From Alphaproteobacteria bacterium (GTDB lineage: Bacteria > Pseudomonadota > Alphaproteobacteria > JAJTHO01 > CANGYM01), in contig JBILRW010000002.1 in the NCBI GenBank assembly GCA_044372405.1, forward strand, positions 6,862 to 70,861: a DNA stretch of 64,000 nucleotides, written 5' to 3'. The notes beneath the pieces are model-generated. The model had not been told where the DNA came from. It saw only the letters and a program-made list of their open reading frames with translations, and did no database searches. Position numbers and translations under genes: made by a program. Shown here in pieces: positions 1-64,000 of this stretch; the stretch's first letter is position 1, and every line of letters begins with the position of its first letter.

Positions 1-491
1 GGCACCAGGATTTTTTCACCGTTGGATAATAACGCGGGTTTATAGGACGACGTGGCCGTTTGGCCCTTAATGGTGGGTTCGGCCTCAACAATTTCCAAAA
101 TAACGGTTTCGGGCAGGGTAACGCTCAGCGGTTTGCCCTCATGAAACAACACCGTCACATCCATATCGTCCTGTAAAAACGGCAGCGTATCACCCAAAAT
201 ATCGCTGGGCAGGGCAATTTGCTCGAAGGTTTCTTTGTGCATCAACGTGATCCTATCATCCTGCAAAAACAGAAATTGATAAATTTCCTCGTCCAAACGC
301 ACGCGATCGATGCGCTCGGATGACCGAAAGCGCTCGTTGAGTTTGGTTCCCTCTAGCAAAGCCTTCATTTCCGCCTGAATATAGGCCCCGCCTTTGCCAG
401 GTTGGGTGTGCATGGTTTTTAAAACAACCCACAGCTTGTTTTTATGATTCACAATATTGCCGACTTTTAAGTCGTTGGCGTTAACGTCCAT
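1..491 (-). CDS. efp: Elongation factor P (3' end cut by window edge)
   Basis: Absent from the ORF track because there is no stop inside the window. Reverse-strand translation from the ATG at 491-489 reads MDVNANDLKVGNIVNHKNKLWVVLKTMHTQPGKGGAYIQAEMK... and contains the EF-P PGKGxA loop. The frame stays open to position 1. Confidence 0.85.
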   Translation of the reverse strand, partial: MDVNANDLKVGNIVNHKNKLWVVLKTMHTQPGKGGAYIQAEMKALLEGTKLNERFRSSERIDRVRLDEEIYQFLFLQDDRITLMHKETFEQIALPSDILGDTLPFLQDDMDVTVLFHEGKPLSVTLPETVILEIVEAEPTIKGQTATSSYKPALLSNGEKILV

Positions 492-1111
492 CGTTGATCT
501 CCGTATCGATTCATCAAAGCATCCATTTGCCCCAGGGCTTTGTCAACGTCGGACCAAATACCGCTGCACAGGGCAACAGCCGTGGCGCCGGCATCCAAAA
601 CCTGGGGCACCGTGTCCAAGGATATGCCACCAATACCCACACTTGGCAAGGGGGGAGCGTTTTTTTGAGGACCCTGCCAAGCCTGAAATACAGACAACGG
701 GGCCCGCGTTTTGGCCTGTTTTGTTGTTGTGGGATACACGGACCCAAAGGCCACATAGCTGGCCCCCTCCTCTTTGGCCCGCATCGCCAAGGTGAGATCA
801 TCGTAACAAGAGGCCCCAATAAGGGCCCCCGGCCCCATTTGAGAACGGGCCAGGGCGACGGAGGTGTCGTCTTCACCCACGTGAACACCGTCGCAGCGCA
901 GCGCCTTGGCCAAAAGGGGATCATCATTCAGAATCAGGGCCACATTTTGCCCCCGACAAAGGGTCTGGACAGCGCGCACGGCCTGTGCCATCGTTGAGGG
1001 TGAGGCTCCCTTAAGACGGACCTGAAAAGCCGTTACGATGGGATGGTTGCATACCCTTATAACCTTGTCAAACGGGGGCAGAGCGTCGGGGGGAGAAAGA
1101 ACATAAATCAT
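467..1111 (-). CDS. thiE: Thiamine-phosphate synthase
   Basis: 214-aa ORF with ThiE-like TIM-barrel motifs (ILNDD, DGVHVGEDD, GASCYD, VAFGSVYPTTTK, VGIGGI). Its 3' end overlaps the efp start by about 25 nt. Confidence 0.8.
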   Translation of the reverse strand: MIYVLSPPDALPPFDKVIRVCNHPIVTAFQVRLKGASPSTMAQAVRAVQTLCRGQNVALILNDDPLLAKALRCDGVHVGEDDTSVALARSQMGPGALIGASCYDDLTLAMRAKEEGASYVAFGSVYPTTTKQAKTRAPLSVFQAWQGPQKNAPPLPSVGIGGISLDTVPQVLDAGATAVALCSGIWSDVDKALGQMDALMNRYGDQRWTLTPTT

Positions 1112-1128
1112 GGTTAAAAAAATGCTGA

Positions 1129-2280
<1,152 letters not shown>

Positions 2281-2296
2281 GCGGGAAATGAAAAAA

Positions 2297-2318
2297 GGAT
2301 AGGCTGGAGAGCCTATCC
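2297..2318 (-). terminator. Intrinsic-terminator-like hairpin with a U-tract only on the minus strand
   Basis: GGATAGGCT-GGAG-AGCCTATCC. On the minus strand it is followed by TTTTTT. On the plus strand it is followed by an A-run, so it is not a canonical terminator for mreB. Confidence 0.4.
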
Positions 2319-2658
2319 TAAAAAAAAGTAAGAGAAAGGTAGAAAAGGTAGAGTTGTCAATCGCCTTTTCTGACGCTGCCTCTGACTTCTACCCCTACCC
2401 CCCCCTACCTGCAGGTACAGAAAAACAGAAAATCCGCCTCCTGGAGTGAGGGGGGGGAGTTCTACTTCGAGAGTTTCCTCTCCTACTAGGGAAGCCTCCC
2501 CGTGGGATAGCTCCAGTCCTATTAGGTAGGCAATATCACTTGTCAACTCATCGGACATGTTTACTTGTTGTTTTATGGTCTTGCCAGAAAAGCAAAAGGG
2601 GCCTATACTAGAGGACTTAACCCCTTCGAGAAGTGAACATTTTAGACGAGCCGACATT

Positions 2659-3933
2659 ATGGATATCCTTTTGAAAAAAGAAGAGGGATTGGTGCGGGAA
2701 TTTTCCGTCACAATCTCATATGATGCCTTTTTAGCCCAAGAGCGCCAAAAGCTGACCTCTGTTTCCCAAAAAGTAAAAATGGATGGATTCCGACCTGGAA
2801 AGGCTCCGCTCAGCCTTGTCAAAGCCCAATACGGGGATCGTGTGAAGGGAGAGGTTTTTCACACTCTGTTTGAGCAAGGCAGCAAAAAAATCATCACCGA
2901 ACACGCCCTGAACGTTGCGGGGGCCCCCACCGTTTCCATCGAAACATTTAAGGAAAAAGAGCCCATTGTCCTTCATTATACCGTGGAAGTTATACCGGAC
3001 GTGCCGCTGATTGATCCAAAGTCCATAGATATTCCCGAGTATATTTTGTTTCCCTCTCAGGAAGCCATCGCGGCAAGGGTCAAAAAAATAAAATTTTATA
3101 TCTCCGAAAAAACATCCCTGAACCGCCCCGCTGATTATGGCGATACCGTGATTTATAAAGAATTTGGGTTTGATCACGACACGGGACATGGTGACGGTGA
3201 CGACGATCGTTTGTTTTTTACGACACTATCCAAAGATGACCCGATCTCAGAGAGATTTTTGGGTCGCTCTGCCGGTGATCATTTCCATTATGATAAAGTT
3301 TCCAAGGATAACGATGGTAGCGATCATGAACACCATCATCACAGCCACCGTCATGTCCGTATTGACGATGTTGTTTCCCTTTCCAATCCCCTGGATAATG
3401 AAAAGATTTTAAAGGCTTTTGAGGCTGAAGGCCCTGAAGAGGGACTGCGTAAAGCCGCAAGATCCGAATTAATTCTGGAAATGCGACCTCTTGCCAGGGA
3501 AGGCCGTCAAAGATCCCTCTTGGAAACCCTGGAAAATCGCTATGTTTTTCCCTTACCCCGCGTCATGATCCAATCTGAAAAAGAGACGATTATCAACGAG
3601 TATGAGGAAGGGTCTCTTGATTCCCAGGAAGATGCTGAAGATCTAGAAAAAATGGCAAACCGCCGAGTTTCCCTGGCTTTTTTATTTTTGAAATATGCGA
3701 GTGTCCATAATATCCAGGTGACCAACGAAGATATGACGCGGTTTCTTTTGGAACAGGTAGAAGGGGACCGGCAGCGCTTTGCGAAAACAATTGAAGCACT
3801 GAAAAAAAACCAGCAGCAGCTCGTAGCCCTCAGAAACGCGGTTTTAGAAACAAAGGTCGTTGCTGACCTTTTAAATAAAATTTCTGGCACAAAACGTTAT
3901 GCTCTTTTTAGCGATTTTCTTTTAGAAAAATAG
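2659..3933 (+). CDS. tig: Trigger factor with a divergent His/Asp-rich central domain
   Basis: The N-terminal ribosome-binding signature GFRPGKAP and the overall TF length and architecture are present. Start moved to the ATG at 2659 ([10 protein letters not shown]...). Confidence 0.85.
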
Positions 3934-3980
3934 TCATCCTTTATTCAAAAAATGAAAAATTCGGCGGAGTAACCCAACCC

Positions 3981-4649
3981 ATGATTTACAGCTCAGACTC
4001 TTTTTCCCCCATGCTTTCTTCGTCTCATCCGTTGGATGTGGCGGCCAACCTGGTTCCCATGGTTGTGGAGCAAACCAATCGGGGCGAGCGGGCTTATGAT
4101 ATTTTCTCCCGCCTGTTAAAAGAACGGATTATTTTTTTGGTGGGGCCTGTCACCGATGAAATGTCCGCCCTGGTGTGTGCGCAGTTGTTGTTTTTAGAAT
4201 CTGAAAACCCCAAGAAAGACATTTATCTGTACATCAATTCCCCCGGGGGATTGGTCACGGCGGGCCTGGCCATGTATGATACCATGCAATACATTGCCCC
4301 CGATGTTTGCACGTTGTGCATTGGTCAAGCGGCCAGTATGGGATCCCTTTTGCTGGCCGCCGGCGCCAAAGGAAAGCGTTATTCCTTACCCAATTCCCGC
4401 GTCATGATTCACCAACCCTCTGGGGGGTTCCGTGGTCAGGCGACGGACATTGAGATTCATGCCAAGGAAATTTTGTCCCTGAAGGCCCGTTTGAATAACA
4501 TTTATGTGAAGCACACCGGCCAGCCCCTTTCTTTGGTGGAAACCTCTATGGAACGGGATAATTTTATGTCCGCTGAGGACGCTAAAACCTTTGGCCTGAT
4601 TGACGAAGTTGTTGAAAACCGGCCCAAACCTGAAGACAAAGAGATTTAA
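3981..4649 (+). CDS. clpP: ATP-dependent Clp protease proteolytic subunit
   Basis: [43 protein letters not shown] and MIHQPSGG motifs. The start could instead be the internal ATG at 4011. Confidence 0.95.
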
Positions 4650-4655
4650 CCCTCT

Positions 4656-5030
4656 ATGTGCCGCACCTGGATCACCCACTTTTTTCTGACGTTATCCGCA
4701 GATTATGTGGGTGATGATGACCTGGGCAATACCTATTACCGAAAACAAACATCCCTGGGCGAACGTCGGCGCGTGATTTATGCCGGGATAGCCGAGGCCT
4801 CTAAGGTTCCAGCGTCTTGGTATGGCTGGTTACATTATACGGACGAAGCGCCCCCCTCGGACACGCCTCCCAAAAAAAGATTCTGGCAAAAGGCCCATCG
4901 TCCCAATTTGACGGGAACATCTGAGGCCTGGCGCCCCCCCGGGCATGTTCTTTCTGGCGGAAAACGTCAGTCATCAGGATCTGATTATCAGGCTTGGCGT
5001 CCTTCATCCCACAAGACTTTGGTTCCCTGA
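4656..5030 (+). CDS. NDUFA12 (B17.2)-family protein
   Basis: VGDDDLGNTYYRK...RRVIY...VPASWYGWLHYT...NLTGTSEAWRPPGH matches the NADH:ubiquinone oxidoreductase subunit NDUFA12-like family common in alphaproteobacteria. Confidence 0.75.
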   Translation: MCRTWITHFFLTLSADYVGDDDLGNTYYRKQTSLGERRRVIYAGIAEASKVPASWYGWLHYTDEAPPSDTPPKKRFWQKAHRPNLTGTSEAWRPPGHVLSGGKRQSSGSDYQAWRPSSHKTLVP

Positions 5031-5356
5031 TGCCTCATATCCTGGTTCATCACAGCGACTCTGTGGATGTTTCGGCTTTGTTGCCAGCCTTGCATAAAAC
5101 CTTGTCCCAGCAACCCACGGTGGACTTAAGCGCCGTAAAAACACGATCGTTATCGTTTGATCAGGCCTGGGTGGGTCAAGGCCAGGGCCCCTTTGTTCAT
5201 ATTGAAATTCGATTGCTTCAGGGTCGCCCATCCGATATTTTACAGAACATTAAAGATGCCTTGGTCCATGAAGCCCATCGTTACTTAACGGTTCCCCCGG
5301 TTGTTTTAACCTTGGAAATTATTCTGATGAATCCTGAATTGTATTTTAAGGGGTGA
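5030..5356 (+). CDS. 5-carboxymethyl-2-hydroxymuconate isomerase-like (tautomerase superfamily) protein
   Basis: Starts MPHILVHHS in a TGATG overlap with the upstream stop. Contains ...FVHIEIRLLQGRP..., typical of the CHMI family. Confidence 0.6.
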   Translation: MPHILVHHSDSVDVSALLPALHKTLSQQPTVDLSAVKTRSLSFDQAWVGQGQGPFVHIEIRLLQGRPSDILQNIKDALVHEAHRYLTVPPVVLTLEIILMNPELYFKG

Positions 5357-5850
5357 TGATGAACCTGCGCCCATGGTTTTTTGTATTTTGTGTTTTGCTC
5401 ATGACATCAGGATGTGGCTTCAGCCCTGTTTATGGCTCTGAGCAAAATACGAAACTGCCCCTCATTACACTGGACAAGGCGGAGGGAAAATACACCTTTC
5501 TTTTGGATCAGGCCCTGCGCACCCGTTTAAAATCCCGCGGAAGCTTTGCAGAAACAGGTGGAGAATGGATTTTATCCTACACCCTTTCCGAGGAAACCGC
5601 GGCTTTGGGCATTAACGAAAAGGCCTCCTCCACCTATTCCATGTTAACCATTACCACCAGTTATACCGTCAAACGTCTTGGGGATAATAAGATCCTAGCC
5701 CAGCGGTCCAGGCGTCAACGTCAGGGGTATGATATTGTCACCTCCACCTATGGTTCCGATCAAACGCTGGCCGATGCCCGCAGTAAGGCCATTGAAACCA
5801 TGGCTGATGCCATTATTCAAGATCTGGTTTTTTTATCCAAGAAGGATTAG
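5353..5850 (+). CDS. lptE: LPS-assembly lipoprotein LptE-like
   Basis: Signal peptide with lipobox LMTSGC followed by GFSPVYG, the alphaproteobacterial LptE N-terminus. About 160 aa. Confidence 0.6.
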   Translation: MMMNLRPWFFVFCVLLMTSGCGFSPVYGSEQNTKLPLITLDKAEGKYTFLLDQALRTRLKSRGSFAETGGEWILSYTLSEETAALGINEKASSTYSMLTITTSYTVKRLGDNKILAQRSRRQRQGYDIVTSTYGSDQTLADARSKAIETMADAIIQDLVFLSKKD

Positions 5851-5914
5851 AAAAGAACATCGACTCTCTTTTTGAGTTCACTCCGGTAAAAAATTAAGAA
5901 AAGGTAACACACCT

Positions 5915-6424
5915 ATGATCCGCCTGATGATTTTAACTGTTATGGTGACTTTTTTATCGGGACCGGCTTATGCCTCTTCCAAGCCAGAATCCTTAGCCAC
6001 AAACGGTTCCTGGTCGGGATATACCTTTACCGAAAACAAACAAAAAGTTTGCTACATGACGGGATCCCCTGAAAAATCTGAAGGGGATTACAAAAAACGT
6101 GGGGATGTTTTTTTGTTTATCACCCATTATCCAGGCAGTAACATTTTTGATGATCTTTATTTTGATTTGGGATACCCCGTTAAAAAAGATGGGGAAGCCA
6201 CGGTCACCGTCGGAAAAACATCCTTTTCCCTGGTGGGCGATAAAACCCATGTTTTTTCTGCTGATCGCAAGCAAGATAAAAAAATCATCAGTGCCCTGAA
6301 ACAAGGGGACACCCTGGTGATAAAATCGGTATCCCAAAAAGGCACAAAAAGTATTGATACTTTTGATTTAAAGGGGTTCGTTAAAACTTATCAGGCCATA
6401 TCCAAAGCCTGTAAAAAGCCGTGA
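5915..6424 (+). CDS. Secreted hypothetical protein (tentatively IalB-like)
   Basis: Cleavable signal peptide (…GPAYASS), two conserved-looking Cys residues, about 170 aa. The family assignment is tentative. Confidence 0.35.
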   Translation: MIRLMILTVMVTFLSGPAYASSKPESLATNGSWSGYTFTENKQKVCYMTGSPEKSEGDYKKRGDVFLFITHYPGSNIFDDLYFDLGYPVKKDGEATVTVGKTSFSLVGDKTHVFSADRKQDKKIISALKQGDTLVIKSVSQKGTKSIDTFDLKGFVKTYQAISKACKKP

Positions 6425-7737
6425 CGCCATATCACATCATTCTTTTGGCGGCGGGTAAGGGAACCCGCATGCGCTCACCCCTGCCCAAGGTTCTTCATCC
6501 TCTGGCGGGTTTTCCCCTGATCTGGCATGTTCTGCGTCTGGCAGAATCCCTGAATCCCGCGCGCGTTACCTGTGTGATCAGCCCTGATCTGGTGGATTTT
6601 TTTTCAAATTCTCCCCATCACCGGGTCATTCAAGATCCCCCGAGGGGAACGGGTCATGCGGTTCAAAAAGCCTTAGAAGATTCAAAAGACATCGCCGAAC
6701 TTCCCACGCTGGTTCTGTATGGGGATACCCCCCTACTGACCCTGAATACGGTTCACGGTTTGCTGAATGTTGAGGCTGATATGGGGCTTTTGACGTTCCA
6801 GGCCCCCCTGCCCAATCCCTATGGGCGGGTTATTGTCAAAAACGATGGGCATGTATCGCAGATTATTGAGGCCAGTGACCTTTCGGAAAGCCAAAAGCAA
6901 AACCCCCATTTTCCCCTGAATGCCGGCATTATGGCGTTTAAAGGGGGCGTTTTACCCCGTATCCTCCCCCATTTGCGACCCCATAATGCCCAGGGTGAGC
7001 TTTATTTAACCGACACCGTGGCCCTCATTGATGGCGAGGGAGGAAGCGTTCACCCCCTTTCGGCCAACGCTGAAGAGGTTTTGGGGATTAACACCCAGAC
7101 GGAATTACAAACGGCAGAAGCCGTGATGCAGGCGCGCCTGCTGAAACAACACCAGGATAACGGCGTGATCGTGGGACCCTCTGTTATTTTTTCGGCAGAT
7201 ACAGCCCTTTCCCCGGGTAGCCACATTCACCCCCTTGTTGTTTTTGGCCCTGGGGTGAAGATTGAAGAACGCGCTGTCATACATAGTTTTTCCCACCTGT
7301 CTGGTTGTACCATTCAGTCTGGCGCCAGCATAGGGCCCTTTGCCCGTATTCGTCCCCAAACGGTTGTGGGTCCATCGTGTCATATTGGTAATTTTGTGGA
7401 ATTGAAAGCCAGCACCTTGGGTACAGGCGTTAAAGCGGGGCACCTGAGTTACCTGGGCGATGCCACCATCGGGGATCATTGCAACATTGGGGCGGGCACC
7501 ATAACCTGTAACTATGATGGAACAAAGAAGCACAAAACAACCCTGGAAAGCGGCGTTTTTGTGGGATCTCACACCGCCCTGGTGGCGCCGGTGACCCTTC
7601 ATAAAGATGCCTATTTAGGGGCGGGAAGTGTGATTACGGATTCTGTGCCGCAGGACACCCTGGCCCTAACCCGATCCCCGTTAAAAACCATTTCCCAGTG
7701 GTCAAAGCGGCGAAAAAAATCCCCCTCCCCTTCATAG
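6421..7737 (+). CDS. glmU: Bifunctional UDP-N-acetylglucosamine diphosphorylase / glucosamine-1-phosphate N-acetyltransferase
   Basis: LAAGKGTRM N-terminal motif and C-terminal hexapeptide-repeat left-handed beta-helix region. The GTG start overlaps the upstream stop. Confidence 0.92.
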   Translation: MTPYHIILLAAGKGTRMRSPLPKVLHPLAGFPLIWHVLRLAESLNPARVTCVISPDLVDFFSNSPHHRVIQDPPRGTGHAVQKALEDSKDIAELPTLVLYGDTPLLTLNTVHGLLNVEADMGLLTFQAPLPNPYGRVIVKNDGHVSQIIEASDLSESQKQNPHFPLNAGIMAFKGGVLPRILPHLRPHNAQGELYLTDTVALIDGEGGSVHPLSANAEEVLGINTQTELQTAEAVMQARLLKQHQDNGVIVGPSVIFSADTALSPGSHIHPLVVFGPGVKIEERAVIHSFSHLSGCTIQSGASIGPFARIRPQTVVGPSCHIGNFVELKASTLGTGVKAGHLSYLGDATIGDHCNIGAGTITCNYDGTKKHKTTLESGVFVGSHTALVAPVTLHKDAYLGAGSVITDSVPQDTLALTRSPLKTISQWSKRRKKSPSPS

Positions 7738-7748
7738 AAAGACCCATC

Positions 7749-8189
7749 ATGCCTTTTGTTCAAGAGTATTACGCCCTTATCAAGGCCCTTCACCTGATTG
7801 CCGTTATTGCTTGGATGGCGGGCCTTTTTTATTTACCGCGCCTGTTTGTGTATCACGCCGATGTTCCCCCGGAGTCGGACAGATCCGATATGTTAAAAAT
7901 CATGGAACGCAAACTACTGAAAGTTATTATGAATCCGGCTATGATCCTGACCTTTATTTTGGGCGTGCTAATGCTGAGCGTCCCCGGCATGATGACCCAG
8001 GGATGGATGCACGTGAAACTAACGCTGGTTTTTTTGCTCGCTGGCTTTCACGGGATGTGTTCGCGGTATGTCCGGCTGTTTGCCACCGATCAAAACACAA
8101 AAAATCACCGGTATTATCGGTTTTTTAATGAGGTCCCTACCCTGCTGATGATCGCCATTGTTCTGCTGGCTGTGATTAAACCTTTTTAG
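7749..8189 (+). CDS. hemJ: Protoporphyrinogen IX oxidase HemJ
   Basis: KALHLIAVIAWMAGLFYLPRLFVYH motif, 4-TM protein of about 146 aa. Start set at the ATG at 7749. Confidence 0.8.
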   Translation: MPFVQEYYALIKALHLIAVIAWMAGLFYLPRLFVYHADVPPESDRSDMLKIMERKLLKVIMNPAMILTFILGVLMLSVPGMMTQGWMHVKLTLVFLLAGFHGMCSRYVRLFATDQNTKNHRYYRFFNEVPTLLMIAIVLLAVIKPF

Positions 8190-8521
8190 GGGCAATCTGG
8201 GGATAAATCCTGGGACCCTTCGCCGGTGTGCAGGGTTGCTCTGCCTGTTTGGGTATCCACCGTGACGCTACCCATGGGTAACATTGAATCCCGCGTTAGG
8301 TCATTTTGACGAAGCCCGGGATCCACGGATAAATCCAAAGAAAGCGTTGGCGGGAGTCTCCACGAAGGGGTTTCCTCCGCCGGAACCACACCGTCATCAG
8401 GACGAAAGGCCACATCGGGCGCAGGTATATGATGAATACAATCCCCAGCCATGGCTAAAGGGGATGGCATGACCAAGGTCAAGCAAAGGATCCCTAGAAA
8501 AAAGGTAACCGATCTATTCAC
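8186..8521 (-). CDS. Small secreted hypothetical protein
   Basis: GTG at 8521 gives VNRSVTFFLGILCLTLVMPSPLAMAGDC..., a signal-peptide-like N-terminus. The track's longer N-terminal extension overlaps the upstream small gene. Confidence 0.4.
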   Translation of the reverse strand: MNRSVTFFLGILCLTLVMPSPLAMAGDCIHHIPAPDVAFRPDDGVVPAEETPSWRLPPTLSLDLSVDPGLRQNDLTRDSMLPMGSVTVDTQTGRATLHTGEGSQDLSPDCP

Positions 8522-8717
8522 TCGCCTCTGGTGATTCCAAATGACGCTCATGCAGGCGGGTGCCGGCATCTTTAACCCATGCCTGAACCAAATCCACGGT
8601 AATGTCCGTTTTTTCATAAGAATCCGCCCGTTCATCGGCAAAGGCCTGTAACGCCTCAGAGGGTTGAGCTGACAAAACAAGAACCAAAAGGGCCAAAAAA
8701 ACAACCAGAAAATTCAT
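8514..8717 (-). CDS. Small secreted hypothetical protein (67 aa)
   Basis: MNFLVVFLALLVLVLSAQPSEA is a clear signal peptide. The gene is coupled to the downstream small ORF by an 8-nt overlap. Confidence 0.45.
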   Translation of the reverse strand: MNFLVVFLALLVLVLSAQPSEALQAFADERADSYEKTDITVDLVQAWVKDAGTRLHERHLESPEASE

Positions 8718-8862
8718 AACATCTCACAAAAAATATAAAATAAAAAAAATCAACGAAAGTAAAAAGTATGGGCTTAAAAATAAAAAAGGATCGTTTGTAT
8801 AAGGAGGACTATAGGAGAAAAACCTTAATAAAATCTCAAGGGCCCCCCTGCCCTAACTGGCT

Positions 8863-9708
8863 CTACCAGTCGATTGTCCGTTTAGCCCCCGTCATGCTAA
8901 TCACCATGGCCACGATTTCCTCAACCGAGCGACGGGAAACACTGATGGTGGGCAGGTTGTATTTTTTGAATAATTTTTGGGCGTAAAACGTTTCCTGACG
9001 GATAATTTCTGTGGATGTATAATCATCGCAATCACCGGACAGATGCTCCGCCCGTTTCTGCCGAATGTTTCTGAGCAACGCCGGATCCTGAAGAAGCCCA
9101 ACAATCAAAGGTTTTTCAGCTTTTCCCAAAAGATCAATCAGTCGCTCATCCAAAGGCGCATCCAAAATCAAGGGAACATTGGCCGCTTTAATCCCTTTAT
9201 AGGAAAGATAAACGCAGCAAGGTGTTTTTGACGAGCGCGACACCCCGAGTAAAATAACATCCGCCTGATGAATCGTATCCAAACCGTGACCATCATCGTG
9301 GTTCAGGGCAAAATCCACCGCATCAATGCGCTGAAAATAGGCGCTGTCCAAATCATGCTGTCGTCCTGCTTTGGGGGCGATGCGGGACCAGCCTTCCCCT
9401 TCTAAAAAGGATAATAAGGGCCCTAGCAGGGAAATACAGGGCAATCCCAAACGATCGCATCCCTTTTTAAGTTCTTGAAATAGCGGATCATCCACCAGGG
9501 TACAGATGACAACCCCCGGCTGATCCTCAATTTTTTTTAAAATATGGAGAATTTGCCGGGGCGTATGCACAAACGGCCATAAATTTTCCACAATATTGGT
9601 TTTTTTAAATTGGGCAAAGGCGGCCCGCCCCACCTTCGTGACGGTTTCCCCTGTGGAATCAGAAACAAAGTGAACGCACACTTCCTGTGGGTTTGTGGAT
9701 AATACCAT
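8863..9708 (-). CDS. ppsR: Pyruvate, phosphate dikinase / PEP synthase regulatory protein (DUF299 kinase/pyrophosphorylase)
   Basis: VHFVSDSTGET and GVSRSSKTPCCVYLSYKGIKAANVPL (P-loop) motifs. Confidence 0.85.
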   Translation of the reverse strand: MVLSTNPQEVCVHFVSDSTGETVTKVGRAAFAQFKKTNIVENLWPFVHTPRQILHILKKIEDQPGVVICTLVDDPLFQELKKGCDRLGLPCISLLGPLLSFLEGEGWSRIAPKAGRQHDLDSAYFQRIDAVDFALNHDDGHGLDTIHQADVILLGVSRSSKTPCCVYLSYKGIKAANVPLILDAPLDERLIDLLGKAEKPLIVGLLQDPALLRNIRQKRAEHLSGDCDDYTSTEIIRQETFYAQKLFKKYNLPTISVSRRSVEEIVAMVISMTGAKRTIDW

Positions 9709-9795
9709 TGTATCTTTGACCTTAAAAAAAAGATGACGTTTTGTACACCGACTACCGTTTTTTTTCCCCTTTTTTCTTTGGTAAAAAAACCGTTT

Positions 9796-9804
9796 TGTGG
9801 ATAA
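9796..9804. promoter_or_regulatory. Perfect DnaA-box 9-mer (TGTGGATAA, the reverse complement of TTATCCACA)
   Basis: Lies in the AT-rich 248-bp divergent ppsR/ybeY spacer. A 7/9 box, TTATCCTTT, sits at 9832-9840. Confidence 0.25.
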
Positions 9805-9956
9805 GTAAAAAACAACTGTTCACTTTTTTTATTATCCTTTGGGAACAATCTTTTTTATCGTTTCTTTTGATGAAAAAAGTGTGTATATCTCTAGGGAAGG
9901 CTTTGTTTTCCCGTTGTTCACCCCCCTTACTACAACATCATCTTTTTTTATATTCT

Positions 9957-10409
9957 ATGAATATTATTATTAGGAAGAATGAAAAACGATGGGGATCCTT
10001 GATCCTGGATATCCGAAAGATGCGATTATCCCGTTTGTTTCCTGAACCAGGAACTGTAACGCTGTTGTTTGCTGATGATGCTTTGATCCGGGACCTGAAC
10101 AGCACCTATCGACAAAAAAACGCCCCCACCAATGTTTTGAGTTTTCCCAACACGGGCCCGTTTTCCGATCCTGATGTTCTGGGAGATGTGGTGCTCGCCT
10201 ATGAAACGGTGATGGCAGAGGCCCGGGCGCAAAACAAACCCATCATAAACCATTGTGTTCATCTGGTGATTCATGGTATCCTGCATATTCTCGGGTATGA
10301 TCACGAAACAGATGACGACGCCGCCATTATGGAATCCAAAGAAGCTGCTCTGCTTCAAATCCTGGGGATTCCCGATCCGTATCATGAGCCCTTATGCTTA
10401 AATCCTTAA
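9957..10409 (+). CDS. ybeY: rRNA maturation endoribonuclease YbeY
   Basis: HLVIHGILHILGYDH zinc-binding motif. Start moved to the ATG at 9957, giving about 150 aa. Confidence 0.88.
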   Translation: MNIIIRKNEKRWGSLILDIRKMRLSRLFPEPGTVTLLFADDALIRDLNSTYRQKNAPTNVLSFPNTGPFSDPDVLGDVVLAYETVMAEARAQNKPIINHCVHLVIHGILHILGYDHETDDDAAIMESKEAALLQILGIPDPYHEPLCLNP

Positions 10410-11179
10410 GACAGTGGGTTTTTTCCGGTCAATCTGAGGAACCGGAGGGCATGAATGACGAGGCCCTTGAAGCCTTTGCCCAAAAAATGGCGGGGGCCAC
10501 CGCCTATGACGTTTACCTGCCACGGGCGGATATGGTGGCGCTGCGCCTGGATATGACATCCCAAGAAATTTTGTCCTGCGTGAAAGAGCGCCCCTGGTGT
10601 GTGTTTCCCGTAACACGGGGGGAGATGGATCACATCTACGCCTATGTCCGTCTGCGTGATGTTTTGGAGGGGCTTTTGGCCACACCGCCCAAAACCCTGG
10701 AATCCCTATTGCAGCAACCCGAATACATTCCCCACACCAAGCCCGTTTTGGATTTGGCGGATCAAATGTTTTCCCAAAAAATTGATATGGCCATTGTTGT
10801 GGATGAATTTGGTGGGGTGGATGGCATGGTGACCAGCCAGATGCTGGTGGATTCCTTTGTTGAGGCGTATTTTTTATCCCATCAGGCCGCTCTCAGGTCC
10901 CCCAAAAAGGATGAGGCTGATGGGGAAAACGATGTTTTTCTTTTTGATGCCAGAACAGAAATCATTGATTTTTTATCTTTTTTTAAGGACAGAGAGGACC
11001 TCGTCAAAGACGATATTGATGTGGATGTGGACACGCTGGCGGGACTGATTTTTCACAAAGTCGCCCGCGTTCCGGCCCGTGGTGAGATGATCACCATCAG
11101 CCCCAATTTGGATTTTGAAATTTTGGATGCCGATGCCAGACGGGTCAAAACCCTTCGGGTGATTTTTAAAAAGTCATGA
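10394..11179 (+). CDS. corC: CorC/HlyC-family CBS-domain transporter-associated protein (YbeX-like)
   Basis: CBS pair plus a C-terminal CorC_HlyC-like domain. Classical position between ybeY and lnt. Confidence 0.8.
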   Translation: MLKSLRQWVFSGQSEEPEGMNDEALEAFAQKMAGATAYDVYLPRADMVALRLDMTSQEILSCVKERPWCVFPVTRGEMDHIYAYVRLRDVLEGLLATPPKTLESLLQQPEYIPHTKPVLDLADQMFSQKIDMAIVVDEFGGVDGMVTSQMLVDSFVEAYFLSHQAALRSPKKDEADGENDVFLFDARTEIIDFLSFFKDREDLVKDDIDVDVDTLAGLIFHKVARVPARGEMITISPNLDFEILDADARRVKTLRVIFKKS

Positions 11180-12657
11180 TCAGCGCGGTAATGGCTTTTC
11201 TGATGAGCGTATTGCTGGGCGTTGTCTGCTCTTTGGGCCAGGCCCCCTATCACTTGTGGCCTTTGTCCATCGGGTCTTTGGTTGCCCTTTTTTGGGCCTA
11301 TCGATCCAGTGATTCCCGGCGTTTTTCGGGGGTGCTCGTCTTTGCCTTCGCCTATGGTTACTTCGGGTGGGGATTGCGGTGGATTGCGGAGGCCTTGACG
11401 TTTTTTCCCACCCTCCCCGCCCCTCTTATCCCGCTGGCGGTTTGGGGGATTCCCTTGGTTTTGGCCCTCCCCCATGGCTTGGCGGCGTACTGGATTCGTC
11501 GTACCATGCCCCGGCACCATGTTTCTTGGGCGTTGGGGGCCGCCTGGGTTGTGCTCGAGGTCATTCGTGGCTACCTGGTGCTCCCCTTCCCCTGGTTGTT
11601 CATGGGGGGCATTTTTGGCGGGAATTTGCCCATCCTGCAAACAACAGCCCTGGTGGGGATCCTGGGCCTGAGTGTGGCCATTTTTGCGAGCGTTCACTTT
11701 TTTATTCACTCTCTGAAATCGGGGATGGCGACCTTGCTCGTCTGGATTATGGTGGGTGGGATTGGCTATGTTTCTTTGGGGGGGCGTCCCACAAGGGACT
11801 TGCCGTCTCAGAAGGCCAAAATGGCCCTGGTGCAGCCATCCTGGACGCAAGAGGATAAAGTCAATGGGTTTTACACCCCCGACTATCAACAGCGATTGCT
11901 GGCTTTGAGTACGCAGGCCGTTCAGGAAAAAAACGCAAAACTCATCATTTGGCCAGAAACGGCCATTTACGCCCACCAAATGGAGGATGTTGCCTTTCAA
12001 GCATCCTTAAAATCCCTTTTGTCCGGCGGGCGTTTGTTGATGGTGGGGGTTTCGGCCAAAGAGCGTATTGAAAATGAAACCTTCGGCGTCAACCAAATGT
12101 GGGTTTTGGATGAACACCTTAACCGTTTGGCCTCCTATACCAAACGTCATCTTGTGCCATTTGGGGAGTACGTTCCCCTTCTTTCCACGCTGCCGCTTGT
12201 GTTTTTAAATCAAAACGATATGCCCCGTTTTCATGCGGGGCCTGATCCTGTTGATGCGCTTTCTTTGCCTGGGTTTCCCTCAGTATCCCCCCAAATTTGT
12301 TATGAATCGTTATTTTCGGGGGTGATTGTCAGTTCTGGCGCGGGATGGATGGTTAATGTTACCAACGATGCCTGGTTTGGGGATTCCTGGGGGCCAGCCC
12401 AGCATTTTTACCAGGCCAGGGTCAGAGCTATTGAGGAAGGTCTTCCCCTGATTCGCGTCGCCAACACCGGAAAAACGGCGGTGGTGGATGCGCGCGGAAG
12501 AGTTTTGCAAGAGCTGCCCATGAATACCCCTGGGGTTTTGGTGACCTCTCTGCCGCCACAAACCCGCAAGACGCCTTTTTCCGTGTTGGGCCTTTGGGCC
12601 AGTGGGATTTTCGGTATTCTCATGTTTACCATATGTTATCGCGTGTCGCGGCGATGA
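11176..12657 (+). CDS. lnt: Apolipoprotein N-acyltransferase
   Basis: N-terminal multi-TM region plus a nitrilase-type domain (IIWPETA, ICYESLF). ATGA overlap with corC. Confidence 0.9.
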   Translation: MISAVMAFLMSVLLGVVCSLGQAPYHLWPLSIGSLVALFWAYRSSDSRRFSGVLVFAFAYGYFGWGLRWIAEALTFFPTLPAPLIPLAVWGIPLVLALPHGLAAYWIRRTMPRHHVSWALGAAWVVLEVIRGYLVLPFPWLFMGGIFGGNLPILQTTALVGILGLSVAIFASVHFFIHSLKSGMATLLVWIMVGGIGYVSLGGRPTRDLPSQKAKMALVQPSWTQEDKVNGFYTPDYQQRLLALSTQAVQEKNAKLIIWPETAIYAHQMEDVAFQASLKSLLSGGRLLMVGVSAKERIENETFGVNQMWVLDEHLNRLASYTKRHLVPFGEYVPLLSTLPLVFLNQNDMPRFHAGPDPVDALSLPGFPSVSPQICYESLFSGVIVSSGAGWMVNVTNDAWFGDSWGPAQHFYQARVRAIEEGLPLIRVANTGKTAVVDARGRVLQELPMNTPGVLVTSLPPQTRKTPFSVLGLWASGIFGILMFTICYRVSRR

Positions 12658-13985
12658 AGGATACAGACACCCTCTACGCGCCCATCACAGGCCGAGGGGG
12701 CGCGGTATGTGTCTATCGGCTTTCGGGGCCTGATGTTCTTTCGAAGATTCAGGCGCTAACGGGGAGGGTTTCTTTCAAACCTCGTTACAGCTACAAGGTT
12801 TCCCTTATTTCTCAAGAGGGAGACATCATCGATCCGTCCGCGCTCGTCACTTTTTTTCCGGGCCCCAAAAGCTATACGGGGGAAGATGTGGCCGAGGTTC
12901 ACCTTCATGCCAGTAAAGTTGTGAGCGATCACTTTTGTTCTTTTCTGCACAAAAAAGGCCTTCGTTTGGCCGAGCCCGGGGAGTTTTCCCGGCGGGCGGT
13001 TTTGAATGGAAAGATGACTTTGGATGAGGCCCTGGGCGTCCGTTACCTGATTGAATCCCAAACCCAACAGCAATATCGGGCGGCCCTGGCCCAGATGACG
13101 GGACAAGACAGATCTTTGGTTCATCAGGATTTTGAAAATGTTCGTGAACACTTGCTTTTATTGTTGCGGGACGCCGAGGCATCCTTGGAATTTCCCGACG
13201 AAGAGGATATTTCCCGTGAAATTGAGCGATCACTCACAAAAAAAATGCAAGATTTGCTTCCTGTCTTAAAAAACCACCAGAAGCTTTATGAAAAAAAAGA
13301 AATGCTGCGGGCGGGCATTCCCGTGGTTTTGATGGGGCCCCCCAATGTGGGGAAGTCTTCGTTGCTTAATGCCTTGGCCAGGGAAGAATACGCCTTGGTT
13401 TCCGACATTCCAGGCACGACAAGGGACGTGGTTCAGGTGCTGGTGAACTGGGGCGGCTACGCGGTGCGCTTGATCGATACGGCGGGGTTACGGGAAACGG
13501 AGGACCCGTTAGAAAGAATGGGCATGGCCCGTACGCTTAAGCAGGAAGAATCCGCCAGAATCACCCTTTTGATGTTGGATGAAAAAACATTGGATCAGGA
13601 AGCCGTGTTGCGCCAACAATGCCAATCTCCCAACATCATTGTTGTTTTCACAAAGGCTGACGTATTTTTCTATCCCCAGAAACCTGGTGTTGTGAGCGTT
13701 TCCTCACAAACCAGAGTGGGCTTGGATCATCTGGAATTCACCGTTCAATCGATTTTAGAGGTAGAGTTTTCAGGTGCTATTGAAAAAGCGGATATGGGGG
13801 AAACGATTAAGGTTCTTTTGGATCGGGCGTTGATTGGGTTAACCTCAGCCATCCAAGAAAAAAGATTGGAAATCAGGGTTCAAATCCTTTATGATCTCGC
13901 AGAAGTCCTGGCATCTATGATCCCCGATATTGATCGGGAAGAGGTCATGGATCGTATTTTTTCAGGGTTTTGTATCGGCAAATAA
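12654..13985 (+). CDS. mnmE: tRNA modification GTPase MnmE
   Basis: [13 protein letters not shown]1 motif, DTAG, and the C-terminal FCIGK. ATGA overlap with lnt. Confidence 0.92.
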
Positions 13986-14023
13986 CCCATAAAATATCCT
14001 TAAATTTTTCACGTGAAAGAACA

Positions 14024-15910
14024 ATGACTTCCTCTTTTTTTGACGTTATGGTGATTGGTGGGGGGCATGCGGGGGTTGAGGCCGCCGCGGCTGCGGCCCG
14101 CATGGGGGCGAAGACGGCCCTGGTGACCCATCGGCGTGATACCCTGGGGGAAATGTCCTGTAACCCCGCCATTGGGGGCATTGGCAAGGGCCATTTGGTG
14201 CGCGAAATTGATGCCCTGGATGGGATTATGGGTCGGGCGGCTGATGAAAGTGGTATTCAGTTTCGTCTTCTCAATCGCAGCAAGGGACCCGCCGTTCGTG
14301 GCCCCCGAACACAATCGGATCGCGCCCTCTTTCGGGAATCTGTCCAAAAACATGTGGCTGAAACCTCAGGATTAACCGTGATTGAGGGGGAAGCCACAGC
14401 ATTAACCCTGAAAAATCAAAAAATTGTTGGGTTGACCGTCAGTGGGCGTGATTATGCCTGTGGCAGTGTGGTGGTGGCCACGGGGACGTTTTTGAGGGGG
14501 ATGATTCATCGGGGAAAGGTCTCTTTTCCTGCTGGACGTATGGGGGCGGCCAGCAGTATTCCCTTGGCGGATTGGTTTTATGCCCAGGGATTTCCTGTGG
14601 GACGCCTGAAAACGGGTACGCCGGCGCGGCTTTGTGCCCACAGTGTGGATTACAGCCAGGTGGAACGACAACAGGCGGACGTTCGCCCGTATCCTTTTTC
14701 GTTTTTAACGGAAACGATTACGGTTCCCCAAACGGATTGTTTTGTGACCTATACAACCCCAGAAACCCATGATATTTTACGGCATCATTTGCAGGAATCG
14801 TCCCTTTATGGGGGTCATATCAGTGGGAAAGGCCCCCGATATTGCCCGTCCATTGAGGATAAAATTGTTCGTTTTGCTGACAAAACCCGGCATCAGATTT
14901 TTTTAGAGCCAGAAGGACTGAACGATCCCACCCTTTACCCCAACGGTTTATCCAATTCGTTGCCGGATACGGTCCAGGATGCCTTTTTGCGGACCATTCC
15001 GGGACTCCAAAATATTAGGGTTAAACAATACGCATATGCCATTGAATACGATTATATTGATCCCCGCGCGCTTCATCCCACATTAGAAACAAAAAACATT
15101 CAGGGTCTTTTTCTGGCCGGGCAAATCAATGGCACTACGGGGTATGAGGAGGCGGCCGCCCAGGGCTTGATGGCGGGGCTTAACGCGGCGCATCGGGCCG
15201 CCGGTCGTGAGGGGGTTGTGATGGATAGGTCCATGGCCTATATTGGTGTTATGATTGATGATTTGGTCAGCAAGGGCGTTCAGGAACCCTATCGCATGTT
15301 TACATCGCGGGCGGAGTACCGTTTGAGTTTGCGGGCAGACAATGCGGATCAACGCTTAACTGCTTGGGGGCATGATCAAGGTATCGTCGGTGAAAAACGC
15401 CATGGTTTTTTTGTGAGTAAGGGTTCACTCATGCATTACTTAAGAAAAACAATGGCGGATATCCGACTGACGGCCGATCAATGCGGCCAGGTCACGGGGG
15501 ATGAAAAAAGAAGTGAATGCTCACTGTTTTCGGTTTTACCCCTGTCTTCCTATGATGACGTCCTGGGTGTGTTGCGGCAGACGGGGTATGCCGGACCCCT
15601 TTCTGAGGATTTGTTTGATACGCTACAAAGTGAAGTTCTTTACGCGGGATATCTCAAGCGGCACGAACAGGAACGACGGATGGTGGCGGATCATCGGGAA
15701 AAACGGATTCCCGAGGCCTTTTCGTACGATGCCTTGACCTCTCTTTCTGCTGAAGAGCGTTTGCGTTTGTCCCGCGCCCGTCCCAAAACCCTGGAAGAAG
15801 CCAGAAATTTAGAGGGGATTACCCCCGTTGCCCTGGCGGCTATTTTGCAAAAACTGAAGAAAGGGGAGGGGGCCCCCGCCACAAAAGTTTTAGAGGCACC
15901 TGTGATTTAA
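14024..15910 (+). CDS. mnmG: tRNA uridine 5-carboxymethylaminomethyl modification enzyme MnmG (GidA)
   Basis: [19 protein letters not shown]-binding motif. Length and sequence are typical of GidA. Confidence 0.95.
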
Positions 15911-16008
15911 GGGTGTTTCGGAAAAAAAACACCGATAACATTGACGCCAGAGGGACTTTTTGCCACAGTCATTCCTTCTTTTTCCAATGTCTTTGTTGAT
16001 TGTACCCC

Positions 16009-18372
16009 ATGAAAATTCCCGCGTCTTGGTTGTTTGATTTTTTAGAAACGACGGCTTCCGTTCAGGATTTGGCCAAAGGTTTGACGGCTTTGGGGCTGGA
16101 GGTGGAATCTCTGGACGATCCTGCTGGGGCGTTGGCCCCCTTTCATGTGGCGCATATTGTGTCTGCCGAGCCCCACCCCAGCGCGGATAAGTTACAGGTT
16201 TGCCGCGTTGAAACCCATGAGCACAAAAATTTACAAATTGTGTGCGGGGCCCCCAATGCCCGGGCGGGGCTGAAAGTGGTTCTGGGGTTGCCAGGAACGT
16301 TTGTGCCGGGCCTTAACATCACCCTGAAAACATCATCCATCCGGGGTGTGGAAAGCCAGGGGATGTTGTGTTCAGGGGCAGAGCTTTGTCTGGGGACGGA
16401 CGGGAAGGGGATTATTGAGCTTCCCCCCGAAACGCCGCTGACCGCTTCTGTGGCGGAGGCTTTGGGCCTGAACGATCCCGTTTTTGATATTGCCATTACC
16501 CCCAATCGGGGGGATTGTTTCGGGATTTATGGGGTGGCCCGGGATTTGGCGGCGGCGGGGTATGGGATGTTGCAATCCTTGACGGTGAATCCCCCAACGG
16601 TGCAGACGGAAAAGCCCCTACCGTCTGTGCATCTGCTGGCCCCGGAGGCATGTCCCTTGTTTTCATTGGCCTTAATTGAAAAAGTGAGCGATCACTCAAC
16701 ATCCCCTTTGTGGCAAAAACGCATGAAGGCGGCGGGTTTGAAGGTCATTTCCGGTATTGTGGATGTGACGAATATCATCAGTCATGGGCATAACCGTCCG
16801 CTTCATGCCTTTGATGCGGATACGATTGTGGGTGACATGACGCTGCGCCTTTCTGAAGAAGGTGAGGTTTTTGAGGGGTTGGACGATCAAACGTATACCC
16901 TGCCCGCAGGAGCTTTGGTCATTACGGATGAGCAGGGGATTATCAGCTTGGCCGGGATTTTGGGGGGCAAACGGACGGCTTGTACCCCCACGACACAACG
17001 GGTTTTGGTGGAATCGGCCTGGTTTCAACCCGCGGTCATTGCGCGGGCCGGACAGGCCCTGTCGTTAACGTCCGATGCCCGTATGCGGTTTGAGCGTGGC
17101 GTTGACCCCAACGCAACCCTTCCCGGTTTATATCAGGCTGTGGAGGAAATTCAAAAACGATCAGGCGGCATGCTTGTGGGCATTCAGGTAACCTCAGCGC
17201 CAGAGTATCTTCCCCAGCCCCCCGTCATTGATTTTGACCCCACCCTGGTTTCCCGTTTGGCGGGGATTCCCTGTGAAGAAAGCCGTGTTCAGGAAACCCT
17301 CGCTCATCTGGGATGCCGGTGGGAAGGGGGCCGCGTAATCCCGCCGTCCTGGCGTTTTGACCTATCGTTGCCAGAGGATTTGGTTGAGGAAGTTCTGCGG
17401 GTGGTGGGCCTGGAATCGCTGCCGGCGCTTCCCTTGCCGCCTGTGCTGCCCACGTCTGTGACCACGCCCCAGGCCAAAGCCGCCGCGTATCTTTGTCATC
17501 AGGGTTATCATGAAACGCTGTCGTTTTCGTTTACGTCACGGGCTTGGCTCGGGGCGTTGGGGGAGACAGCTGAGGTCGTAGGCCTGAAAAATCCCATCAG
17601 CGATGCCCTGGATGTGCTGCGTCCCTCGTTGATTCCCAGTTTGCTGAAAACCGCTGATTATAACGCCCGTCATAACACGGGATTGACGCATCTTTTTGAA
17701 ATGGGACCCATTTACCCGGGTCGGCGCCAGGAAAACAGCGTGGCGTTCCTCACCTGGGCCCCGCCAGAAAAGACCTGGCGGGGTCAGAACGCGGGGGCGA
17801 ATCCCTTTGATTTAAAGGGCATGGTTGTGGATTTACTGGCCGGATGGGGCTATGACGCGGAATCCCTCACCTGGCTGTCCACGGGGTTGCCAGCGGTGTA
17901 TCATCCCCGGCAATCGGGTGGCTGGGGCTTGGGGCCAAAACAGCCTGTTGCGTATTTTGGCGCGCTGCATCCTTCGGTGTTTGAGCATTTAGAGGGCATC
18001 CGTCATCTGGCCATGGCGGAGATTTTTATCGATCGTTTGCCCGCAAAAAAACAGAAAAAAATACCCTATCAACCCCAACAATACCCCCCTGTTTATCGGG
18101 ATTTGGCGTTTTTTATTCCCCAAGAGGTTTCTTATGGTGACCTAAAAAAGGGGTTATTAAAAGCAGGAAAACCCCTGGTTCAAGACGTAGAAATTTTTGA
18201 TCTTTACCAGGGAACGCACGTGCCCCAGGGGCAAAAATCCGTGGCCCTTCGATTAAGGTTACAGGATCCGGCCCGTACCCTCTCAGAAAAAGAGATTGAC
18301 CAAACGGTGACAACCATCACGCAAACATTGAATCAATCCACGGGGGCGGTTCTGAGAGATGGGAAAGTATAG
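16009..18372 (+). CDS. pheT: Phenylalanine--tRNA ligase beta subunit
   Basis: MKIPASWL start, tRNA-binding domain (HPSADKLQVC), B3/4, B5 and FDX-ACB-like C-terminus. No pheS upstream. Confidence 0.93.
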   Translation: MKIPASWLFDFLETTASVQDLAKGLTALGLEVESLDDPAGALAPFHVAHIVSAEPHPSADKLQVCRVETHEHKNLQIVCGAPNARAGLKVVLGLPGTFVPGLNITLKTSSIRGVESQGMLCSGAELCLGTDGKGIIELPPETPLTASVAEALGLNDPVFDIAITPNRGDCFGIYGVARDLAAAGYGMLQSLTVNPPTVQTEKPLPSVHLLAPEACPLFSLALIEKVSDHSTSPLWQKRMKAAGLKVISGIVDVTNIISHGHNRPLHAFDADTIVGDMTLRLSEEGEVFEGLDDQTYTLPAGALVITDEQGIISLAGILGGKRTACTPTTQRVLVESAWFQPAVIARAGQALSLTSDARMRFERGVDPNATLPGLYQAVEEIQKRSGGMLVGIQVTSAPEYLPQPPVIDFDPTLVSRLAGIPCEESRVQETLAHLGCRWEGGRVIPPSWRFDLSLPEDLVEEVLRVVGLESLPALPLPPVLPTSVTTPQAKAAAYLCHQGYHETLSFSFTSRAWLGALGETAEVVGLKNPISDALDVLRPSLIPSLLKTADYNARHNTGLTHLFEMGPIYPGRRQENSVAFLTWAPPEKTWRGQNAGANPFDLKGMVVDLLAGWGYDAESLTWLSTGLPAVYHPRQSGGWGLGPKQPVAYFGALHPSVFEHLEGIRHLAMAEIFIDRLPAKKQKKIPYQPQQYPPVYRDLAFFIPQEVSYGDLKKGLLKAGKPLVQDVEIFDLYQGTHVPQGQKSVALRLRLQDPARTLSEKEIDQTVTTITQTLNQSTGAVLRDGKV

Positions 18373-18390
18373 TATTTCCCCTTTATCTCC

Positions 18391-18473
18391 GTACTGGCCT
18401 GCGAACGGCGTCTGGCCTCGCTCGCCTAGATTCACTAGGCATCGCTCCGCCAGACTTGTTCTCGGCTCAGTAC
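18391..18473. repeat. Long imperfect hairpin (~83 nt) between convergent genes
   Basis: Paired segments are GTACTG...CAGTAC, GTCTGGC...GCCAGAC and GCCTAG-attca-CTAGGC. It lies between the pheT and SOUL-family gene 3' ends. Confidence 0.6.
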
Positions 18474-18506
18474 GAAAATAAATGAGAAACACTATATAAG
18501 GCGCAG

Positions 18507-19151
18507 TTACGGCGCAGGCTTTTGGATTTCAATCATAATTTCATTGCGCCGCAGGGGCGGTAACGTCCACGGGGGATTGAAAAAAGCGTAGGTCGGCCCG
18601 GAAAGGGTTTCGTTTTTTTGCGCTTGAACGAAACCTTGCAGTTTTTCCTGCTTTTCTTTTAAGGTTGTTTCCGTGGGACGGCCCGAAAAGCGGATAACAA
18701 CGAACCGTTTTTCGGGGATTTCCTTAAGGTGGACCTTATCATTGTTGGGTTGGGGCAAGGATGCCAGGTCATAAGTTGACGGCATCATAAACCGGACCTG
18801 CCATTGTCCGTTGACGCTTTCTTGGGTTACCGGCGCCGTCACGGGAATGTCTTCGCTGTGTTGTTGGGTCACGGGGGCTGTCATGGCCACTTTGGATTGG
18901 GATTTGTTGTTGCCAAAAATGTAATCCGCCAGCAAACGAAAGCCTGCTTTAATGGCCTCCTCCCGCTGGCCCGTGGTTTCAACCTCGGCCACAATCGTGG
19001 GGGGATAGTCCCGAATTTCGATATCGTCATGGGTGGAAATAACGGTGTACTTCGCTTGTTCCACTTGACTGCTCACATAACCCCAGGCCACAAAAGCCAC
19101 AATGATCACGGCGAATAAGGATGAGAAGATCATCAGTTTTTTTCTTTTCAT
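18507..19151 (-). CDS. SOUL heme-binding family protein
   Basis: N-terminal anchor, then YTVISTHDDIEIRDYPP..GFRLLADYIFGNN...MTAPV, typical of the SOUL/HEBP family. Confidence 0.75.
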   Translation of the reverse strand: MKRKKLMIFSSLFAVIIVAFVAWGYVSSQVEQAKYTVISTHDDIEIRDYPPTIVAEVETTGQREEAIKAGFRLLADYIFGNNKSQSKVAMTAPVTQQHSEDIPVTAPVTQESVNGQWQVRFMMPSTYDLASLPQPNNDKVHLKEIPEKRFVVIRFSGRPTETTLKEKQEKLQGFVQAQKNETLSGPTYAFFNPPWTLPPLRRNEIMIEIQKPAP

Positions 19152-19167
19152 TATTGTTTTTCCTGCT

Positions 19168-19971
19168 CTAAAAAGGCTTGGGACGGATTAAGGATCTTGT
19201 TATCAATAAAAAACCAAAAAAGATTAGCGGCACACACAACAGTTGCCCCATGGACAGCGTCCCCAGCACAAAGCCCAGCTGGGGGTCCGGTTCACGGAAA
19301 TATTCGATGCCAAAACGGCCCATGCCATAAACGGCCAAAAACGTACCGCTCAGAAGGCCGTGACGTTCAACAATCCTGGGAAATAAGGCCATGATTCCCA
19401 AGAGAATAAAGAGGAAAATCCCCTCCAACGCGGCCTCATAAAGTTGCGACGGGTGACGGGGCAAATAATCCCCCGTGGGGAAACGAACCGCCCAAGAAAC
19501 ATCGGTGATGCGGCCGTAAAGCTCTCCGTTAACGAAATTGGCCAGGCGTCCCAGAAAAATCCCGATGGGGGCCACCACGGCCAGATGGTCGGTGAAGTGC
19601 AGATAGGGCAGGGCGCGACGCCGGGAAAACCACCAGCCCCCCACAATCATACCAATCAGGCCACCGTGGAAGGACATGCCGCCCTGCCAGACCTTGAAAA
19701 TGCTCCAAAAATGGTCCGAAAAATAGGGCCATTGATAAAACAGAACATATCCCAGCCGCCCCCCGATCAAAATGGACAGGGTTCCCACCAGCAAAAAGTC
19801 CTCCAGCACAGGGCGCGCCATTCGACAAGCCGGACGACGCGACAAAAGCATCAAATAACGCCAGCCCCCCAGAACGCCCGCCAGATAAGCCAAAGCGTAC
19901 CAACGTATAGGAAGCCCCAAAAGGGGAATCGTGACAGCAACGGGAGAAATTTCAGGAAAGGCAAAGGACAT
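19168..19971 (-). CDS. lgt: Prolipoprotein diacylglyceryl transferase
   Basis: IRWYALAYLAG, GGRLGYVLFY, HPSQLYEAALEG motifs. Confidence 0.92.
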   Translation of the reverse strand: MSFAFPEISPVAVTIPLLGLPIRWYALAYLAGVLGGWRYLMLLSRRPACRMARPVLEDFLLVGTLSILIGGRLGYVLFYQWPYFSDHFWSIFKVWQGGMSFHGGLIGMIVGGWWFSRRRALPYLHFTDHLAVVAPIGIFLGRLANFVNGELYGRITDVSWAVRFPTGDYLPRHPSQLYEAALEGIFLFILLGIMALFPRIVERHGLLSGTFLAVYGMGRFGIEYFREPDPQLGFVLGTLSMGQLLCVPLIFFGFLLITRSLIRPKPF

Positions 19972-20027
19972 AAGCGTAGAACGGCTGAAGAAAAAGGGGA
20001 GGGGGCACCCTCCCCGATGAGAAGGGC

Positions 20028-20651
20028 TTAGGCGGCGACTTTATACGTCACGTTTTCTTCTTTCAAGGCCTGTTGGTAGGCAGGGCGCGCCGTAACCCGC
20101 TGGAACAACCCTTTGGTTTTGGGGCCAAAGGTAATGGGCTTTTGGATGTTGGGGGACCAGTTGGCGATGACAGTTAGCAAAATATCAGCCAGGGTACAGG
20201 ATTTTCCGCATACATAATCTTGGGTTTGCAGCGTGTTTTCCACGTCATTCCACAATCCCTGGATGGCGGCGACCACATGATCGTACAGGGGATTGTTTTT
20301 GGCCTCATCCCCCAAATGACGGTGCATGAAAAAAGCCCGAGCATAAGCAGGATGCATCGTGGCATTGGCAAACGCCAGCCATTCCAAAGCCCGCGCCCGT
20401 TCACGTCCAGACGCCGGCAAAAGGGGGCTGTTGTGTTTTTCCGCCACGGTGATTAAAACCGCCGCGCCTTCGCGCAAAACAAAGTTATCCTCAACCAGGG
20501 TGGGAACGCTGCCTCTGGGGTTCAGCGCTAAATATTCCGCAGGTCGGGCGGGCCCGGCTACATTTTTCAGGGTCACAGGGGCCCCGACTTCATTCAGTAA
20601 AACGTGAACCGCCATGGAGCAAGATCCTGGCATAGAATAAAGAGTATACAT
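20028..20651 (-). CDS. Glutathione S-transferase family protein
   Basis: The N-terminal thioredoxin-like GST fold (LNPRGSVPTL, EGAAVL) and the helical C-terminal domain are recognisable. Confidence 0.8.
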   Translation of the reverse strand: MYTLYSMPGSCSMAVHVLLNEVGAPVTLKNVAGPARPAEYLALNPRGSVPTLVEDNFVLREGAAVLITVAEKHNSPLLPASGRERARALEWLAFANATMHPAYARAFFMHRHLGDEAKNNPLYDHVVAAIQGLWNDVENTLQTQDYVCGKSCTLADILLTVIANWSPNIQKPITFGPKTKGLFQRVTARPAYQQALKEENVTYKVAA

Positions 20652-20736
20652 AGCGGGAATTCCTTATAAAATAAGAGGATAAGACATGGAGGCTGGTGAA
20701 GCACTTTAGAAGCATTGCGCTGGAACGGTGGGGTTG

Positions 20737-22125
20737 TCAAGATTTTGGCAAAAAATCCTCACCTTGAACCGCCAGGCCCACGTCTTGCAACTGAGTGATC
20801 AGGGCTTTCACCAAGGCGGGCAAACCACCCGCCGTCATGGATTCGCAGCGAACACTGAGCGCCGGTTGCGTGTTGCTGGCGCGGGCCAGCCACCAACCCT
20901 GCGGCGTTTCCACGCGAATGCCGTCAATGGTCAGGCAGGAAAGACGTTTGGATTCAATGTGCTGACGCAAGATGTCAATAATGGTAAATTTTTGATCATC
21001 GGGACAAAACACACGAACCTCTGGCGAAGCATGAGAGGGGGGCAATGCGGCAATCTGAGCGGACAGAGGTCCGCCCGCCAGGGTTTCTAAGGTCCGCAGC
21101 GCCGCATACAGGGCGTCATCATAGCCAAAATAACGATCCGCAAAGAAAATATGTCCGCTGCCTTCACCCGCAAATAAAGCGCATGAGGTTTTCATTTTGG
21201 CCTTCATATGGGCATGACCCACCATCCAGATGATGGGGTGGCCGCCGTTTTTTTTCACATCATCAAAAAACAAACGCGATGTTTTCACATCCCCCAGCAA
21301 CGTCGCCCCGGGATGATCCGCCAAAACATTCCGGGCCAGTAAGGTGAGCAGCGCATCGCTGCCAAGAATCTTTCCCTGATCATCCACAACGCCCAAACGA
21401 TCGCCGTCCCCGTCAAAGGCCAGGCCCACATCGGCCTTGTGCGCCAAGACAGCCTGTTGCAACTGCACCATATTATGGGCATCACTGGGATCCGGATGAT
21501 GGGCCGGAAAGGTCCCGTCAATGGCATCGTTGATCAAAATATGCTTTCCTGGCAATTGCGCAACCAAAGCCCGAATCACATCCCCCGCCGCGCCATTCCC
21601 AGGATCCCAGACACAGGTTAGGGAGGTGGGGAGGCGATGCAGATGTGTAGCCATCAGGAGCGCCTGAACATAGTCCCCCTGCAAAGAAACAGAAGTTATG
21701 GCGCCCTGTTGCGGGGTGGGGGTCGCTTTTTCCATCACATCATGCAGCGCCAGCAAATCATCCCCATAAAAAGGATGCTGGTCCACAACACACTTAAAGC
21801 CGTTGTATTCTGGGGGATTATGGGATCCTGTCACCATAATCGCTGAAGAGGCCCCCGTTTTGTGGGTGCCGAAATACGTCATGGGTGTGGGGCCGACGCC
21901 GATATTAAGGACGTTGATGCCCCCCTCAGAAAAGCCGCGGCGCAATGCCTCCGCCAGCATGGGCGAATGCAATCGGCCATCATAGCCCACCGCAACGGAA
22001 GAAAGGCTACGCTTCCTCAACATTTGCGCATAGGCCAGGCCTAGACGATGGGCAAAACCCGCCGTGATGGTTTCCCCCACAATCCCCCGGATATCATACG
22101 CCCGAAAGACGCTGCGGTCCGTCAT
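20737..22125 (-). CDS. Phosphomannomutase/phosphoglucomutase
   Basis: FRAYDIRG, active-site VTGSHNPPEYNGFK, and the metal loop FDGDGDR. Confidence 0.92.
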   Translation of the reverse strand: MTDRSVFRAYDIRGIVGETITAGFAHRLGLAYAQMLRKRSLSSVAVGYDGRLHSPMLAEALRRGFSEGGINVLNIGVGPTPMTYFGTHKTGASSAIMVTGSHNPPEYNGFKCVVDQHPFYGDDLLALHDVMEKATPTPQQGAITSVSLQGDYVQALLMATHLHRLPTSLTCVWDPGNGAAGDVIRALVAQLPGKHILINDAIDGTFPAHHPDPSDAHNMVQLQQAVLAHKADVGLAFDGDGDRLGVVDDQGKILGSDALLTLLARNVLADHPGATLLGDVKTSRLFFDDVKKNGGHPIIWMVGHAHMKAKMKTSCALFAGEGSGHIFFADRYFGYDDALYAALRTLETLAGGPLSAQIAALPPSHASPEVRVFCPDDQKFTIIDILRQHIESKRLSCLTIDGIRVETPQGWWLARASNTQPALSVRCESMTAGGLPALVKALITQLQDVGLAVQGEDFLPKS

Positions 22126-23621
22126 GATGAGGATTTGGGATAAGCCGCAAAAAAGCGCTCCATCAAATGCACCCCAAAGCCGGTGGCGCCTTTGGGGGCC
22201 AGGTCTTTACCGTTTTTGGATGCCGTTACCCCGGCAATGTCCACGTGGGCCCACGCCACATCTTTTTGAATAAACCGCTGCAGAAACTGGGCGGCGGTGA
22301 TGCTGCCCGCACCACGGCCCGATCCGATATTACGCATATCGGCAATGGGGCTGTTCATGTCTTTATCGTATTCCTCGTTCATGGGAAAGCGCCAAACGGG
22401 TTCGTTGGCATCCTTTGATGCGGCAAACAGGGCATCAGCTAAGGCATCATCATTGCTGAACAGACCCGCCGTTAAGTCGCCCAAGGCCACAACAATAGCG
22501 CCGGTTAACGTGGCAAAATCAATGACGGTTTTGGGTTTAAAGGTTTCCTGGGCGTACCACAGGGCGTCACTCAGCACCAAACGGCCTTCCGCATCGGTGT
22601 TCAGCACCTCAATGGTTTGACCGGACATGGACGTCACAATATCTCCGGGACGTTGGGCCGTACCTGAGGGCATATTTTCCACCAATCCCACAACGCCCAC
22701 CACATGAAACGGCGCCTTTTGCTCCGCCAACATCTGTAATGTGGCCACCACAACGGCCGAGCCGCCCATGTCCCATTTCATGTCCTCCATATTGGCCGCC
22801 GGTTTAATGGAAATTCCGCCGGTATCAAAGGTCACGCCCTTGCCCACCAACGCAATGGGGCGATCGTCTTTTTTGGCCCCTTTATATTCCATCACCACCA
22901 GCTGAGATTCCACGGCGCTGCCCTGGCCCACACCCAGCAAAGCCCCCATGCCCAGTTTTTTCATTTCTTTTTCGCCCAGAATTTTCACCGATACCGGCAG
23001 TTTGGCAAAAACATCTTTGATTTTTTCGGCGTAGGTCTCGGGGTTTAAGATGTTTGAGGGTTCATTTTGTAACGTACGCGCCAGATACACCGCGCGTAAA
23101 AAAGCCGATGTTTTTTCAAAACAGACCTCAGCGGCCTTCAGATCATTCACCAAAAATGTCAAAGACGACAATTTTGGTTTTTTGACGTCGGGGCGTTCCT
23201 TGGTGATGTATTTGTCAAAACGATAACTTTTGAGCAAAGCCCCTGCTGCCAGATCGTTGGCCGCATGTTCCACAGAATCCGCCACTGTCAGGGGTGAAAC
23301 CACGGCGCCTGTATCCTGTCCCGACAAAAGATCCGTCACCACTTTGGCCCCGATTTTTTGCAAAGCCAGCGGCGTGAGTTCAGAAGATTTTCCTATGCCA
23401 GCCACAACAACTGTTGTTATTTTTTCTTTTAAAACAATTTTATAAGATGATGTTTTTCCCGTGCTGCCCTTAAAATCATCTTTGAGTAATAATTCTGAAA
23501 TCAGCGTTTGAGCGGCATTATCTAAAACCCTATCCGCCAAGAGGTTTTTATTTTCATCATAAAACACGACAACGGAAGAGGGCGCATCCGGGGCACTCAG
23601 GGAAAAAGAAACGGAAAGCAT
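22122..23621 (-). CDS. pepA: Leucyl aminopeptidase (M17)
   Basis: NTDAEGRLVLSDAL signature. VGKGVTFDTGGISIKP. Confidence 0.95.
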   Translation of the reverse strand: MLSVSFSLSAPDAPSSVVVFYDENKNLLADRVLDNAAQTLISELLLKDDFKGSTGKTSSYKIVLKEKITTVVVAGIGKSSELTPLALQKIGAKVVTDLLSGQDTGAVVSPLTVADSVEHAANDLAAGALLKSYRFDKYITKERPDVKKPKLSSLTFLVNDLKAAEVCFEKTSAFLRAVYLARTLQNEPSNILNPETYAEKIKDVFAKLPVSVKILGEKEMKKLGMGALLGVGQGSAVESQLVVMEYKGAKKDDRPIALVGKGVTFDTGGISIKPAANMEDMKWDMGGSAVVVATLQMLAEQKAPFHVVGVVGLVENMPSGTAQRPGDIVTSMSGQTIEVLNTDAEGRLVLSDALWYAQETFKPKTVIDFATLTGAIVVALGDLTAGLFSNDDALADALFAASKDANEPVWRFPMNEEYDKDMNSPIADMRNIGSGRGAGSITAAQFLQRFIQKDVAWAHVDIAGVTASKNGKDLAPKGATGFGVHLMERFFAAYPKSSS

Positions 23622-23741
23622 GGGCGAAATCCTTTAAAGGCCTATAATGATTTTCGTTTGTAGCACGATTCCCGTGGTAGGCAACAGAAAGTCGTGCAGG
23701 CCAAACCATAAGTGATCTTTATGTCCTTGTATTAGGGGCGT

Positions 23742-24068
23742 TGAGGGGCGGGACGGTTTTCTTTGTGGTTCAAGGGGCGAGACGGAAAAAATACCGCAGC
23801 GGCGGCCTCGGTAGAGGGCGGCGCGAGGATGATTTTTTGCGGATCGACGTAGTGAACCCCTTGAACCACAAAGAAAAATGTGGGGGTGGGAGCAACGGCC
23901 CTTTGTTTGAAGAAAAGGCTCCCACCCAGCAGGATTTTGGTGAATATCAAGGGGTACGCGTTGCCTCGCACCAAAAAAGCCGCCGCTGCGCGGCTTTGCT
24001 ACGCAACTTTTTTGGCGTCTCGCCCCTATGACATTCCCCAAAATCCTGCTGCCCTGACCCCGCCTTTT
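23742..24068 (-). repeat. ~325-bp composite palindromic structured element, copy A (reverse complement aligns to copy B)
   Basis: Aligns end to end with 44892-45215 in inverted orientation. Internal helices are 23759-23777/23857-23875, 23884-23893/23918-23927 and 23927-23940/24038-24051. Confidence 0.85.
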
Positions 24069-24072
24069 CCCC

Positions 24073-24264
24073 CTACCCCTCAGACCCCCACAGCGCCGCC
24101 ACACTGTGTTCCATGGGATTGAGAAGGGGCGCCGTTAAGGTTTGTTCCTTCCCCGTTACGGGATTCATGAAGGTTACGGACTGAGCATGTAAATGCAATC
24201 CCGGGGCCAGACGCAGGGGAAGGGGCTCCACCCGACCGTATTTTCGATACCCTTCATTGCTCAT
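24073..24264 (-). pseudogene. C-terminal remnant of an RluA-family pseudouridine synthase
   Basis: KYGRVEPLPLRLAPGLHLHAQSVTFMNPVTGKEQTLTAPL corresponds to the last ~50 aa (LHA..l.F.HP.TG motif) of RluA/RluD-type enzymes. The ~200 aa catalytic part is missing. Confidence 0.6.
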
Positions 24265-25201
24265 GGCCCACGAGGATATGGACTGAGTTTATTTGATTAA
24301 CAGACACTATTTTTTCTTGTTTTATGGAACCCCCGGCGTTTTTAAAAAAGAGGCGCCAACGAAGCCCTTGTGCTTTGATTTCCAAGTGTGGAAGTTCCCC
24401 CGTATTCCACTGAATATAAGAATCTGACGTGTTTATCTCATTTATTTTTTTGTTATTGTACAGGTCTTGAATTCCATCCTTTATATTAAACGCTGCAACT
24501 ATTTTTCCCTCATAACTTAAGGTAAAAAGGCCTTTTTCCTCATTTCCCGATAGGAGGTATTCTTTGCCGTCGTATGTAAGTGTACCTCCTTTACCCTGTG
24601 CGGAAAGGTACTCATAATACCACATTTTCTCATATCCCGTGATGCTAACGGCTAACGAGGCACCACTATCTAACCGAAACGAAACGGCCCCTATTTTTTC
24701 TTTTTCAGAAGGCGAGAGATCCCCTCTTCGATTCCAAACATCAACATAGGGCACTCCAAAAGCGGCCAAAAAATCTTTAGCACTGACCTCTTTTTTATCG
24801 GCAGATAGGGTGGAAGACGGAGGAAGAAACGGTACAAGGGCATCTGCCCGATTTCTGTCGACAAAAAAATCTGCAAAAGAGCTCAACGCCCAAAGCTTTT
24901 CCATGGGAACACGGGATGGATCCTGGGCCTGTTGTCCCACCCCATTTAAAAGCAAGCCTGTGTCTGCTAACGTTGAGACAAGTCGACTTTTTTGATCTTG
25001 AAAGGCGATGTTGCTCACGCTCCACGGCCCAAAAGATCCCACCAGCAACACCAGGGCAAGAATCCGAAGCCCCAGCAAAAGCCGAGATGGGGCGACCAAA
25101 AGCAGGAGATTGGTGGCCAAAAACCAGGCTGGCATCAGAGCGACAAAAAGACGTTGTTCTGTCAAGCCATACGCCACGATCTGTTTACTTGTTGTTGACA
25201 C
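24254..25201 (-). CDS. DUF4153-like membrane protein, apparently N-terminally truncated (possible pseudogene)
   Basis: Begins near a YGLTEQR motif, followed by two TM helices (..GPWSVSNIAF) and a ~230-aa soluble tail. The multi-TM N-terminal half expected for this family is absent. The 3' half is visibly AT-richer than its neighbours. Confidence 0.4.
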   Translation of the reverse strand: MSTTSKQIVAYGLTEQRLFVALMPAWFLATNLLLLVAPSRLLLGLRILALVLLVGSFGPWSVSNIAFQDQKSRLVSTLADTGLLLNGVGQQAQDPSRVPMEKLWALSSFADFFVDRNRADALVPFLPPSSTLSADKKEVSAKDFLAAFGVPYVDVWNRRGDLSPSEKEKIGAVSFRLDSGASLAVSITGYEKMWYYEYLSAQGKGGTLTYDGKEYLLSGNEEKGLFTLSYEGKIVAAFNIKDGIQDLYNNKKINEINTSDSYIQWNTGELPHLEIKAQGLRWRLFFKNAGGSIKQEKIVSVNQINSVHILVGHEQ

Positions 25202-25372
25202 CGGAAAGAGTTTTCCTTGCTATCTTTTACCCCACGGCCTTATAATGAGCGTCAAGGAAAACAGGCGGCGGACGGGGCGTCTGTCCACCGGGTCAGATCG
25301 GAAACGAAGCAGCCCATGCAGAAACGACTGGGTCGTTGCCCTGTTTTCCCCGGTTTCATCAGGCCTTATGTT

Positions 25373-26488
25373 ATGCCGTTATCCCTGAATCATCGGTGTT
25401 TGGCGTTTTTGGACGCTTTGCCCCCGGATCAGCGGCGGCATTTTCCCTCTTATTCTGAAGAAAAGGTTTTGGATTTTACCAGCAATGATACGCTAAACCT
25501 GTCTGGGCATCCGGCGTTAAAGGCCGCCGCCATTCAGGCCATGAAGGATTATGGGGTGGGGAGTACGGGGTCACGCTTACTCAGCGGGAACCATCCCTTG
25601 CATATGGCGGTAGAGGAACGCCTGGCCTCCTTAAAAAAAACAGAATCGGCCCTGGTTTTTGGCGGCGGATTTCATACCAATGCCAGTGTTTTGGTGGCGC
25701 TCGTTTCTTTGCCCCTCTGGCCAAAGCCCCCCCTTTTAATCATGGACAAATGGATTCATGCCTGCTGGCTGCGGGGCGCAGAGGGCGCCCCCGTGGTTCG
25801 CTATCGTCACCAGGACTTTGACCATCTGGAACGCTTGATTCAAAAACATGCTCCCCAACATACCCCCATAATTGTCACGGAATCCATTTTCAGTATGGAT
25901 GGGGATATCACCGACCTGTCTGCCTTGGCCCGTTTGAAGCAGCGTTATCCGGAAAGCCTGTTGATTGTGGATGAAGCCCACGCCACCGGAGCCTGGGGGG
26001 CGGGCCTGGTGTTGCCAGAACATGGCGCCGATATTGTTACCGGCACATTCAGCAAGGCCCTGGGGTGCTACGGTGGTTATGTTGCCTGTTCAGCCGCAAT
26101 CCGAGAGATCCTCATCCAAAAGTGTCCGGGGTTGATTTATGCCACGGCGATGCCCCCCATGGTTCTGGGCGCCGTGGGGGCGGCGCTGGATTTATTGCCG
26201 ACGCTGCAGGACCAGCGGAAGCATCTCTATGTTCTGGCCGAAGAAGCGCGCACGCTTTTGCAAAATCAAGGATGGGATACCGGCCTGAGTCAAACCCATA
26301 TCATCCCCATCATGGTGGGGGATAACGCCCAATGCCTGAACCTGCGGGAGACATTGGCCAAAGAAAATATCGGGGCCTCCGCCATACGCCCCCCCACCGT
26401 GCCCCCGGGGACAGCGCGGCTGCGCCTGTCCCTGCGGGTGGATCACACGCGGGCGGATGTGGAACGTCTGCTACAAAGTCTAAGCTAA
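25373..26488 (+). CDS. bioF: 8-amino-7-oxononanoate synthase (class II aminotransferase)
   Basis: DFTSNDTLNLSGHPAL, DEAHATG, and the PLP-lysine motif GTFSKALG. Start moved to the ATG at 25373. Confidence 0.8.
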   Translation: MPLSLNHRCLAFLDALPPDQRRHFPSYSEEKVLDFTSNDTLNLSGHPALKAAAIQAMKDYGVGSTGSRLLSGNHPLHMAVEERLASLKKTESALVFGGGFHTNASVLVALVSLPLWPKPPLLIMDKWIHACWLRGAEGAPVVRYRHQDFDHLERLIQKHAPQHTPIIVTESIFSMDGDITDLSALARLKQRYPESLLIVDEAHATGAWGAGLVLPEHGADIVTGTFSKALGCYGGYVACSAAIREILIQKCPGLIYATAMPPMVLGAVGAALDLLPTLQDQRKHLYVLAEEARTLLQNQGWDTGLSQTHIIPIMVGDNAQCLNLRETLAKENIGASAIRPPTVPPGTARLRLSLRVDHTRADVERLLQSLS

Positions 26489-26503
26489 GCGCAGCGGTCC
26501 CCC

Positions 26504-26974
26504 TTACCGAGAAAGACGCAAAGACGCCAACGCCCCGCGATGACGCCACATCTGGTCCTGATCGATGAGAAATGTTTCCGGCAAAGCCCTCACGCCGGTG
26601 GACACCGCCAGCGTACCCGCTTCATCCCATAACATTTTTTGATACGGATTCCCGTTTTTTTTCAGCCAAGCCTCTACGGTGGCCTTTTGGTCCATGGTGG
26701 CAACCCCCACCAGATAAAAATCACCGGACAAACCCGAAATCATGGCATGATCCACAATACAGGTGCTGCACCAGCTGGAAAAAAAATGAATCAGGGTCAG
26801 GGGGGCGGCGGGCAGGGGACCCACGGCTTTGAGCAAATCAGCGTAATCGGCGCTCTTCACCGGTTGCATCCCAGTAATCTCTGTGGCAGGGTGCATCGTT
26901 TTTTGGGCTAAAATCAGGGCCAAAAGCAGTAAAATACCAATAAACCCAATGAAAAAGCCGCGATGAAAACGCAT
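26504..26974 (-). CDS. Thiol:disulfide interchange protein, DsbE/CcmG (TlpA) family
   Basis: N-terminal TM anchor, WCSTC redox motif, and ALPETFLID. Start at the ATG at 26974. Confidence 0.75.
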   Translation of the reverse strand: MRFHRGFFIGFIGILLLLALILAQKTMHPATEITGMQPVKSADYADLLKAVGPLPAAPLTLIHFFSSWCSTCIVDHAMISGLSGDFYLVGVATMDQKATVEAWLKKNGNPYQKMLWDEAGTLAVSTGVRALPETFLIDQDQMWRHRGALASLRLSR

Positions 26975-27832
26975 AATTCGGGATGGTTGTTTGTGGATAA
27001 GCCTGTGGGCCTTAGTTCTACTGCTGTGGGCACGCTTGTCAAAAGAAAAAGCGGCTATAAAAAAATCGGTCACTTGGGTACGTTGGACCCTTTTGCCAGC
27101 GGCGTTTTGATTTTGGCGGTGGGGGAGGCCACCAAGCTGATGCCCTTAATCGAAAAACGACGAAAAACCTATGGTGTGACGGCCCAGTGGGGCGTGGAAA
27201 CCGATACCTTGGATTCGGATGGGCAGGTGACACAAACCCTGCCCCATCATGTAACGCCAGAGAAAATTTTGCAGGTGATTCCCCAGTTTTTAGGCGAAAA
27301 ATCCCAAATTCCCCCCCAGTATTCGGCGGTTCACATTGATGGGGTGCGGGCCTATGACCGGATGCGGCAGGGGCAGGCTGATTTTCAAATCCCTGCCCGC
27401 ACCGTTATGATTCATGAAATCACTTTACAGGCCGCGGACCAAAACACAGCCCAGCTAAAAATCATTTGCGAAACAGGGACGTATATCCGCAGCCTGGTGC
27501 GTGATATGGCGCGTGCCTTGGGCACGGTGGGTCATGCGGTGGCCCTCAGGCGTACCGCCGATGGCATGATTGATGACACGATGTTGGTGGGGGCGCGGGA
27601 TCTTTCTTTGCTAACGCCCCTACAGCCCATGGATTCTTTGTTGTCAGAGGTTGAGGCCATCACATTATCCCCAGATCAAGAAACCCATTTTCGTCAGGGT
27701 CGGGCCTTTAGAACGGATTTTCCGCCGGTACCCTGTGAAGACCCTGTTCTGGCCTATGGGCCGGCGGGGCTGCTGGGCTATGGCTTTTATGATCCAGAGG
27801 GGCTTTTTCGCCCCAAGAGAGGCCTTTTTTAG
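26963..27832 (+). CDS. truB: tRNA pseudouridine(55) synthase
   Basis: GWLFVDKPVGLSS and HLGTLDPFASGVLILAVGEATK (catalytic Asp) motifs. Confidence 0.92.
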   Translation: MKTHNSGWLFVDKPVGLSSTAVGTLVKRKSGYKKIGHLGTLDPFASGVLILAVGEATKLMPLIEKRRKTYGVTAQWGVETDTLDSDGQVTQTLPHHVTPEKILQVIPQFLGEKSQIPPQYSAVHIDGVRAYDRMRQGQADFQIPARTVMIHEITLQAADQNTAQLKIICETGTYIRSLVRDMARALGTVGHAVALRRTADGMIDDTMLVGARDLSLLTPLQPMDSLLSEVEAITLSPDQETHFRQGRAFRTDFPPVPCEDPVLAYGPAGLLGYGFYDPEGLFRPKRGLF

Positions 27833-27897
27833 GGGCCTTGTTTTGACACGAAGAAATTGACTTTCAAAAAAGCCTATGATAGCTCATAAACCCTCGT

Positions 27898-27939
27898 GGC
27901 TCGGTAGCTCAGCGGTAGAGCAGGGGAATCATAATCCCT
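27898..27939 (+). pseudogene. Duplicated 5' half of tRNA(CAT): acceptor 5' strand, D-arm and the whole anticodon arm
   Basis: 40 of 42 nt match 28076-28117. The two differences form one compensatory anticodon-stem pair (G-C here, A-T in the full gene). No T-arm or acceptor 3' strand follows. Confidence 0.8.
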
Positions 27940-28063
27940 CGCTCAGCCGCCGTGATACGGGCTGGAAAGAACGACATAACAAAGGCTTACGCCGATGCTA
28001 TGTTGACCAGAAATTTTTGCGGTCATGCCATGGTCATGGGCAGGGTTGCAAAAGACGTTTTAT

Positions 28064-28069
28064 TATAAT
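28064..28069 (+). promoter_or_regulatory. Perfect TATAAT -10 hexamer 6 nt upstream of tRNA(CAT) position +1
   Basis: TATAAT sits at 28064-28069. There is no good -35 at canonical spacing (TTGCAA at 28046-28051 is only 12 nt away). Confidence 0.3.
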
Positions 28070-28075
28070 GAGTTA

Positions 28076-28150
28076 GGCTCGGTAGCTCAGCGGTAGAGCA
28101 GGAGAATCATAATCTCTTGGTCGGGGGTTCAAATCCCTCCCGAGCCACCA
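28076..28150 (+). tRNA. tRNA with CAT anticodon (elongator Met or lysidine-modified Ile2), CCA encoded
   Basis: Cloverleaf: GGCTCGG/CCGAGCC acceptor, GCTC/GAGC D-stem, anticodon loop ATCATAA, GGTTCAAATCC T-loop. It is not an initiator (G1-C72, no 3xGC at the base of the anticodon stem). From memory, the variable region CTTGGTCG resembles E. coli ileX. Confidence 0.9.
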
Positions 28151-28258
28151 TCACCATATAGTCTATACGCGTTTTTATGCTGACAGCCCTTAAGTTAGAC
28201 GCATGCGGGAGAACTTGTTAAAAATCAGGGAAAGAACTGAGCATGTTGATGTAATGTT

Positions 28259-29557
28259 ATGCCAATTTTAGAAATTTCGATTGTTGCTGTCTTGATTGTG
28301 CTCAATGGCGTGTTCGCTATGTCAGAACTGGCGATTGTTTCTTCCAAGAAAGTGTTGCTCCGAAAAAAAGCGGAACAAGGAAGCCGTGCTGCCAAGGCCG
28401 CCCTTGCCCTAGCAGATGACACGGGACGTTTTTTGCCCACGGTGCAAATTGGCATTACGCTCATCGGCATTCTAGCAGGAGCTTTTAGTGGTGCCACCAT
28501 AGCAGAGCACCTTGTCGTCTATTTAGAACCCTTGATAGGGGATAAGGACAGCGCGGAATTTGCCGCAGTCACCTTGGTGGTGATGGTGGTGACGTATGCA
28601 ACCCTGATTATCGGCGAATTAGTCCCTAAAGAGTTAGCTTTACGCAAACCTGAAAAATTTGCCATGCTCATTGCTCTACCTATTACGTGGCTTGCAAAAT
28701 GGACATCTCCCCTAGTTTGGGGGATGCGTAAATCATGTAACGCTGTATTGTTTTTGCTCGGTGCTTCAGATCAATATAAACCCACCGTAACGCAAGAAGA
28801 AGTAAAAGCCCTTATTGAAGAGGGTAGCGAATCGGGCGTGTTTGAAATTAATGAAAAAAACATGATCGTAGGCGTAATGCGACTGGCAGATAAACCTGTG
28901 CGTGCTTTCATGGTACCGCGCATCGATGTGGAAATGCTCGCGGTGGATGCAGGACTGGATGATGTGCTAGAGTTACTCAAAACCACCTGTTACTCTCGTT
29001 TTCTGGTGTATGAAGATGATACCGACAACATTTTGGGCATTCTCCATACCCGTGATGTGTTGACAATGCTCCTTGATAAGAACGATTTAAATATTCGTCA
29101 GATGGTTAAAAAAGTTCCTGTCTTTTCAGAAACAAGCGCCGCTATGGGAGTGATGGAGACATTGCGTATTTCTCCCTCTCACATCGGAATTGTGGTAGAT
29201 GAATATGGTGATTTGGAGGGAATTATAACACTTGCGGATTTGATTGAAGCCATTGCAGGCGAATTGTTCCAGACAGAGGGAGAAGCCTCTGAAATGACCC
29301 AGCGCGAGGATGGTTCATGGCTGGTGGACGGGCATGTTATGGTAGACAAAACCTTTGATATTATCGGCATTCCCCATGAAGAAGCACCAGAGGGGGATTA
29401 CCATACAATGGCAGGCTTCGTCTTGGCGCACCTACGCTCTTTACCACAAGTAGGTACCGTGTTCACCCATAATGGGTTTATCTTTGAAGTGGTTGATAAA
29501 GACGGTCATCGTATTGATAAAATTTTGATTGCAAAGCAACAGTCTCAGAATAGCTAA
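28259..29557 (+). CDS. Hemolysin-family protein (DUF21/CNNM TM domain + CBS pair + CorC_HlyC; TlyC/YtfL-like)
   Basis: N-terminus ...NGVFAMSELAIVSS..., GELVPKE, CBS pair, and a C-terminal transporter-associated domain. Codon usage and GC are visibly different from the flanks. Confidence 0.85.
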   Translation: MPILEISIVAVLIVLNGVFAMSELAIVSSKKVLLRKKAEQGSRAAKAALALADDTGRFLPTVQIGITLIGILAGAFSGATIAEHLVVYLEPLIGDKDSAEFAAVTLVVMVVTYATLIIGELVPKELALRKPEKFAMLIALPITWLAKWTSPLVWGMRKSCNAVLFLLGASDQYKPTVTQEEVKALIEEGSESGVFEINEKNMIVGVMRLADKPVRAFMVPRIDVEMLAVDAGLDDVLELLKTTCYSRFLVYEDDTDNILGILHTRDVLTMLLDKNDLNIRQMVKKVPVFSETSAAMGVMETLRISPSHIGIVVDEYGDLEGIITLADLIEAIAGELFQTEGEASEMTQREDGSWLVDGHVMVDKTFDIIGIPHEEAPEGDYHTMAGFVLAHLRSLPQVGTVFTHNGFIFEVVDKDGHRIDKILIAKQQSQNS

Positions 29558-29570
29558 CCTAAGTTAAGCT

Positions 29571-29606
29571 ATATATATCAAGCAGTAGAAAAACTTCTTG
29601 ATATAT
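29571..29606 (+). terminator. 10-bp perfect hairpin downstream of the hemolysin-family gene
   Basis: ATATATCAAG-N16-CTTGATATAT. The T-run (TTTTT) follows only after about 10 nt, so this is a weak terminator call. Confidence 0.3.
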
Positions 29607-29689
29607 ACATTCGGATTTTTGAGTAGACTGGGAAAGTGGTTCCGCCATTTCCTGCACCAAGCTATCCTGCGCTGGCTGGCGTAAAGATT

Positions 29690-30130
29690 TTAGCGCGGCC
29701 TAAACGGCACCACTTTTCCCGCACTTTGCTTTGTCTCCGCAATCGCTTTGCTGATGTGCTCTGCGGCCTGTCGAAGTTGCGTGTCTGCAAGATGCGCGTA
29801 GCGCAGCGTTGTCTGATACTGGCTGTGCCCCAGCAGTGCGCCAATCATCGGCAACGAATACCCTAAACTATTCGCCATGCTGGCGTGGCTATGGCGGAGG
29901 TCATGGAGGTGCAGGTCTTCCAGCTTGGCTGCCGCGCAAATCCGCTTCCATGCCTTGGCGACGTTGTTCATGGGCTTACCATCCATCCGTTCACTACAAA
30001 TCACATAAGGATTGCCGTTCACCCGTTTGAGGCTGGCAAAAATATCCAGCATCGGTTCGGTGATGAAAATTGTCTTGGCGCGTTTTTCCTTGGTAGAGGT
30101 GCGCGGAATGCGAATGTCGCGTTCGTCCAT
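29690..30130 (-). pseudogene. Tyrosine recombinase/integrase, C-terminal catalytic fragment only
   Basis: HDLRHSHAS (HxxR) and LLGHSQYQTTLRYAHL (catalytic Tyr) are present. The N-terminal arm/core-binding domains and the first catalytic Arg region are missing. 146 aa, against a typical length of about 350-400. Confidence 0.8.
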
Positions 30131-30321
30131 TCACCCTGTTTATTTTATTCTGATTCTTATGCAAGCAAATTCTTTGACAGACCATAAAACAGACCAGAAA
30201 TCGGCTATAAAATTCAGAGACGTTAAAGCCTCCCCTTGATTTTTGGCGTTGTTCTTTTTAGCATGAACCCCCTGGTTAGCCGGATTGCTATTTCTTTATC
30301 GTCACGTTTTTTGAATGTTTT

Positions 30322-32130
30322 GTGGCCCTTCTTCGCAAACTTCCTGATCATATCATCAACCGTATTGCGGCAGGGGAGGTCATTGAGCGTCCGGCCTCGG
30401 TGGTTAAGGAACTGGTGGATAACGCCCTGGATGCCGGTGCCACACATATCAGCATTCGTTTAGAGGATGGCGGTAAAGCCAGCATCCAAATCACCGATAA
30501 TGGCACGGGAATGCGTCGGGAAGAATTGCCGCTGTGTCTGGACCGCCACGCCACATCAAAACTCACCGACGAACATCTGGTGAACATTATCACCCTGGGG
30601 TTCAGGGGGGAGGCCCTGCCGTCCATTGCCTCCGTCAGTGATCTGCGCCTGATCAGCAAACATGCCCATGAGCCCCACGCCTGGCAGATTTCCATGTCAG
30701 GGGCCACAAAGTCGGGTGTGATCCCCGCCAGCGGACCCCAAGGCACAACGCTGGTGGTCAATAACCTGTTTTTCAATGTGCCGGCGCGGCTAAAGTTTCT
30801 GAAAGCCGCCCCCAGCGAAATGCGGAAAATTACCGAGACGCTGGAACATTTGGCCCTAACCCGTCCCGACGTGACCTTTGAGGTCACCCACAATGATCGC
30901 CGTGCCCATCATTGGACAGTATCGTCAGGGGATCCCCTGAAGCATCGCATAATGACCATTTTGGGCCAAGATTTTTGGGACAACAGTGTGCCGTTTCATC
31001 GGCAAGAGGGGGATGCGCACCTCCAGGGGCGTTGCAGCCTGCCCACCTATAACCGCGCTACCCAGGCGGAAACCTATTTGTTTGTCAATGGTCGCCCTGT
31101 GCGCGATCGCCTGTTGCAAACGGCGGTGCGGGTGGCGTATCAGGACTTTCTGCCCCGGGACCGTCATCCTGCGGTGTTTTTGGCCCTGACCTGTGATCCC
31201 TATGATGTGGATGTGAACGCTCACCCCGCCAAAACGGAGGTCCGTTTTCGCGATGCTGCCGCCCTGCGCCATCAGATCATCAGCACGTTAAGGGCCGCCC
31301 TGCACCAAGACGGCCACCGCGCCAGCACCACCATTGCCGATCATCTGGTGCAGCGTGTTACATCCGCGCCGTCTTATGGGGCGCCCGCCCCCACAACATT
31401 TTACCAGCCGCACCTGGGCGAACGCGAAACGCTGTCCTACAACACCGGCCCCCGAACCTTTGGCCTGCAAAGTTTTTCTGGGGCGCAACCACAACAAAGA
31501 ATAGTGCAGGAGGGCAGGGCAGGGGAGCCGACAACACTTTCTGCCACATCAGCAGCACCCATGGGTTATGCGCTGGGTCAAATTCTGGATACCTATATTT
31601 TGGCCCAAACAGAGGACGGCCTGATTCTGGTGGATCAGCACGCCGCCCATGAACGCTTGGTGTATGAGGCCATGAAGGCCACAACGTTGGTCAACATGGT
31701 GCCGCAGCCCTTGCTCGTGCCCATTGTTTTGGAAGCCGATACAGAAACCGTAGCTTTGTTTAGTGCCTGGCGAGAGGCCCTGGCGGAAAAATCATTTGTG
31801 ATTCGCACGGCCTCAGAAACCACCGTGATTTTAGAGGCGGTTCACCCCTATCTTTTGTCCTGCGACCTTTCCCAAATGATGCGGGACATGGGGGAGGAAC
31901 TCAAAGATTCAGGCCACCCTTCGGCCCTTACCGAGGCCCTGCACGAGATCTGCGGCAATATCGCCTGCCGCAGCAGCATTCGGGCGGGACGACGGTTAAA
32001 AATTGAGGAGATGAACGCGCTCCTCCGTCAAATGGAGGCCACCCCCCACGCCGGCCAGTGCAACCATGGCCGTCCCACGTATATTCGCCTTCGGCAGGGG
32101 GATTTGGCCCGATTGTTTGGGCGTTCTTAA
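30322..32130 (+). CDS. mutL: DNA mismatch repair protein MutL
   Basis: INRIAAGEVIERPASVVKELVDNALDAG GHKL ATPase motif. The C-terminal dimerisation/endonuclease-type region contains ACR.SIRAG. Confidence 0.95.
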   Translation: MALLRKLPDHIINRIAAGEVIERPASVVKELVDNALDAGATHISIRLEDGGKASIQITDNGTGMRREELPLCLDRHATSKLTDEHLVNIITLGFRGEALPSIASVSDLRLISKHAHEPHAWQISMSGATKSGVIPASGPQGTTLVVNNLFFNVPARLKFLKAAPSEMRKITETLEHLALTRPDVTFEVTHNDRRAHHWTVSSGDPLKHRIMTILGQDFWDNSVPFHRQEGDAHLQGRCSLPTYNRATQAETYLFVNGRPVRDRLLQTAVRVAYQDFLPRDRHPAVFLALTCDPYDVDVNAHPAKTEVRFRDAAALRHQIISTLRAALHQDGHRASTTIADHLVQRVTSAPSYGAPAPTTFYQPHLGERETLSYNTGPRTFGLQSFSGAQPQQRIVQEGRAGEPTTLSATSAAPMGYALGQILDTYILAQTEDGLILVDQHAAHERLVYEAMKATTLVNMVPQPLLVPIVLEADTETVALFSAWREALAEKSFVIRTASETTVILEAVHPYLLSCDLSQMMRDMGEELKDSGHPSALTEALHEICGNIACRSSIRAGRRLKIEEMNALLRQMEATPHAGQCNHGRPTYIRLRQGDLARLFGRS

Positions 32131-32135
32131 TCCAA

Positions 32136-32179
32136 TGTATTGCATTTTTCTATACAATCGTGTATGGTAAAAATGTATA
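32136..32179 (+). promoter_or_regulatory. Putative tacAT promoter with overlapping TGTAT/ATACA operator half-sites
   Basis: -35 TTGCAT (32140-32145), a 17-nt spacer, and -10 TATGGT (32162-32167). Half-sites are TGTAT 32136-32140, ATACA 32152-32156, TGTAT 32161-32165 and TGTATA 32174-32179, which include the palindrome ATACA-atcg-TGTAT. Confidence 0.35.
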
Positions 32180-32198
32180 AAAACAAAGAGGTTTACCT

Positions 32199-32480
32199 AT
32201 GGCCCAGCCCCAACCCAAAGAAGCGATTTCCATCAATATTCGGGCCCGGACGCGCCAGCGGGATTTGATCGACCAAGCCGCAGAGCGCGTCGGGCGCAGT
32301 CGATCGGACTTTATGTTGGACGCGGCTTGCCGCGAAGCGGAAAATGTTTTGCTCAATCAGGTGTTTTTCACCGTGAACGCCAAAACATATGCCGAAATTG
32401 AGGCGCTGCTGGATAATCCCTTGCCGCCAACGGACAAACTTCGTCGTCTCATGAATACCAGAGCGCCGTGGGAAGTCTGA
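32199..32480 (+). CDS. tacA: DUF1778 (TacA-type, RHH) antitoxin
   Basis: 93 aa. ISIRARTRQRDLIDQAAERVGRSRSDFMLDAA is the typical DUF1778 core. Stop/start overlap (TGATG) with the GNAT toxin. Confidence 0.8.
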   Translation: MAQPQPKEAISINIRARTRQRDLIDQAAERVGRSRSDFMLDAACREAENVLLNQVFFTVNAKTYAEIEALLDNPLPPTDKLRRLMNTRAPWEV

Positions 32481-33010
32481 TGATACAGACCTTAACGGCG
32501 CCCGTGCCCCTGACCACGGATCACCACCTGAATGACTTCACCTGTGGAGAAAGGGTTTTGGATGACTGGCTGAAGGCTCGCGCCCTGCATAATCATAGAG
32601 AAGGGATTTCCCGTTGTTTTGTCCTATGTGCGGACAATAAAGTTGTGGGGTATTACTGCCTGTCCGCTGGCGGCATTCACCGAGAAGCGGCCCCCGGCGT
32701 ATTACGAAGAAATATGCCGGATCCTTTACCCATCATCGTCCTGGGGCGTCTTGCCATGGATCAGGGCTATCACAACCAGGGATTGGGTAAAGCCTTGCTG
32801 CGTGATGCCATAGCGCGGGTGATAGAAGCGTCACAGTATATTGGCCTTGTGGCCATTCTTGTGCATACTCTCTCGATATCCGCCAAGCGCTTTTATCTGT
32901 CATGCGGATTTGTTGAATCCCCCCTGCAACCCATGACATTGATGATGACCGTGAAAACCATCAGGATGCTCCTTGGTGAAGCCAAAACGGCCACGCCTTC
33001 TATTTCTTAA
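32480..33010 (+). CDS. tacT: GNAT-family acetyltransferase toxin (TacT/AtaT/KacT-type)
   Basis: FTCGERVLDDWLK..., VVGYYCLSAGGI, LGRLAMDQGYHNQGLGKALL (acetyl-CoA binding). Paired with a DUF1778 antitoxin. Confidence 0.8.
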   Translation: MIQTLTAPVPLTTDHHLNDFTCGERVLDDWLKARALHNHREGISRCFVLCADNKVVGYYCLSAGGIHREAAPGVLRRNMPDPLPIIVLGRLAMDQGYHNQGLGKALLRDAIARVIEASQYIGLVAILVHTLSISAKRFYLSCGFVESPLQPMTLMMTVKTIRMLLGEAKTATPSIS

Positions 33011-33032
33011 TCTCTTCCCCTATACTGTTATT

Positions 33033-34757
33033 ATGAACACCATCCCCGATGATTTTTTGGACCGTTTGCGCGAATCCGTGCGTATTGAGGATGTTGTGCG
33101 CGCCCGCATCCCCCTAAAAAAAGCCGGCAGCGAATACAAAGGGCTTTGTCCGTTTCACTCAGAAAAAACGCCCTCGTTTCACGTCATTCCCGATAAACAG
33201 TTCTTTCATTGCTTTGGGTGCGGGGCCAGTGGCGATGTGGTAAAATTTGTGAAGGATTTTGATAAGGGGGGATTTTTAGCGGCGGTGAAAACCCTGGCCG
33301 ATCTGGCGGGCCTGCCCATGCCCAAGGCCGAAACCTATACCCCCCCCGCCGAAGAGATTCGTTATTTTACGGTTTATGAGCAAGCCGCTGCGTTTTACGG
33401 GCATACCCTGGCCAGCGATGCCCCTGCGCAGCAGTATTTAACGCAGCGGGGCATTGCTGCCAGCAGTGTCAAACAGTTTGGGCTGGGTCTGGCCCCGGAT
33501 GCCTGGGACAGCCTCAGCCGGTTTTTAATGACGCGGGATCATCCGGCGGATTTTTTGGTTTCTGCCGGGCTTTCCGTTCAAAAAGACCCCAAACGTCCCC
33601 CCTTTGACCGCTTCCGCCGGCGGTTGATGTTTCCCATACAAAATCGCCAGGGCAAAGTCGTGGCCTTTGGCGGGCGGATTTTACCGGGTCATGCCACCAC
33701 GGAACATGACGATGCCCCCAAATACCTCAATTCCCCGGAAACAGAACGGTTTCAGAAAAGCCAGATGCTTTATGGCCTGCCCCAGGCGCTGCCCACCTTA
33801 AGAAAAACCAACCGCGCAACGGTGGTGGAGGGCTATACCGATGTGATTTTGCTGCACCAGTACGGCTATACCGATGCCGTGGCGCCGCTGGGAACGGCGT
33901 TTACGGAAACACAGATGTCTTTGTTGTGGAAGATCGTGGATCAAATCGTGGTGTGTTTTGATGGGGATGCGGCGGGGATGCGGGCTGCGGCCAGGTGCAT
34001 TGACCGCGTGTTGCCCGATTTGCGCGCTGAAAAATCCTTGGTCATCATGATGATGGATCCGGGGGAGGACCCCGCCAGCCTGATGGCCTTGGGCCGTCAA
34101 GCCCGGTGGGATCAGATGCGGGCCGCCCCTGTTTCCATCCTGGATTTTTGGATGCTTATCCACCGGCAAACCCTGGCGGGATCGGGCCATGAACGGGCGG
34201 CTTTGATGAAAACACTCCTAAAAGACTGTGATGCCATCCGGGATTCGGATTTAAGGGCGTTTTATAAACAAGATCTCAAAGATCGCTTTTATCAAGCCCG
34301 AGCGCCCCGTTTTGAGAAGGGAAAAAAGCAGGGGTCTATAGGGGTGGGCCTGGGCCTGCCTCTGCCGTCCCCGAAAATCAATTTGGACCGTGTGTGTTGC
34401 GCGTTGTTGGCGGATCTGGCCCATCATCCGGAGTGGTTAGAGGACGGGGCGGAGCTTTTGGGCCATTTGACCTTTCCCAGCCCCCATATTGATGAGATTC
34501 GGGCCCGTGTGGTGGCGCTGGCTGTTAAGGGCCTTGACAAAACAGAAGGGGATCCCTATATCAGTCAATCCCAGTGGATTCATCAGACGCTGAAAGAGCT
34601 GGACCTTTGGCAATCGGACCCCATTATGCCCCAGTTGTTTTTAAAAGCCACCCATGATGATTATGACCAATGGAATGCAAGTTGTCTTAAGCTACAGCGG
34701 AGCCTTGAAAAAGGCAATGCCAGGCAAAAAATAAAAAAGATGATGGCGCTGTCGTGA
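33033..34757 (+). CDS. dnaG: DNA primase
   Basis: Zinc-finger region CPFHSEKTPSFHV..FHCFGCGASGD, TOPRIM (VVEGYTDV, CFDGDAAG). Start at the ATG at 33033. Confidence 0.95.
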   Translation: MNTIPDDFLDRLRESVRIEDVVRARIPLKKAGSEYKGLCPFHSEKTPSFHVIPDKQFFHCFGCGASGDVVKFVKDFDKGGFLAAVKTLADLAGLPMPKAETYTPPAEEIRYFTVYEQAAAFYGHTLASDAPAQQYLTQRGIAASSVKQFGLGLAPDAWDSLSRFLMTRDHPADFLVSAGLSVQKDPKRPPFDRFRRRLMFPIQNRQGKVVAFGGRILPGHATTEHDDAPKYLNSPETERFQKSQMLYGLPQALPTLRKTNRATVVEGYTDVILLHQYGYTDAVAPLGTAFTETQMSLLWKIVDQIVVCFDGDAAGMRAAARCIDRVLPDLRAEKSLVIMMMDPGEDPASLMALGRQARWDQMRAAPVSILDFWMLIHRQTLAGSGHERAALMKTLLKDCDAIRDSDLRAFYKQDLKDRFYQARAPRFEKGKKQGSIGVGLGLPLPSPKINLDRVCCALLADLAHHPEWLEDGAELLGHLTFPSPHIDEIRARVVALAVKGLDKTEGDPYISQSQWIHQTLKELDLWQSDPIMPQLFLKATHDDYDQWNASCLKLQRSLEKGNARQKIKKMMALS

Positions 34758-34821
34758 CACACTTTATTAATCTTTTTCTGAACTAATCGCAATAAACACC
34801 TAAGCCGGAGCGGTTTCCCCC

Positions 34822-36933
<2,112 letters not shown>

Positions 36934-36970
36934 TTGCCCCGATCCGAATCTGTCTCTATAGTGGGCCGTT

Positions 36971-38329
36971 ATGGCCAAACCCAAAACCCATTATCAATGC
37001 CAGGCGTGCGGCGCGGCGTATCCCCGGTGGCAGGGCCAGTGCGAGGCGTGTGGGGCGTGGAATACCTTAACTGAAGAATCCCCCGCGGTGGCCGTATCGC
37101 CGGCGGGGAAAATCAGCCAGAAATCCGGCCTTGTTTTGTCCCCCCTTCGGGAACAAGAAGCCGTTTTTACCCAGCGGACCTTAACCGGCATTGGGGAATT
37201 GGACCGGGTGTTGGGCGGGGGTCTGACCGTTGGTTCTGTAGTCTTGATGGGGGGAGAGCCCGGTATCGGCAAATCCACGTTGTTATTACAAGCCATGATC
37301 AACCTGTCGGCGCAGCACGAGGTGGCGTATTTCACGGGGGAAGAGTCCCTGGATCAAATTGCCCAGCGGGCCGCCCGTCTGAATGTCCCCCATCATCAGG
37401 TTATGGCGGCCCATACGGTGCAACTGAATGATGTTCTCGCGTTGCTGGACACCCCCAGGGCCCCGAAAATCGTGGTCATTGATTCCATCCAAACCCTGCA
37501 TGCGGAGCAAATCGAATCCGCCCCAGGAACGGTAAGTCAAATTCGCTATTGCACCCATATGCTGGCCAATCTGGCCAAAAAGCGGGGCATTACCTTTTTT
37601 ATCGTGGGACACATTACCAAAGAAGGCACCCTGGCCGGCCCCAAAGTCCTGGAACACCTGGTGGATACGGTCCTGACGTTTGAGGGGGACCGCCGCCATC
37701 ACGTCCGCCTGCTGCGGGCCAGCAAAAACCGCTACGGCGCCACGGATGAAATTGGGGTCTTTACCATGACCTCCGCAGGATTGTCGGAGGTCACCAATCC
37801 GTCGTCTCTGTTTTTATCCACAGATCAGCCCCCCTGTCCGGGCCAGGTGGTTACGGCGATTATGGAGGGGGCCCGCCCTTTGCTGGTGGATATTGAGGTC
37901 CTGGTATGCCCCACCCCCCTGGCCATTCCCCGGCGCACCGTGGTGGGATGGGATGTGAACCGCCTGCATATGCTGGTGGCGGTTTTGGAAAAACGCCTGA
38001 AATGCCAGTTGTCTAACAAAGACATCTTTATGAACGTGGCGGGGGGATTGAAAATTCAGGAACCGGCGGCGGATTTTGCGGTGTGTGTGGCACTGTTATC
38101 TTCCCTGCGCGATACCCTGGTGCCCAAGGGAACCGTGGTTTTTGGGGAAGTGAGCCTGAGCGGGACCCTGCGCCCCATTCCCCACGCCTATACCCGCATG
38201 CGAGAGGCCACGCGGTTGGGCTTCACCCGCATCCTGGCCCCAAAACAAGAGGTTGAGGCCATCGACGGCGCAACCTATCTGCCCTGTGCCCATTTGGGGG
38301 AGGTGATGGGGGTGACAGGTGACAGGTGA
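36971..38329 (+). CDS. radA: DNA repair protein RadA/Sms
   Basis: C4 zinc finger (CQACGAAYPRWQGQCEACGAWN), Walker A GEPGIGKST, KNRYG motif, Lon-like C-terminal domain. Confidence 0.95.
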   Translation: MAKPKTHYQCQACGAAYPRWQGQCEACGAWNTLTEESPAVAVSPAGKISQKSGLVLSPLREQEAVFTQRTLTGIGELDRVLGGGLTVGSVVLMGGEPGIGKSTLLLQAMINLSAQHEVAYFTGEESLDQIAQRAARLNVPHHQVMAAHTVQLNDVLALLDTPRAPKIVVIDSIQTLHAEQIESAPGTVSQIRYCTHMLANLAKKRGITFFIVGHITKEGTLAGPKVLEHLVDTVLTFEGDRRHHVRLLRASKNRYGATDEIGVFTMTSAGLSEVTNPSSLFLSTDQPPCPGQVVTAIMEGARPLLVDIEVLVCPTPLAIPRRTVVGWDVNRLHMLVAVLEKRLKCQLSNKDIFMNVAGGLKIQEPAADFAVCVALLSSLRDTLVPKGTVVFGEVSLSGTLRPIPHAYTRMREATRLGFTRILAPKQEVEAIDGATYLPCAHLGEVMGVTGDR

Positions 38330-38337
38330 GATAAAAG

Positions 38338-38742
38338 TTAAGACGGCTGCTCAACAATCAGCATAACCTTTTTATATCCGGCGGCCTTAATATCCCCCAT
38401 CAGGACCATGACGTCGCCGTAGGGGATGGTTTTGTCGGCGCGAATATAAACTTCTTCACTAGAGGCCTTCACAATGGCGGAGAGACGGGCGATGAGTTCA
38501 TCTCGCGGGGCCTCCATTTTTTGCAGAAAAATGGTGCCGTCTTTATTCAGGGTGATGACCACGGGCTCTTTGTCCATGTTCAGGTTATCCGCCTGGGTTT
38601 GGGGCAAATCCACAGGAACACCGGATACCAGCATGGGCGCCGCCACCATAAAAATAATCAACAAAACCAACATCACATCCACCAAGGGCGTGACGTTCAT
38701 TTCTGAAATGGGATCATTTTCCGTAAATTTATGGCCAGCCAT
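38338..38742 (-). CDS. tolR: Biopolymer transport protein TolR/ExbD
   Basis: EMNVTPLVDVMLVLLIIFMV motif, about 134 aa. Follows tolQ. Confidence 0.85.
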   Translation of the reverse strand: MAGHKFTENDPISEMNVTPLVDVMLVLLIIFMVAAPMLVSGVPVDLPQTQADNLNMDKEPVVITLNKDGTIFLQKMEAPRDELIARLSAIVKASSEEVYIRADKTIPYGDVMVLMGDIKAAGYKKVMLIVEQPS

Positions 38743-38745
38743 GAT

Positions 38746-39444
38746 TTAGTGACCTCCGCGCTCGATATTCAGAAGAATATCTTCCATAAACAACTCAATG
38801 CGTCTGGCATAACGGTTAATGTCTGTTGAAAATTTGTTATAGCCAAAGGATGCTGGAATGGCGGCAAACAGTCCCAGGGCCGTAACAAACAGGGCCTCAG
38901 CAATCCCCGGTGCCACAACGGCCAAGGATGTGTTTTGCGTGACCGCAATGGCGCTGAAACTGTTCATAATCCCCCAAACGGTTCCCAAAAGGCCGATGAA
39001 GGGTGCGGTTGATCCCACGGAGGCCAAAAACACCAGATGCTTCCGGTAAACCTCCATATCCCGCCCCATAACACCGGACATGGCGCGATCCACGCGGGAA
39101 AGGAGAGAGGCCGTTTCGGCCTGGGTCCATTGTTCCGGCAATTCATGCTGGGCTGTTAAAAAAACACGGCCCGCACTGTGCTCCACAGCATTGGTGCCGG
39201 GGGGAACGGCATGTTTGATGTCTTTTTGGGCCCAAATATAATCTTCGAATTGTTTTGATTCTTTAATAACGCGGCGCAGCGTCCACCATTTATGAATCAT
39301 AATGGACCATGAAAAAATCGACATAGCCAGCAGCAACAGCACGATGACCCAGATCACAACATCGGCATTATCCAAAAAGTGCAAAAGAGAGCCACTCTGC
39401 GCCGTTGAGGCAGCCTGTTCCGTGGTAACAGCAACGTTTTCCAT
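38746..39444 (-). CDS. tolQ: MotA/TolQ/ExbB proton channel protein
   Basis: Three TM segments and a conserved C-terminal region (GLLGTVWGIMNSF..IAEALFVTALGL). Confidence 0.88.
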   Translation of the reverse strand: MENVAVTTEQAASTAQSGSLLHFLDNADVVIWVIVLLLLAMSIFSWSIMIHKWWTLRRVIKESKQFEDYIWAQKDIKHAVPPGTNAVEHSAGRVFLTAQHELPEQWTQAETASLLSRVDRAMSGVMGRDMEVYRKHLVFLASVGSTAPFIGLLGTVWGIMNSFSAIAVTQNTSLAVVAPGIAEALFVTALGLFAAIPASFGYNKFSTDINRYARRIELFMEDILLNIERGGH

Positions 39445-39452
39445 AAACTTGG

Positions 39453-39860
39453 TTATCCTGAAGTTTTGAGTAAAGACGCAAAGGACCCATACAGGGGTGC
39501 ATCCATAGCTTTAGGTTTACCGTCTTTTGATAAACACGCAAGGTGTATCCTGACGGAAACCAAAAGATTTTCATCACGCAGAATATCCTGCTCTAAATGC
39601 ACCCGCACACGGCTGAGGTGAAGGAGGTTTGTTTGAATACTCAAAGAATCCCCCAAAACGGCGGGGCGATGATATTTCACCGTCATATCCGTCACGGCAA
39701 AAACAAAGCCCTTGGTCCATAAAGCCTGGTTGGATAGGCCCAAAGACACCAAAAAATCAGCCCGGGCGCGCTCCGCCAATTCCAGATATTTTGTGTGATA
39801 CACAACGCCGCCCGCATCGGTATCGCAAAAGGCAATGACGGGGCAGGCATACATCACCAT
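39453..39860 (-). CDS. ybgC: Tol-Pal-associated acyl-CoA thioesterase (4HBT hotdog fold)
   Basis: DTDAGGVVYHTKYLELAERAR motif. Position immediately upstream of tolQ. Confidence 0.8.
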   Translation of the reverse strand: MVMYACPVIAFCDTDAGGVVYHTKYLELAERARADFLVSLGLSNQALWTKGFVFAVTDMTVKYHRPAVLGDSLSIQTNLLHLSRVRVHLEQDILRDENLLVSVRIHLACLSKDGKPKAMDAPLYGSFASLLKTSG

Positions 39861-40840
39861 GACCGCATGATTCCAAATCCGTTCAGGGCAAAAGTGGTGT
39901 AGGCCTGCACCAGGGAAGCCCCAGCCTCCACTTTTGTTTGTACATCCTCAGCAGCGCTTACCCCGCCCACACCGATGAGGGGGAGGGTGATTCCGCGGTC
40001 CCTTAGATTTTGCTGGGCTTGCCGTAACATTTCCGTTGAGGGAGTCCGCAAGGGCTTCCCACTTAATCCCCCTGTTTCCTGGGCATTTGAATTTTTTAAT
40101 GTTGCTGGTCTGGCCAAGGTTGTATTGCTGATAATCAGGCCATCAATACCCGTGGCAATCACCTGATCCAAAATATCATTCAACGCCAAAGCATCCAAAT
40201 CCGGCGCAATTTTTAGAAGTAGGGGCGGGGCAGGGGACAAGCCCGCCAAAGTTTCCCGGCATTCTGAGAGTAAGCGGCGCAGCGGCTCTGCCCGCTGTAA
40301 ATCCCGCAGATTGGGGGTGTTGGGGCTGGAGATATTAATCACTAAATAATCCGCCACCGTGTGAAAGCGTTTCAATCCCAAACGATAATCAGCCGCGGCA
40401 TCCTCTGTATCTTTATTTTTGCCGATATTGACACCCAGGATCACGGAACGGCGGACCTCTGGCGAGATTAGGGAAAGATTTTTGTAAACGGCTTCCGCGC
40501 CCGCACTGTTAAAGCCATAACGATTGATAATGGCCCCATCCTCCGGCAGGCGAAACACCCGGGGGCGGGCATTGCCGGGCTGGGGGCGGGGGGTCACAGT
40601 GCCCACCTCAACATGGCCAAAGCCCAAACGGGCCAGGCCCGCCACGGCTTCCCCATTTTTATCAAACCCCGCTGCCATGCCGATGCGATTTTTAAAGGTC
40701 AGGCCCCACAGGGTTATGGGATCTTTCTTCAGGGCTTGCTCAGGCACCAAGGATGGACACGACAACCAAGATATAGCAGCGCGATGGGCGGCCTCTGGCG
40801 GTATTAAGTGACGTGCAGTCGTCCATAGGGCCGAATTCAC
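39854..40840 (-). CDS. pyrD: Dihydroorotate dehydrogenase (quinone)
   Basis: FKNRIGMAAGFDKNGEA, INISSPNTPNLRDLQ, GGLSGKPL, IGVGGV motifs. Confidence 0.92.
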   Translation of the reverse strand: MNSALWTTARHLIPPEAAHRAAISWLSCPSLVPEQALKKDPITLWGLTFKNRIGMAAGFDKNGEAVAGLARLGFGHVEVGTVTPRPQPGNARPRVFRLPEDGAIINRYGFNSAGAEAVYKNLSLISPEVRRSVILGVNIGKNKDTEDAAADYRLGLKRFHTVADYLVINISSPNTPNLRDLQRAEPLRRLLSECRETLAGLSPAPPLLLKIAPDLDALALNDILDQVIATGIDGLIISNTTLARPATLKNSNAQETGGLSGKPLRTPSTEMLRQAQQNLRDRGITLPLIGVGGVSAAEDVQTKVEAGASLVQAYTTFALNGFGIMRSW

Positions 40841-42429
40841 TTTGGCCCCACTTTTTGTGCAATCAGATCACAGGTGGCCTGAACCCCGAACAGCTCAATA
40901 AACGATCCGAAACGGGGGCCTTGTTCCTGGCCCAGTAAAACTTCATAAATGGCCTTAAACCAATCCCGCATGGGGTCGTATCCAAAATCACGCCCCACGG
41001 CGTACACCAAACTTTGAAAGTTTTCCGCATCGGAAGTTTCAGGGGCCAAAAGCAGATCATTTCGAAGTCGTAACAATGCATTTTTCTCCGTTTCCGTAGG
41101 GCTGCGGTATGTCTTGTAGGGCTTAACAAAGTCCTGGTAATACCGGACAGCGTAGCCCAGCAAATGATCCAAAAACGGCGCATTTTCAGGGCTTAATTCG
41201 GGATCGTAACGTTTGACAAAGCCCCAGAGAACACCCGTGTCCTCCGCATGAGCCGCCGCCGCCAGATTTTGTAGCAGGGAAAATTTCAGGGGACTTTCAG
41301 GGGCAGGGGGCTTACCGTTATGAATGAACCACACGGGGTTATCGTGTTGTTTCAGGGGATCCTCCCGCGTAAAACTTTCCAGATGATCCAGGTACATATC
41401 CGTGGCTTTGGGGATCACATCAAAAAACAAACGCTTCTGCCGCTGGGGGGCGTGGAACATATAAAAACTCAAACTTTCCGTGGGACCGTATGTTAGCCAG
41501 TCCTCCATGGACAGCCCGTTGCCCTTGGATTTTGAGATTTTATCGCCGTCTTCCCCCAAAAACAGCTCATATGTCATGGTCTCTGGCGGCGTTTCGCCCA
41601 CAATACGACAGATTTTGCTGGAAAGTTTAACAGAATCAATCATATCCTTCCCACTCATTTCATAATCCACCTGAAAGGCCGCCCAGCGTCCGCCCCAATC
41701 GGCTTTCCATTGTAATTTACAGGCACCATTTAAAATGCTGGTGGTCACGGTTTGCCCCGTTTCGGGGTGTTGATAGGTGATGGTGCTGGCGGTTAGGTCG
41801 CGATCGATGACTTTCGCCTGCAAAACTTGACCCGTTTTTGGGCACAGCGGCAAAAAGGGACTATAGGTTTCCCGGCGATCCGGCCCCAGCGTGGGCAAAA
41901 TTATATTAATAATCGTATCATAATGCTGCAAAACGCGTTGCAAAATATCATTATAACGTCCTGCTTGGTATTCTGCCGTGGCACTAATAAACGTATAGTC
42001 AAACCCAAAACGGTCCAAAAATTCCCTGAGTTTGGCGTTATTATGGGCCCCGAAACTGTCATGGGTGCCAAAGGGATCGGGAACCGACGTCAAAGGTTGT
42101 CCCAAATACTGGGCCAGCATGTCCTGGTTTGGGACATTGGTGGGCACCTTCCGCAGGCCGTCCATATCATCGGAAACGACAAACAATTTTGTGGGAATAT
42201 CGCTGATGGCCTGAAACGCCTGGCGGACCATGGTGGTGCGGAGAACCTCCCCAAATGTGCCAATATGGGGTAGTCCCGAGGGGCCATAGCCTGTTTCAAA
42301 CAACACATACCCCTTGGCTGGGGGAGCCTTCGCATAACGCGCCACCAGTTTTTGGGCTTCTTTAAAGGGCCACGAGGTCGCAAGGGATAAATCTATCGTC
42401 ATAAAATCCATGAGTTTCTTTGGTTTCAT
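40837..42429 (-). CDS. lysK: Lysine--tRNA ligase, class I
   Basis: PSGLPHIGTFGEV (HIGH-type) and KISKSKGNG (KMSKS-type) motifs. Start trimmed to the ATG at 42429 (42411 and 42402 are also possible) because the track's N-terminal extension reads through a hairpin repeat. Confidence 0.88.
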   Translation of the reverse strand: MKPKKLMDFMTIDLSLATSWPFKEAQKLVARYAKAPPAKGYVLFETGYGPSGLPHIGTFGEVLRTTMVRQAFQAISDIPTKLFVVSDDMDGLRKVPTNVPNQDMLAQYLGQPLTSVPDPFGTHDSFGAHNNAKLREFLDRFGFDYTFISATAEYQAGRYNDILQRVLQHYDTIINIILPTLGPDRRETYSPFLPLCPKTGQVLQAKVIDRDLTASTITYQHPETGQTVTTSILNGACKLQWKADWGGRWAAFQVDYEMSGKDMIDSVKLSSKICRIVGETPPETMTYELFLGEDGDKISKSKGNGLSMEDWLTYGPTESLSFYMFHAPQRQKRLFFDVIPKATDMYLDHLESFTREDPLKQHDNPVWFIHNGKPPAPESPLKFSLLQNLAAAAHAEDTGVLWGFVKRYDPELSPENAPFLDHLLGYAVRYYQDFVKPYKTYRSPTETEKNALLRLRNDLLLAPETSDAENFQSLVYAVGRDFGYDPMRDWFKAIYEVLLGQEQGPRFGSFIELFGVQATCDLIAQKVGPK

Positions 42430-42450
42430 AGAGGACTTAAAGTATAACCA

Positions 42451-42537
42451 TCGTCGTTGCGAGCGCAGCGAAGCAATCCAGAAATGCCAGCAAAAAAACT
42501 GGATTGCCACGCCTCCTTCGGAGGCTCGCAATTGTGC
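42451..42537. repeat. Palindromic hairpin repeat (TTGCGAGC...CAATCCAG / CTGGATTG...GCTCGCAA)
   Basis: Arms are 42457-42464/42524-42531 and CAATCCAG/CTGGATTG, with an inner GCCTCC-ttc-GGAGGC hairpin. It sits in the lysK/ABC-SBP divergent spacer. Confidence 0.6.
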
Positions 42538-42663
42538 GTACGTCTTATAATAGACTAAGAGCCCGCCAGGGAAAGATCAAGCCGGAGAGAAGATTTTTTT
42601 GTGTAAAATGCAAAAAAATATGTGTATAATGTTTGGCGAAACACGATGGATCGTTAAGTCTTT

Positions 42664-43458
42664 ATGAAAACCCTGTCCTATATCCTGCTGGCCACTTTGA
42701 TTGCGGCTGCGGCATTGCTTTATGTGCGGGGCGTCCCCTCTGCGCCTTGGTCAAAGCCTGTGGATCAAAAACATCGCATCGTTCGTATTGGGACCGAGGC
42801 TCTGTATCGTCCCTTTAATTATTTCGATGATACGGGTCGCTTATCGGGCTTTGATATTGATATTGCCCGGGCCATTTGCGAAACAGAGGGCCTGACCTGT
42901 GAGTTTATTTCCCAGGACTGGGATGGTTTGATCCCCAGTTTGATTGCCAAGAAATTTGACGTCATTGCCGCCAGCCTTTCCATAACGCCTGAGCGCAAAA
43001 AGGCGGTGGCCTTTACCAACCGTTATTACCGTACCCCCATTCGTTTTATTACCGCGAAAAATCAGACACTGGTGACGTCCCCTGAGGGCCTTAAGGGAAA
43101 AAAAGTGGGCGCGCAGCGGGCGACCACAGCCGCCATTTATCTTAACTCTAATTTTGCGGGGATTGCGGATATCAAATTGTATGATACCCAGGGAAATGCC
43201 TATTTGGATCTGAAAAGTGGTCGTCTGGATGCGATGCTTTCCGACGCCATTATGGGGTGGTCCTGGCTGCTGTCCGATGAAGGCAGGGGTTATGCCTTTC
43301 GCAGTGAGTCCATCTATGTCGATGAAGGCATAGGCTTTGCCATGCGTCACGAGGATCAAGATCTTGTGGAAACCTTTAATCAGGGCCTGAACAAAATTTT
43401 GAGCAATGGCACCTATGACATGATCCGTCAGCGTTACTTTCCCTTTGATATTTATTAA
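42664..43458 (+). CDS. Amino-acid ABC transporter substrate-binding protein (family 3, Lys/Arg/Orn/His type)
   Basis: Signal/anchor sequence, then RIGTEALYRPFNY.D..G...GFDIDIARAIC and DVIAASLSITPERK. Confidence 0.82.
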   Translation: MKTLSYILLATLIAAAALLYVRGVPSAPWSKPVDQKHRIVRIGTEALYRPFNYFDDTGRLSGFDIDIARAICETEGLTCEFISQDWDGLIPSLIAKKFDVIAASLSITPERKKAVAFTNRYYRTPIRFITAKNQTLVTSPEGLKGKKVGAQRATTAAIYLNSNFAGIADIKLYDTQGNAYLDLKSGRLDAMLSDAIMGWSWLLSDEGRGYAFRSESIYVDEGIGFAMRHEDQDLVETFNQGLNKILSNGTYDMIRQRYFPFDIY

Positions 43459-43482
43459 TGTTTTGGAAAATTTGATTGTGTT

Positions 43483-44010
43483 ATGACCCAAGGGCCGACC
43501 CAACAGCCAACCCAAGAGCGTAGTCATATTATCGCCGTTTTGGTGGATAATGAACCTGGTGTTTTGGCCCGCGTCATTGGTTTGTTTTCGGGGCGTGGCT
43601 ATAATATCGAGAGTTTAACGGTTTCGGAGGTTGATGCGGATGCCATGCTCTCCCGCATTACCTTGGTCACGCGCGGCACACATCAAATTATTGAACAAAT
43701 TAAGGCCCAGTTGTTTCGCATTGTCCCCGTTCATACCGTCAAGGATCTAACGGAAAATGGCCCCGTTGTGGACCGTGAATTGGCTTTGGTCAAGGTCCTC
43801 AGCCAGGGGGAAGCTCGATTAGAGGCTATGCGTCTGGCCGAAATTTTTCGCGCGCGGGTGGTGGATAGCACGTTGCAATCCATGATTTTTGAGGTCTCGG
43901 GCCGCACAGAGAAAGTTCAGGCTTTTATCGACCTGATGACCCCCCTGGGCTGCATTGAAATTGTACGGACAGGGTGCGTGGCCATGGCCCGGGGGGAGCA
44001 CCCCTTTTAA
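43483..44010 (+). CDS. ilvH: Acetolactate synthase small (regulatory, ACT-domain) subunit
   Basis: HIIAVLVDNEPGVLARVIGLFSGRGYNIESLTV is the typical IlvH/IlvN N-terminus. There is no large-subunit gene adjacent. Confidence 0.85.
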   Translation: MTQGPTQQPTQERSHIIAVLVDNEPGVLARVIGLFSGRGYNIESLTVSEVDADAMLSRITLVTRGTHQIIEQIKAQLFRIVPVHTVKDLTENGPVVDRELALVKVLSQGEARLEAMRLAEIFRARVVDSTLQSMIFEVSGRTEKVQAFIDLMTPLGCIEIVRTGCVAMARGEHPF

Positions 44011-44014
44011 AATA

Positions 44015-44893
44015 ATGACCCCGCTACCCCGTCATCTTCATTTTGTGGGCTTTGGCTTGATTGCCTCATCCCTGGCCCGTGCGCTTAGGGCCTTGGATCC
44101 CACAATTCACCTCACGGCTTATGATCACAATCCGTCTGTTCGGCAAACGGTCCGTGACTTGGGCCTGGCCGATCACGTTGTGGAGGACTTAAACCCCGTT
44201 TCTGAAGAGACAGATCTTGTCCTTATTGCCGTCCCCATGCTGGCCTTTTCTGAGGTTTTAAGGGCCATCAAAATTCCCCCAAACGCCATCATCACTGATG
44301 TGGGATCCGTCAAGGGCACCGTGGCGGAGGCCCTGTATGCCCATGCCCTGGATCTTTTACCCCGTTTTGTTTTGGGCCATCCTTTGGCGGGAACGGAACA
44401 CAGTGGTCCTGAACATGGTTTTGCGACGCTCTTTCAGGATCGTTGGTGCTTATTAACCCCTCTGCCGGAAACGGACCCTGATGCGTTGGACGCAGTGAAA
44501 TGCCTCTGGCAGGCCGTGGGGGCCAAGGTCAACACCATGAGTGTGGCGCACCACGACCAAATTCTGGCCATAACCTCGCACATTCCCCATTTGATTGCCT
44601 TTACCATTGTGGACACGGCCATGACGTTAGAGGACGATTTACGGCAAGAGGTGATTCAATATGCCGCCAGTGGATTTCGGGATTTTACCCGCATTGCGGC
44701 CTCGGACCCCACCATGTGGCGGGATATTTTTTTAACCAACCGCGATGCCGTTTTATCCATGCTGGATCGCTTTACGGAGGATTTGGATGTTTTAAAAACC
44801 GCCATTCGCCAAGGAAACGGAGATGTGTTGTTTAAAAAAATCACCGATGCCCGGGCCATTCGTCGGGATATTATTGCGGCAGGACAGGCTTAA
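44015..44893 (+). CDS. tyrA: Prephenate/arogenate dehydrogenase
   Basis: Rossmann-type N-terminus (HFVGFGLIASSLA), GSVKG, GHPLAGTEHSGP motif. Start at the ATG at 44015. Confidence 0.85.
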   Translation: MTPLPRHLHFVGFGLIASSLARALRALDPTIHLTAYDHNPSVRQTVRDLGLADHVVEDLNPVSEETDLVLIAVPMLAFSEVLRAIKIPPNAIITDVGSVKGTVAEALYAHALDLLPRFVLGHPLAGTEHSGPEHGFATLFQDRWCLLTPLPETDPDALDAVKCLWQAVGAKVNTMSVAHHDQILAITSHIPHLIAFTIVDTAMTLEDDLRQEVIQYAASGFRDFTRIAASDPTMWRDIFLTNRDAVLSMLDRFTEDLDVLKTAIRQGNGDVLFKKITDARAIRRDIIAAGQA

Positions 44894-45215
44894 AAGGCGG
44901 GGTGGGGCAGCAGGATTTGTCCCCTGGGTCAAGGGCGAGACGCCAAAAAAGTTGCGTAGCAAAGCCCCGAAGGGGCGGTCTTTTTTGGTGCGAGGCGAAG
45001 CGTACCCTTGAGCTGGGGGGCAAATTCTGCTGGGTGGGAGCCTTTTCCTTGTGGGCCGAACGCGGCTCCCGCCCCCACATTTTTCTTTGTGGTTCAAGGG
45101 GTTCGCTGCGCCGATCCGAAAAAAATCATCCTCACGCCGCCCTCTTCGAGGCCGCCGCTGCGGTATTTTTTTCGTCTCGCCCCTTGAGCCACAAAGAAAA
45201 CCGCCCCACCCCGCC
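44892..45215 (+). repeat. ~325-bp composite palindromic structured element, copy B
   Basis: Inverted homolog of 23742-24068. Terminal inverted repeats are GGCGGGGTGGGG (44897-44908) and CCCCACCCCGCC (45204-45215). It starts on the tyrA stop codon. Confidence 0.85.
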
Positions 45216-45225
45216 GCGTTTCGAA

Positions 45226-45489
45226 TCAACCCAAAAACTCATCAACATAAACATGCACAGGCTTTTCCCAACCGGGGGTGGCGCAGGTGACAAAAACGCT
45301 GTGCAGGTGTCCCTCTAAATTATTTTCCCAAAACGCCAGGAATTTTTTCAGCGTGGGAAAAAAGCGGGGCACATCCAAATCCTGCCACAGATAGGTCTGT
45401 AGCAATGACGGGTAGTCAGGAAAATAGTACGTGATCTCGGCCGTGGTCAGGACATAATGTGTTGGGTGAAAGAGCGTTGTTGTGTCCAT
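45226..45489 (-). CDS. usg: Usg-family protein
   Basis: LTTAEITYYFPDYPSLLQTYLWQDLDVPRFFP..FLAFWENNLEGHLHSV matches the alphaproteobacterial Usg-like family. Confidence 0.75.
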   Translation of the reverse strand: MDTTTLFHPTHYVLTTAEITYYFPDYPSLLQTYLWQDLDVPRFFPTLKKFLAFWENNLEGHLHSVFVTCATPGWEKPVHVYVDEFLG

Positions 45490-45513
45490 GGCTCAAGATA
45501 TTTTCCGTGGTTT

Positions 45514-47838
45514 TCATCCGCTGATGGTGGCTTTTATGGTTTTGCGCGGCGGCTTTTTGGTAGGGGGGGCGGGGTGAAGGCTCCCCTCCTGAATATCAAA
45601 ATGCAGCTGCTCGTTTTCCAAAACAATGCAAACATTACCGCCTTTGACCAATTTGCCAAACAACAGCTCTTCGGCCAGGGGCTTACGGACATAATCCTGA
45701 ATCACGCGGGCCAGAGGACGCGCCCCATAATCCGGATCGTATCCTTTGTTGGCCAGCCAAACGCGGGCATCATCGCGAATATCAATGGTGACATCTTTGT
45801 CGGTTAATTGGGCCTCTAACTCCACAATAAATTTATCCACGATGGTTTCCACGTGTTCGCGGCCCAGCTTTTTAAAGGAGATGGTGGCATCCAGACGATT
45901 GCGGAATTCGGGGGTAAACAGGCGATTGATGGATTCTTTTTCATCCCCACTTTGCCGTTCCTGTTTAAAGCCCAAAGCCGTTTTGGATAAAAGATCCGCC
46001 CCCACGTTGCTGGTCATAATCAAAATCACATTGCGAAACGAAATGGATTTTCCGTTATGATCTGTCAATTTTCCGTGGTCCATGACCTGGAGTAAAATAT
46101 TAAAAAGATCAGGGTGCGCCTTTTCAATTTCATCCAGCAACAAAACACAATAGGGACTTTGCTCAACCTTATCGGTCAACAGACCCCCCTGTTCAAACCC
46201 AACATAGCCTGGGGGCGCGCCAATCAAACGCGATAAACTGTGTTTTTCCATATATTCAGACATGTCAAAACGCAGCAAGGGAATGTGCATCAGGCTGGAT
46301 AATTGGCGGGCAACCTCGGTTTTTCCCACGCCCGTAGGGCCGCTAAACAGATAGCACCCAATGGGCTTTTCAGGATCCCGCAATCCCGCCCGCGAGAGTT
46401 TCAACGCGGCATCCAGCTGATCAACGGCATCATCTTGACCAAAAATCACGGTTTTTAGTGTGCTTTTCAGAAGATAAAGCGTTTCTTTATCGGTTTTGCT
46501 GATATTTTTTTCAGGAATGCGGGCAATTTGGGCCACAACGCCCTCAATATCCCGCCGTGTAATGATTTTTTTTCGTTTGGAGGGAATTTGCAGATGTTGG
46601 GCCGCCCCGGCTTCATCCAAAACATCAATGGCCTTATCGGGTAATTTGCGGTCGTTGATATAGCGCACAGACAGGGTAACGGCGGCTTTCAGGGCTTCCT
46701 GCGCATATTTAACCTGATGGTGCGCCTCGTAATAGGGTTTTAATCCTGTAATAATTTTCAGGGTGTCGGCCTCAGAGGGTTCTGCCACATCAATTTTCTG
46801 GAAACGACGCACCAGGGCGCGGTCTTTTTCAAAATGCCCCCGGAATTCTTTATAGGTTGTGGCCCCGATGCAACGCAGGGTCCCTCGGGCCAAGGCAGGC
46901 TTAAGAAGGTTCGAGGCATCCATGGCCCCGCCACTGGTGGCACCGGCACCGATCAGGGTATGAATTTCATCAATAAACAAAAGGGCATTTTTCATGCCCT
47001 CCAGATAATGAATCAGGTTTTTCAGGCGTTCCTCAAAATCCCCCCGATACCGCGTACCGGCCAGCAAGGCCCCCATATCCAGGCTGTAAATCTCGCAATT
47101 TTTCAGAACTGCCGGCACGTCGCCCTCAACAATTTGACGGGCGAGCCCCTCGGCAATGGCGGTTTTTCCAACACCAGGATCGCCCACCAGTAAGGGATTG
47201 TTTTTGGTGCGACGGCATAAAACCTGAATGGTCCTGGTAATTTCATCCGCCCGCCCAATGATGGGATCAATTTTTCCCTCGGCGGCGCGGTGATTCAGAT
47301 TGATCAGATAACTGCCTTGATCCCGATTCTTGGTCTCAGATTCCTGGGGGTCTTTTTCGGCGGTGGTTTGAGAAGGCGAAGCGGCGGAAGGATTCGTGGG
47401 CTTGCCGCCCTTGGCAATGCCATGGGAAATATAATTCACCGCATCAAAGCGGGACATGTCTTGTTCCTGTAAAAAATAAACGGCATGGGATTCGCGCTCG
47501 GAAAATAGGGCGACTAAGACATTAGCCCCTGTGACTTCAGAGCGGCCCGCCGATTGAACGTGAATCACTGCGCGCTGAATCACCCGTTGAAACGCCGCTG
47601 TGGGCTTGGGGTCCTGGGGCATGGCGGTAACGAGGTTTTTGAGTTCCTTGTCCAGATACTGGGAAAGGGAATACGTTAATTTTTTCAAATCGACATTACA
47701 GGCCTTCATAACGGTGGAGGCCTCGCGGTCATCGGCCAGGGACAACAATAAATGCTCCAGCGTGGCAAATTCATGATTGCGCTCACCGGCCAAATCCAGG
47801 GCGCGGTGCAGTGTTTTTTCCAAGTTTGATGATAACAT
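45514..47838 (-). CDS. clpA: ATP-dependent Clp protease ATP-binding subunit ClpA
   Basis: Clp N-domain, two AAA+ modules (GDPGVGKTAIAEGLA and GPTGVGKTEVARQL), preceded by clpS. Confidence 0.96.
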   Translation of the reverse strand: MLSSNLEKTLHRALDLAGERNHEFATLEHLLLSLADDREASTVMKACNVDLKKLTYSLSQYLDKELKNLVTAMPQDPKPTAAFQRVIQRAVIHVQSAGRSEVTGANVLVALFSERESHAVYFLQEQDMSRFDAVNYISHGIAKGGKPTNPSAASPSQTTAEKDPQESETKNRDQGSYLINLNHRAAEGKIDPIIGRADEITRTIQVLCRRTKNNPLLVGDPGVGKTAIAEGLARQIVEGDVPAVLKNCEIYSLDMGALLAGTRYRGDFEERLKNLIHYLEGMKNALLFIDEIHTLIGAGATSGGAMDASNLLKPALARGTLRCIGATTYKEFRGHFEKDRALVRRFQKIDVAEPSEADTLKIITGLKPYYEAHHQVKYAQEALKAAVTLSVRYINDRKLPDKAIDVLDEAGAAQHLQIPSKRKKIITRRDIEGVVAQIARIPEKNISKTDKETLYLLKSTLKTVIFGQDDAVDQLDAALKLSRAGLRDPEKPIGCYLFSGPTGVGKTEVARQLSSLMHIPLLRFDMSEYMEKHSLSRLIGAPPGYVGFEQGGLLTDKVEQSPYCVLLLDEIEKAHPDLFNILLQVMDHGKLTDHNGKSISFRNVILIMTSNVGADLLSKTALGFKQERQSGDEKESINRLFTPEFRNRLDATISFKKLGREHVETIVDKFIVELEAQLTDKDVTIDIRDDARVWLANKGYDPDYGARPLARVIQDYVRKPLAEELLFGKLVKGGNVCIVLENEQLHFDIQEGSLHPAPPTKKPPRKTIKATISG

Positions 47839-47842
47839 CCGG

Positions 47843-48163
47843 TTATTCCCTCTCGATCATACATTGCAGAGGATGCTGGTGCTTTTGAACCACCCGACGA
47901 ACCTGGGCCACCTTGGTTTCGGCAATTTCCAGCGTGTAAACGCCGCAAATTCCAGATCCTTTGGTGTGTATATCCAGCATAATTTTTGTGGCATCCTCTA
48001 ACGTTTTTCCAAAATAGGTCTGCAAAATGTGGACCACAAAGTCCATGGGTGTGTAATCGTCATTCAGCATCACAACCCGATACAGCGACGGACGACGCAA
48101 CCGAACACTGGTTCGGGTGCGAAGGTCGGTATGGATTTCGGCCGTACGATCATAAAACGCCAT
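47843..48163 (-). CDS. clpS: ATP-dependent Clp protease adaptor ClpS
   Basis: YRVVMLNDDYTPMDFVVHILQ..F......A..IML.IH..G. Start at the ATG at 48163. Confidence 0.9.
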   Translation of the reverse strand: MAFYDRTAEIHTDLRTRTSVRLRRPSLYRVVMLNDDYTPMDFVVHILQTYFGKTLEDATKIMLDIHTKGSGICGVYTLEIAETKVAQVRRVVQKHQHPLQCMIERE

Positions 48164-48363
48164 GCTTGCGGGACCTATCTTGAGGATCAGTTTAGAGAAA
48201 AAGAGTGAATAAAACGTCTCACCACCGTACATTTTTAACTAAATCATTGAGATAATTCGTTTCCCGTGTATTTTGTGGTTTGATAAAAATCATAAAAACA
48301 AGGAGGTGCACGATGCAAGGTGCCGCGAACGAATCATTCCAGGTCGTAAGATAGCATTTTTTG

Positions 48364-48393
48364 ATGCATCCTGCAAGGATTGCGTGTTTTTTT
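48364..48393 (+). terminator. Plus-strand intrinsic terminator between two minus-strand genes
   Basis: Hairpin 48364-48385 (core ATCCT-gca-AGGAT, extended by GC pairs) followed by T7 at 48387-48393. Confidence 0.45.
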
Positions 48394-48432
48394 AATCAAA
48401 ATCAATAGAATGGTGAATGTCCCCGTACGGCT

Positions 48433-48699
48433 CTATTTCTTTGTAAGAAAAAGGGTTTCTATCGCTGATTTTAGGGGCAAAGGTAAATCCTGGGGCAGCG
48501 AGAGATCGCCAAAAACCATGGCGGTGAGTTCGGGCTCAGATCGCTGTAAAAAAACCGCTAAATGAGGCAAAAGATCATCGGGGAGATTCGGCAAAACCTC
48601 CCCAAGGACACGCCCCATAACGCGATCCAGCTCTTTGGTCCCCCGATAGGTAAGCTGGTAGGTTAATTTCTTTCGCAACAAAGCCGAGGATTCTGGCAT
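48433..48699 (-). CDS. sdhE: Succinate dehydrogenase FAD assembly factor SdhE/SDHAF2 (DUF339)
   Basis: LRKKLTYQLTYRGTKELDRVMG...L..FL...EPEL matches the flavinator family pattern. Confidence 0.7.
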   Translation of the reverse strand: MPESSALLRKKLTYQLTYRGTKELDRVMGRVLGEVLPNLPDDLLPHLAVFLQRSEPELTAMVFGDLSLPQDLPLPLKSAIETLFLTKK

Positions 48700-48702
48700 A
48701 TT

Positions 48703-49101
48703 TTAAGCAACAGCACGCTTAATTTGTGCATCCAGACGACCCAGACGGATATAAATGTCATTGCTGCGTTTTAAAAGAACTCTTAAGCCATCGGGCAAGG
48801 CCTCGGAGGCCTCTTCTTCTTGAAAGCGGCAAATATCATCGTTGGTAATGGTGAACCCCATGGCGGTGGCATCATCGGCACTCATTTCCCCCTTTTGAAC
48901 CGCCCGTTGCGCCAAAAGCCAGGACATCATTTCCAAAAGACGCGATGTCAAACGTGTGGCATGATACGTCATGGCCAAGCGATCCTGAACCTTGGCATGC
49001 TGACGCAATCCAGGCAGAACAAATTTAATGTAATTTTTGGCCTCGCACAGTAAATCATGAACATCTTTGTAGGTGTTGTCTAAAAGAAAAGCGATGGCCA
49101 T
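48703..49101 (-). CDS. rcdA: DUF1465 protein (RcdA-like regulator of CtrA degradation)
   Basis: LLCEAKNY......TRLTSRLLEMMSWLLAQRAVQKGEMS matches the DUF1465/RcdA core. Confidence 0.65.
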   Translation of the reverse strand: MAIAFLLDNTYKDVHDLLCEAKNYIKFVLPGLRQHAKVQDRLAMTYHATRLTSRLLEMMSWLLAQRAVQKGEMSADDATAMGFTITNDDICRFQEEEASEALPDGLRVLLKRSNDIYIRLGRLDAQIKRAVA

Positions 49102-49146
49102 GGAGAATCTCCTGAAATTAAGGTTTCTTTTTTGAGTGTCCCCTAT

Positions 49147-49161
49147 TTAATCATTTTTTAA
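49147..49161. promoter_or_regulatory. CtrA-box consensus TTAA-N7-TTAA upstream of rcdA
   Basis: TTAA(49147-49150)-tcatttt-TTAA(49158-49161), 46-60 nt upstream of the rcdA start codon. Confidence 0.3.
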
Positions 49162-49169
49162 CTAAAATG

Positions 49170-49685
49170 TCAATTCTTTTTTAATGTTTGGCGAGAACGG
49201 TTGTTTTCTTTGTTTATTTTCAAAGAAAACAGACCACAAAAAACCATCAGTGTCGAAAGAATGACATTCATATCCGCCATACTGAATCCCATCCAGACAA
49301 AGGCCGGTTTGTCGCAGGGAACGACGGTGGCCTGCGAAATTTTGGCCTCTAGCTCGGCCACGGTGCCGACATTTTCAAGAGTATTGGCACAGGCGGGAAA
49401 TGTCCATAACCCGGCCTCTACCCCCGAATGGTAAAGCCCCAAAACGAGGCTGAGGACCCATAACCCTGTGATAACCATAAAAACCTGACGAGGCCGGAGA
49501 GATTGATAAAAAGCCGAGAGCAGGCCTATTCCCACAATCACGATGTAGGGTATGCGCTGATAAACGCATAGGGGGCAGGGCCTTAAATCAAACCCATACT
49601 GAGCAATGCCCGCAACGGCCAGGGCCAAGGCCGCAACAACACCGCTGTATAAAGGGAAGTGATAAAAAAGGGCAGGGGGCTTCAT
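49170..49685 (-). CDS. dsbB: Disulfide bond formation protein B
   Basis: Four TM segments, CPLCVYQRIPY motif and a second Cys pair in the periplasmic loop. Confidence 0.8.
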   Translation of the reverse strand: MKPPALFYHFPLYSGVVAALALAVAGIAQYGFDLRPCPLCVYQRIPYIVIVGIGLLSAFYQSLRPRQVFMVITGLWVLSLVLGLYHSGVEAGLWTFPACANTLENVGTVAELEAKISQATVVPCDKPAFVWMGFSMADMNVILSTLMVFCGLFSLKINKENNRSRQTLKKN

Positions 49686-49724
49686 GGACTTTATTATGTC
49701 ATGCTTTTACGCCTAAGCCAATGG

Positions 49725-49763
49725 TTTGATCGTGGGGTTTGATCGTGGGGTTTGATGGTGCGG
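49725..49763. repeat. 13-bp tandem repeat x3 (TTTGATCGTGGGG, TTTGATCGTGGGG, TTTGATGGTGCGG)
   Basis: Read directly from the sequence. Copies at 49725-49737, 49738-49750 and 49751-49763, in the dsbB/FemAB-like divergent spacer. Confidence 0.85.
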
Positions 49764-49773
49764 ATGTCTATCC

Positions 49774-50727
49774 TTGCCGTGGTGTTGGCAACCCTTTACA
49801 AATCATGGGATGCACGTCACCTTTCCCTCTTGGCAAAAAGAATGGCGCTGCGCTCTTGCCCAGGGGGATAGAGTGCCCCTGGAACAAAGCTGGGGTTATG
49901 GCGAAGCTGTGGCCAGGAGGTACGGCGCAAAAATCACCCGTTTATTCATTCATCCTGCCCCGGAAAGCCCCCCTGTGGCCTGTGTTCAGGTCTTACAAAA
50001 AAGGGGCATCACCCAAATTTTACGGGGCCCTGTCTTTTTGTCCCCCCTTTCCCTGCCAGAAAAAAAGCAGGTGATTCAAACGCTGCGCCATCATTATCGT
50101 TGGCATGGTTTAACCCTGTTGTTTCCGGATCTGCCCGATACCCCCGATCATCGGTCGCTGCTGAGACAGTCCCGTTTGTTGCGGGTGCAGGCAGGGTATC
50201 AAACGGTCTATGTGGATTTGGCCAAAGCGTTAGAAACTTTACAGGCAGCGTGTCGGACTTCGTGGCGGCAGGATTTGCGTCAGGCCCTGTCTTGGGAAGA
50301 TGTTGATATTGTGCGTGTTTCCCAACATGCCCCCTTAGAATGGTTTTTGGATGCCCACGAAGCCTTTCGTAAAACCACAAAAATTAAGGCCCCGTCCCGG
50401 GCGTTTCTGTTAACACTGTATCAAAATTTTCTTTCCCATCAAGAAGGTATGATCTTGCTGGCCAAACACAAAGGGCCCTATCAGGCAGGGATTATGATCC
50501 TAAGTCATGGCAACACCGCCACCTATTTTGCGGGGGTCACGACGCAGGGGGGGCGGATGATTAAAGCCAACCATCGCCTGTTGTGGCATGCCATGGATCT
50601 TTTGCAGCAACAGGGGATTCGCTGGCTGGACCTGTGCGGCCTGAACAGCAAAACCATGCCAGGGGTAACTCACTTTAAACGGGGACTGCGGGGGGAAGAG
50701 GTTCGCCTGTGCGGGACCTATATTTAG
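49774..50727 (+). CDS. FemAB-like / GNAT (Acetyltransf_6-type) family protein
   Basis: The C-terminal region ..GNTATYFAGVTTQGGRMIKANHRLLWHAMDLLQQQGIRWLDLCGLN......GVTHFKRGL resembles the FemAB-like acyltransferase fold. The start is uncertain (ATG at 49810 is also possible). Confidence 0.5.
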   Translation: MPWCWQPFTNHGMHVTFPSWQKEWRCALAQGDRVPLEQSWGYGEAVARRYGAKITRLFIHPAPESPPVACVQVLQKRGITQILRGPVFLSPLSLPEKKQVIQTLRHHYRWHGLTLLFPDLPDTPDHRSLLRQSRLLRVQAGYQTVYVDLAKALETLQAACRTSWRQDLRQALSWEDVDIVRVSQHAPLEWFLDAHEAFRKTTKIKAPSRAFLLTLYQNFLSHQEGMILLAKHKGPYQAGIMILSHGNTATYFAGVTTQGGRMIKANHRLLWHAMDLLQQQGIRWLDLCGLNSKTMPGVTHFKRGLRGEEVRLCGTYI

Positions 50728-50745
50728 GGCCACCTATCGATTTTG

Positions 50746-50830
<85 letters not shown>

Positions 50831-50843
50831 ACGAAGGACATGA

Positions 50844-51788
50844 TTATGGCATATCTTGCCCCACCGCGTCGATAAAATCCTGTGGCCAGGGACAGGAAAA
50901 ATCCATTTTTTCCTGCGTTAGGGGATGAAGAAAAGACAAATGGGAAGCATGCAGGGCTTGCCGCTGAATGCTGGTCGTTTGTCCCCGTCGCCCCCCATAA
51001 ACAGGGTCCCCCACCAGGGGATGCCCGATATGCTGCAAATGCACCCGAATCTGGTGTGTGCGGCCGGTATCCAGGTGGCAGACAATCAGGCTTTGATCCC
51101 CTAAAATTTTCAATGTTTCGTAATGGGTCACGGCTTCCTTGCCGTTTTTAGAAACCACCGCCATTTTTTGCCGATGAACAGGGGATCGCCCCATCAGGGT
51201 TGCGATGGTGCCCTTGGGCGGTTTGGGGATCCCCCAGCATAACGCATGATAGGTCCGCTTCAGGCTGCGGTCCTGAAATTGCGCCACCAAATGCCGATGG
51301 GCGATTTCTGTTTTGGCCACCACCATCAGGCCGCTGGTGTCCTTATCCAGCCGGTGCACAATGCCTGGGCGTTTGATATCGCCAATGCCGCGCAAATTCT
51401 CCCCGCAATGGGCCAACAGGGCATGAACCAGGGTTCCCTGGTCATGACCTACGGCGGGATGAACCACCATACCGGCGGCTTTGTTGATGACCAGCAGGGA
51501 TTCATCCTCAAAAACAATAGCCAAACCAATGGCTTCGGGTATCAATTCACTGGGTCGTGCCTCTGGCGGCGTGACGCAAAATGTTTGTCCTGCTTCAACG
51601 CGCTGAGAAGGCCGCAGGGTCAGGGTATTGTTGGTAAGGTGAACATGCCCCTCCCGAATCCACCGCTGAATTTGACTGCGGCTGCCCTCTGGCCAAAGGC
51701 CAGACAGCCAAACGTCCAGACGCTCGCCATCGTCTTTGGGGGATACGGTAAAAAACACAAAATGTTGGCCTTTCTCTTTATCCCTCAT
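50844..51788 (-). CDS. rluD: 23S rRNA pseudouridine synthase, RluD-type (S4 domain + RluA family)
   Basis: S4-like N-terminus (RLDVWLS), HRLDKDTSGLMVVAK catalytic motif, LHASHLSFLHPLT C-terminus. Start at the ATG at 51788. Confidence 0.9.
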   Translation of the reverse strand: MRDKEKGQHFVFFTVSPKDDGERLDVWLSGLWPEGSRSQIQRWIREGHVHLTNNTLTLRPSQRVEAGQTFCVTPPEARPSELIPEAIGLAIVFEDESLLVINKAAGMVVHPAVGHDQGTLVHALLAHCGENLRGIGDIKRPGIVHRLDKDTSGLMVVAKTEIAHRHLVAQFQDRSLKRTYHALCWGIPKPPKGTIATLMGRSPVHRQKMAVVSKNGKEAVTHYETLKILGDQSLIVCHLDTGRTHQIRVHLQHIGHPLVGDPVYGGRRGQTTSIQRQALHASHLSFLHPLTQEKMDFSCPWPQDFIDAVGQDMP

Positions 51789-52497
51789 CTTTGTCTTGAG
51801 ACGGCATAAACTCTGACATGGCGGCATAAAGATTATCGGCCAGCCGTGAAAACGGCAGGGATTGCATCAAAACTTCCCCGGGGCCTTTCAGGTGAGCCAA
51901 AAACAACCCCTCTCCCCCAAACAGAGGGTTCATAATCCCGCTAACCACGCGGATATTGTAATCTACGGTTGCGCTAAAACCCAGCAGACACCCTGTATCC
52001 ACTTGGATGGTTTCTCCATGATCCAGCATTTTACGAATCAGGGTTCCCCCGGCATGCACAAACACCATGCCTTCACCGGAGTATTTTTGCAGGATAAAGC
52101 CTTCCCCCCCAAAAAGACCCGCCCCCAGGCGTTTTGTGACGCCAATGCTGATATTCACATCTGGCGTGGCACATAAAAAGGCGCGTTTTTGGCAGTAGTA
52201 AACCCCCTGGTGGGCTTCCAGGTTGATCATTTGGATTCTGCCCGGATAATAGGACCCTATGCCGACATAAGATTTTTCAATGCCCCTGTTTTTAAACTGG
52301 GAAATTAAAAATGTTTCACCCGCCAATTTGCGTTTAAGGCCTTTCCAAATGCCTCCCCCCGTTGTGGTTTTCATTTCCATGGAATCCCCCATGTAAATCA
52401 GGGATCCCAGCTCGGCTTGGATAAATTGGCCGGGAAATAAACTGAATTCAACAATCTCCATGCTGGTGCCATGGATGGTATAGGTCATGTCGTACAT
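51778..52497 (-). CDS. AIM24/TIGR00266 (DUF124) family protein
   Basis: GSLIYM, GGEGFILQKYSGEGMVFVHAGG and GGEGLFLAHLKGPG repeats typical of the family. Confidence 0.7.
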   Translation of the reverse strand: MYDMTYTIHGTSMEIVEFSLFPGQFIQAELGSLIYMGDSMEMKTTTGGGIWKGLKRKLAGETFLISQFKNRGIEKSYVGIGSYYPGRIQMINLEAHQGVYYCQKRAFLCATPDVNISIGVTKRLGAGLFGGEGFILQKYSGEGMVFVHAGGTLIRKMLDHGETIQVDTGCLLGFSATVDYNIRVVSGIMNPLFGGEGLFLAHLKGPGEVLMQSLPFSRLADNLYAAMSEFMPSQDKDEG

Positions 52498-52531
52498 TCA
52501 GAGCCTCTTATCAAGGGAAAGCAGGGTAGGA

Positions 52532-54067
52532 CTAGGGGGCATAGACGGTTTGGGCAAAGGAAAGTTTTTGCTCAGGTGCATAGCTTTTTATCATGGAAAA
52601 ATATTTCCCCAGCGTTAATCGGGTGGGGGGAGAGGTCCTAATGTCCTGAAGCCCTCGGACTAGCTTTGTAATATCAAAACCCGTTGTCACACCACTGGGG
52701 GCGGCTTTCGCGCGGCCCGTTAAATAATTCAGGGTGGCCACTTGATGGCTATAGGCGGTTTTTTCCCATATGTTTTGGATCAGGGATTGCCAGCCTGCGG
52801 CATGACCGGAAACACGGGGATTCAACGCAAACAAGCTGTCATAGCCCCAGGTTTTCAGGAGCTCTCGCATGGCCTCAACGCTTTGATCCAGGGCCTGTTG
52901 CCCCAGCCGTTCCCACAGGGCCTTGGCTTGTTCCTCATCCCCCAAATACAGAAGACTCGAAATCAGGGCTGCTGAGGGCTTCACCGCGTTTAACGTCACG
53001 GTATTTTGCAAAACAGGCTCAAAAAGACGCGCCCGGGTTTGGGGAGGAAGCCCCGTTTCTGGCAACAATCGCATCAGTGTGGTCAAGCGCGTGGGATTTT
53101 TCTGGGACCATTGCCACAAAAAGACACTTTTAAGCCCATTATCCAATGTTTCCAAAGTTTTTTTGGGGCTGGCCAGTTCTGTATCGGTAAACGGGGGGTG
53201 TTCTGCATAAAGCGCCCGCACCATACCCGGGGAAAAAACATCGGCGGCCAATCCTGCCTCTGCAGCGGCCAGGCGTGTGGGCTTGGGCATAAACGCGGCA
53301 TTGGCGATCCAGCCGTAAAAAGGCACCGCCAGGGCCTGAACAGCCGGAACATCAAAGGATTTTTTCTGATACAGGGCCAGCATAACCGATAAAGGATCAC
53401 CAGAATCCACCGTGATCGGGGTTTCATTCAAAAGATGTCCCACCAAAATCCAAAACGGGTCCTGTGGGGCGGATGGGTTTTGTTCCCCTTCCAGGTCCAT
53501 CAGCAATTGGGCGCCATCGGTGTCTTGAACAGAAATCATGCAAAAGGTGCGAATTTTTGCGGCTGTTGTGGGGATAGACCCCGCATAAGAACACGCATCC
53601 ACGCGCCGGTTTTGCATCAACATCAACAAAACAGCATCGTCGTGCAGTAGGGGGGAGCGCTTATCCTTAGAAACCTGCTGCATCAGGGCCTGGGCATCCT
53701 CCACAAAACCGAGGGCCACCAGCGTTAACAGCCGTTCATGCAAAAACGCCCCTGGCTCGGGTTGGTTTTGGGGGCCATCCCCCCCCGCGATTAAAATCGG
53801 ACGCATCAGCGTTCGTATTAGCGTCGTTTTTTCCCCCTGGCGCACTTTCTGAAGCGTCAGGGAAACATCAGCAAAGGTGTCCAAGGACCATTGAGGCTGA
53901 ATCTCAGGGTCAGATCCGGTCACACGAAGGGCATCAAAATCAAACGGGGTTGCGATCCCTGTTGTCAAAGGCGTAGCGGTTGATAAGGATGCATTGATCT
54001 CTGCGGCTGCCAGGGAAGGAGCCTGTAGTATCAAGAAAAATAGGGTCAACCAAAAAAAATGCCTCAT
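52532..54067 (-). CDS. Secreted hypothetical protein (511 aa)
   Basis: Signal peptide MRHFFWLTLFFLILQAPSLAAA. No family recognised by eye. Stop/start overlap with the upstream amidotransferase gene. Confidence 0.55.
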   Translation of the reverse strand: MRHFFWLTLFFLILQAPSLAAAEINASLSTATPLTTGIATPFDFDALRVTGSDPEIQPQWSLDTFADVSLTLQKVRQGEKTTLIRTLMRPILIAGGDGPQNQPEPGAFLHERLLTLVALGFVEDAQALMQQVSKDKRSPLLHDDAVLLMLMQNRRVDACSYAGSIPTTAAKIRTFCMISVQDTDGAQLLMDLEGEQNPSAPQDPFWILVGHLLNETPITVDSGDPLSVMLALYQKKSFDVPAVQALAVPFYGWIANAAFMPKPTRLAAAEAGLAADVFSPGMVRALYAEHPPFTDTELASPKKTLETLDNGLKSVFLWQWSQKNPTRLTTLMRLLPETGLPPQTRARLFEPVLQNTVTLNAVKPSAALISSLLYLGDEEQAKALWERLGQQALDQSVEAMRELLKTWGYDSLFALNPRVSGHAAGWQSLIQNIWEKTAYSHQVATLNYLTGRAKAAPSGVTTGFDITKLVRGLQDIRTSPPTRLTLGKYFSMIKSYAPEQKLSFAQTVYAP

Positions 54068-54786
54068 GCCGCCGCCTTAATTAAAGCGTCAAATAACTGT
54101 CCATCGGCGCTGTCCACGTGATATTCAGGATGCCACTGCACGCCCAGACAAAAACGATAGCGCGGATCTTCAATCCCCTCAATAATCCCATCGGGGGCGC
54201 GGGCGTTGACAATAACAGTGGCAGGGACGGACTTCACCGCCTGATGGTGGGCAGAATTCACGGCCATCGTTTGTTTTTGAACAATTTTATGCAGCAGTGT
54301 GCCGGGGGTAATGGTGACCTCGTGCCCCGGCTGTGTCCGGGGATTGGGCTGTTCGTGGGCCAGCGCCGAAGGCAGCGCATCCGGAATATGCTGAATGAGG
54401 GTACCCCCCAAAATCACCGCCAGCAATTGCTGTCCCCCGCAAATGCCCAAAACCGGTTTGTTTTGTTTCAGCATGGCCTCGGCCAAGGCCCATTCAAACT
54501 GGGTGCGGGTGTGCTTGATGGTGACCCGTTCATGAATGGTGCTTTCCCCATACAACCGGGGATCCAAATCAAAATCCCCGCCGGTGACAATTAATCCGTC
54601 CAGGCGTTTGGCATAGTCCTCAGCGTCTTCGGGATAATGGGGGAGCAATAAGGGCAAGCCCCCCGCCTGATGCACGGCATGACAATAATTCTGACGCAGC
54701 GCGTACCAGGGCATGGCGGAATAGCCCCCGCCTTGATCTTCAGAATCCAGCGTAAGTCCAATGACAGGGCGCATAGGTTTTTTCAT
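54064..54786 (-). CDS. Class I glutamine amidotransferase / gamma-glutamyl-GABA hydrolase (peptidase C26) family
   Basis: GICGGQQLL nucleophile elbow. HH..V and VQWHPE C-terminal motifs. Confidence 0.75.
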   Translation of the reverse strand: MKKPMRPVIGLTLDSEDQGGGYSAMPWYALRQNYCHAVHQAGGLPLLLPHYPEDAEDYAKRLDGLIVTGGDFDLDPRLYGESTIHERVTIKHTRTQFEWALAEAMLKQNKPVLGICGGQQLLAVILGGTLIQHIPDALPSALAHEQPNPRTQPGHEVTITPGTLLHKIVQKQTMAVNSAHHQAVKSVPATVIVNARAPDGIIEGIEDPRYRFCLGVQWHPEYHVDSADGQLFDALIKAAA

Positions 54787-54856
54787 AGTTTTTGAACGCG
54801 TTTTGTATCATAATCATTTCCCGTGCGACATACCAGAGTCAATTTAGGCATAAACG

Positions 54857-55501
54857 ATGCTCGATATTCTCTTTTTTCTAGGCTTGGCCATTTATTTTTT
54901 TATCCGTTATCGGGGCGTTCTGGGAACACCCCCCGACGATATTCCGGGCAAAAATCCTTTCTCTTTTGGCGAGGAAGGGACAGTCATTACCCTAAAGCCC
55001 GATGAGATCACCTCATCCGATCCGCTGTCCCCCTCTGGTGGCACGTCTTTGGCCCATATTCTAAAATCCATGTCCCAGATTGATCCTTCTTTTTCAGAAA
55101 AAGCCTTTTTATCGGGGGCTAAGGAGGCGTTTAAAATGATTGTCACGGCCTTTGCTGCCGGGGATAAGGCCGCGCTGGAGCCCCTTTTGGCCCCAGACGT
55201 CTTAAAAACCTTTGCCAAAACCATCGATCAGCGGAAAAAAAACAAAGAGGTTGTCCACTTTACCCTGCACCGGATTCGGGACGCCATGGTGCATCATGCC
55301 ACGCTAGAGGGATCCCAGGCCACCATCGATGTGATTTTTGATACAGATCAGGCGGAATTTGTGAAAGATGCTGAGGGTAACGTCATTGACGGGGATGCCG
55401 ATCATATTATCGAGGTCCGGGACATCTGGGCCTTTACCCGTGATCTGAAGGCTCCGAACCCCAACTGGTCCTTGGTGGCAGTACGGGCGGGGCATTCATG
55501 A
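54857..55501 (+). CDS. Tim44-like domain protein
   Basis: N-terminal TM segment, then FL.GAK.AF..IV.AFA.GD...L..LL...V...F and a C-terminal WSLVAV. Conserved neighbour of mltA in alphaproteobacteria. Confidence 0.75.
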   Translation: MLDILFFLGLAIYFFIRYRGVLGTPPDDIPGKNPFSFGEEGTVITLKPDEITSSDPLSPSGGTSLAHILKSMSQIDPSFSEKAFLSGAKEAFKMIVTAFAAGDKAALEPLLAPDVLKTFAKTIDQRKKNKEVVHFTLHRIRDAMVHHATLEGSQATIDVIFDTDQAEFVKDAEGNVIDGDADHIIEVRDIWAFTRDLKAPNPNWSLVAVRAGHS

Positions 55502-56601
55502 GTAAGTGGTTTTTGGGGGGGATTTTTTTAATCCTCTTTCTGAACAGTGTGATGCCGGCCCGGGCGGATTCTTCCCTAACAACTTTGTCCCGTACCAACT
55601 GGGCTGTGGTTTGGCAAATTTATTTGGGGGCCTGTCAGGAAAAACCCCCTCATGTTCCGGAATCTTCGCCGTATAAATCCCTTTGGTCAGAGCTTTCCTG
55701 GCAATCGGCATGTTCAACGGCCTTGCGTTTAGGGCCCTCTCCGAGCCCACAGGCGATACAGGATTTTTTTGAAACCCATTTTGAATCTGTGCCGCTGGGT
55801 CAGGAACCCGCAAAATTCACGGGGTACTATCTGGCGGGGCTCGAGGCTTCTTATGAAAAAGAAGGCCCCTACACCACCCCCGTTTATGAATGGCCCGATG
55901 ATTTATCCGTGCTGGATTTACAGGATATTGATCCGGATTTGCCCAAACGGCGCCTTTGGCTGCTGGGATCCCAAACCAATTTAATGCCCTATCCCCCCCG
56001 CGCCCAAATTATAGGTCATTTGGGGGATAAGCATGTTATTTTATGGGCCAAAGATCCTGTTGATTTGTTTTTTCTGCAAATTCAGGGATCAGGCATTGTG
56101 TCTTTGCCGGATGGGGGAACAACCTCTATTACCTTTTCGGGGCGCAACGGGTATGATTATAAAGCCATTGGCAAAGAAGTCGTGCGCCGAGGTTTGATCA
56201 AAAAAAAGGAAGATGTGACCATGCTGTCCATCAAAGAGGCCCTTCGCAAAGCCGGCCCCAAAGTGGCTGAATCCATCATGAATACCAACCCCAGCTATGT
56301 TTTTTTTAAAGAAACAAAGGATGCCATTGTGGGTGCATCGGGTCATGCCCTGCAAGCACAGCATAGTTTGGCTGTGGATCCCGCGTACCATGCCTATGGA
56401 CTGCCGTTTATGATTCGCATTGATAATCAGAAAGCCACGGGAGAAGTCATTGAAACCCTGGCGTTTAGCCAAGACACCGGCTCCGCTATTCGCGGGCCCA
56501 AACGATTTGATTTTTTCACCGGTTCGGGAACCGAGGCCATGAATCTGGCCAGCAGCATGAATGCCGGCGGCGAAGCCCTGGTGTTGCTACCTAAGCGGTA
56601 G
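55498..56601 (+). CDS. mltA: Membrane-bound lytic murein transglycosylase A
   Basis: FFLQIQGSG motif, MltA-specific insert and 3D domain (FDFFTGSG). Confidence 0.85.
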   Translation: MSKWFLGGIFLILFLNSVMPARADSSLTTLSRTNWAVVWQIYLGACQEKPPHVPESSPYKSLWSELSWQSACSTALRLGPSPSPQAIQDFFETHFESVPLGQEPAKFTGYYLAGLEASYEKEGPYTTPVYEWPDDLSVLDLQDIDPDLPKRRLWLLGSQTNLMPYPPRAQIIGHLGDKHVILWAKDPVDLFFLQIQGSGIVSLPDGGTTSITFSGRNGYDYKAIGKEVVRRGLIKKKEDVTMLSIKEALRKAGPKVAESIMNTNPSYVFFKETKDAIVGASGHALQAQHSLAVDPAYHAYGLPFMIRIDNQKATGEVIETLAFSQDTGSAIRGPKRFDFFTGSGTEAMNLASSMNAGGEALVLLPKR

Positions 56602-56646
56602 CCTTTTCACACTTTTTTTTAACCCTCTTCGTGTCTACTGGGTTTC

Positions 56647-57759
56647 GTGCAAATGAATGTGTGTGGGGCCATGCCGCTTAACAGGAGTGCCATTTTAGAA
56701 ATGGCCAAAAGCCATGACGTGAAGGACCGCCAAGAGTTGGCGGCCTCTGTGGGGTCAATTTGCCTTCAAGATTATACTCTTCTTAATGATCATGAACGGT
56801 CCCTTTTTACCGAGATTATGCTGCACCTTTTGGACAGCGCCACGGTGGATTTAAAAAAAGATCTGGCCATTGCCCTTTCCGAGCAAAAAAAGGCGCCCCG
56901 TCCCTTAATGGAAGCCTTGGCCCATGAAGAATTTTCCATTGCAGAAGCTGTTTTATCAAAATGCAATGTTCTGAAGGATAAAGCCCTGATCGATGTTATT
57001 CGTCATCGCACCACCCAACATCAATTGGCCATTGCCTGTCGAAAACAGCTCAGCGAACAAGTCAGCGATATGATTGTTGAGCAAGGCAATCCCTTGGTCA
57101 TTACAGAGCTGCTCAAAAATAAAGGCGCCAAAATCGGGGAGGCGACGTTACGGTATTTGGTGGATCAGTCGAAAAAAATCGATGATTACCGGAATCCTTT
57201 GTTGGGCAGGGAGGATTTGCTGCCCGAGCACGCCGCCACCATGTATCAGTGGGTTTCAGAGACGTTACAAAAAGAAATCTGTAAAAAATTTAATCTTAAA
57301 GAAGATGACATCAGGGTCTTCCTGGATAAGGCCATGGCCAGTCAGTTGAAACGATTATCCGAAGCGCAAAAAAACAAAACAGAGGATGATCTGGTTGCTT
57401 TGCTGGATAAAGAACAGCAGTTGACCGTTCCCTTTATGATCCGCTGCTTAAAAGAAGGAGAAATTGCCCTTTTTGAGGCCGTTTTAGCCCATAAACTTGG
57501 TGTTTCCTCGGATCACTTGCCCCCCCAAATTTTACAGGATCGTACCCTTTTTACGTTGGCTTGTAAGGGAATTGACCTTTCCCAAAGTGATTATCTGGAT
57601 ATGGTCACGATTCTGCAGCAGGCGGAAGGCAAAAATCCCAGGCAGATCAGCCAAGAGCTGAAGCTATGGCAATCCGAATACAGAAAAATCAACAGGGACA
57701 GCGCCCAGGGCGCCATTAAATCCTGGCAACATCGGGTGACGCAAGAGGATTTTCAATGA
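56647..57759 (+). CDS. DUF2336 domain protein
   Basis: HEAT-like repeat pattern ..ER.LF.EIM..LL......LK..LA.ALS......P..L...LAH.E..IAE.VL....L.D..LI.VI.. typical of alphaproteobacterial DUF2336. Confidence 0.55.
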   Translation: MQMNVCGAMPLNRSAILEMAKSHDVKDRQELAASVGSICLQDYTLLNDHERSLFTEIMLHLLDSATVDLKKDLAIALSEQKKAPRPLMEALAHEEFSIAEAVLSKCNVLKDKALIDVIRHRTTQHQLAIACRKQLSEQVSDMIVEQGNPLVITELLKNKGAKIGEATLRYLVDQSKKIDDYRNPLLGREDLLPEHAATMYQWVSETLQKEICKKFNLKEDDIRVFLDKAMASQLKRLSEAQKNKTEDDLVALLDKEQQLTVPFMIRCLKEGEIALFEAVLAHKLGVSSDHLPPQILQDRTLFTLACKGIDLSQSDYLDMVTILQQAEGKNPRQISQELKLWQSEYRKINRDSAQGAIKSWQHRVTQEDFQ

Positions 57760-59360
57760 AACCGCAACCCCAAGATCCCTCCCTTTCTGAGGATTTCGAA
57801 ACGCTGCGGCGTAAGTTTCACTTGCTGCAGGATCGTTATCGGGATGTTTCCCGACTCAGTGCTGAAATTTTTTGGGAAACCAATGCCGATTTCGAATTAT
57901 CAGCGGTTTCAGATCGTGTTTTGGACGGAATTGGCCTTCACAGCAGTCAGTTAACAGGATGCGTTCTCTTTGATGTGTTTAGTATTATTGAGGAAGAAAC
58001 CAAAAACCAAAAACTCATCCAGGCCATTTGTCGTTGCGCACCGTTTAAAGATTTGCACGTTCGCTATCATCATAACAACGGTTCCTGGTCCTATTTTCGG
58101 TTGAGTGGCCTTCCTTATTTTCACGGACAAACGGGGGCTTTTGCGGGGTATCGGGGGACGGCTCTGGATATGACCACCGAAGTCATGGCGCTGGATCGGG
58201 CCAAACGTTTGGATCATCGGTTGCATTCGTCGCTTCAGGCCATCCCCGTGGCCGTCAGTATTTTCAGCCAAGAGGGTATTCTGATCCATGTCAATCGCTC
58301 CTTTACGGATCTTTTCCCCGAAACGGGGCGTTTGTTTGAGGACGACGAGGAAATCACATACCAAAACATGTTTCCCCACATGCTGGAGTCTGCGGAAATC
58401 GTCATGTCTGAAGACGAACAGTTTCCGTTTTTTGAGGAAATTATGGAGGTGTGCAGCACCCGCGCAGCCTGCGTCTCTCTGCCCTTTGAGCTGAAAATGT
58501 CCGATCACCGTTGGATTAAGGGGCAGCATATCATTACGGAATCGGGTGACCGAATTTTTGTTGCCCAAGAGGTGACGGATATTAAAAACCGAGAGTTGAT
58601 GCTCTCCGCCGCCCGCGATATGGCGGAGGCTGCTCATCGCACCAAATCGCATTTTTTAGCGAATATGAGTCACGAGCTGCGCACACCTCTTAATACCATT
58701 ATGGGCTTTGCCGAGCTTATGGCCAGTGAGGCGCTGGGCCCCATTAATCATCCCCATTATAAGGGTTACGCCGAAGATATTCACACCAGCGCCCAGCATT
58801 TACTGATTTTAATCAATGATATTTTGGATATGTCTAAGGTGGAGGCCGGGCGCATGACCCTGTCTGTGGGACATCTGGATGTTTACAACAGTTGCACCAG
58901 CGTTGTGCGGATGCTGCAAAATCAGGCGAATCAGAAAAACATTGCCCTGACTCTGGGGGAAAACGCCATACCCTCTATCATTTCGGGGGATAAAAATAAG
59001 GTTCAACAGATGCTGATTAATTTGATCGGCAATGCCATCAAATTTACGCCTGATGGGGGTAAAGTGACCGTGGTCCTGTTTGAAAATCACAGTCAAGAGC
59101 TGGTGGTGGCAGTGCAGGATACGGGTGTGGGGATTAAGTCTGAAAACCTGGGCAAAGTCCTCTTGCCCTTTGAACAAATCGACAACAGCGAATCCGGAAA
59201 ACATAAGGGAACGGGCCTGGGCCTGCCGCTGACAAAATCCCTCATTGAAATGCACGACGGGCGCCTGAACATTGATAGCGTTTTTGGTCAGGGCACGACA
59301 ATTTCCCTTGTCTTCCCCAAAAAAATCAGGATTATAGGGGACACTTCCGCGTCATCATGA
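57756..59360 (+). CDS. Soluble PAS-domain sensor histidine kinase (HisKA + HATPase_c, no receiver)
   Basis: H-box FLANMSHELRTPLNTIMGF, N-box LINLIGNAIKFT, G-boxes DTGVGI and GTGLGL. No TM segment is evident. ATGA overlap with the DUF2336 gene. Confidence 0.88.
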   Translation: MKPQPQDPSLSEDFETLRRKFHLLQDRYRDVSRLSAEIFWETNADFELSAVSDRVLDGIGLHSSQLTGCVLFDVFSIIEEETKNQKLIQAICRCAPFKDLHVRYHHNNGSWSYFRLSGLPYFHGQTGAFAGYRGTALDMTTEVMALDRAKRLDHRLHSSLQAIPVAVSIFSQEGILIHVNRSFTDLFPETGRLFEDDEEITYQNMFPHMLESAEIVMSEDEQFPFFEEIMEVCSTRAACVSLPFELKMSDHRWIKGQHIITESGDRIFVAQEVTDIKNRELMLSAARDMAEAAHRTKSHFLANMSHELRTPLNTIMGFAELMASEALGPINHPHYKGYAEDIHTSAQHLLILINDILDMSKVEAGRMTLSVGHLDVYNSCTSVVRMLQNQANQKNIALTLGENAIPSIISGDKNKVQQMLINLIGNAIKFTPDGGKVTVVLFENHSQELVVAVQDTGVGIKSENLGKVLLPFEQIDNSESGKHKGTGLGLPLTKSLIEMHDGRLNIDSVFGQGTTISLVFPKKIRIIGDTSASS

Positions 59361-59402
59361 TTGTGGATTTTTTCTGGTACGTTCGGTTTTCAGGTTGGGG
59401 TT

Positions 59403-60404
59403 ATGGTGGTTCGTTCCGATTGGACGCAAAATCAGGTTCAGGCACTCTTTGATCTTCCGTTTCATCTGTTGTTTGATCAGGCCAGATCTCTCCATAAACA
59501 GTTTTTTCCCCATCAGGATGTTCAGCTCGCAACACTGCTGAGCATTAAAACGGGCGGCTGTTCTGAGGATTGCGGCTATTGCCCCCAGTCCGCCCACCAT
59601 AAAAAGGTTTCCTTAAAATCCGATCCCCTGATGGACCTTGATGCTGTGCGCCAGGCGGCGAGGGCGGCCAAGGACAAAGGGGCCAGCCGTTTTTGCATGG
59701 GCGCGGCCTGGCGTTCACCCAATACCCACACCGAAAAAGGGAAAGCCCAGTTTAACGCCGTCCTTGATATGATTCGGGAAGTGAAGGCTTTGGGGATGGA
59801 GGCGTGCGTCACGCTGGGCATGTTAACGGAAGACCAAGCCCTCGCCCTGAAAGAGGCCGGCCTGGATGCCTATAACCACAACATTGATACCAGTCCGGAT
59901 TATTACGATAAAATCATCACCACACGAACATTTCAGGATCGTTTGCAAACCTTGGATCATGTGCGTACCGCGGGTCTTTCGGTATGTTGTGGGGGGATTG
60001 TCGGCATGGGGGAGGGGGTTTCGGATCGCGCCGCCATGATTGCCGTGTTGGGGGGCATGACCCCGCATCCGGAAAGCGTGCCCATCAACGCCCTGGTTCC
60101 TGTGGCGGGAACGCCGCTGGGTCATCGGGATTCTGTGGATCCCATGGATATTGTTCGCACCATTGCAGCGGCGCGGGTGGTGATGCCAGCGTCGCGCATT
60201 CGTTTGTCGGCGGGACGGGAATCCATGACCCAAGAAACCCAGGTCCTTTGCCTGCTGGCGGGGGCCAATTCGTTTTTTTATGGGGATACCCTCCTCACCA
60301 CGCCCAATCAGGCAGAGGCCGATGATCGGGCCCTCTTAGCCATGATGGGCTTACCGGTCAAGGCTCCGGTGTCTGAGATTCAGGGCGAGGTTTGCCATGC
60401 TTAA
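59403..60404 (+). CDS. bioB: Biotin synthase
   Basis: Radical-SAM motif [13 protein letters not shown]. Start at the ATG at 59403. Confidence 0.93.
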
Positions 60405-61521
60405 ATCCTCAGATCCCCGTGGTGTTTTGCTTCTGGAAGACGGCGCTGTTTTTCATGGCTTTCTGGCCGGTGATGCAGGGGCCGTGGCGGTGGGAGAGCT
60501 GTGTTTTCAAACAGCCATGACAGGCTATCAAGAGGTCATGACGGATCCCTCCTACGCCGGCCAAATCATTGTTTTTACCTTTCCCCATATCGGGAACGTG
60601 GGTCATAATGTCCAAGATTGGGAGGCCGAAACCCTCCACGCATCGGCCATGATTGCCCGGGAACGCCCGACATTACCGTCAAATTATCGGGCTGAGGGTG
60701 ATGTGAACACCTGGCTGGCTGGCTTAGGCCGCCCCTTTTTGTATGGCATTGATACACGCGCCCTGACCACCCATATCCGCATACGGGGATCGGCGCCCAC
60801 GGGAATCATTGCCGCGTTGCCTGTAGGTGAGAATTTAGAGCCTTTGGCCCTGAAACTCAAAGCCTTTCGGGGCCTGGTGGGTGCAGATTTGGCCACGGAT
60901 GTTTCCACCAAAGACGCCTATCACTGGCAAGATGGGCTGTGGGAACAGGCCCCTGTGCCCCTCAATCATCACATTGTTGTGGTGGATTTCGGCACGAAAG
61001 AGGCCATTTTGCGGCATTTGAACCAGCGTGGGTGCCGCGTGACAGTGGTCCCGGCCCATGCGTCCCTTTCTGATATTATGACCCATAAGCCCGATGGGAT
61101 TTTGCTCAGCAATGGCCCTGGGGATCCGGCGGCCACCTTGGCCCAGATTCAGGGCACCATGACGGATCTTCTGGCCCAGGATGTGCCCGTGTTCGGGATT
61201 TGTTTGGGGTATCAGATGCTGGGTTTGGCCCTGGGGGGAACCTCGGCGAAAATGGTGGTGGGGCACCACGGGGCCAATCACCCCGTGCATGATTTGATTT
61301 CAGGCAAGGTCATCATCACCAGTCAAAACCATGGGTTTATGATTGAGAAAGAGTCTTTGCCAGGCACCCTACAGCCCACGCATATTTCCCTGTTTGATGG
61401 GACTTTACAGGGCTTTCGTGTCAAAAATCGCCCCATTGCGGGGGTTCAATTTCACCCGGAATGCTCCCCCGGGCCGCATGATGGGAGTGTTTTGTTTGAT
61501 GCGTGGTTGTCACGGGCGTGA
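60397..61521 (+). CDS. carA: Carbamoyl-phosphate synthase small (glutaminase) subunit
   Basis: [24 protein letters not shown] nucleophile, and FHPE. No carB adjacent. Confidence 0.93.
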
Positions 61522-62861
61522 AGCGCGTTTTTTATCTTTTTTTTGTGGGGTGGATCATGATGGCATTGCAAACAACAGGGGCCAGTGCAGCAGGGGAGGG
61601 GGTCTTTCACCCCCAATCCTTCACCCTGGACAACGGATTACAAGTGTTGATTGTTGAGGATCATCGGGTCCCCGCCGTTTCGCACTTCATCTGGTACCGC
61701 GTGGGGGCCATGGATGAATCCCGGGGAAAATCAGGGATTGCGCATTTTTTGGAACACCTGATGTTTAAAGCCACAAAAACCATACCCGAGGGCGAATTTT
61801 CCCGCCGCATCAACCGCATGGGGGGGGATTTGAATGCCTTTACCTCGTGGGATTATACGGCCTATTACGTCAAAATTGCCCGCGAACATCTGCCCACCGT
61901 GATGGAGATGGAGGCCGACCGTATGCGCAACATTGACCTGAGCGAAGAGGCGGTGAAAACCGAGCGCGATGTTATCCTGGCTGAACGTAAACAGGTGGTG
62001 GACAGCGATGTCACCCGTCAATTTGCCGAACAAATGGCGGCAACCCTCTATCAAAATCACCCCTATAGCATTCCCATCATCGGTTGGAGGCATGAAATGG
62101 AGGGGTTGAATCGTCAGGACGCCCTTGCTTTTTATCAAACCTATTACGCCCCCAACAATGCCGTTGTGGTGATCAGCGGCGATATTACCCTGAAAGATGC
62201 CAAAGAACTGGCCCAAAAATATTATGGCCACCTTAAACCCAGCACCTTACCCCCGCGGATCTCCCTGTCTGAGCCCCCCCACCTGGCCCATCGCCGCGTC
62301 ACCATGACCGATGCCCGTGTTTCCATGCCCACGTGGGAACGTCAATACCTGGCCCCCTCTTATATCGGCAAAAAAGACGACAAAACACCCTATGCCCTTC
62401 AGGTGTTGGCGGCGGTGCTGGCCTCTGGCGATACGGGTATTTTGCATGAACATTTGGTGCACGATTTGGGCCTGGCCAATGCTGTTTCGGTGGATTATGA
62501 CCCCCAAAGACGCGGACCGTCTGTTTTTGAAATTTCTGTTGTGCCCAGCAATCCGGCCAAGCCCGCCTTTGATAAAATTGAGGGATCTGTGGCGGAAACC
62601 CTGAAAAACCTAGAAAAAACACTGTCCGATGCGGATATCGCCAGGGTCAAAACGTCCCTGATTGCCGATGCCACCTTTGCCCGGGATGGTTTGTTTTATT
62701 CGGGGCTCATCGTCGGCCAAACGGTCAGCATCGGGGAATCGGTGGATTATATCGAAACCTGGCCCGATCAGATCGCCGCCGTGACCAAGGCCGATATTCT
62801 GGCCGCCGCAAAGACGCTAACCCTGGAAAAGGCCGTGACAGGAACCCTGGTGGCCCCATGA
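61518..62861 (+). CDS. M16-family zinc peptidase (pitrilysin-like)
   Basis: HFLEHLMFK inverted zincin motif. The GTG at 61518 (GTGA overlap with carA) gives a signal-like [24 protein letters not shown]. The start is uncertain. Confidence 0.85.
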   Translation: MKRVFYLFFVGWIMMALQTTGASAAGEGVFHPQSFTLDNGLQVLIVEDHRVPAVSHFIWYRVGAMDESRGKSGIAHFLEHLMFKATKTIPEGEFSRRINRMGGDLNAFTSWDYTAYYVKIAREHLPTVMEMEADRMRNIDLSEEAVKTERDVILAERKQVVDSDVTRQFAEQMAATLYQNHPYSIPIIGWRHEMEGLNRQDALAFYQTYYAPNNAVVVISGDITLKDAKELAQKYYGHLKPSTLPPRISLSEPPHLAHRRVTMTDARVSMPTWERQYLAPSYIGKKDDKTPYALQVLAAVLASGDTGILHEHLVHDLGLANAVSVDYDPQRRGPSVFEISVVPSNPAKPAFDKIEGSVAETLKNLEKTLSDADIARVKTSLIADATFARDGLFYSGLIVGQTVSIGESVDYIETWPDQIAAVTKADILAAAKTLTLEKAVTGTLVAP

Positions 62862-63214
62862 CGAAGGAAGAGGATGCCGAAACCTTAAAAAAACGGATTC
62901 AGGCCTATGAAGCCAAACACCAAAAGCCTGACGCCCCCAACACCGTGGAGGATCTGGTAGAGGCCCAGCGCGGCATGTCCTTTGCCATCACCATTATTAT
63001 TGAATTGATTGTGCCTGTGGCTGTGGGGGGCATTGTCGGACATCAATTGGATGTATGGGTGGGACAAAAAGCGCTTTTTGTCTTCATTTTTATCTTGCTC
63101 GGCCTGGGGGTTGCCTTTATACAGATAAAACGTCTGGCAGAGGGAAAGGATGATCTATCCTCTTTCCGCCGCCCGCGCTCTGTAAAGACAAAACCCCCGA
63201 AGGATCATGGCTAA
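62858..63214 (+). CDS. atpI: ATP synthase protein I (AtpI/AtpZ-like)
   Basis: Small 2-TM protein directly upstream of atpB. ATGA overlap with the M16 gene. Confidence 0.65.
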   Translation: MTKEEDAETLKKRIQAYEAKHQKPDAPNTVEDLVEAQRGMSFAITIIIELIVPVAVGGIVGHQLDVWVGQKALFVFIFILLGLGVAFIQIKRLAEGKDDLSSFRRPRSVKTKPPKDHG

Positions 63215-63950
63215 TCCCCTTCAGCAATTTGAGATTCATCCCATCGTTTCGCTGCCCTTGGTGGCGGGGTATGACCTGTCGTTTACCAATGCCTCTCTTT
63301 TTATGATGGGGGCGGTTTTGGTAACGTTTTTGTTTATGATGCTGCCCTTTCGGCACCGTCACGAGGTCCCCACACGGTTTCAGGCCCTTGCAGAGCTTTA
63401 CTATCGCTTTGTGGCTGATTTGACCAGAGATACATCGGGTTCAGACGCCAGGCCATTCTTTCCTTTTATCTTTTCGCTCTTTTCCTTTGTTTTGTTGGGG
63501 AACATCCTAGGGCTGTTACCCTTTTCTTTTACCTTTACCAGTCATATCATTGTGACCTTTGTCATGGCGATTTTTATCTTCGTGATGGTGACGGTGGTGG
63601 GCTTTGTGCGTCACGGCACCCATTTTTTCGCGTTGTTCGTGCCGGAAGGGTTGCCCGATCATCCGCTGTCTAAAATTCTTTTGGTTCCCCTGATTTTTAT
63701 TATTGAGTTCTTTTCTTATCTTATTCGTCCCATTACCCTTTCCGTCCGTTTGGGCGCCAACATGATGGCTGGACATATTATGTTGAAATTGATTGTGGGG
63801 TTCGTGGGTGTTGCTGGCCTTTGGGGCATTGCGCCCTTTCTTTTGTCGTTTGCCATTATTGGCTTTGAGTTCTTTGTGGCCGTCTTACAGGCGTACATTT
63901 TCACATTAATGACTTGCGTTTATCTGAAAGACGCTTTATACCTTCACTAA
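63207..63950 (+). CDS. atpB: F0F1 ATP synthase subunit a
   Basis: LSVRLGANMMAGH (essential Arg region). Multi-TM protein of 247 aa. Confidence 0.93.
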   Translation: MANPLQQFEIHPIVSLPLVAGYDLSFTNASLFMMGAVLVTFLFMMLPFRHRHEVPTRFQALAELYYRFVADLTRDTSGSDARPFFPFIFSLFSFVLLGNILGLLPFSFTFTSHIIVTFVMAIFIFVMVTVVGFVRHGTHFFALFVPEGLPDHPLSKILLVPLIFIIEFFSYLIRPITLSVRLGANMMAGHIMLKLIVGFVGVAGLWGIAPFLLSFAIIGFEFFVAVLQAYIFTLMTCVYLKDALYLH

Positions 63951-63973
63951 ATTTTTTTATAGGAGCCTTGACC

Positions 63974-64000
63974 ATGGAATCTGAAACCGCAACCACCCTT
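63974..64000 (+). CDS. atpE: F0F1 ATP synthase subunit c (5' end only, cut by window edge)
   Basis: ATG at 63974 preceded by AGGAG at 63961-63965, at the position expected after atpB. Only 9 codons are visible. Confidence 0.5.

Follow-up and report, generated by a model that had tools for sequence, protein, structure and literature searches.

The 64-kb window (the whole stretch of 64,000 nucleotides that was analysed) contained two copies of a ~325-bp element. The element is one of a family of non-coding repeats, each with several hairpins, that has not been described before and is dispersed in the genomes of some uncultured freshwater Alphaproteobacteria. The family was filed as a palindromic interspersed repeat and was assigned neither to REPINs or MITEs nor to any RNA family. 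Our best explanation, to which we give a probability of about 0.5, is that it represents a new, non-autonomous palindromic repeat of REP/BIME/REPIN-like character, whose copies probably serve in addition as 3'-end hairpin/terminator cassettes. The element is real, new and cleanly structured, yet of a kind that bacteria have many of.

The first copy (copy A, 23742-24068, minus strand, 327 nt) aligned end to end with the second (copy B, 44892-45215, plus strand, 324 nt; aligned over 44892-45212/5) at 82.7% identity across 330 columns by blastn, and MAFFT agreed. This bore out the original prediction of a ~325-bp pair aligning end to end and identical at about four-fifths of positions. The description of the pair as a two-copy family held inside the window, in which a sensitive blastn search (word size 7) found no third copy or fragment, and failed beyond it, where the element proved to be multicopy and present in other genomes. 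As copies A and B differ by 17% inside one genome, they are not the product of a recent burst of one master copy.

The window is otherwise an ordinary alphaproteobacterial chromosome (efp, mreB, tig, clpP, mnmG, pheT, pepA, mutL, dnaG, rpoD, lysS, clpA/S and others). Its TyrA was 75-85% identical to proteins of Alphaproteobacteria MAGs and only ~56% identical to Stellaceae/Rhodospirillales proteins, which indicated that the host is an uncultured lineage. Copy A is on the same strand as both of its neighbours and has pepA 120 nt downstream. The start of copy B lies within the tyrA stop codon (TAA 44891-44893) or directly behind it, and its end is 10 nt short of the stop codon (45226) of the convergent gene usg, so that copy B occupies the space between two convergent genes. 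Protein coding was rejected, since there are 1-nt indels between the copies and their open frames are not the same. A concatenated six-frame translation of both copies had zero matches in the protein database. The window has a pseudouridine synthase gene of its own, and recent duplication of this gene was rejected as the origin of a 63-aa RluA-like ORF abutting copy A, because the two were only 32% identical over 22 aa. Elsewhere in the window, the 818-nt ORF-free gap at 13152-13969 held no DnaA-box cluster.

Each copy was predicted to fold into a closing stem and three hairpins. The minimum free energy was -156 kcal/mol for copy A (shuffles -110 +/- 5) and -182 kcal/mol for copy B (shuffles -130 +/- 6), with z ~-9 in both cases (-9.1 for copy A) and no shuffle equally stable; DNA parameters returned the same architecture and likewise z ~-9. 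The G/C-rich closing stem, P0, encloses two long hairpins, H1 and H3, between which lies the short H2 with its invariant stem. In copy A, on the minus strand, the 5' strand of P0 (24053-24064) pairs with 23747-23756, and H1, H2 and H3 are at 23927-24051, 23885-23926 and 23757-23877, respectively. In copy B, on the plus strand, the 5' strand of P0 (GGCGGGGTGGGGC, 44896-44908) pairs perfectly with 45203-45215, GGCGGGGTGGGGC/GCCCCACCCCGCC forming a perfect 13-bp terminal inverted repeat, and the three hairpins are at 44909-45031, 45032-45074 and 45081-45200. The predicted folded unit of copy A extends to ~23735-24088 (minus strand), because its flanks form one more outer stem (GGGGG.TCTGAGGGG / CCCCTCAA.CGCCCC) and the predicted fold of 23715-24115 pairs them around the core. 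The 5' flank involved was weakly similar, by eye, to the outer arm of the long form of the element described below (loci L008-L012).

Both long hairpins are three-layered: the outer stem is conserved, the next is short and hypervariable, and a conserved TCAAGGGG/CCCCTTGA stem then encloses an inner module. In H1 of copy A the conserved outer stem is CAGCAGG/CTGCTG and the middle stem is the hypervariable one, whereas the outer stem of H3 runs TTTTCTTT..TCAAGGGG / CCCCTTGA..AAAGAAAA and includes a covarying block of 5 bp. The inner module, described by the gapped pattern GGGCGAGACG..A-run..T-run..CCCTTGA, matched four times in the window against zero expected, once in each long hairpin and in opposite orientation in H1 and H3: at 23947-24025 (minus) and 23775-23864 (plus) in copy A, and at 44933-45011 (plus) and 45094-45182 (minus) in copy B. 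H1 and H3 have as their cores inverted paralogues of a single ~80-90-bp module, which makes the element a palindrome composed of palindromes; 65-72% of the whole is self-complementary. A 21-mer, CTGCTGGGTGGGAGCCTTTTC, which spans the end of H1 and the 5' arm of H2, occurred exactly twice in the window, with zero expected, at 23912-23932 (minus) in copy A and 45027-45047 (plus) in copy B.

The individual helices that had been cited as compensated between the two copies were recovered. The hairpin GCCCC-GAA-GGGGC at 44964-44976 and its counterpart GCCGC-GCA-GCGGC at 23994-23982 (minus) were both found, with the fourth pair flipped. The central hairpin keeps its stem, GGGTGGGAGC(C)/(G)GCTCCC(A/G)CCC, with a U.G pair in copy B, around a loop that is unrelated between the copies, and the helix adjoining TCAAGGG(G)/CCC(C)TTGA has been almost wholly replaced between A and B with its complementarity retained.

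Covariation was assessed from an RNAalifold consensus on seven sequences from different genomes, which represent only ~5-6 independent lineages and yield descriptive figures, not R-scape statistics. The same three-hairpin fold was obtained, with 105 pairs, 28 of which had two-sided changes (at least one sequence had changed on both sides and kept the pair). When partners were slid by 1-3 columns, the proportion of paired cells dropped from 95.5% to 47-58%, the number of pairs with two-sided changes from 28 to 7-11 and the covariation score from 0.208 to 0.046-0.067, and not one of 500 column shuffles reached any of the observed measures. The structural alignment and covariation check that had been proposed for the element thus gave values far above slid and shuffled controls, and these values supported the claim of the original prediction that the helices are held by something acting on secondary structure and are not the outcome of the decay of a dead repeat.

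The two-sided changes were concentrated in two places, the H1 middle stem (13 of 26 pairs) and the 5-bp block of H3, whose variants were GTGGT/ACCAC, CTGTG/CACAG and TGGGG/CCCCA. The stem of H2 was nearly invariant across species, as were the 21-mer and 40 nt of H3 that are partly unpaired, and the loop of H2 varied freely. Inversion (arm-swapping) as the cause of the change from a G-rich to a C-rich H1 middle stem was rejected, because inverting a perfect palindrome alters nothing.

Homologues of the element were identified in five or more other metagenomic genomes or contigs, at ~10 intergenic sites unrelated to one another. A gapped pattern made from features common to H1 and H3 led to three other Alphaproteobacteria MAGs, a degenerate H3 pattern to two metagenome contigs, and the invariant 21-mer to one IMG/VR contig. 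Exact 22-mers of two conserved blocks had zero matches in public genome and metagenome contig collections, and the public collections scanned by 22-mer, gapped and degenerate patterns yielded no complete genome carrying the element. The copies adjoin pepA, tyrA/usg, an EamA gene, an amidotransferase/transglutaminase gene, ackA, a CmcI-type methyltransferase gene, dnaQ, lpxB, an aspartate-aminotransferase-like gene and pal, and no two sites among loci L006-L013 and L022 were orthologous.

Three of these copies were full length: L006, upstream of the amidotransferase/transglutaminase gene; L012, after a terminator and convergent with lpxB; and L022, after pal and its terminator, surrounded by host genes and with a prophage recombinase 5 kb away. 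Four others (L008-L011) were 5' halves at contig ends of one MAG, and L006 and L008-L012 were mutually 94-97% identical. L007, upstream of ackA, is an H3-only derivative with perfect 26-nt inverted ends; L013, after the aminotransferase gene, is 88% like copy B and split by an insertion sequence; and the H1 core of L022 is of the H3 type. Truncated, nested, mosaic and more palindromic variants all exist, and the ~325-bp core reaches ~400 bp in a long form with outer arms. One further copy (L005) was 99.7% identical to copy B and had a different 5' flank (the EamA gene), from which it follows that the host population holds further near-identical copies. Contigs from other samples that carried the same genes (L001-L004) terminated inside the element: the repeat is dispersed and breaks short-read assemblies.

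In relatives with 75-77% TyrA identity, a FemAB-like gene lies 14 nt after tyrA, and the element was absent both from that position and from ~50 kb around it. In the window the FemAB-like gene is 5 kb away and the neighbouring block is inverted, which places copy B at a rearrangement (synteny) breakpoint.

Searches for a known identity agreed with the original prediction that the element belongs to no recognised family. The only matches in the window above the Rfam 15 gathering scores were two tRNAs; at permissive E-values copy B had chance-level miRNA and snoRNA matches only, far below gathering scores, and blastn against plasmids and phages returned nothing meaningful. Among the 51 of 65 window ORFs scanned with Pfam there was no transposase, RAYT or Y1 enzyme, and all were housekeeping genes except for one truncated integrase ORF. 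An integron attC site was rejected, as attC sites are palindromes of 57-141 bp in cassette arrays beside intI, compared to the 325-400 bp and housekeeping neighbours found here; the same 51 ORFs included no integron integrase or cassette array.

L012 and L007, the sole copies with both ends visible, had no target-site duplication at any plausible boundary; their flanks (..GTTTTTTC | ATCAAGACG.. and ..GGTGAGAT | ACACGATA.., respectively) contain no direct repeat. The 5' flanks of ten copies had no target motif in common, and the copies and relatives compared did not include an excised or empty site that could be matched to an occupied one at exact boundaries. The absence of a duplication and of a common 5' motif argues against DDE cut-and-paste and against IS200/IS605-type targeting, and a PATE of the latter type was rejected on the additional ground that the ends here are inverted repeats. 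Those of the long form are ~20 nt (CAGGGCTGTTYATTTCTGARCA), and its outer arms bear a terminal motif, CAGGGCTGTTC, that also ends a separate repeat of ~105 bp ("family 2", L022 1324-1452) which has a 9-bp direct repeat, CGTCAAACC, on both sides. Based on this shared motif, the long form looks like a BIME-like mosaic, a small MITE with the core inserted inside it.

Among described systems, those nearest to the element are REPINs and REP/BIMEs and the cruciform-like bcr1 repeat of the Bacillus cereus group, and the family is more like mobile palindromes of the REP/BIME/REPIN or MITE type than like any known RNA gene. REPINs and REP/BIMEs are also extragenic and multicopy, with two inverted palindromic modules and a spacer, as for the module found in H1 and inverted in H3, and they may form either one long hairpin or several local ones arranged as a "clover". 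In REPIN hairpins, changes that compensate each other on the two sides are common (PMC3116915), BIMEs combine modules as mosaics (PMC3333891), target-site duplications are lacking, and the repeats are used as targets by IS110-family elements (PMC11208160, PMC12288879). There are differences, however. A REP unit is 20-40 nt, compared to modules of 79-90 nt inside hairpins of 120-125 nt here; a REPIN is ~70-110 bp, compared to a whole unit of 325-400 bp; and the central hairpin and closing stem are extra. The GTAG/GTGG tetranucleotide 5' of the REP stem is only partly conserved: in A, B and L006 the H1 tip hairpin is preceded at a distance of 4-5 nt by GTAG, L013 has GTCG, and GTAG is absent from the H3 module of B and L006. 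In addition, REPINs are mobilised by RAYTs (TnpA-REP, Y1 HUH), which were not among the 51 ORFs scanned.

Like the element, bcr1 is a non-coding, dispersed, cruciform-like repeat with independent stem-loops and base-pair compensatory changes whose distribution is not conserved between relatives (PMC3184786), but bcr1 is ~155 bp, has 5-bp direct repeats at its ends and occurs in another host phylum, and there is neither a duplication nor sequence similarity here. PATEs, which derive from IS200/IS605, would share structure-dependent, strand-specific recognition of single-stranded DNA hairpins, and they share the lack of a duplication; they need no terminal inverted repeats. They insert 3' of a fixed tetra- or pentanucleotide, for which the 5' flanks here have no counterpart. 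As in Rho-independent bidirectional terminators, a GC-rich hairpin precedes a T-run, a 5' A-run pairs with the T-run, and the position is right behind stop codons or between convergent genes. In contrast, ~30-40 nt suffices for a terminator, compared to 325 here, and the nucleotides that separate the stem from the T-run (GGC or GGTC) are a less than ideal spacer.

The original prediction had offered two possibilities, a structured RNA or a folded DNA that a mobility enzyme would recognise. This either/or stands, and the evidence leans to the branch of mobile, mosaic DNA because the H1 and H3 modules are inverted paralogues, both strands fold equally, truncated and nested variants exist, and copy B lies at a synteny breakpoint. 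For a REP/BIME/REPIN-like repeat, we propose that the entity recognised would be the folded single strand, a cloverleaf of hairpins, either as DNA exposed during replication or transposition or as a read-through transcript, and that copies would spread by the action of a putative trans-acting, structure-specific enzyme. Resident copies are located immediately after stop codons or terminators, and their GC hairpins have T-runs behind them; the copies are therefore probably retained as 3'-end hairpin/terminator cassettes.

The main alternative, possible if doubtful, is that the element is a cis-acting structured RNA of 3' UTRs or intergenic transcripts, in which the cloverleaf, GC hairpins and U-tracts terminate transcription and/or protect the 3' end; selection would act on the RNA fold, and copies would have spread by recombination or a rare route. 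The covariation is at the level expected of functional RNAs, and some G.U pairs are conserved (for example, U.G in 7 of 7 sequences at columns 245/282, G.U in 5 of 6 at columns 25/140). In a fold forbidding G.U, isolated helix mismatches were of the G.T type in 15 cells and of the A.C type in 3 (~8 versus 2-3 distinct sites), and within the L006/L012 subfamily substitutions convert G.T to A-T pairs in L009, L010 and L012. This weak excess of G.T over A.C suggests that one particular strand folds. An RNA role would also account for the location of terminator-like sites on the element's plus strand (all of them in A and B, four of five in L012). At the tip of H1, the hairpin GCCGC-GCA-GCGGC is followed by GGCTTTTTTG in copy A (23972-23994, minus) and GCCCC-GAA-GGGGC by GGTCTTTTTT in copy B (44964-44986, plus); by motif only, this tip matches the intrinsic-terminator consensus in A, B and L012 and is kept across species with a compensatory C-G/G-C swap. 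Moreover, 8 of 10 copies are co-oriented with the upstream gene, and B, L005, L009 and L013 begin 0-25 nt past its stop codon.

Against a cis-acting RNA, the inverted H1 and H3 modules are identical sites in DNA but two different sequences on one RNA strand, an arrangement that favours DNA. The two strands are predicted to fold about equally well: plus and minus strand minimum free energies were -156/-168 kcal/mol for A, -182/-169 for B, -195/-197 for L006 and -197/-196 for L012. Two copies (L010 and L011) face away from the neighbouring gene, and neither the orientation (8 of 10) nor the wobble asymmetry (~8 versus 2-3 sites) is statistically decisive. A terminator scan showed no enrichment over shuffles (4 sites versus 2.1 +/- 1.4), and no Rfam family matched. 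A strand-specific, single-stranded DNA intermediate would, in addition, give the same strand signal as an RNA function.

We regard it as unlikely that the family is something more novel, namely a new replicator whose ~325-nt cloverleaf is read by a non-DDE, non-RAYT/REP system, or a large, multicopy class of structured 3'-end RNA. If it were, the middle stems of H1 and H3, hypervariable yet always complementary, would carry copy-specific information.

It is quite improbable that the element is a classical MITE, that is, an internally deleted insertion sequence of a DDE transposase, mobilised in trans via its terminal inverted repeats and with incidental internal hairpins. As in MITEs such as Correia/NEMIS, ERIC, RUP and Nezha, there are terminal inverted repeats (the ~20 nt of the long form, the perfect 26 nt of L007 and the perfect 13 bp of copy B), the size is compatible (MITEs reach ~400 bp; PMC3184786), and the element is non-coding, intergenic and multicopy, with a stable predicted RNA hairpin and potential terminators or processing sites. 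The small repeat with the same terminal motif also has the 9-bp direct repeat that a true MITE would have. However, the two copies with both ends visible have no target-site duplication, the window copies have no outer repeats or a degenerate version only and are nevertheless multicopy, and the outer arms resemble a separate small MITE enclosing the core. No cognate insertion sequence is known and none with matching ends was seen. A MITE stem arises from its terminal repeats, whereas here three hairpins covary separately, and incidental palindromes would not give 28 covarying pairs across species.

Template switching is an established source of mutation in quasi-palindromes, by which a change in one arm is copied to the other, and hairpin-templated correction of palindromes can also yield "compensatory" changes without selection. 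It is highly improbable that the copies are dead repeats kept complementary solely in this way, for although template switching would account for why the H1 middle stem was replaced in blocks and why the two strands are equally foldable, long unpaired stretches (for example, TCAAGGGGTTCRCTRCGYCG...AAAAAATCATCCTC and the 21-mer) have been conserved both between species and from H1 to H3 while drift is free in the loop of H2, near-identical copies (99.7% for L005 and B, 94-97% for L006 and L008-L012) show recent spread, and G.T wobbles persist uncorrected.

If the reading as a REP/BIME/REPIN-like repeat is right, an undescribed family of large, hierarchical palindromic repeats exists in an uncultured freshwater alphaproteobacterial lineage. 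Its cross-species covariation is unusually clear and comes from non-orthologous sites, which makes it a good case for asking whether RNA function, single-stranded DNA transposition or templated repair maintains the hairpins of bacterial repeats. A practical effect is that the family fragments metagenome assemblies and marks rearrangement breakpoints in the genomes of its hosts.

A separate observation concerns the insertion sequence in L013. This 1.39-kb element of the IS110 family sits between GGGTGGGAG and CCTTTTCC of H2, inside the invariant 21-mer, and encodes a frameshifted transposase of the DEDD type (DEDD_Tnp_IS110 and Transposase_20 domains). The landing of an IS110 element in this copy indicates that the repeat is abundant enough to serve as a landing pad. 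Searching through relatives of the transposase gave no more copies of the repeat, the closest two (L019, with a 95% identical transposase, and L020, 69%) being inserted in other targets. The non-coding end of the L013 insertion carries guide-like words, GAAAAGGC and TGTGGGAG, that match its insertion site. Bridge-RNA-guided IS110 elements use REPs as targets (PMC11208160, PMC12288879), and the words and flanks of L013, L019 and L020 match the pattern described for such REP-targeting elements. If the reading of the family as a REP/BIME/REPIN-like repeat is right, L013 would be a second and independent case in which a bridge-type insertion sequence has been retargeted onto a host repeat. L019 and L020 differ from L013 exactly at the guide-like words, and in each of them its own words match its own flanks.

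Comparison of gene order across window positions 43955-55501 with the corresponding loci of relatives (L014, L017, and L018) revealed that copy B, the main-element copy between tyrA and usg, was the exact point at which the gene order of the window departed from that of the relatives. In these relatives tyrA was followed by a FemAB-like gene, whereas in the window a usg-clpA-clpS-sdhE-DUF1465-dsbB block was interposed after tyrA, and the block from rluD to Tim44 was inverted beyond tRNA-Leu relative to its arrangement in those loci.

At copy A, a contig from another sample (L021) ended at window position 24118, 50 nt short of the element core, and therefore the repeated unit there may extend beyond the core. 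Copy A is abutted by an ORF of 63 aa (24073-24264, minus strand) whose product is similar to the C-terminal end of pseudouridine synthases of the RluA type. We rejected this ORF as a recent copy of the synthase gene of the window (50844-51827), the two having only 32% identity over 22 aa.

The element copy on contig L013 had an IS110-family insertion sequence (1342-2733), whose DEDD transposase was frameshifted, within hairpin H2. Two short words in the non-coding end of this insertion sequence, GAAAAGGC and TGTGGGAG, matched the target. In its close relatives (L019 160-1560 and L020 255-1650) the words were different, and those of each relative matched the flanks of that relative. Such word-to-flank matching is the pattern expected of a bridge-RNA guide.

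The highest palindromy of any main-element copy (72% self-complementary) was that of L022 128-452 (minus strand), in which the H1 core was of the H3 type. This contig is viral according to IMG/VR, yet pal, rpsA, and holB adjoin the element copy; it also has a large serine recombinase gene (5760-7100). A second repeat of ~105 bp was located at L022 1324-1452, with partial copies at L022 1-125 and L019 1-90. This repeat is unrelated to the main element and looks like a genuine MITE, based on its terminal inverted repeats (CAGGGCTGTTC/GAACAGCCCT), internal hairpin, and 9-bp direct repeat (CGTCAAACC). Its terminal motif recurs in the main element, in whose long form (L006 and L008-L012) it makes up the outer arms.

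Elsewhere in the window, the 5' part of tRNA-Met (28076-28150) was duplicated as a partial, 47-nt copy (27898-27944) situated 178 nt upstream. On the downstream side of the tRNA gene, at a distance of 1.5 kb, was an ORF of 146 aa (29690-30130) for a truncated integrase of the phage type; together the partial copy and this ORF may represent the remnant of an integrated element. Between mutL and dnaG, a TacA-like antitoxin ORF overlapping a GNAT acetyltransferase ORF (32199-33010) had the appearance of a TacAT-type toxin-antitoxin pair. The 818-nt stretch upstream of mnmG (gidA; 13152-13969) had no ORF of at least 70 aa, no Rfam match, and no DnaA-box cluster. Over the whole window, DnaA-box-like 9-mers (TTATCCACA, at most one mismatch) numbered 29 against an expected 12.9 ± 3.3, spread without clustering, and two perfect DnaA boxes were located at 9694-9702 and 9796-9804.
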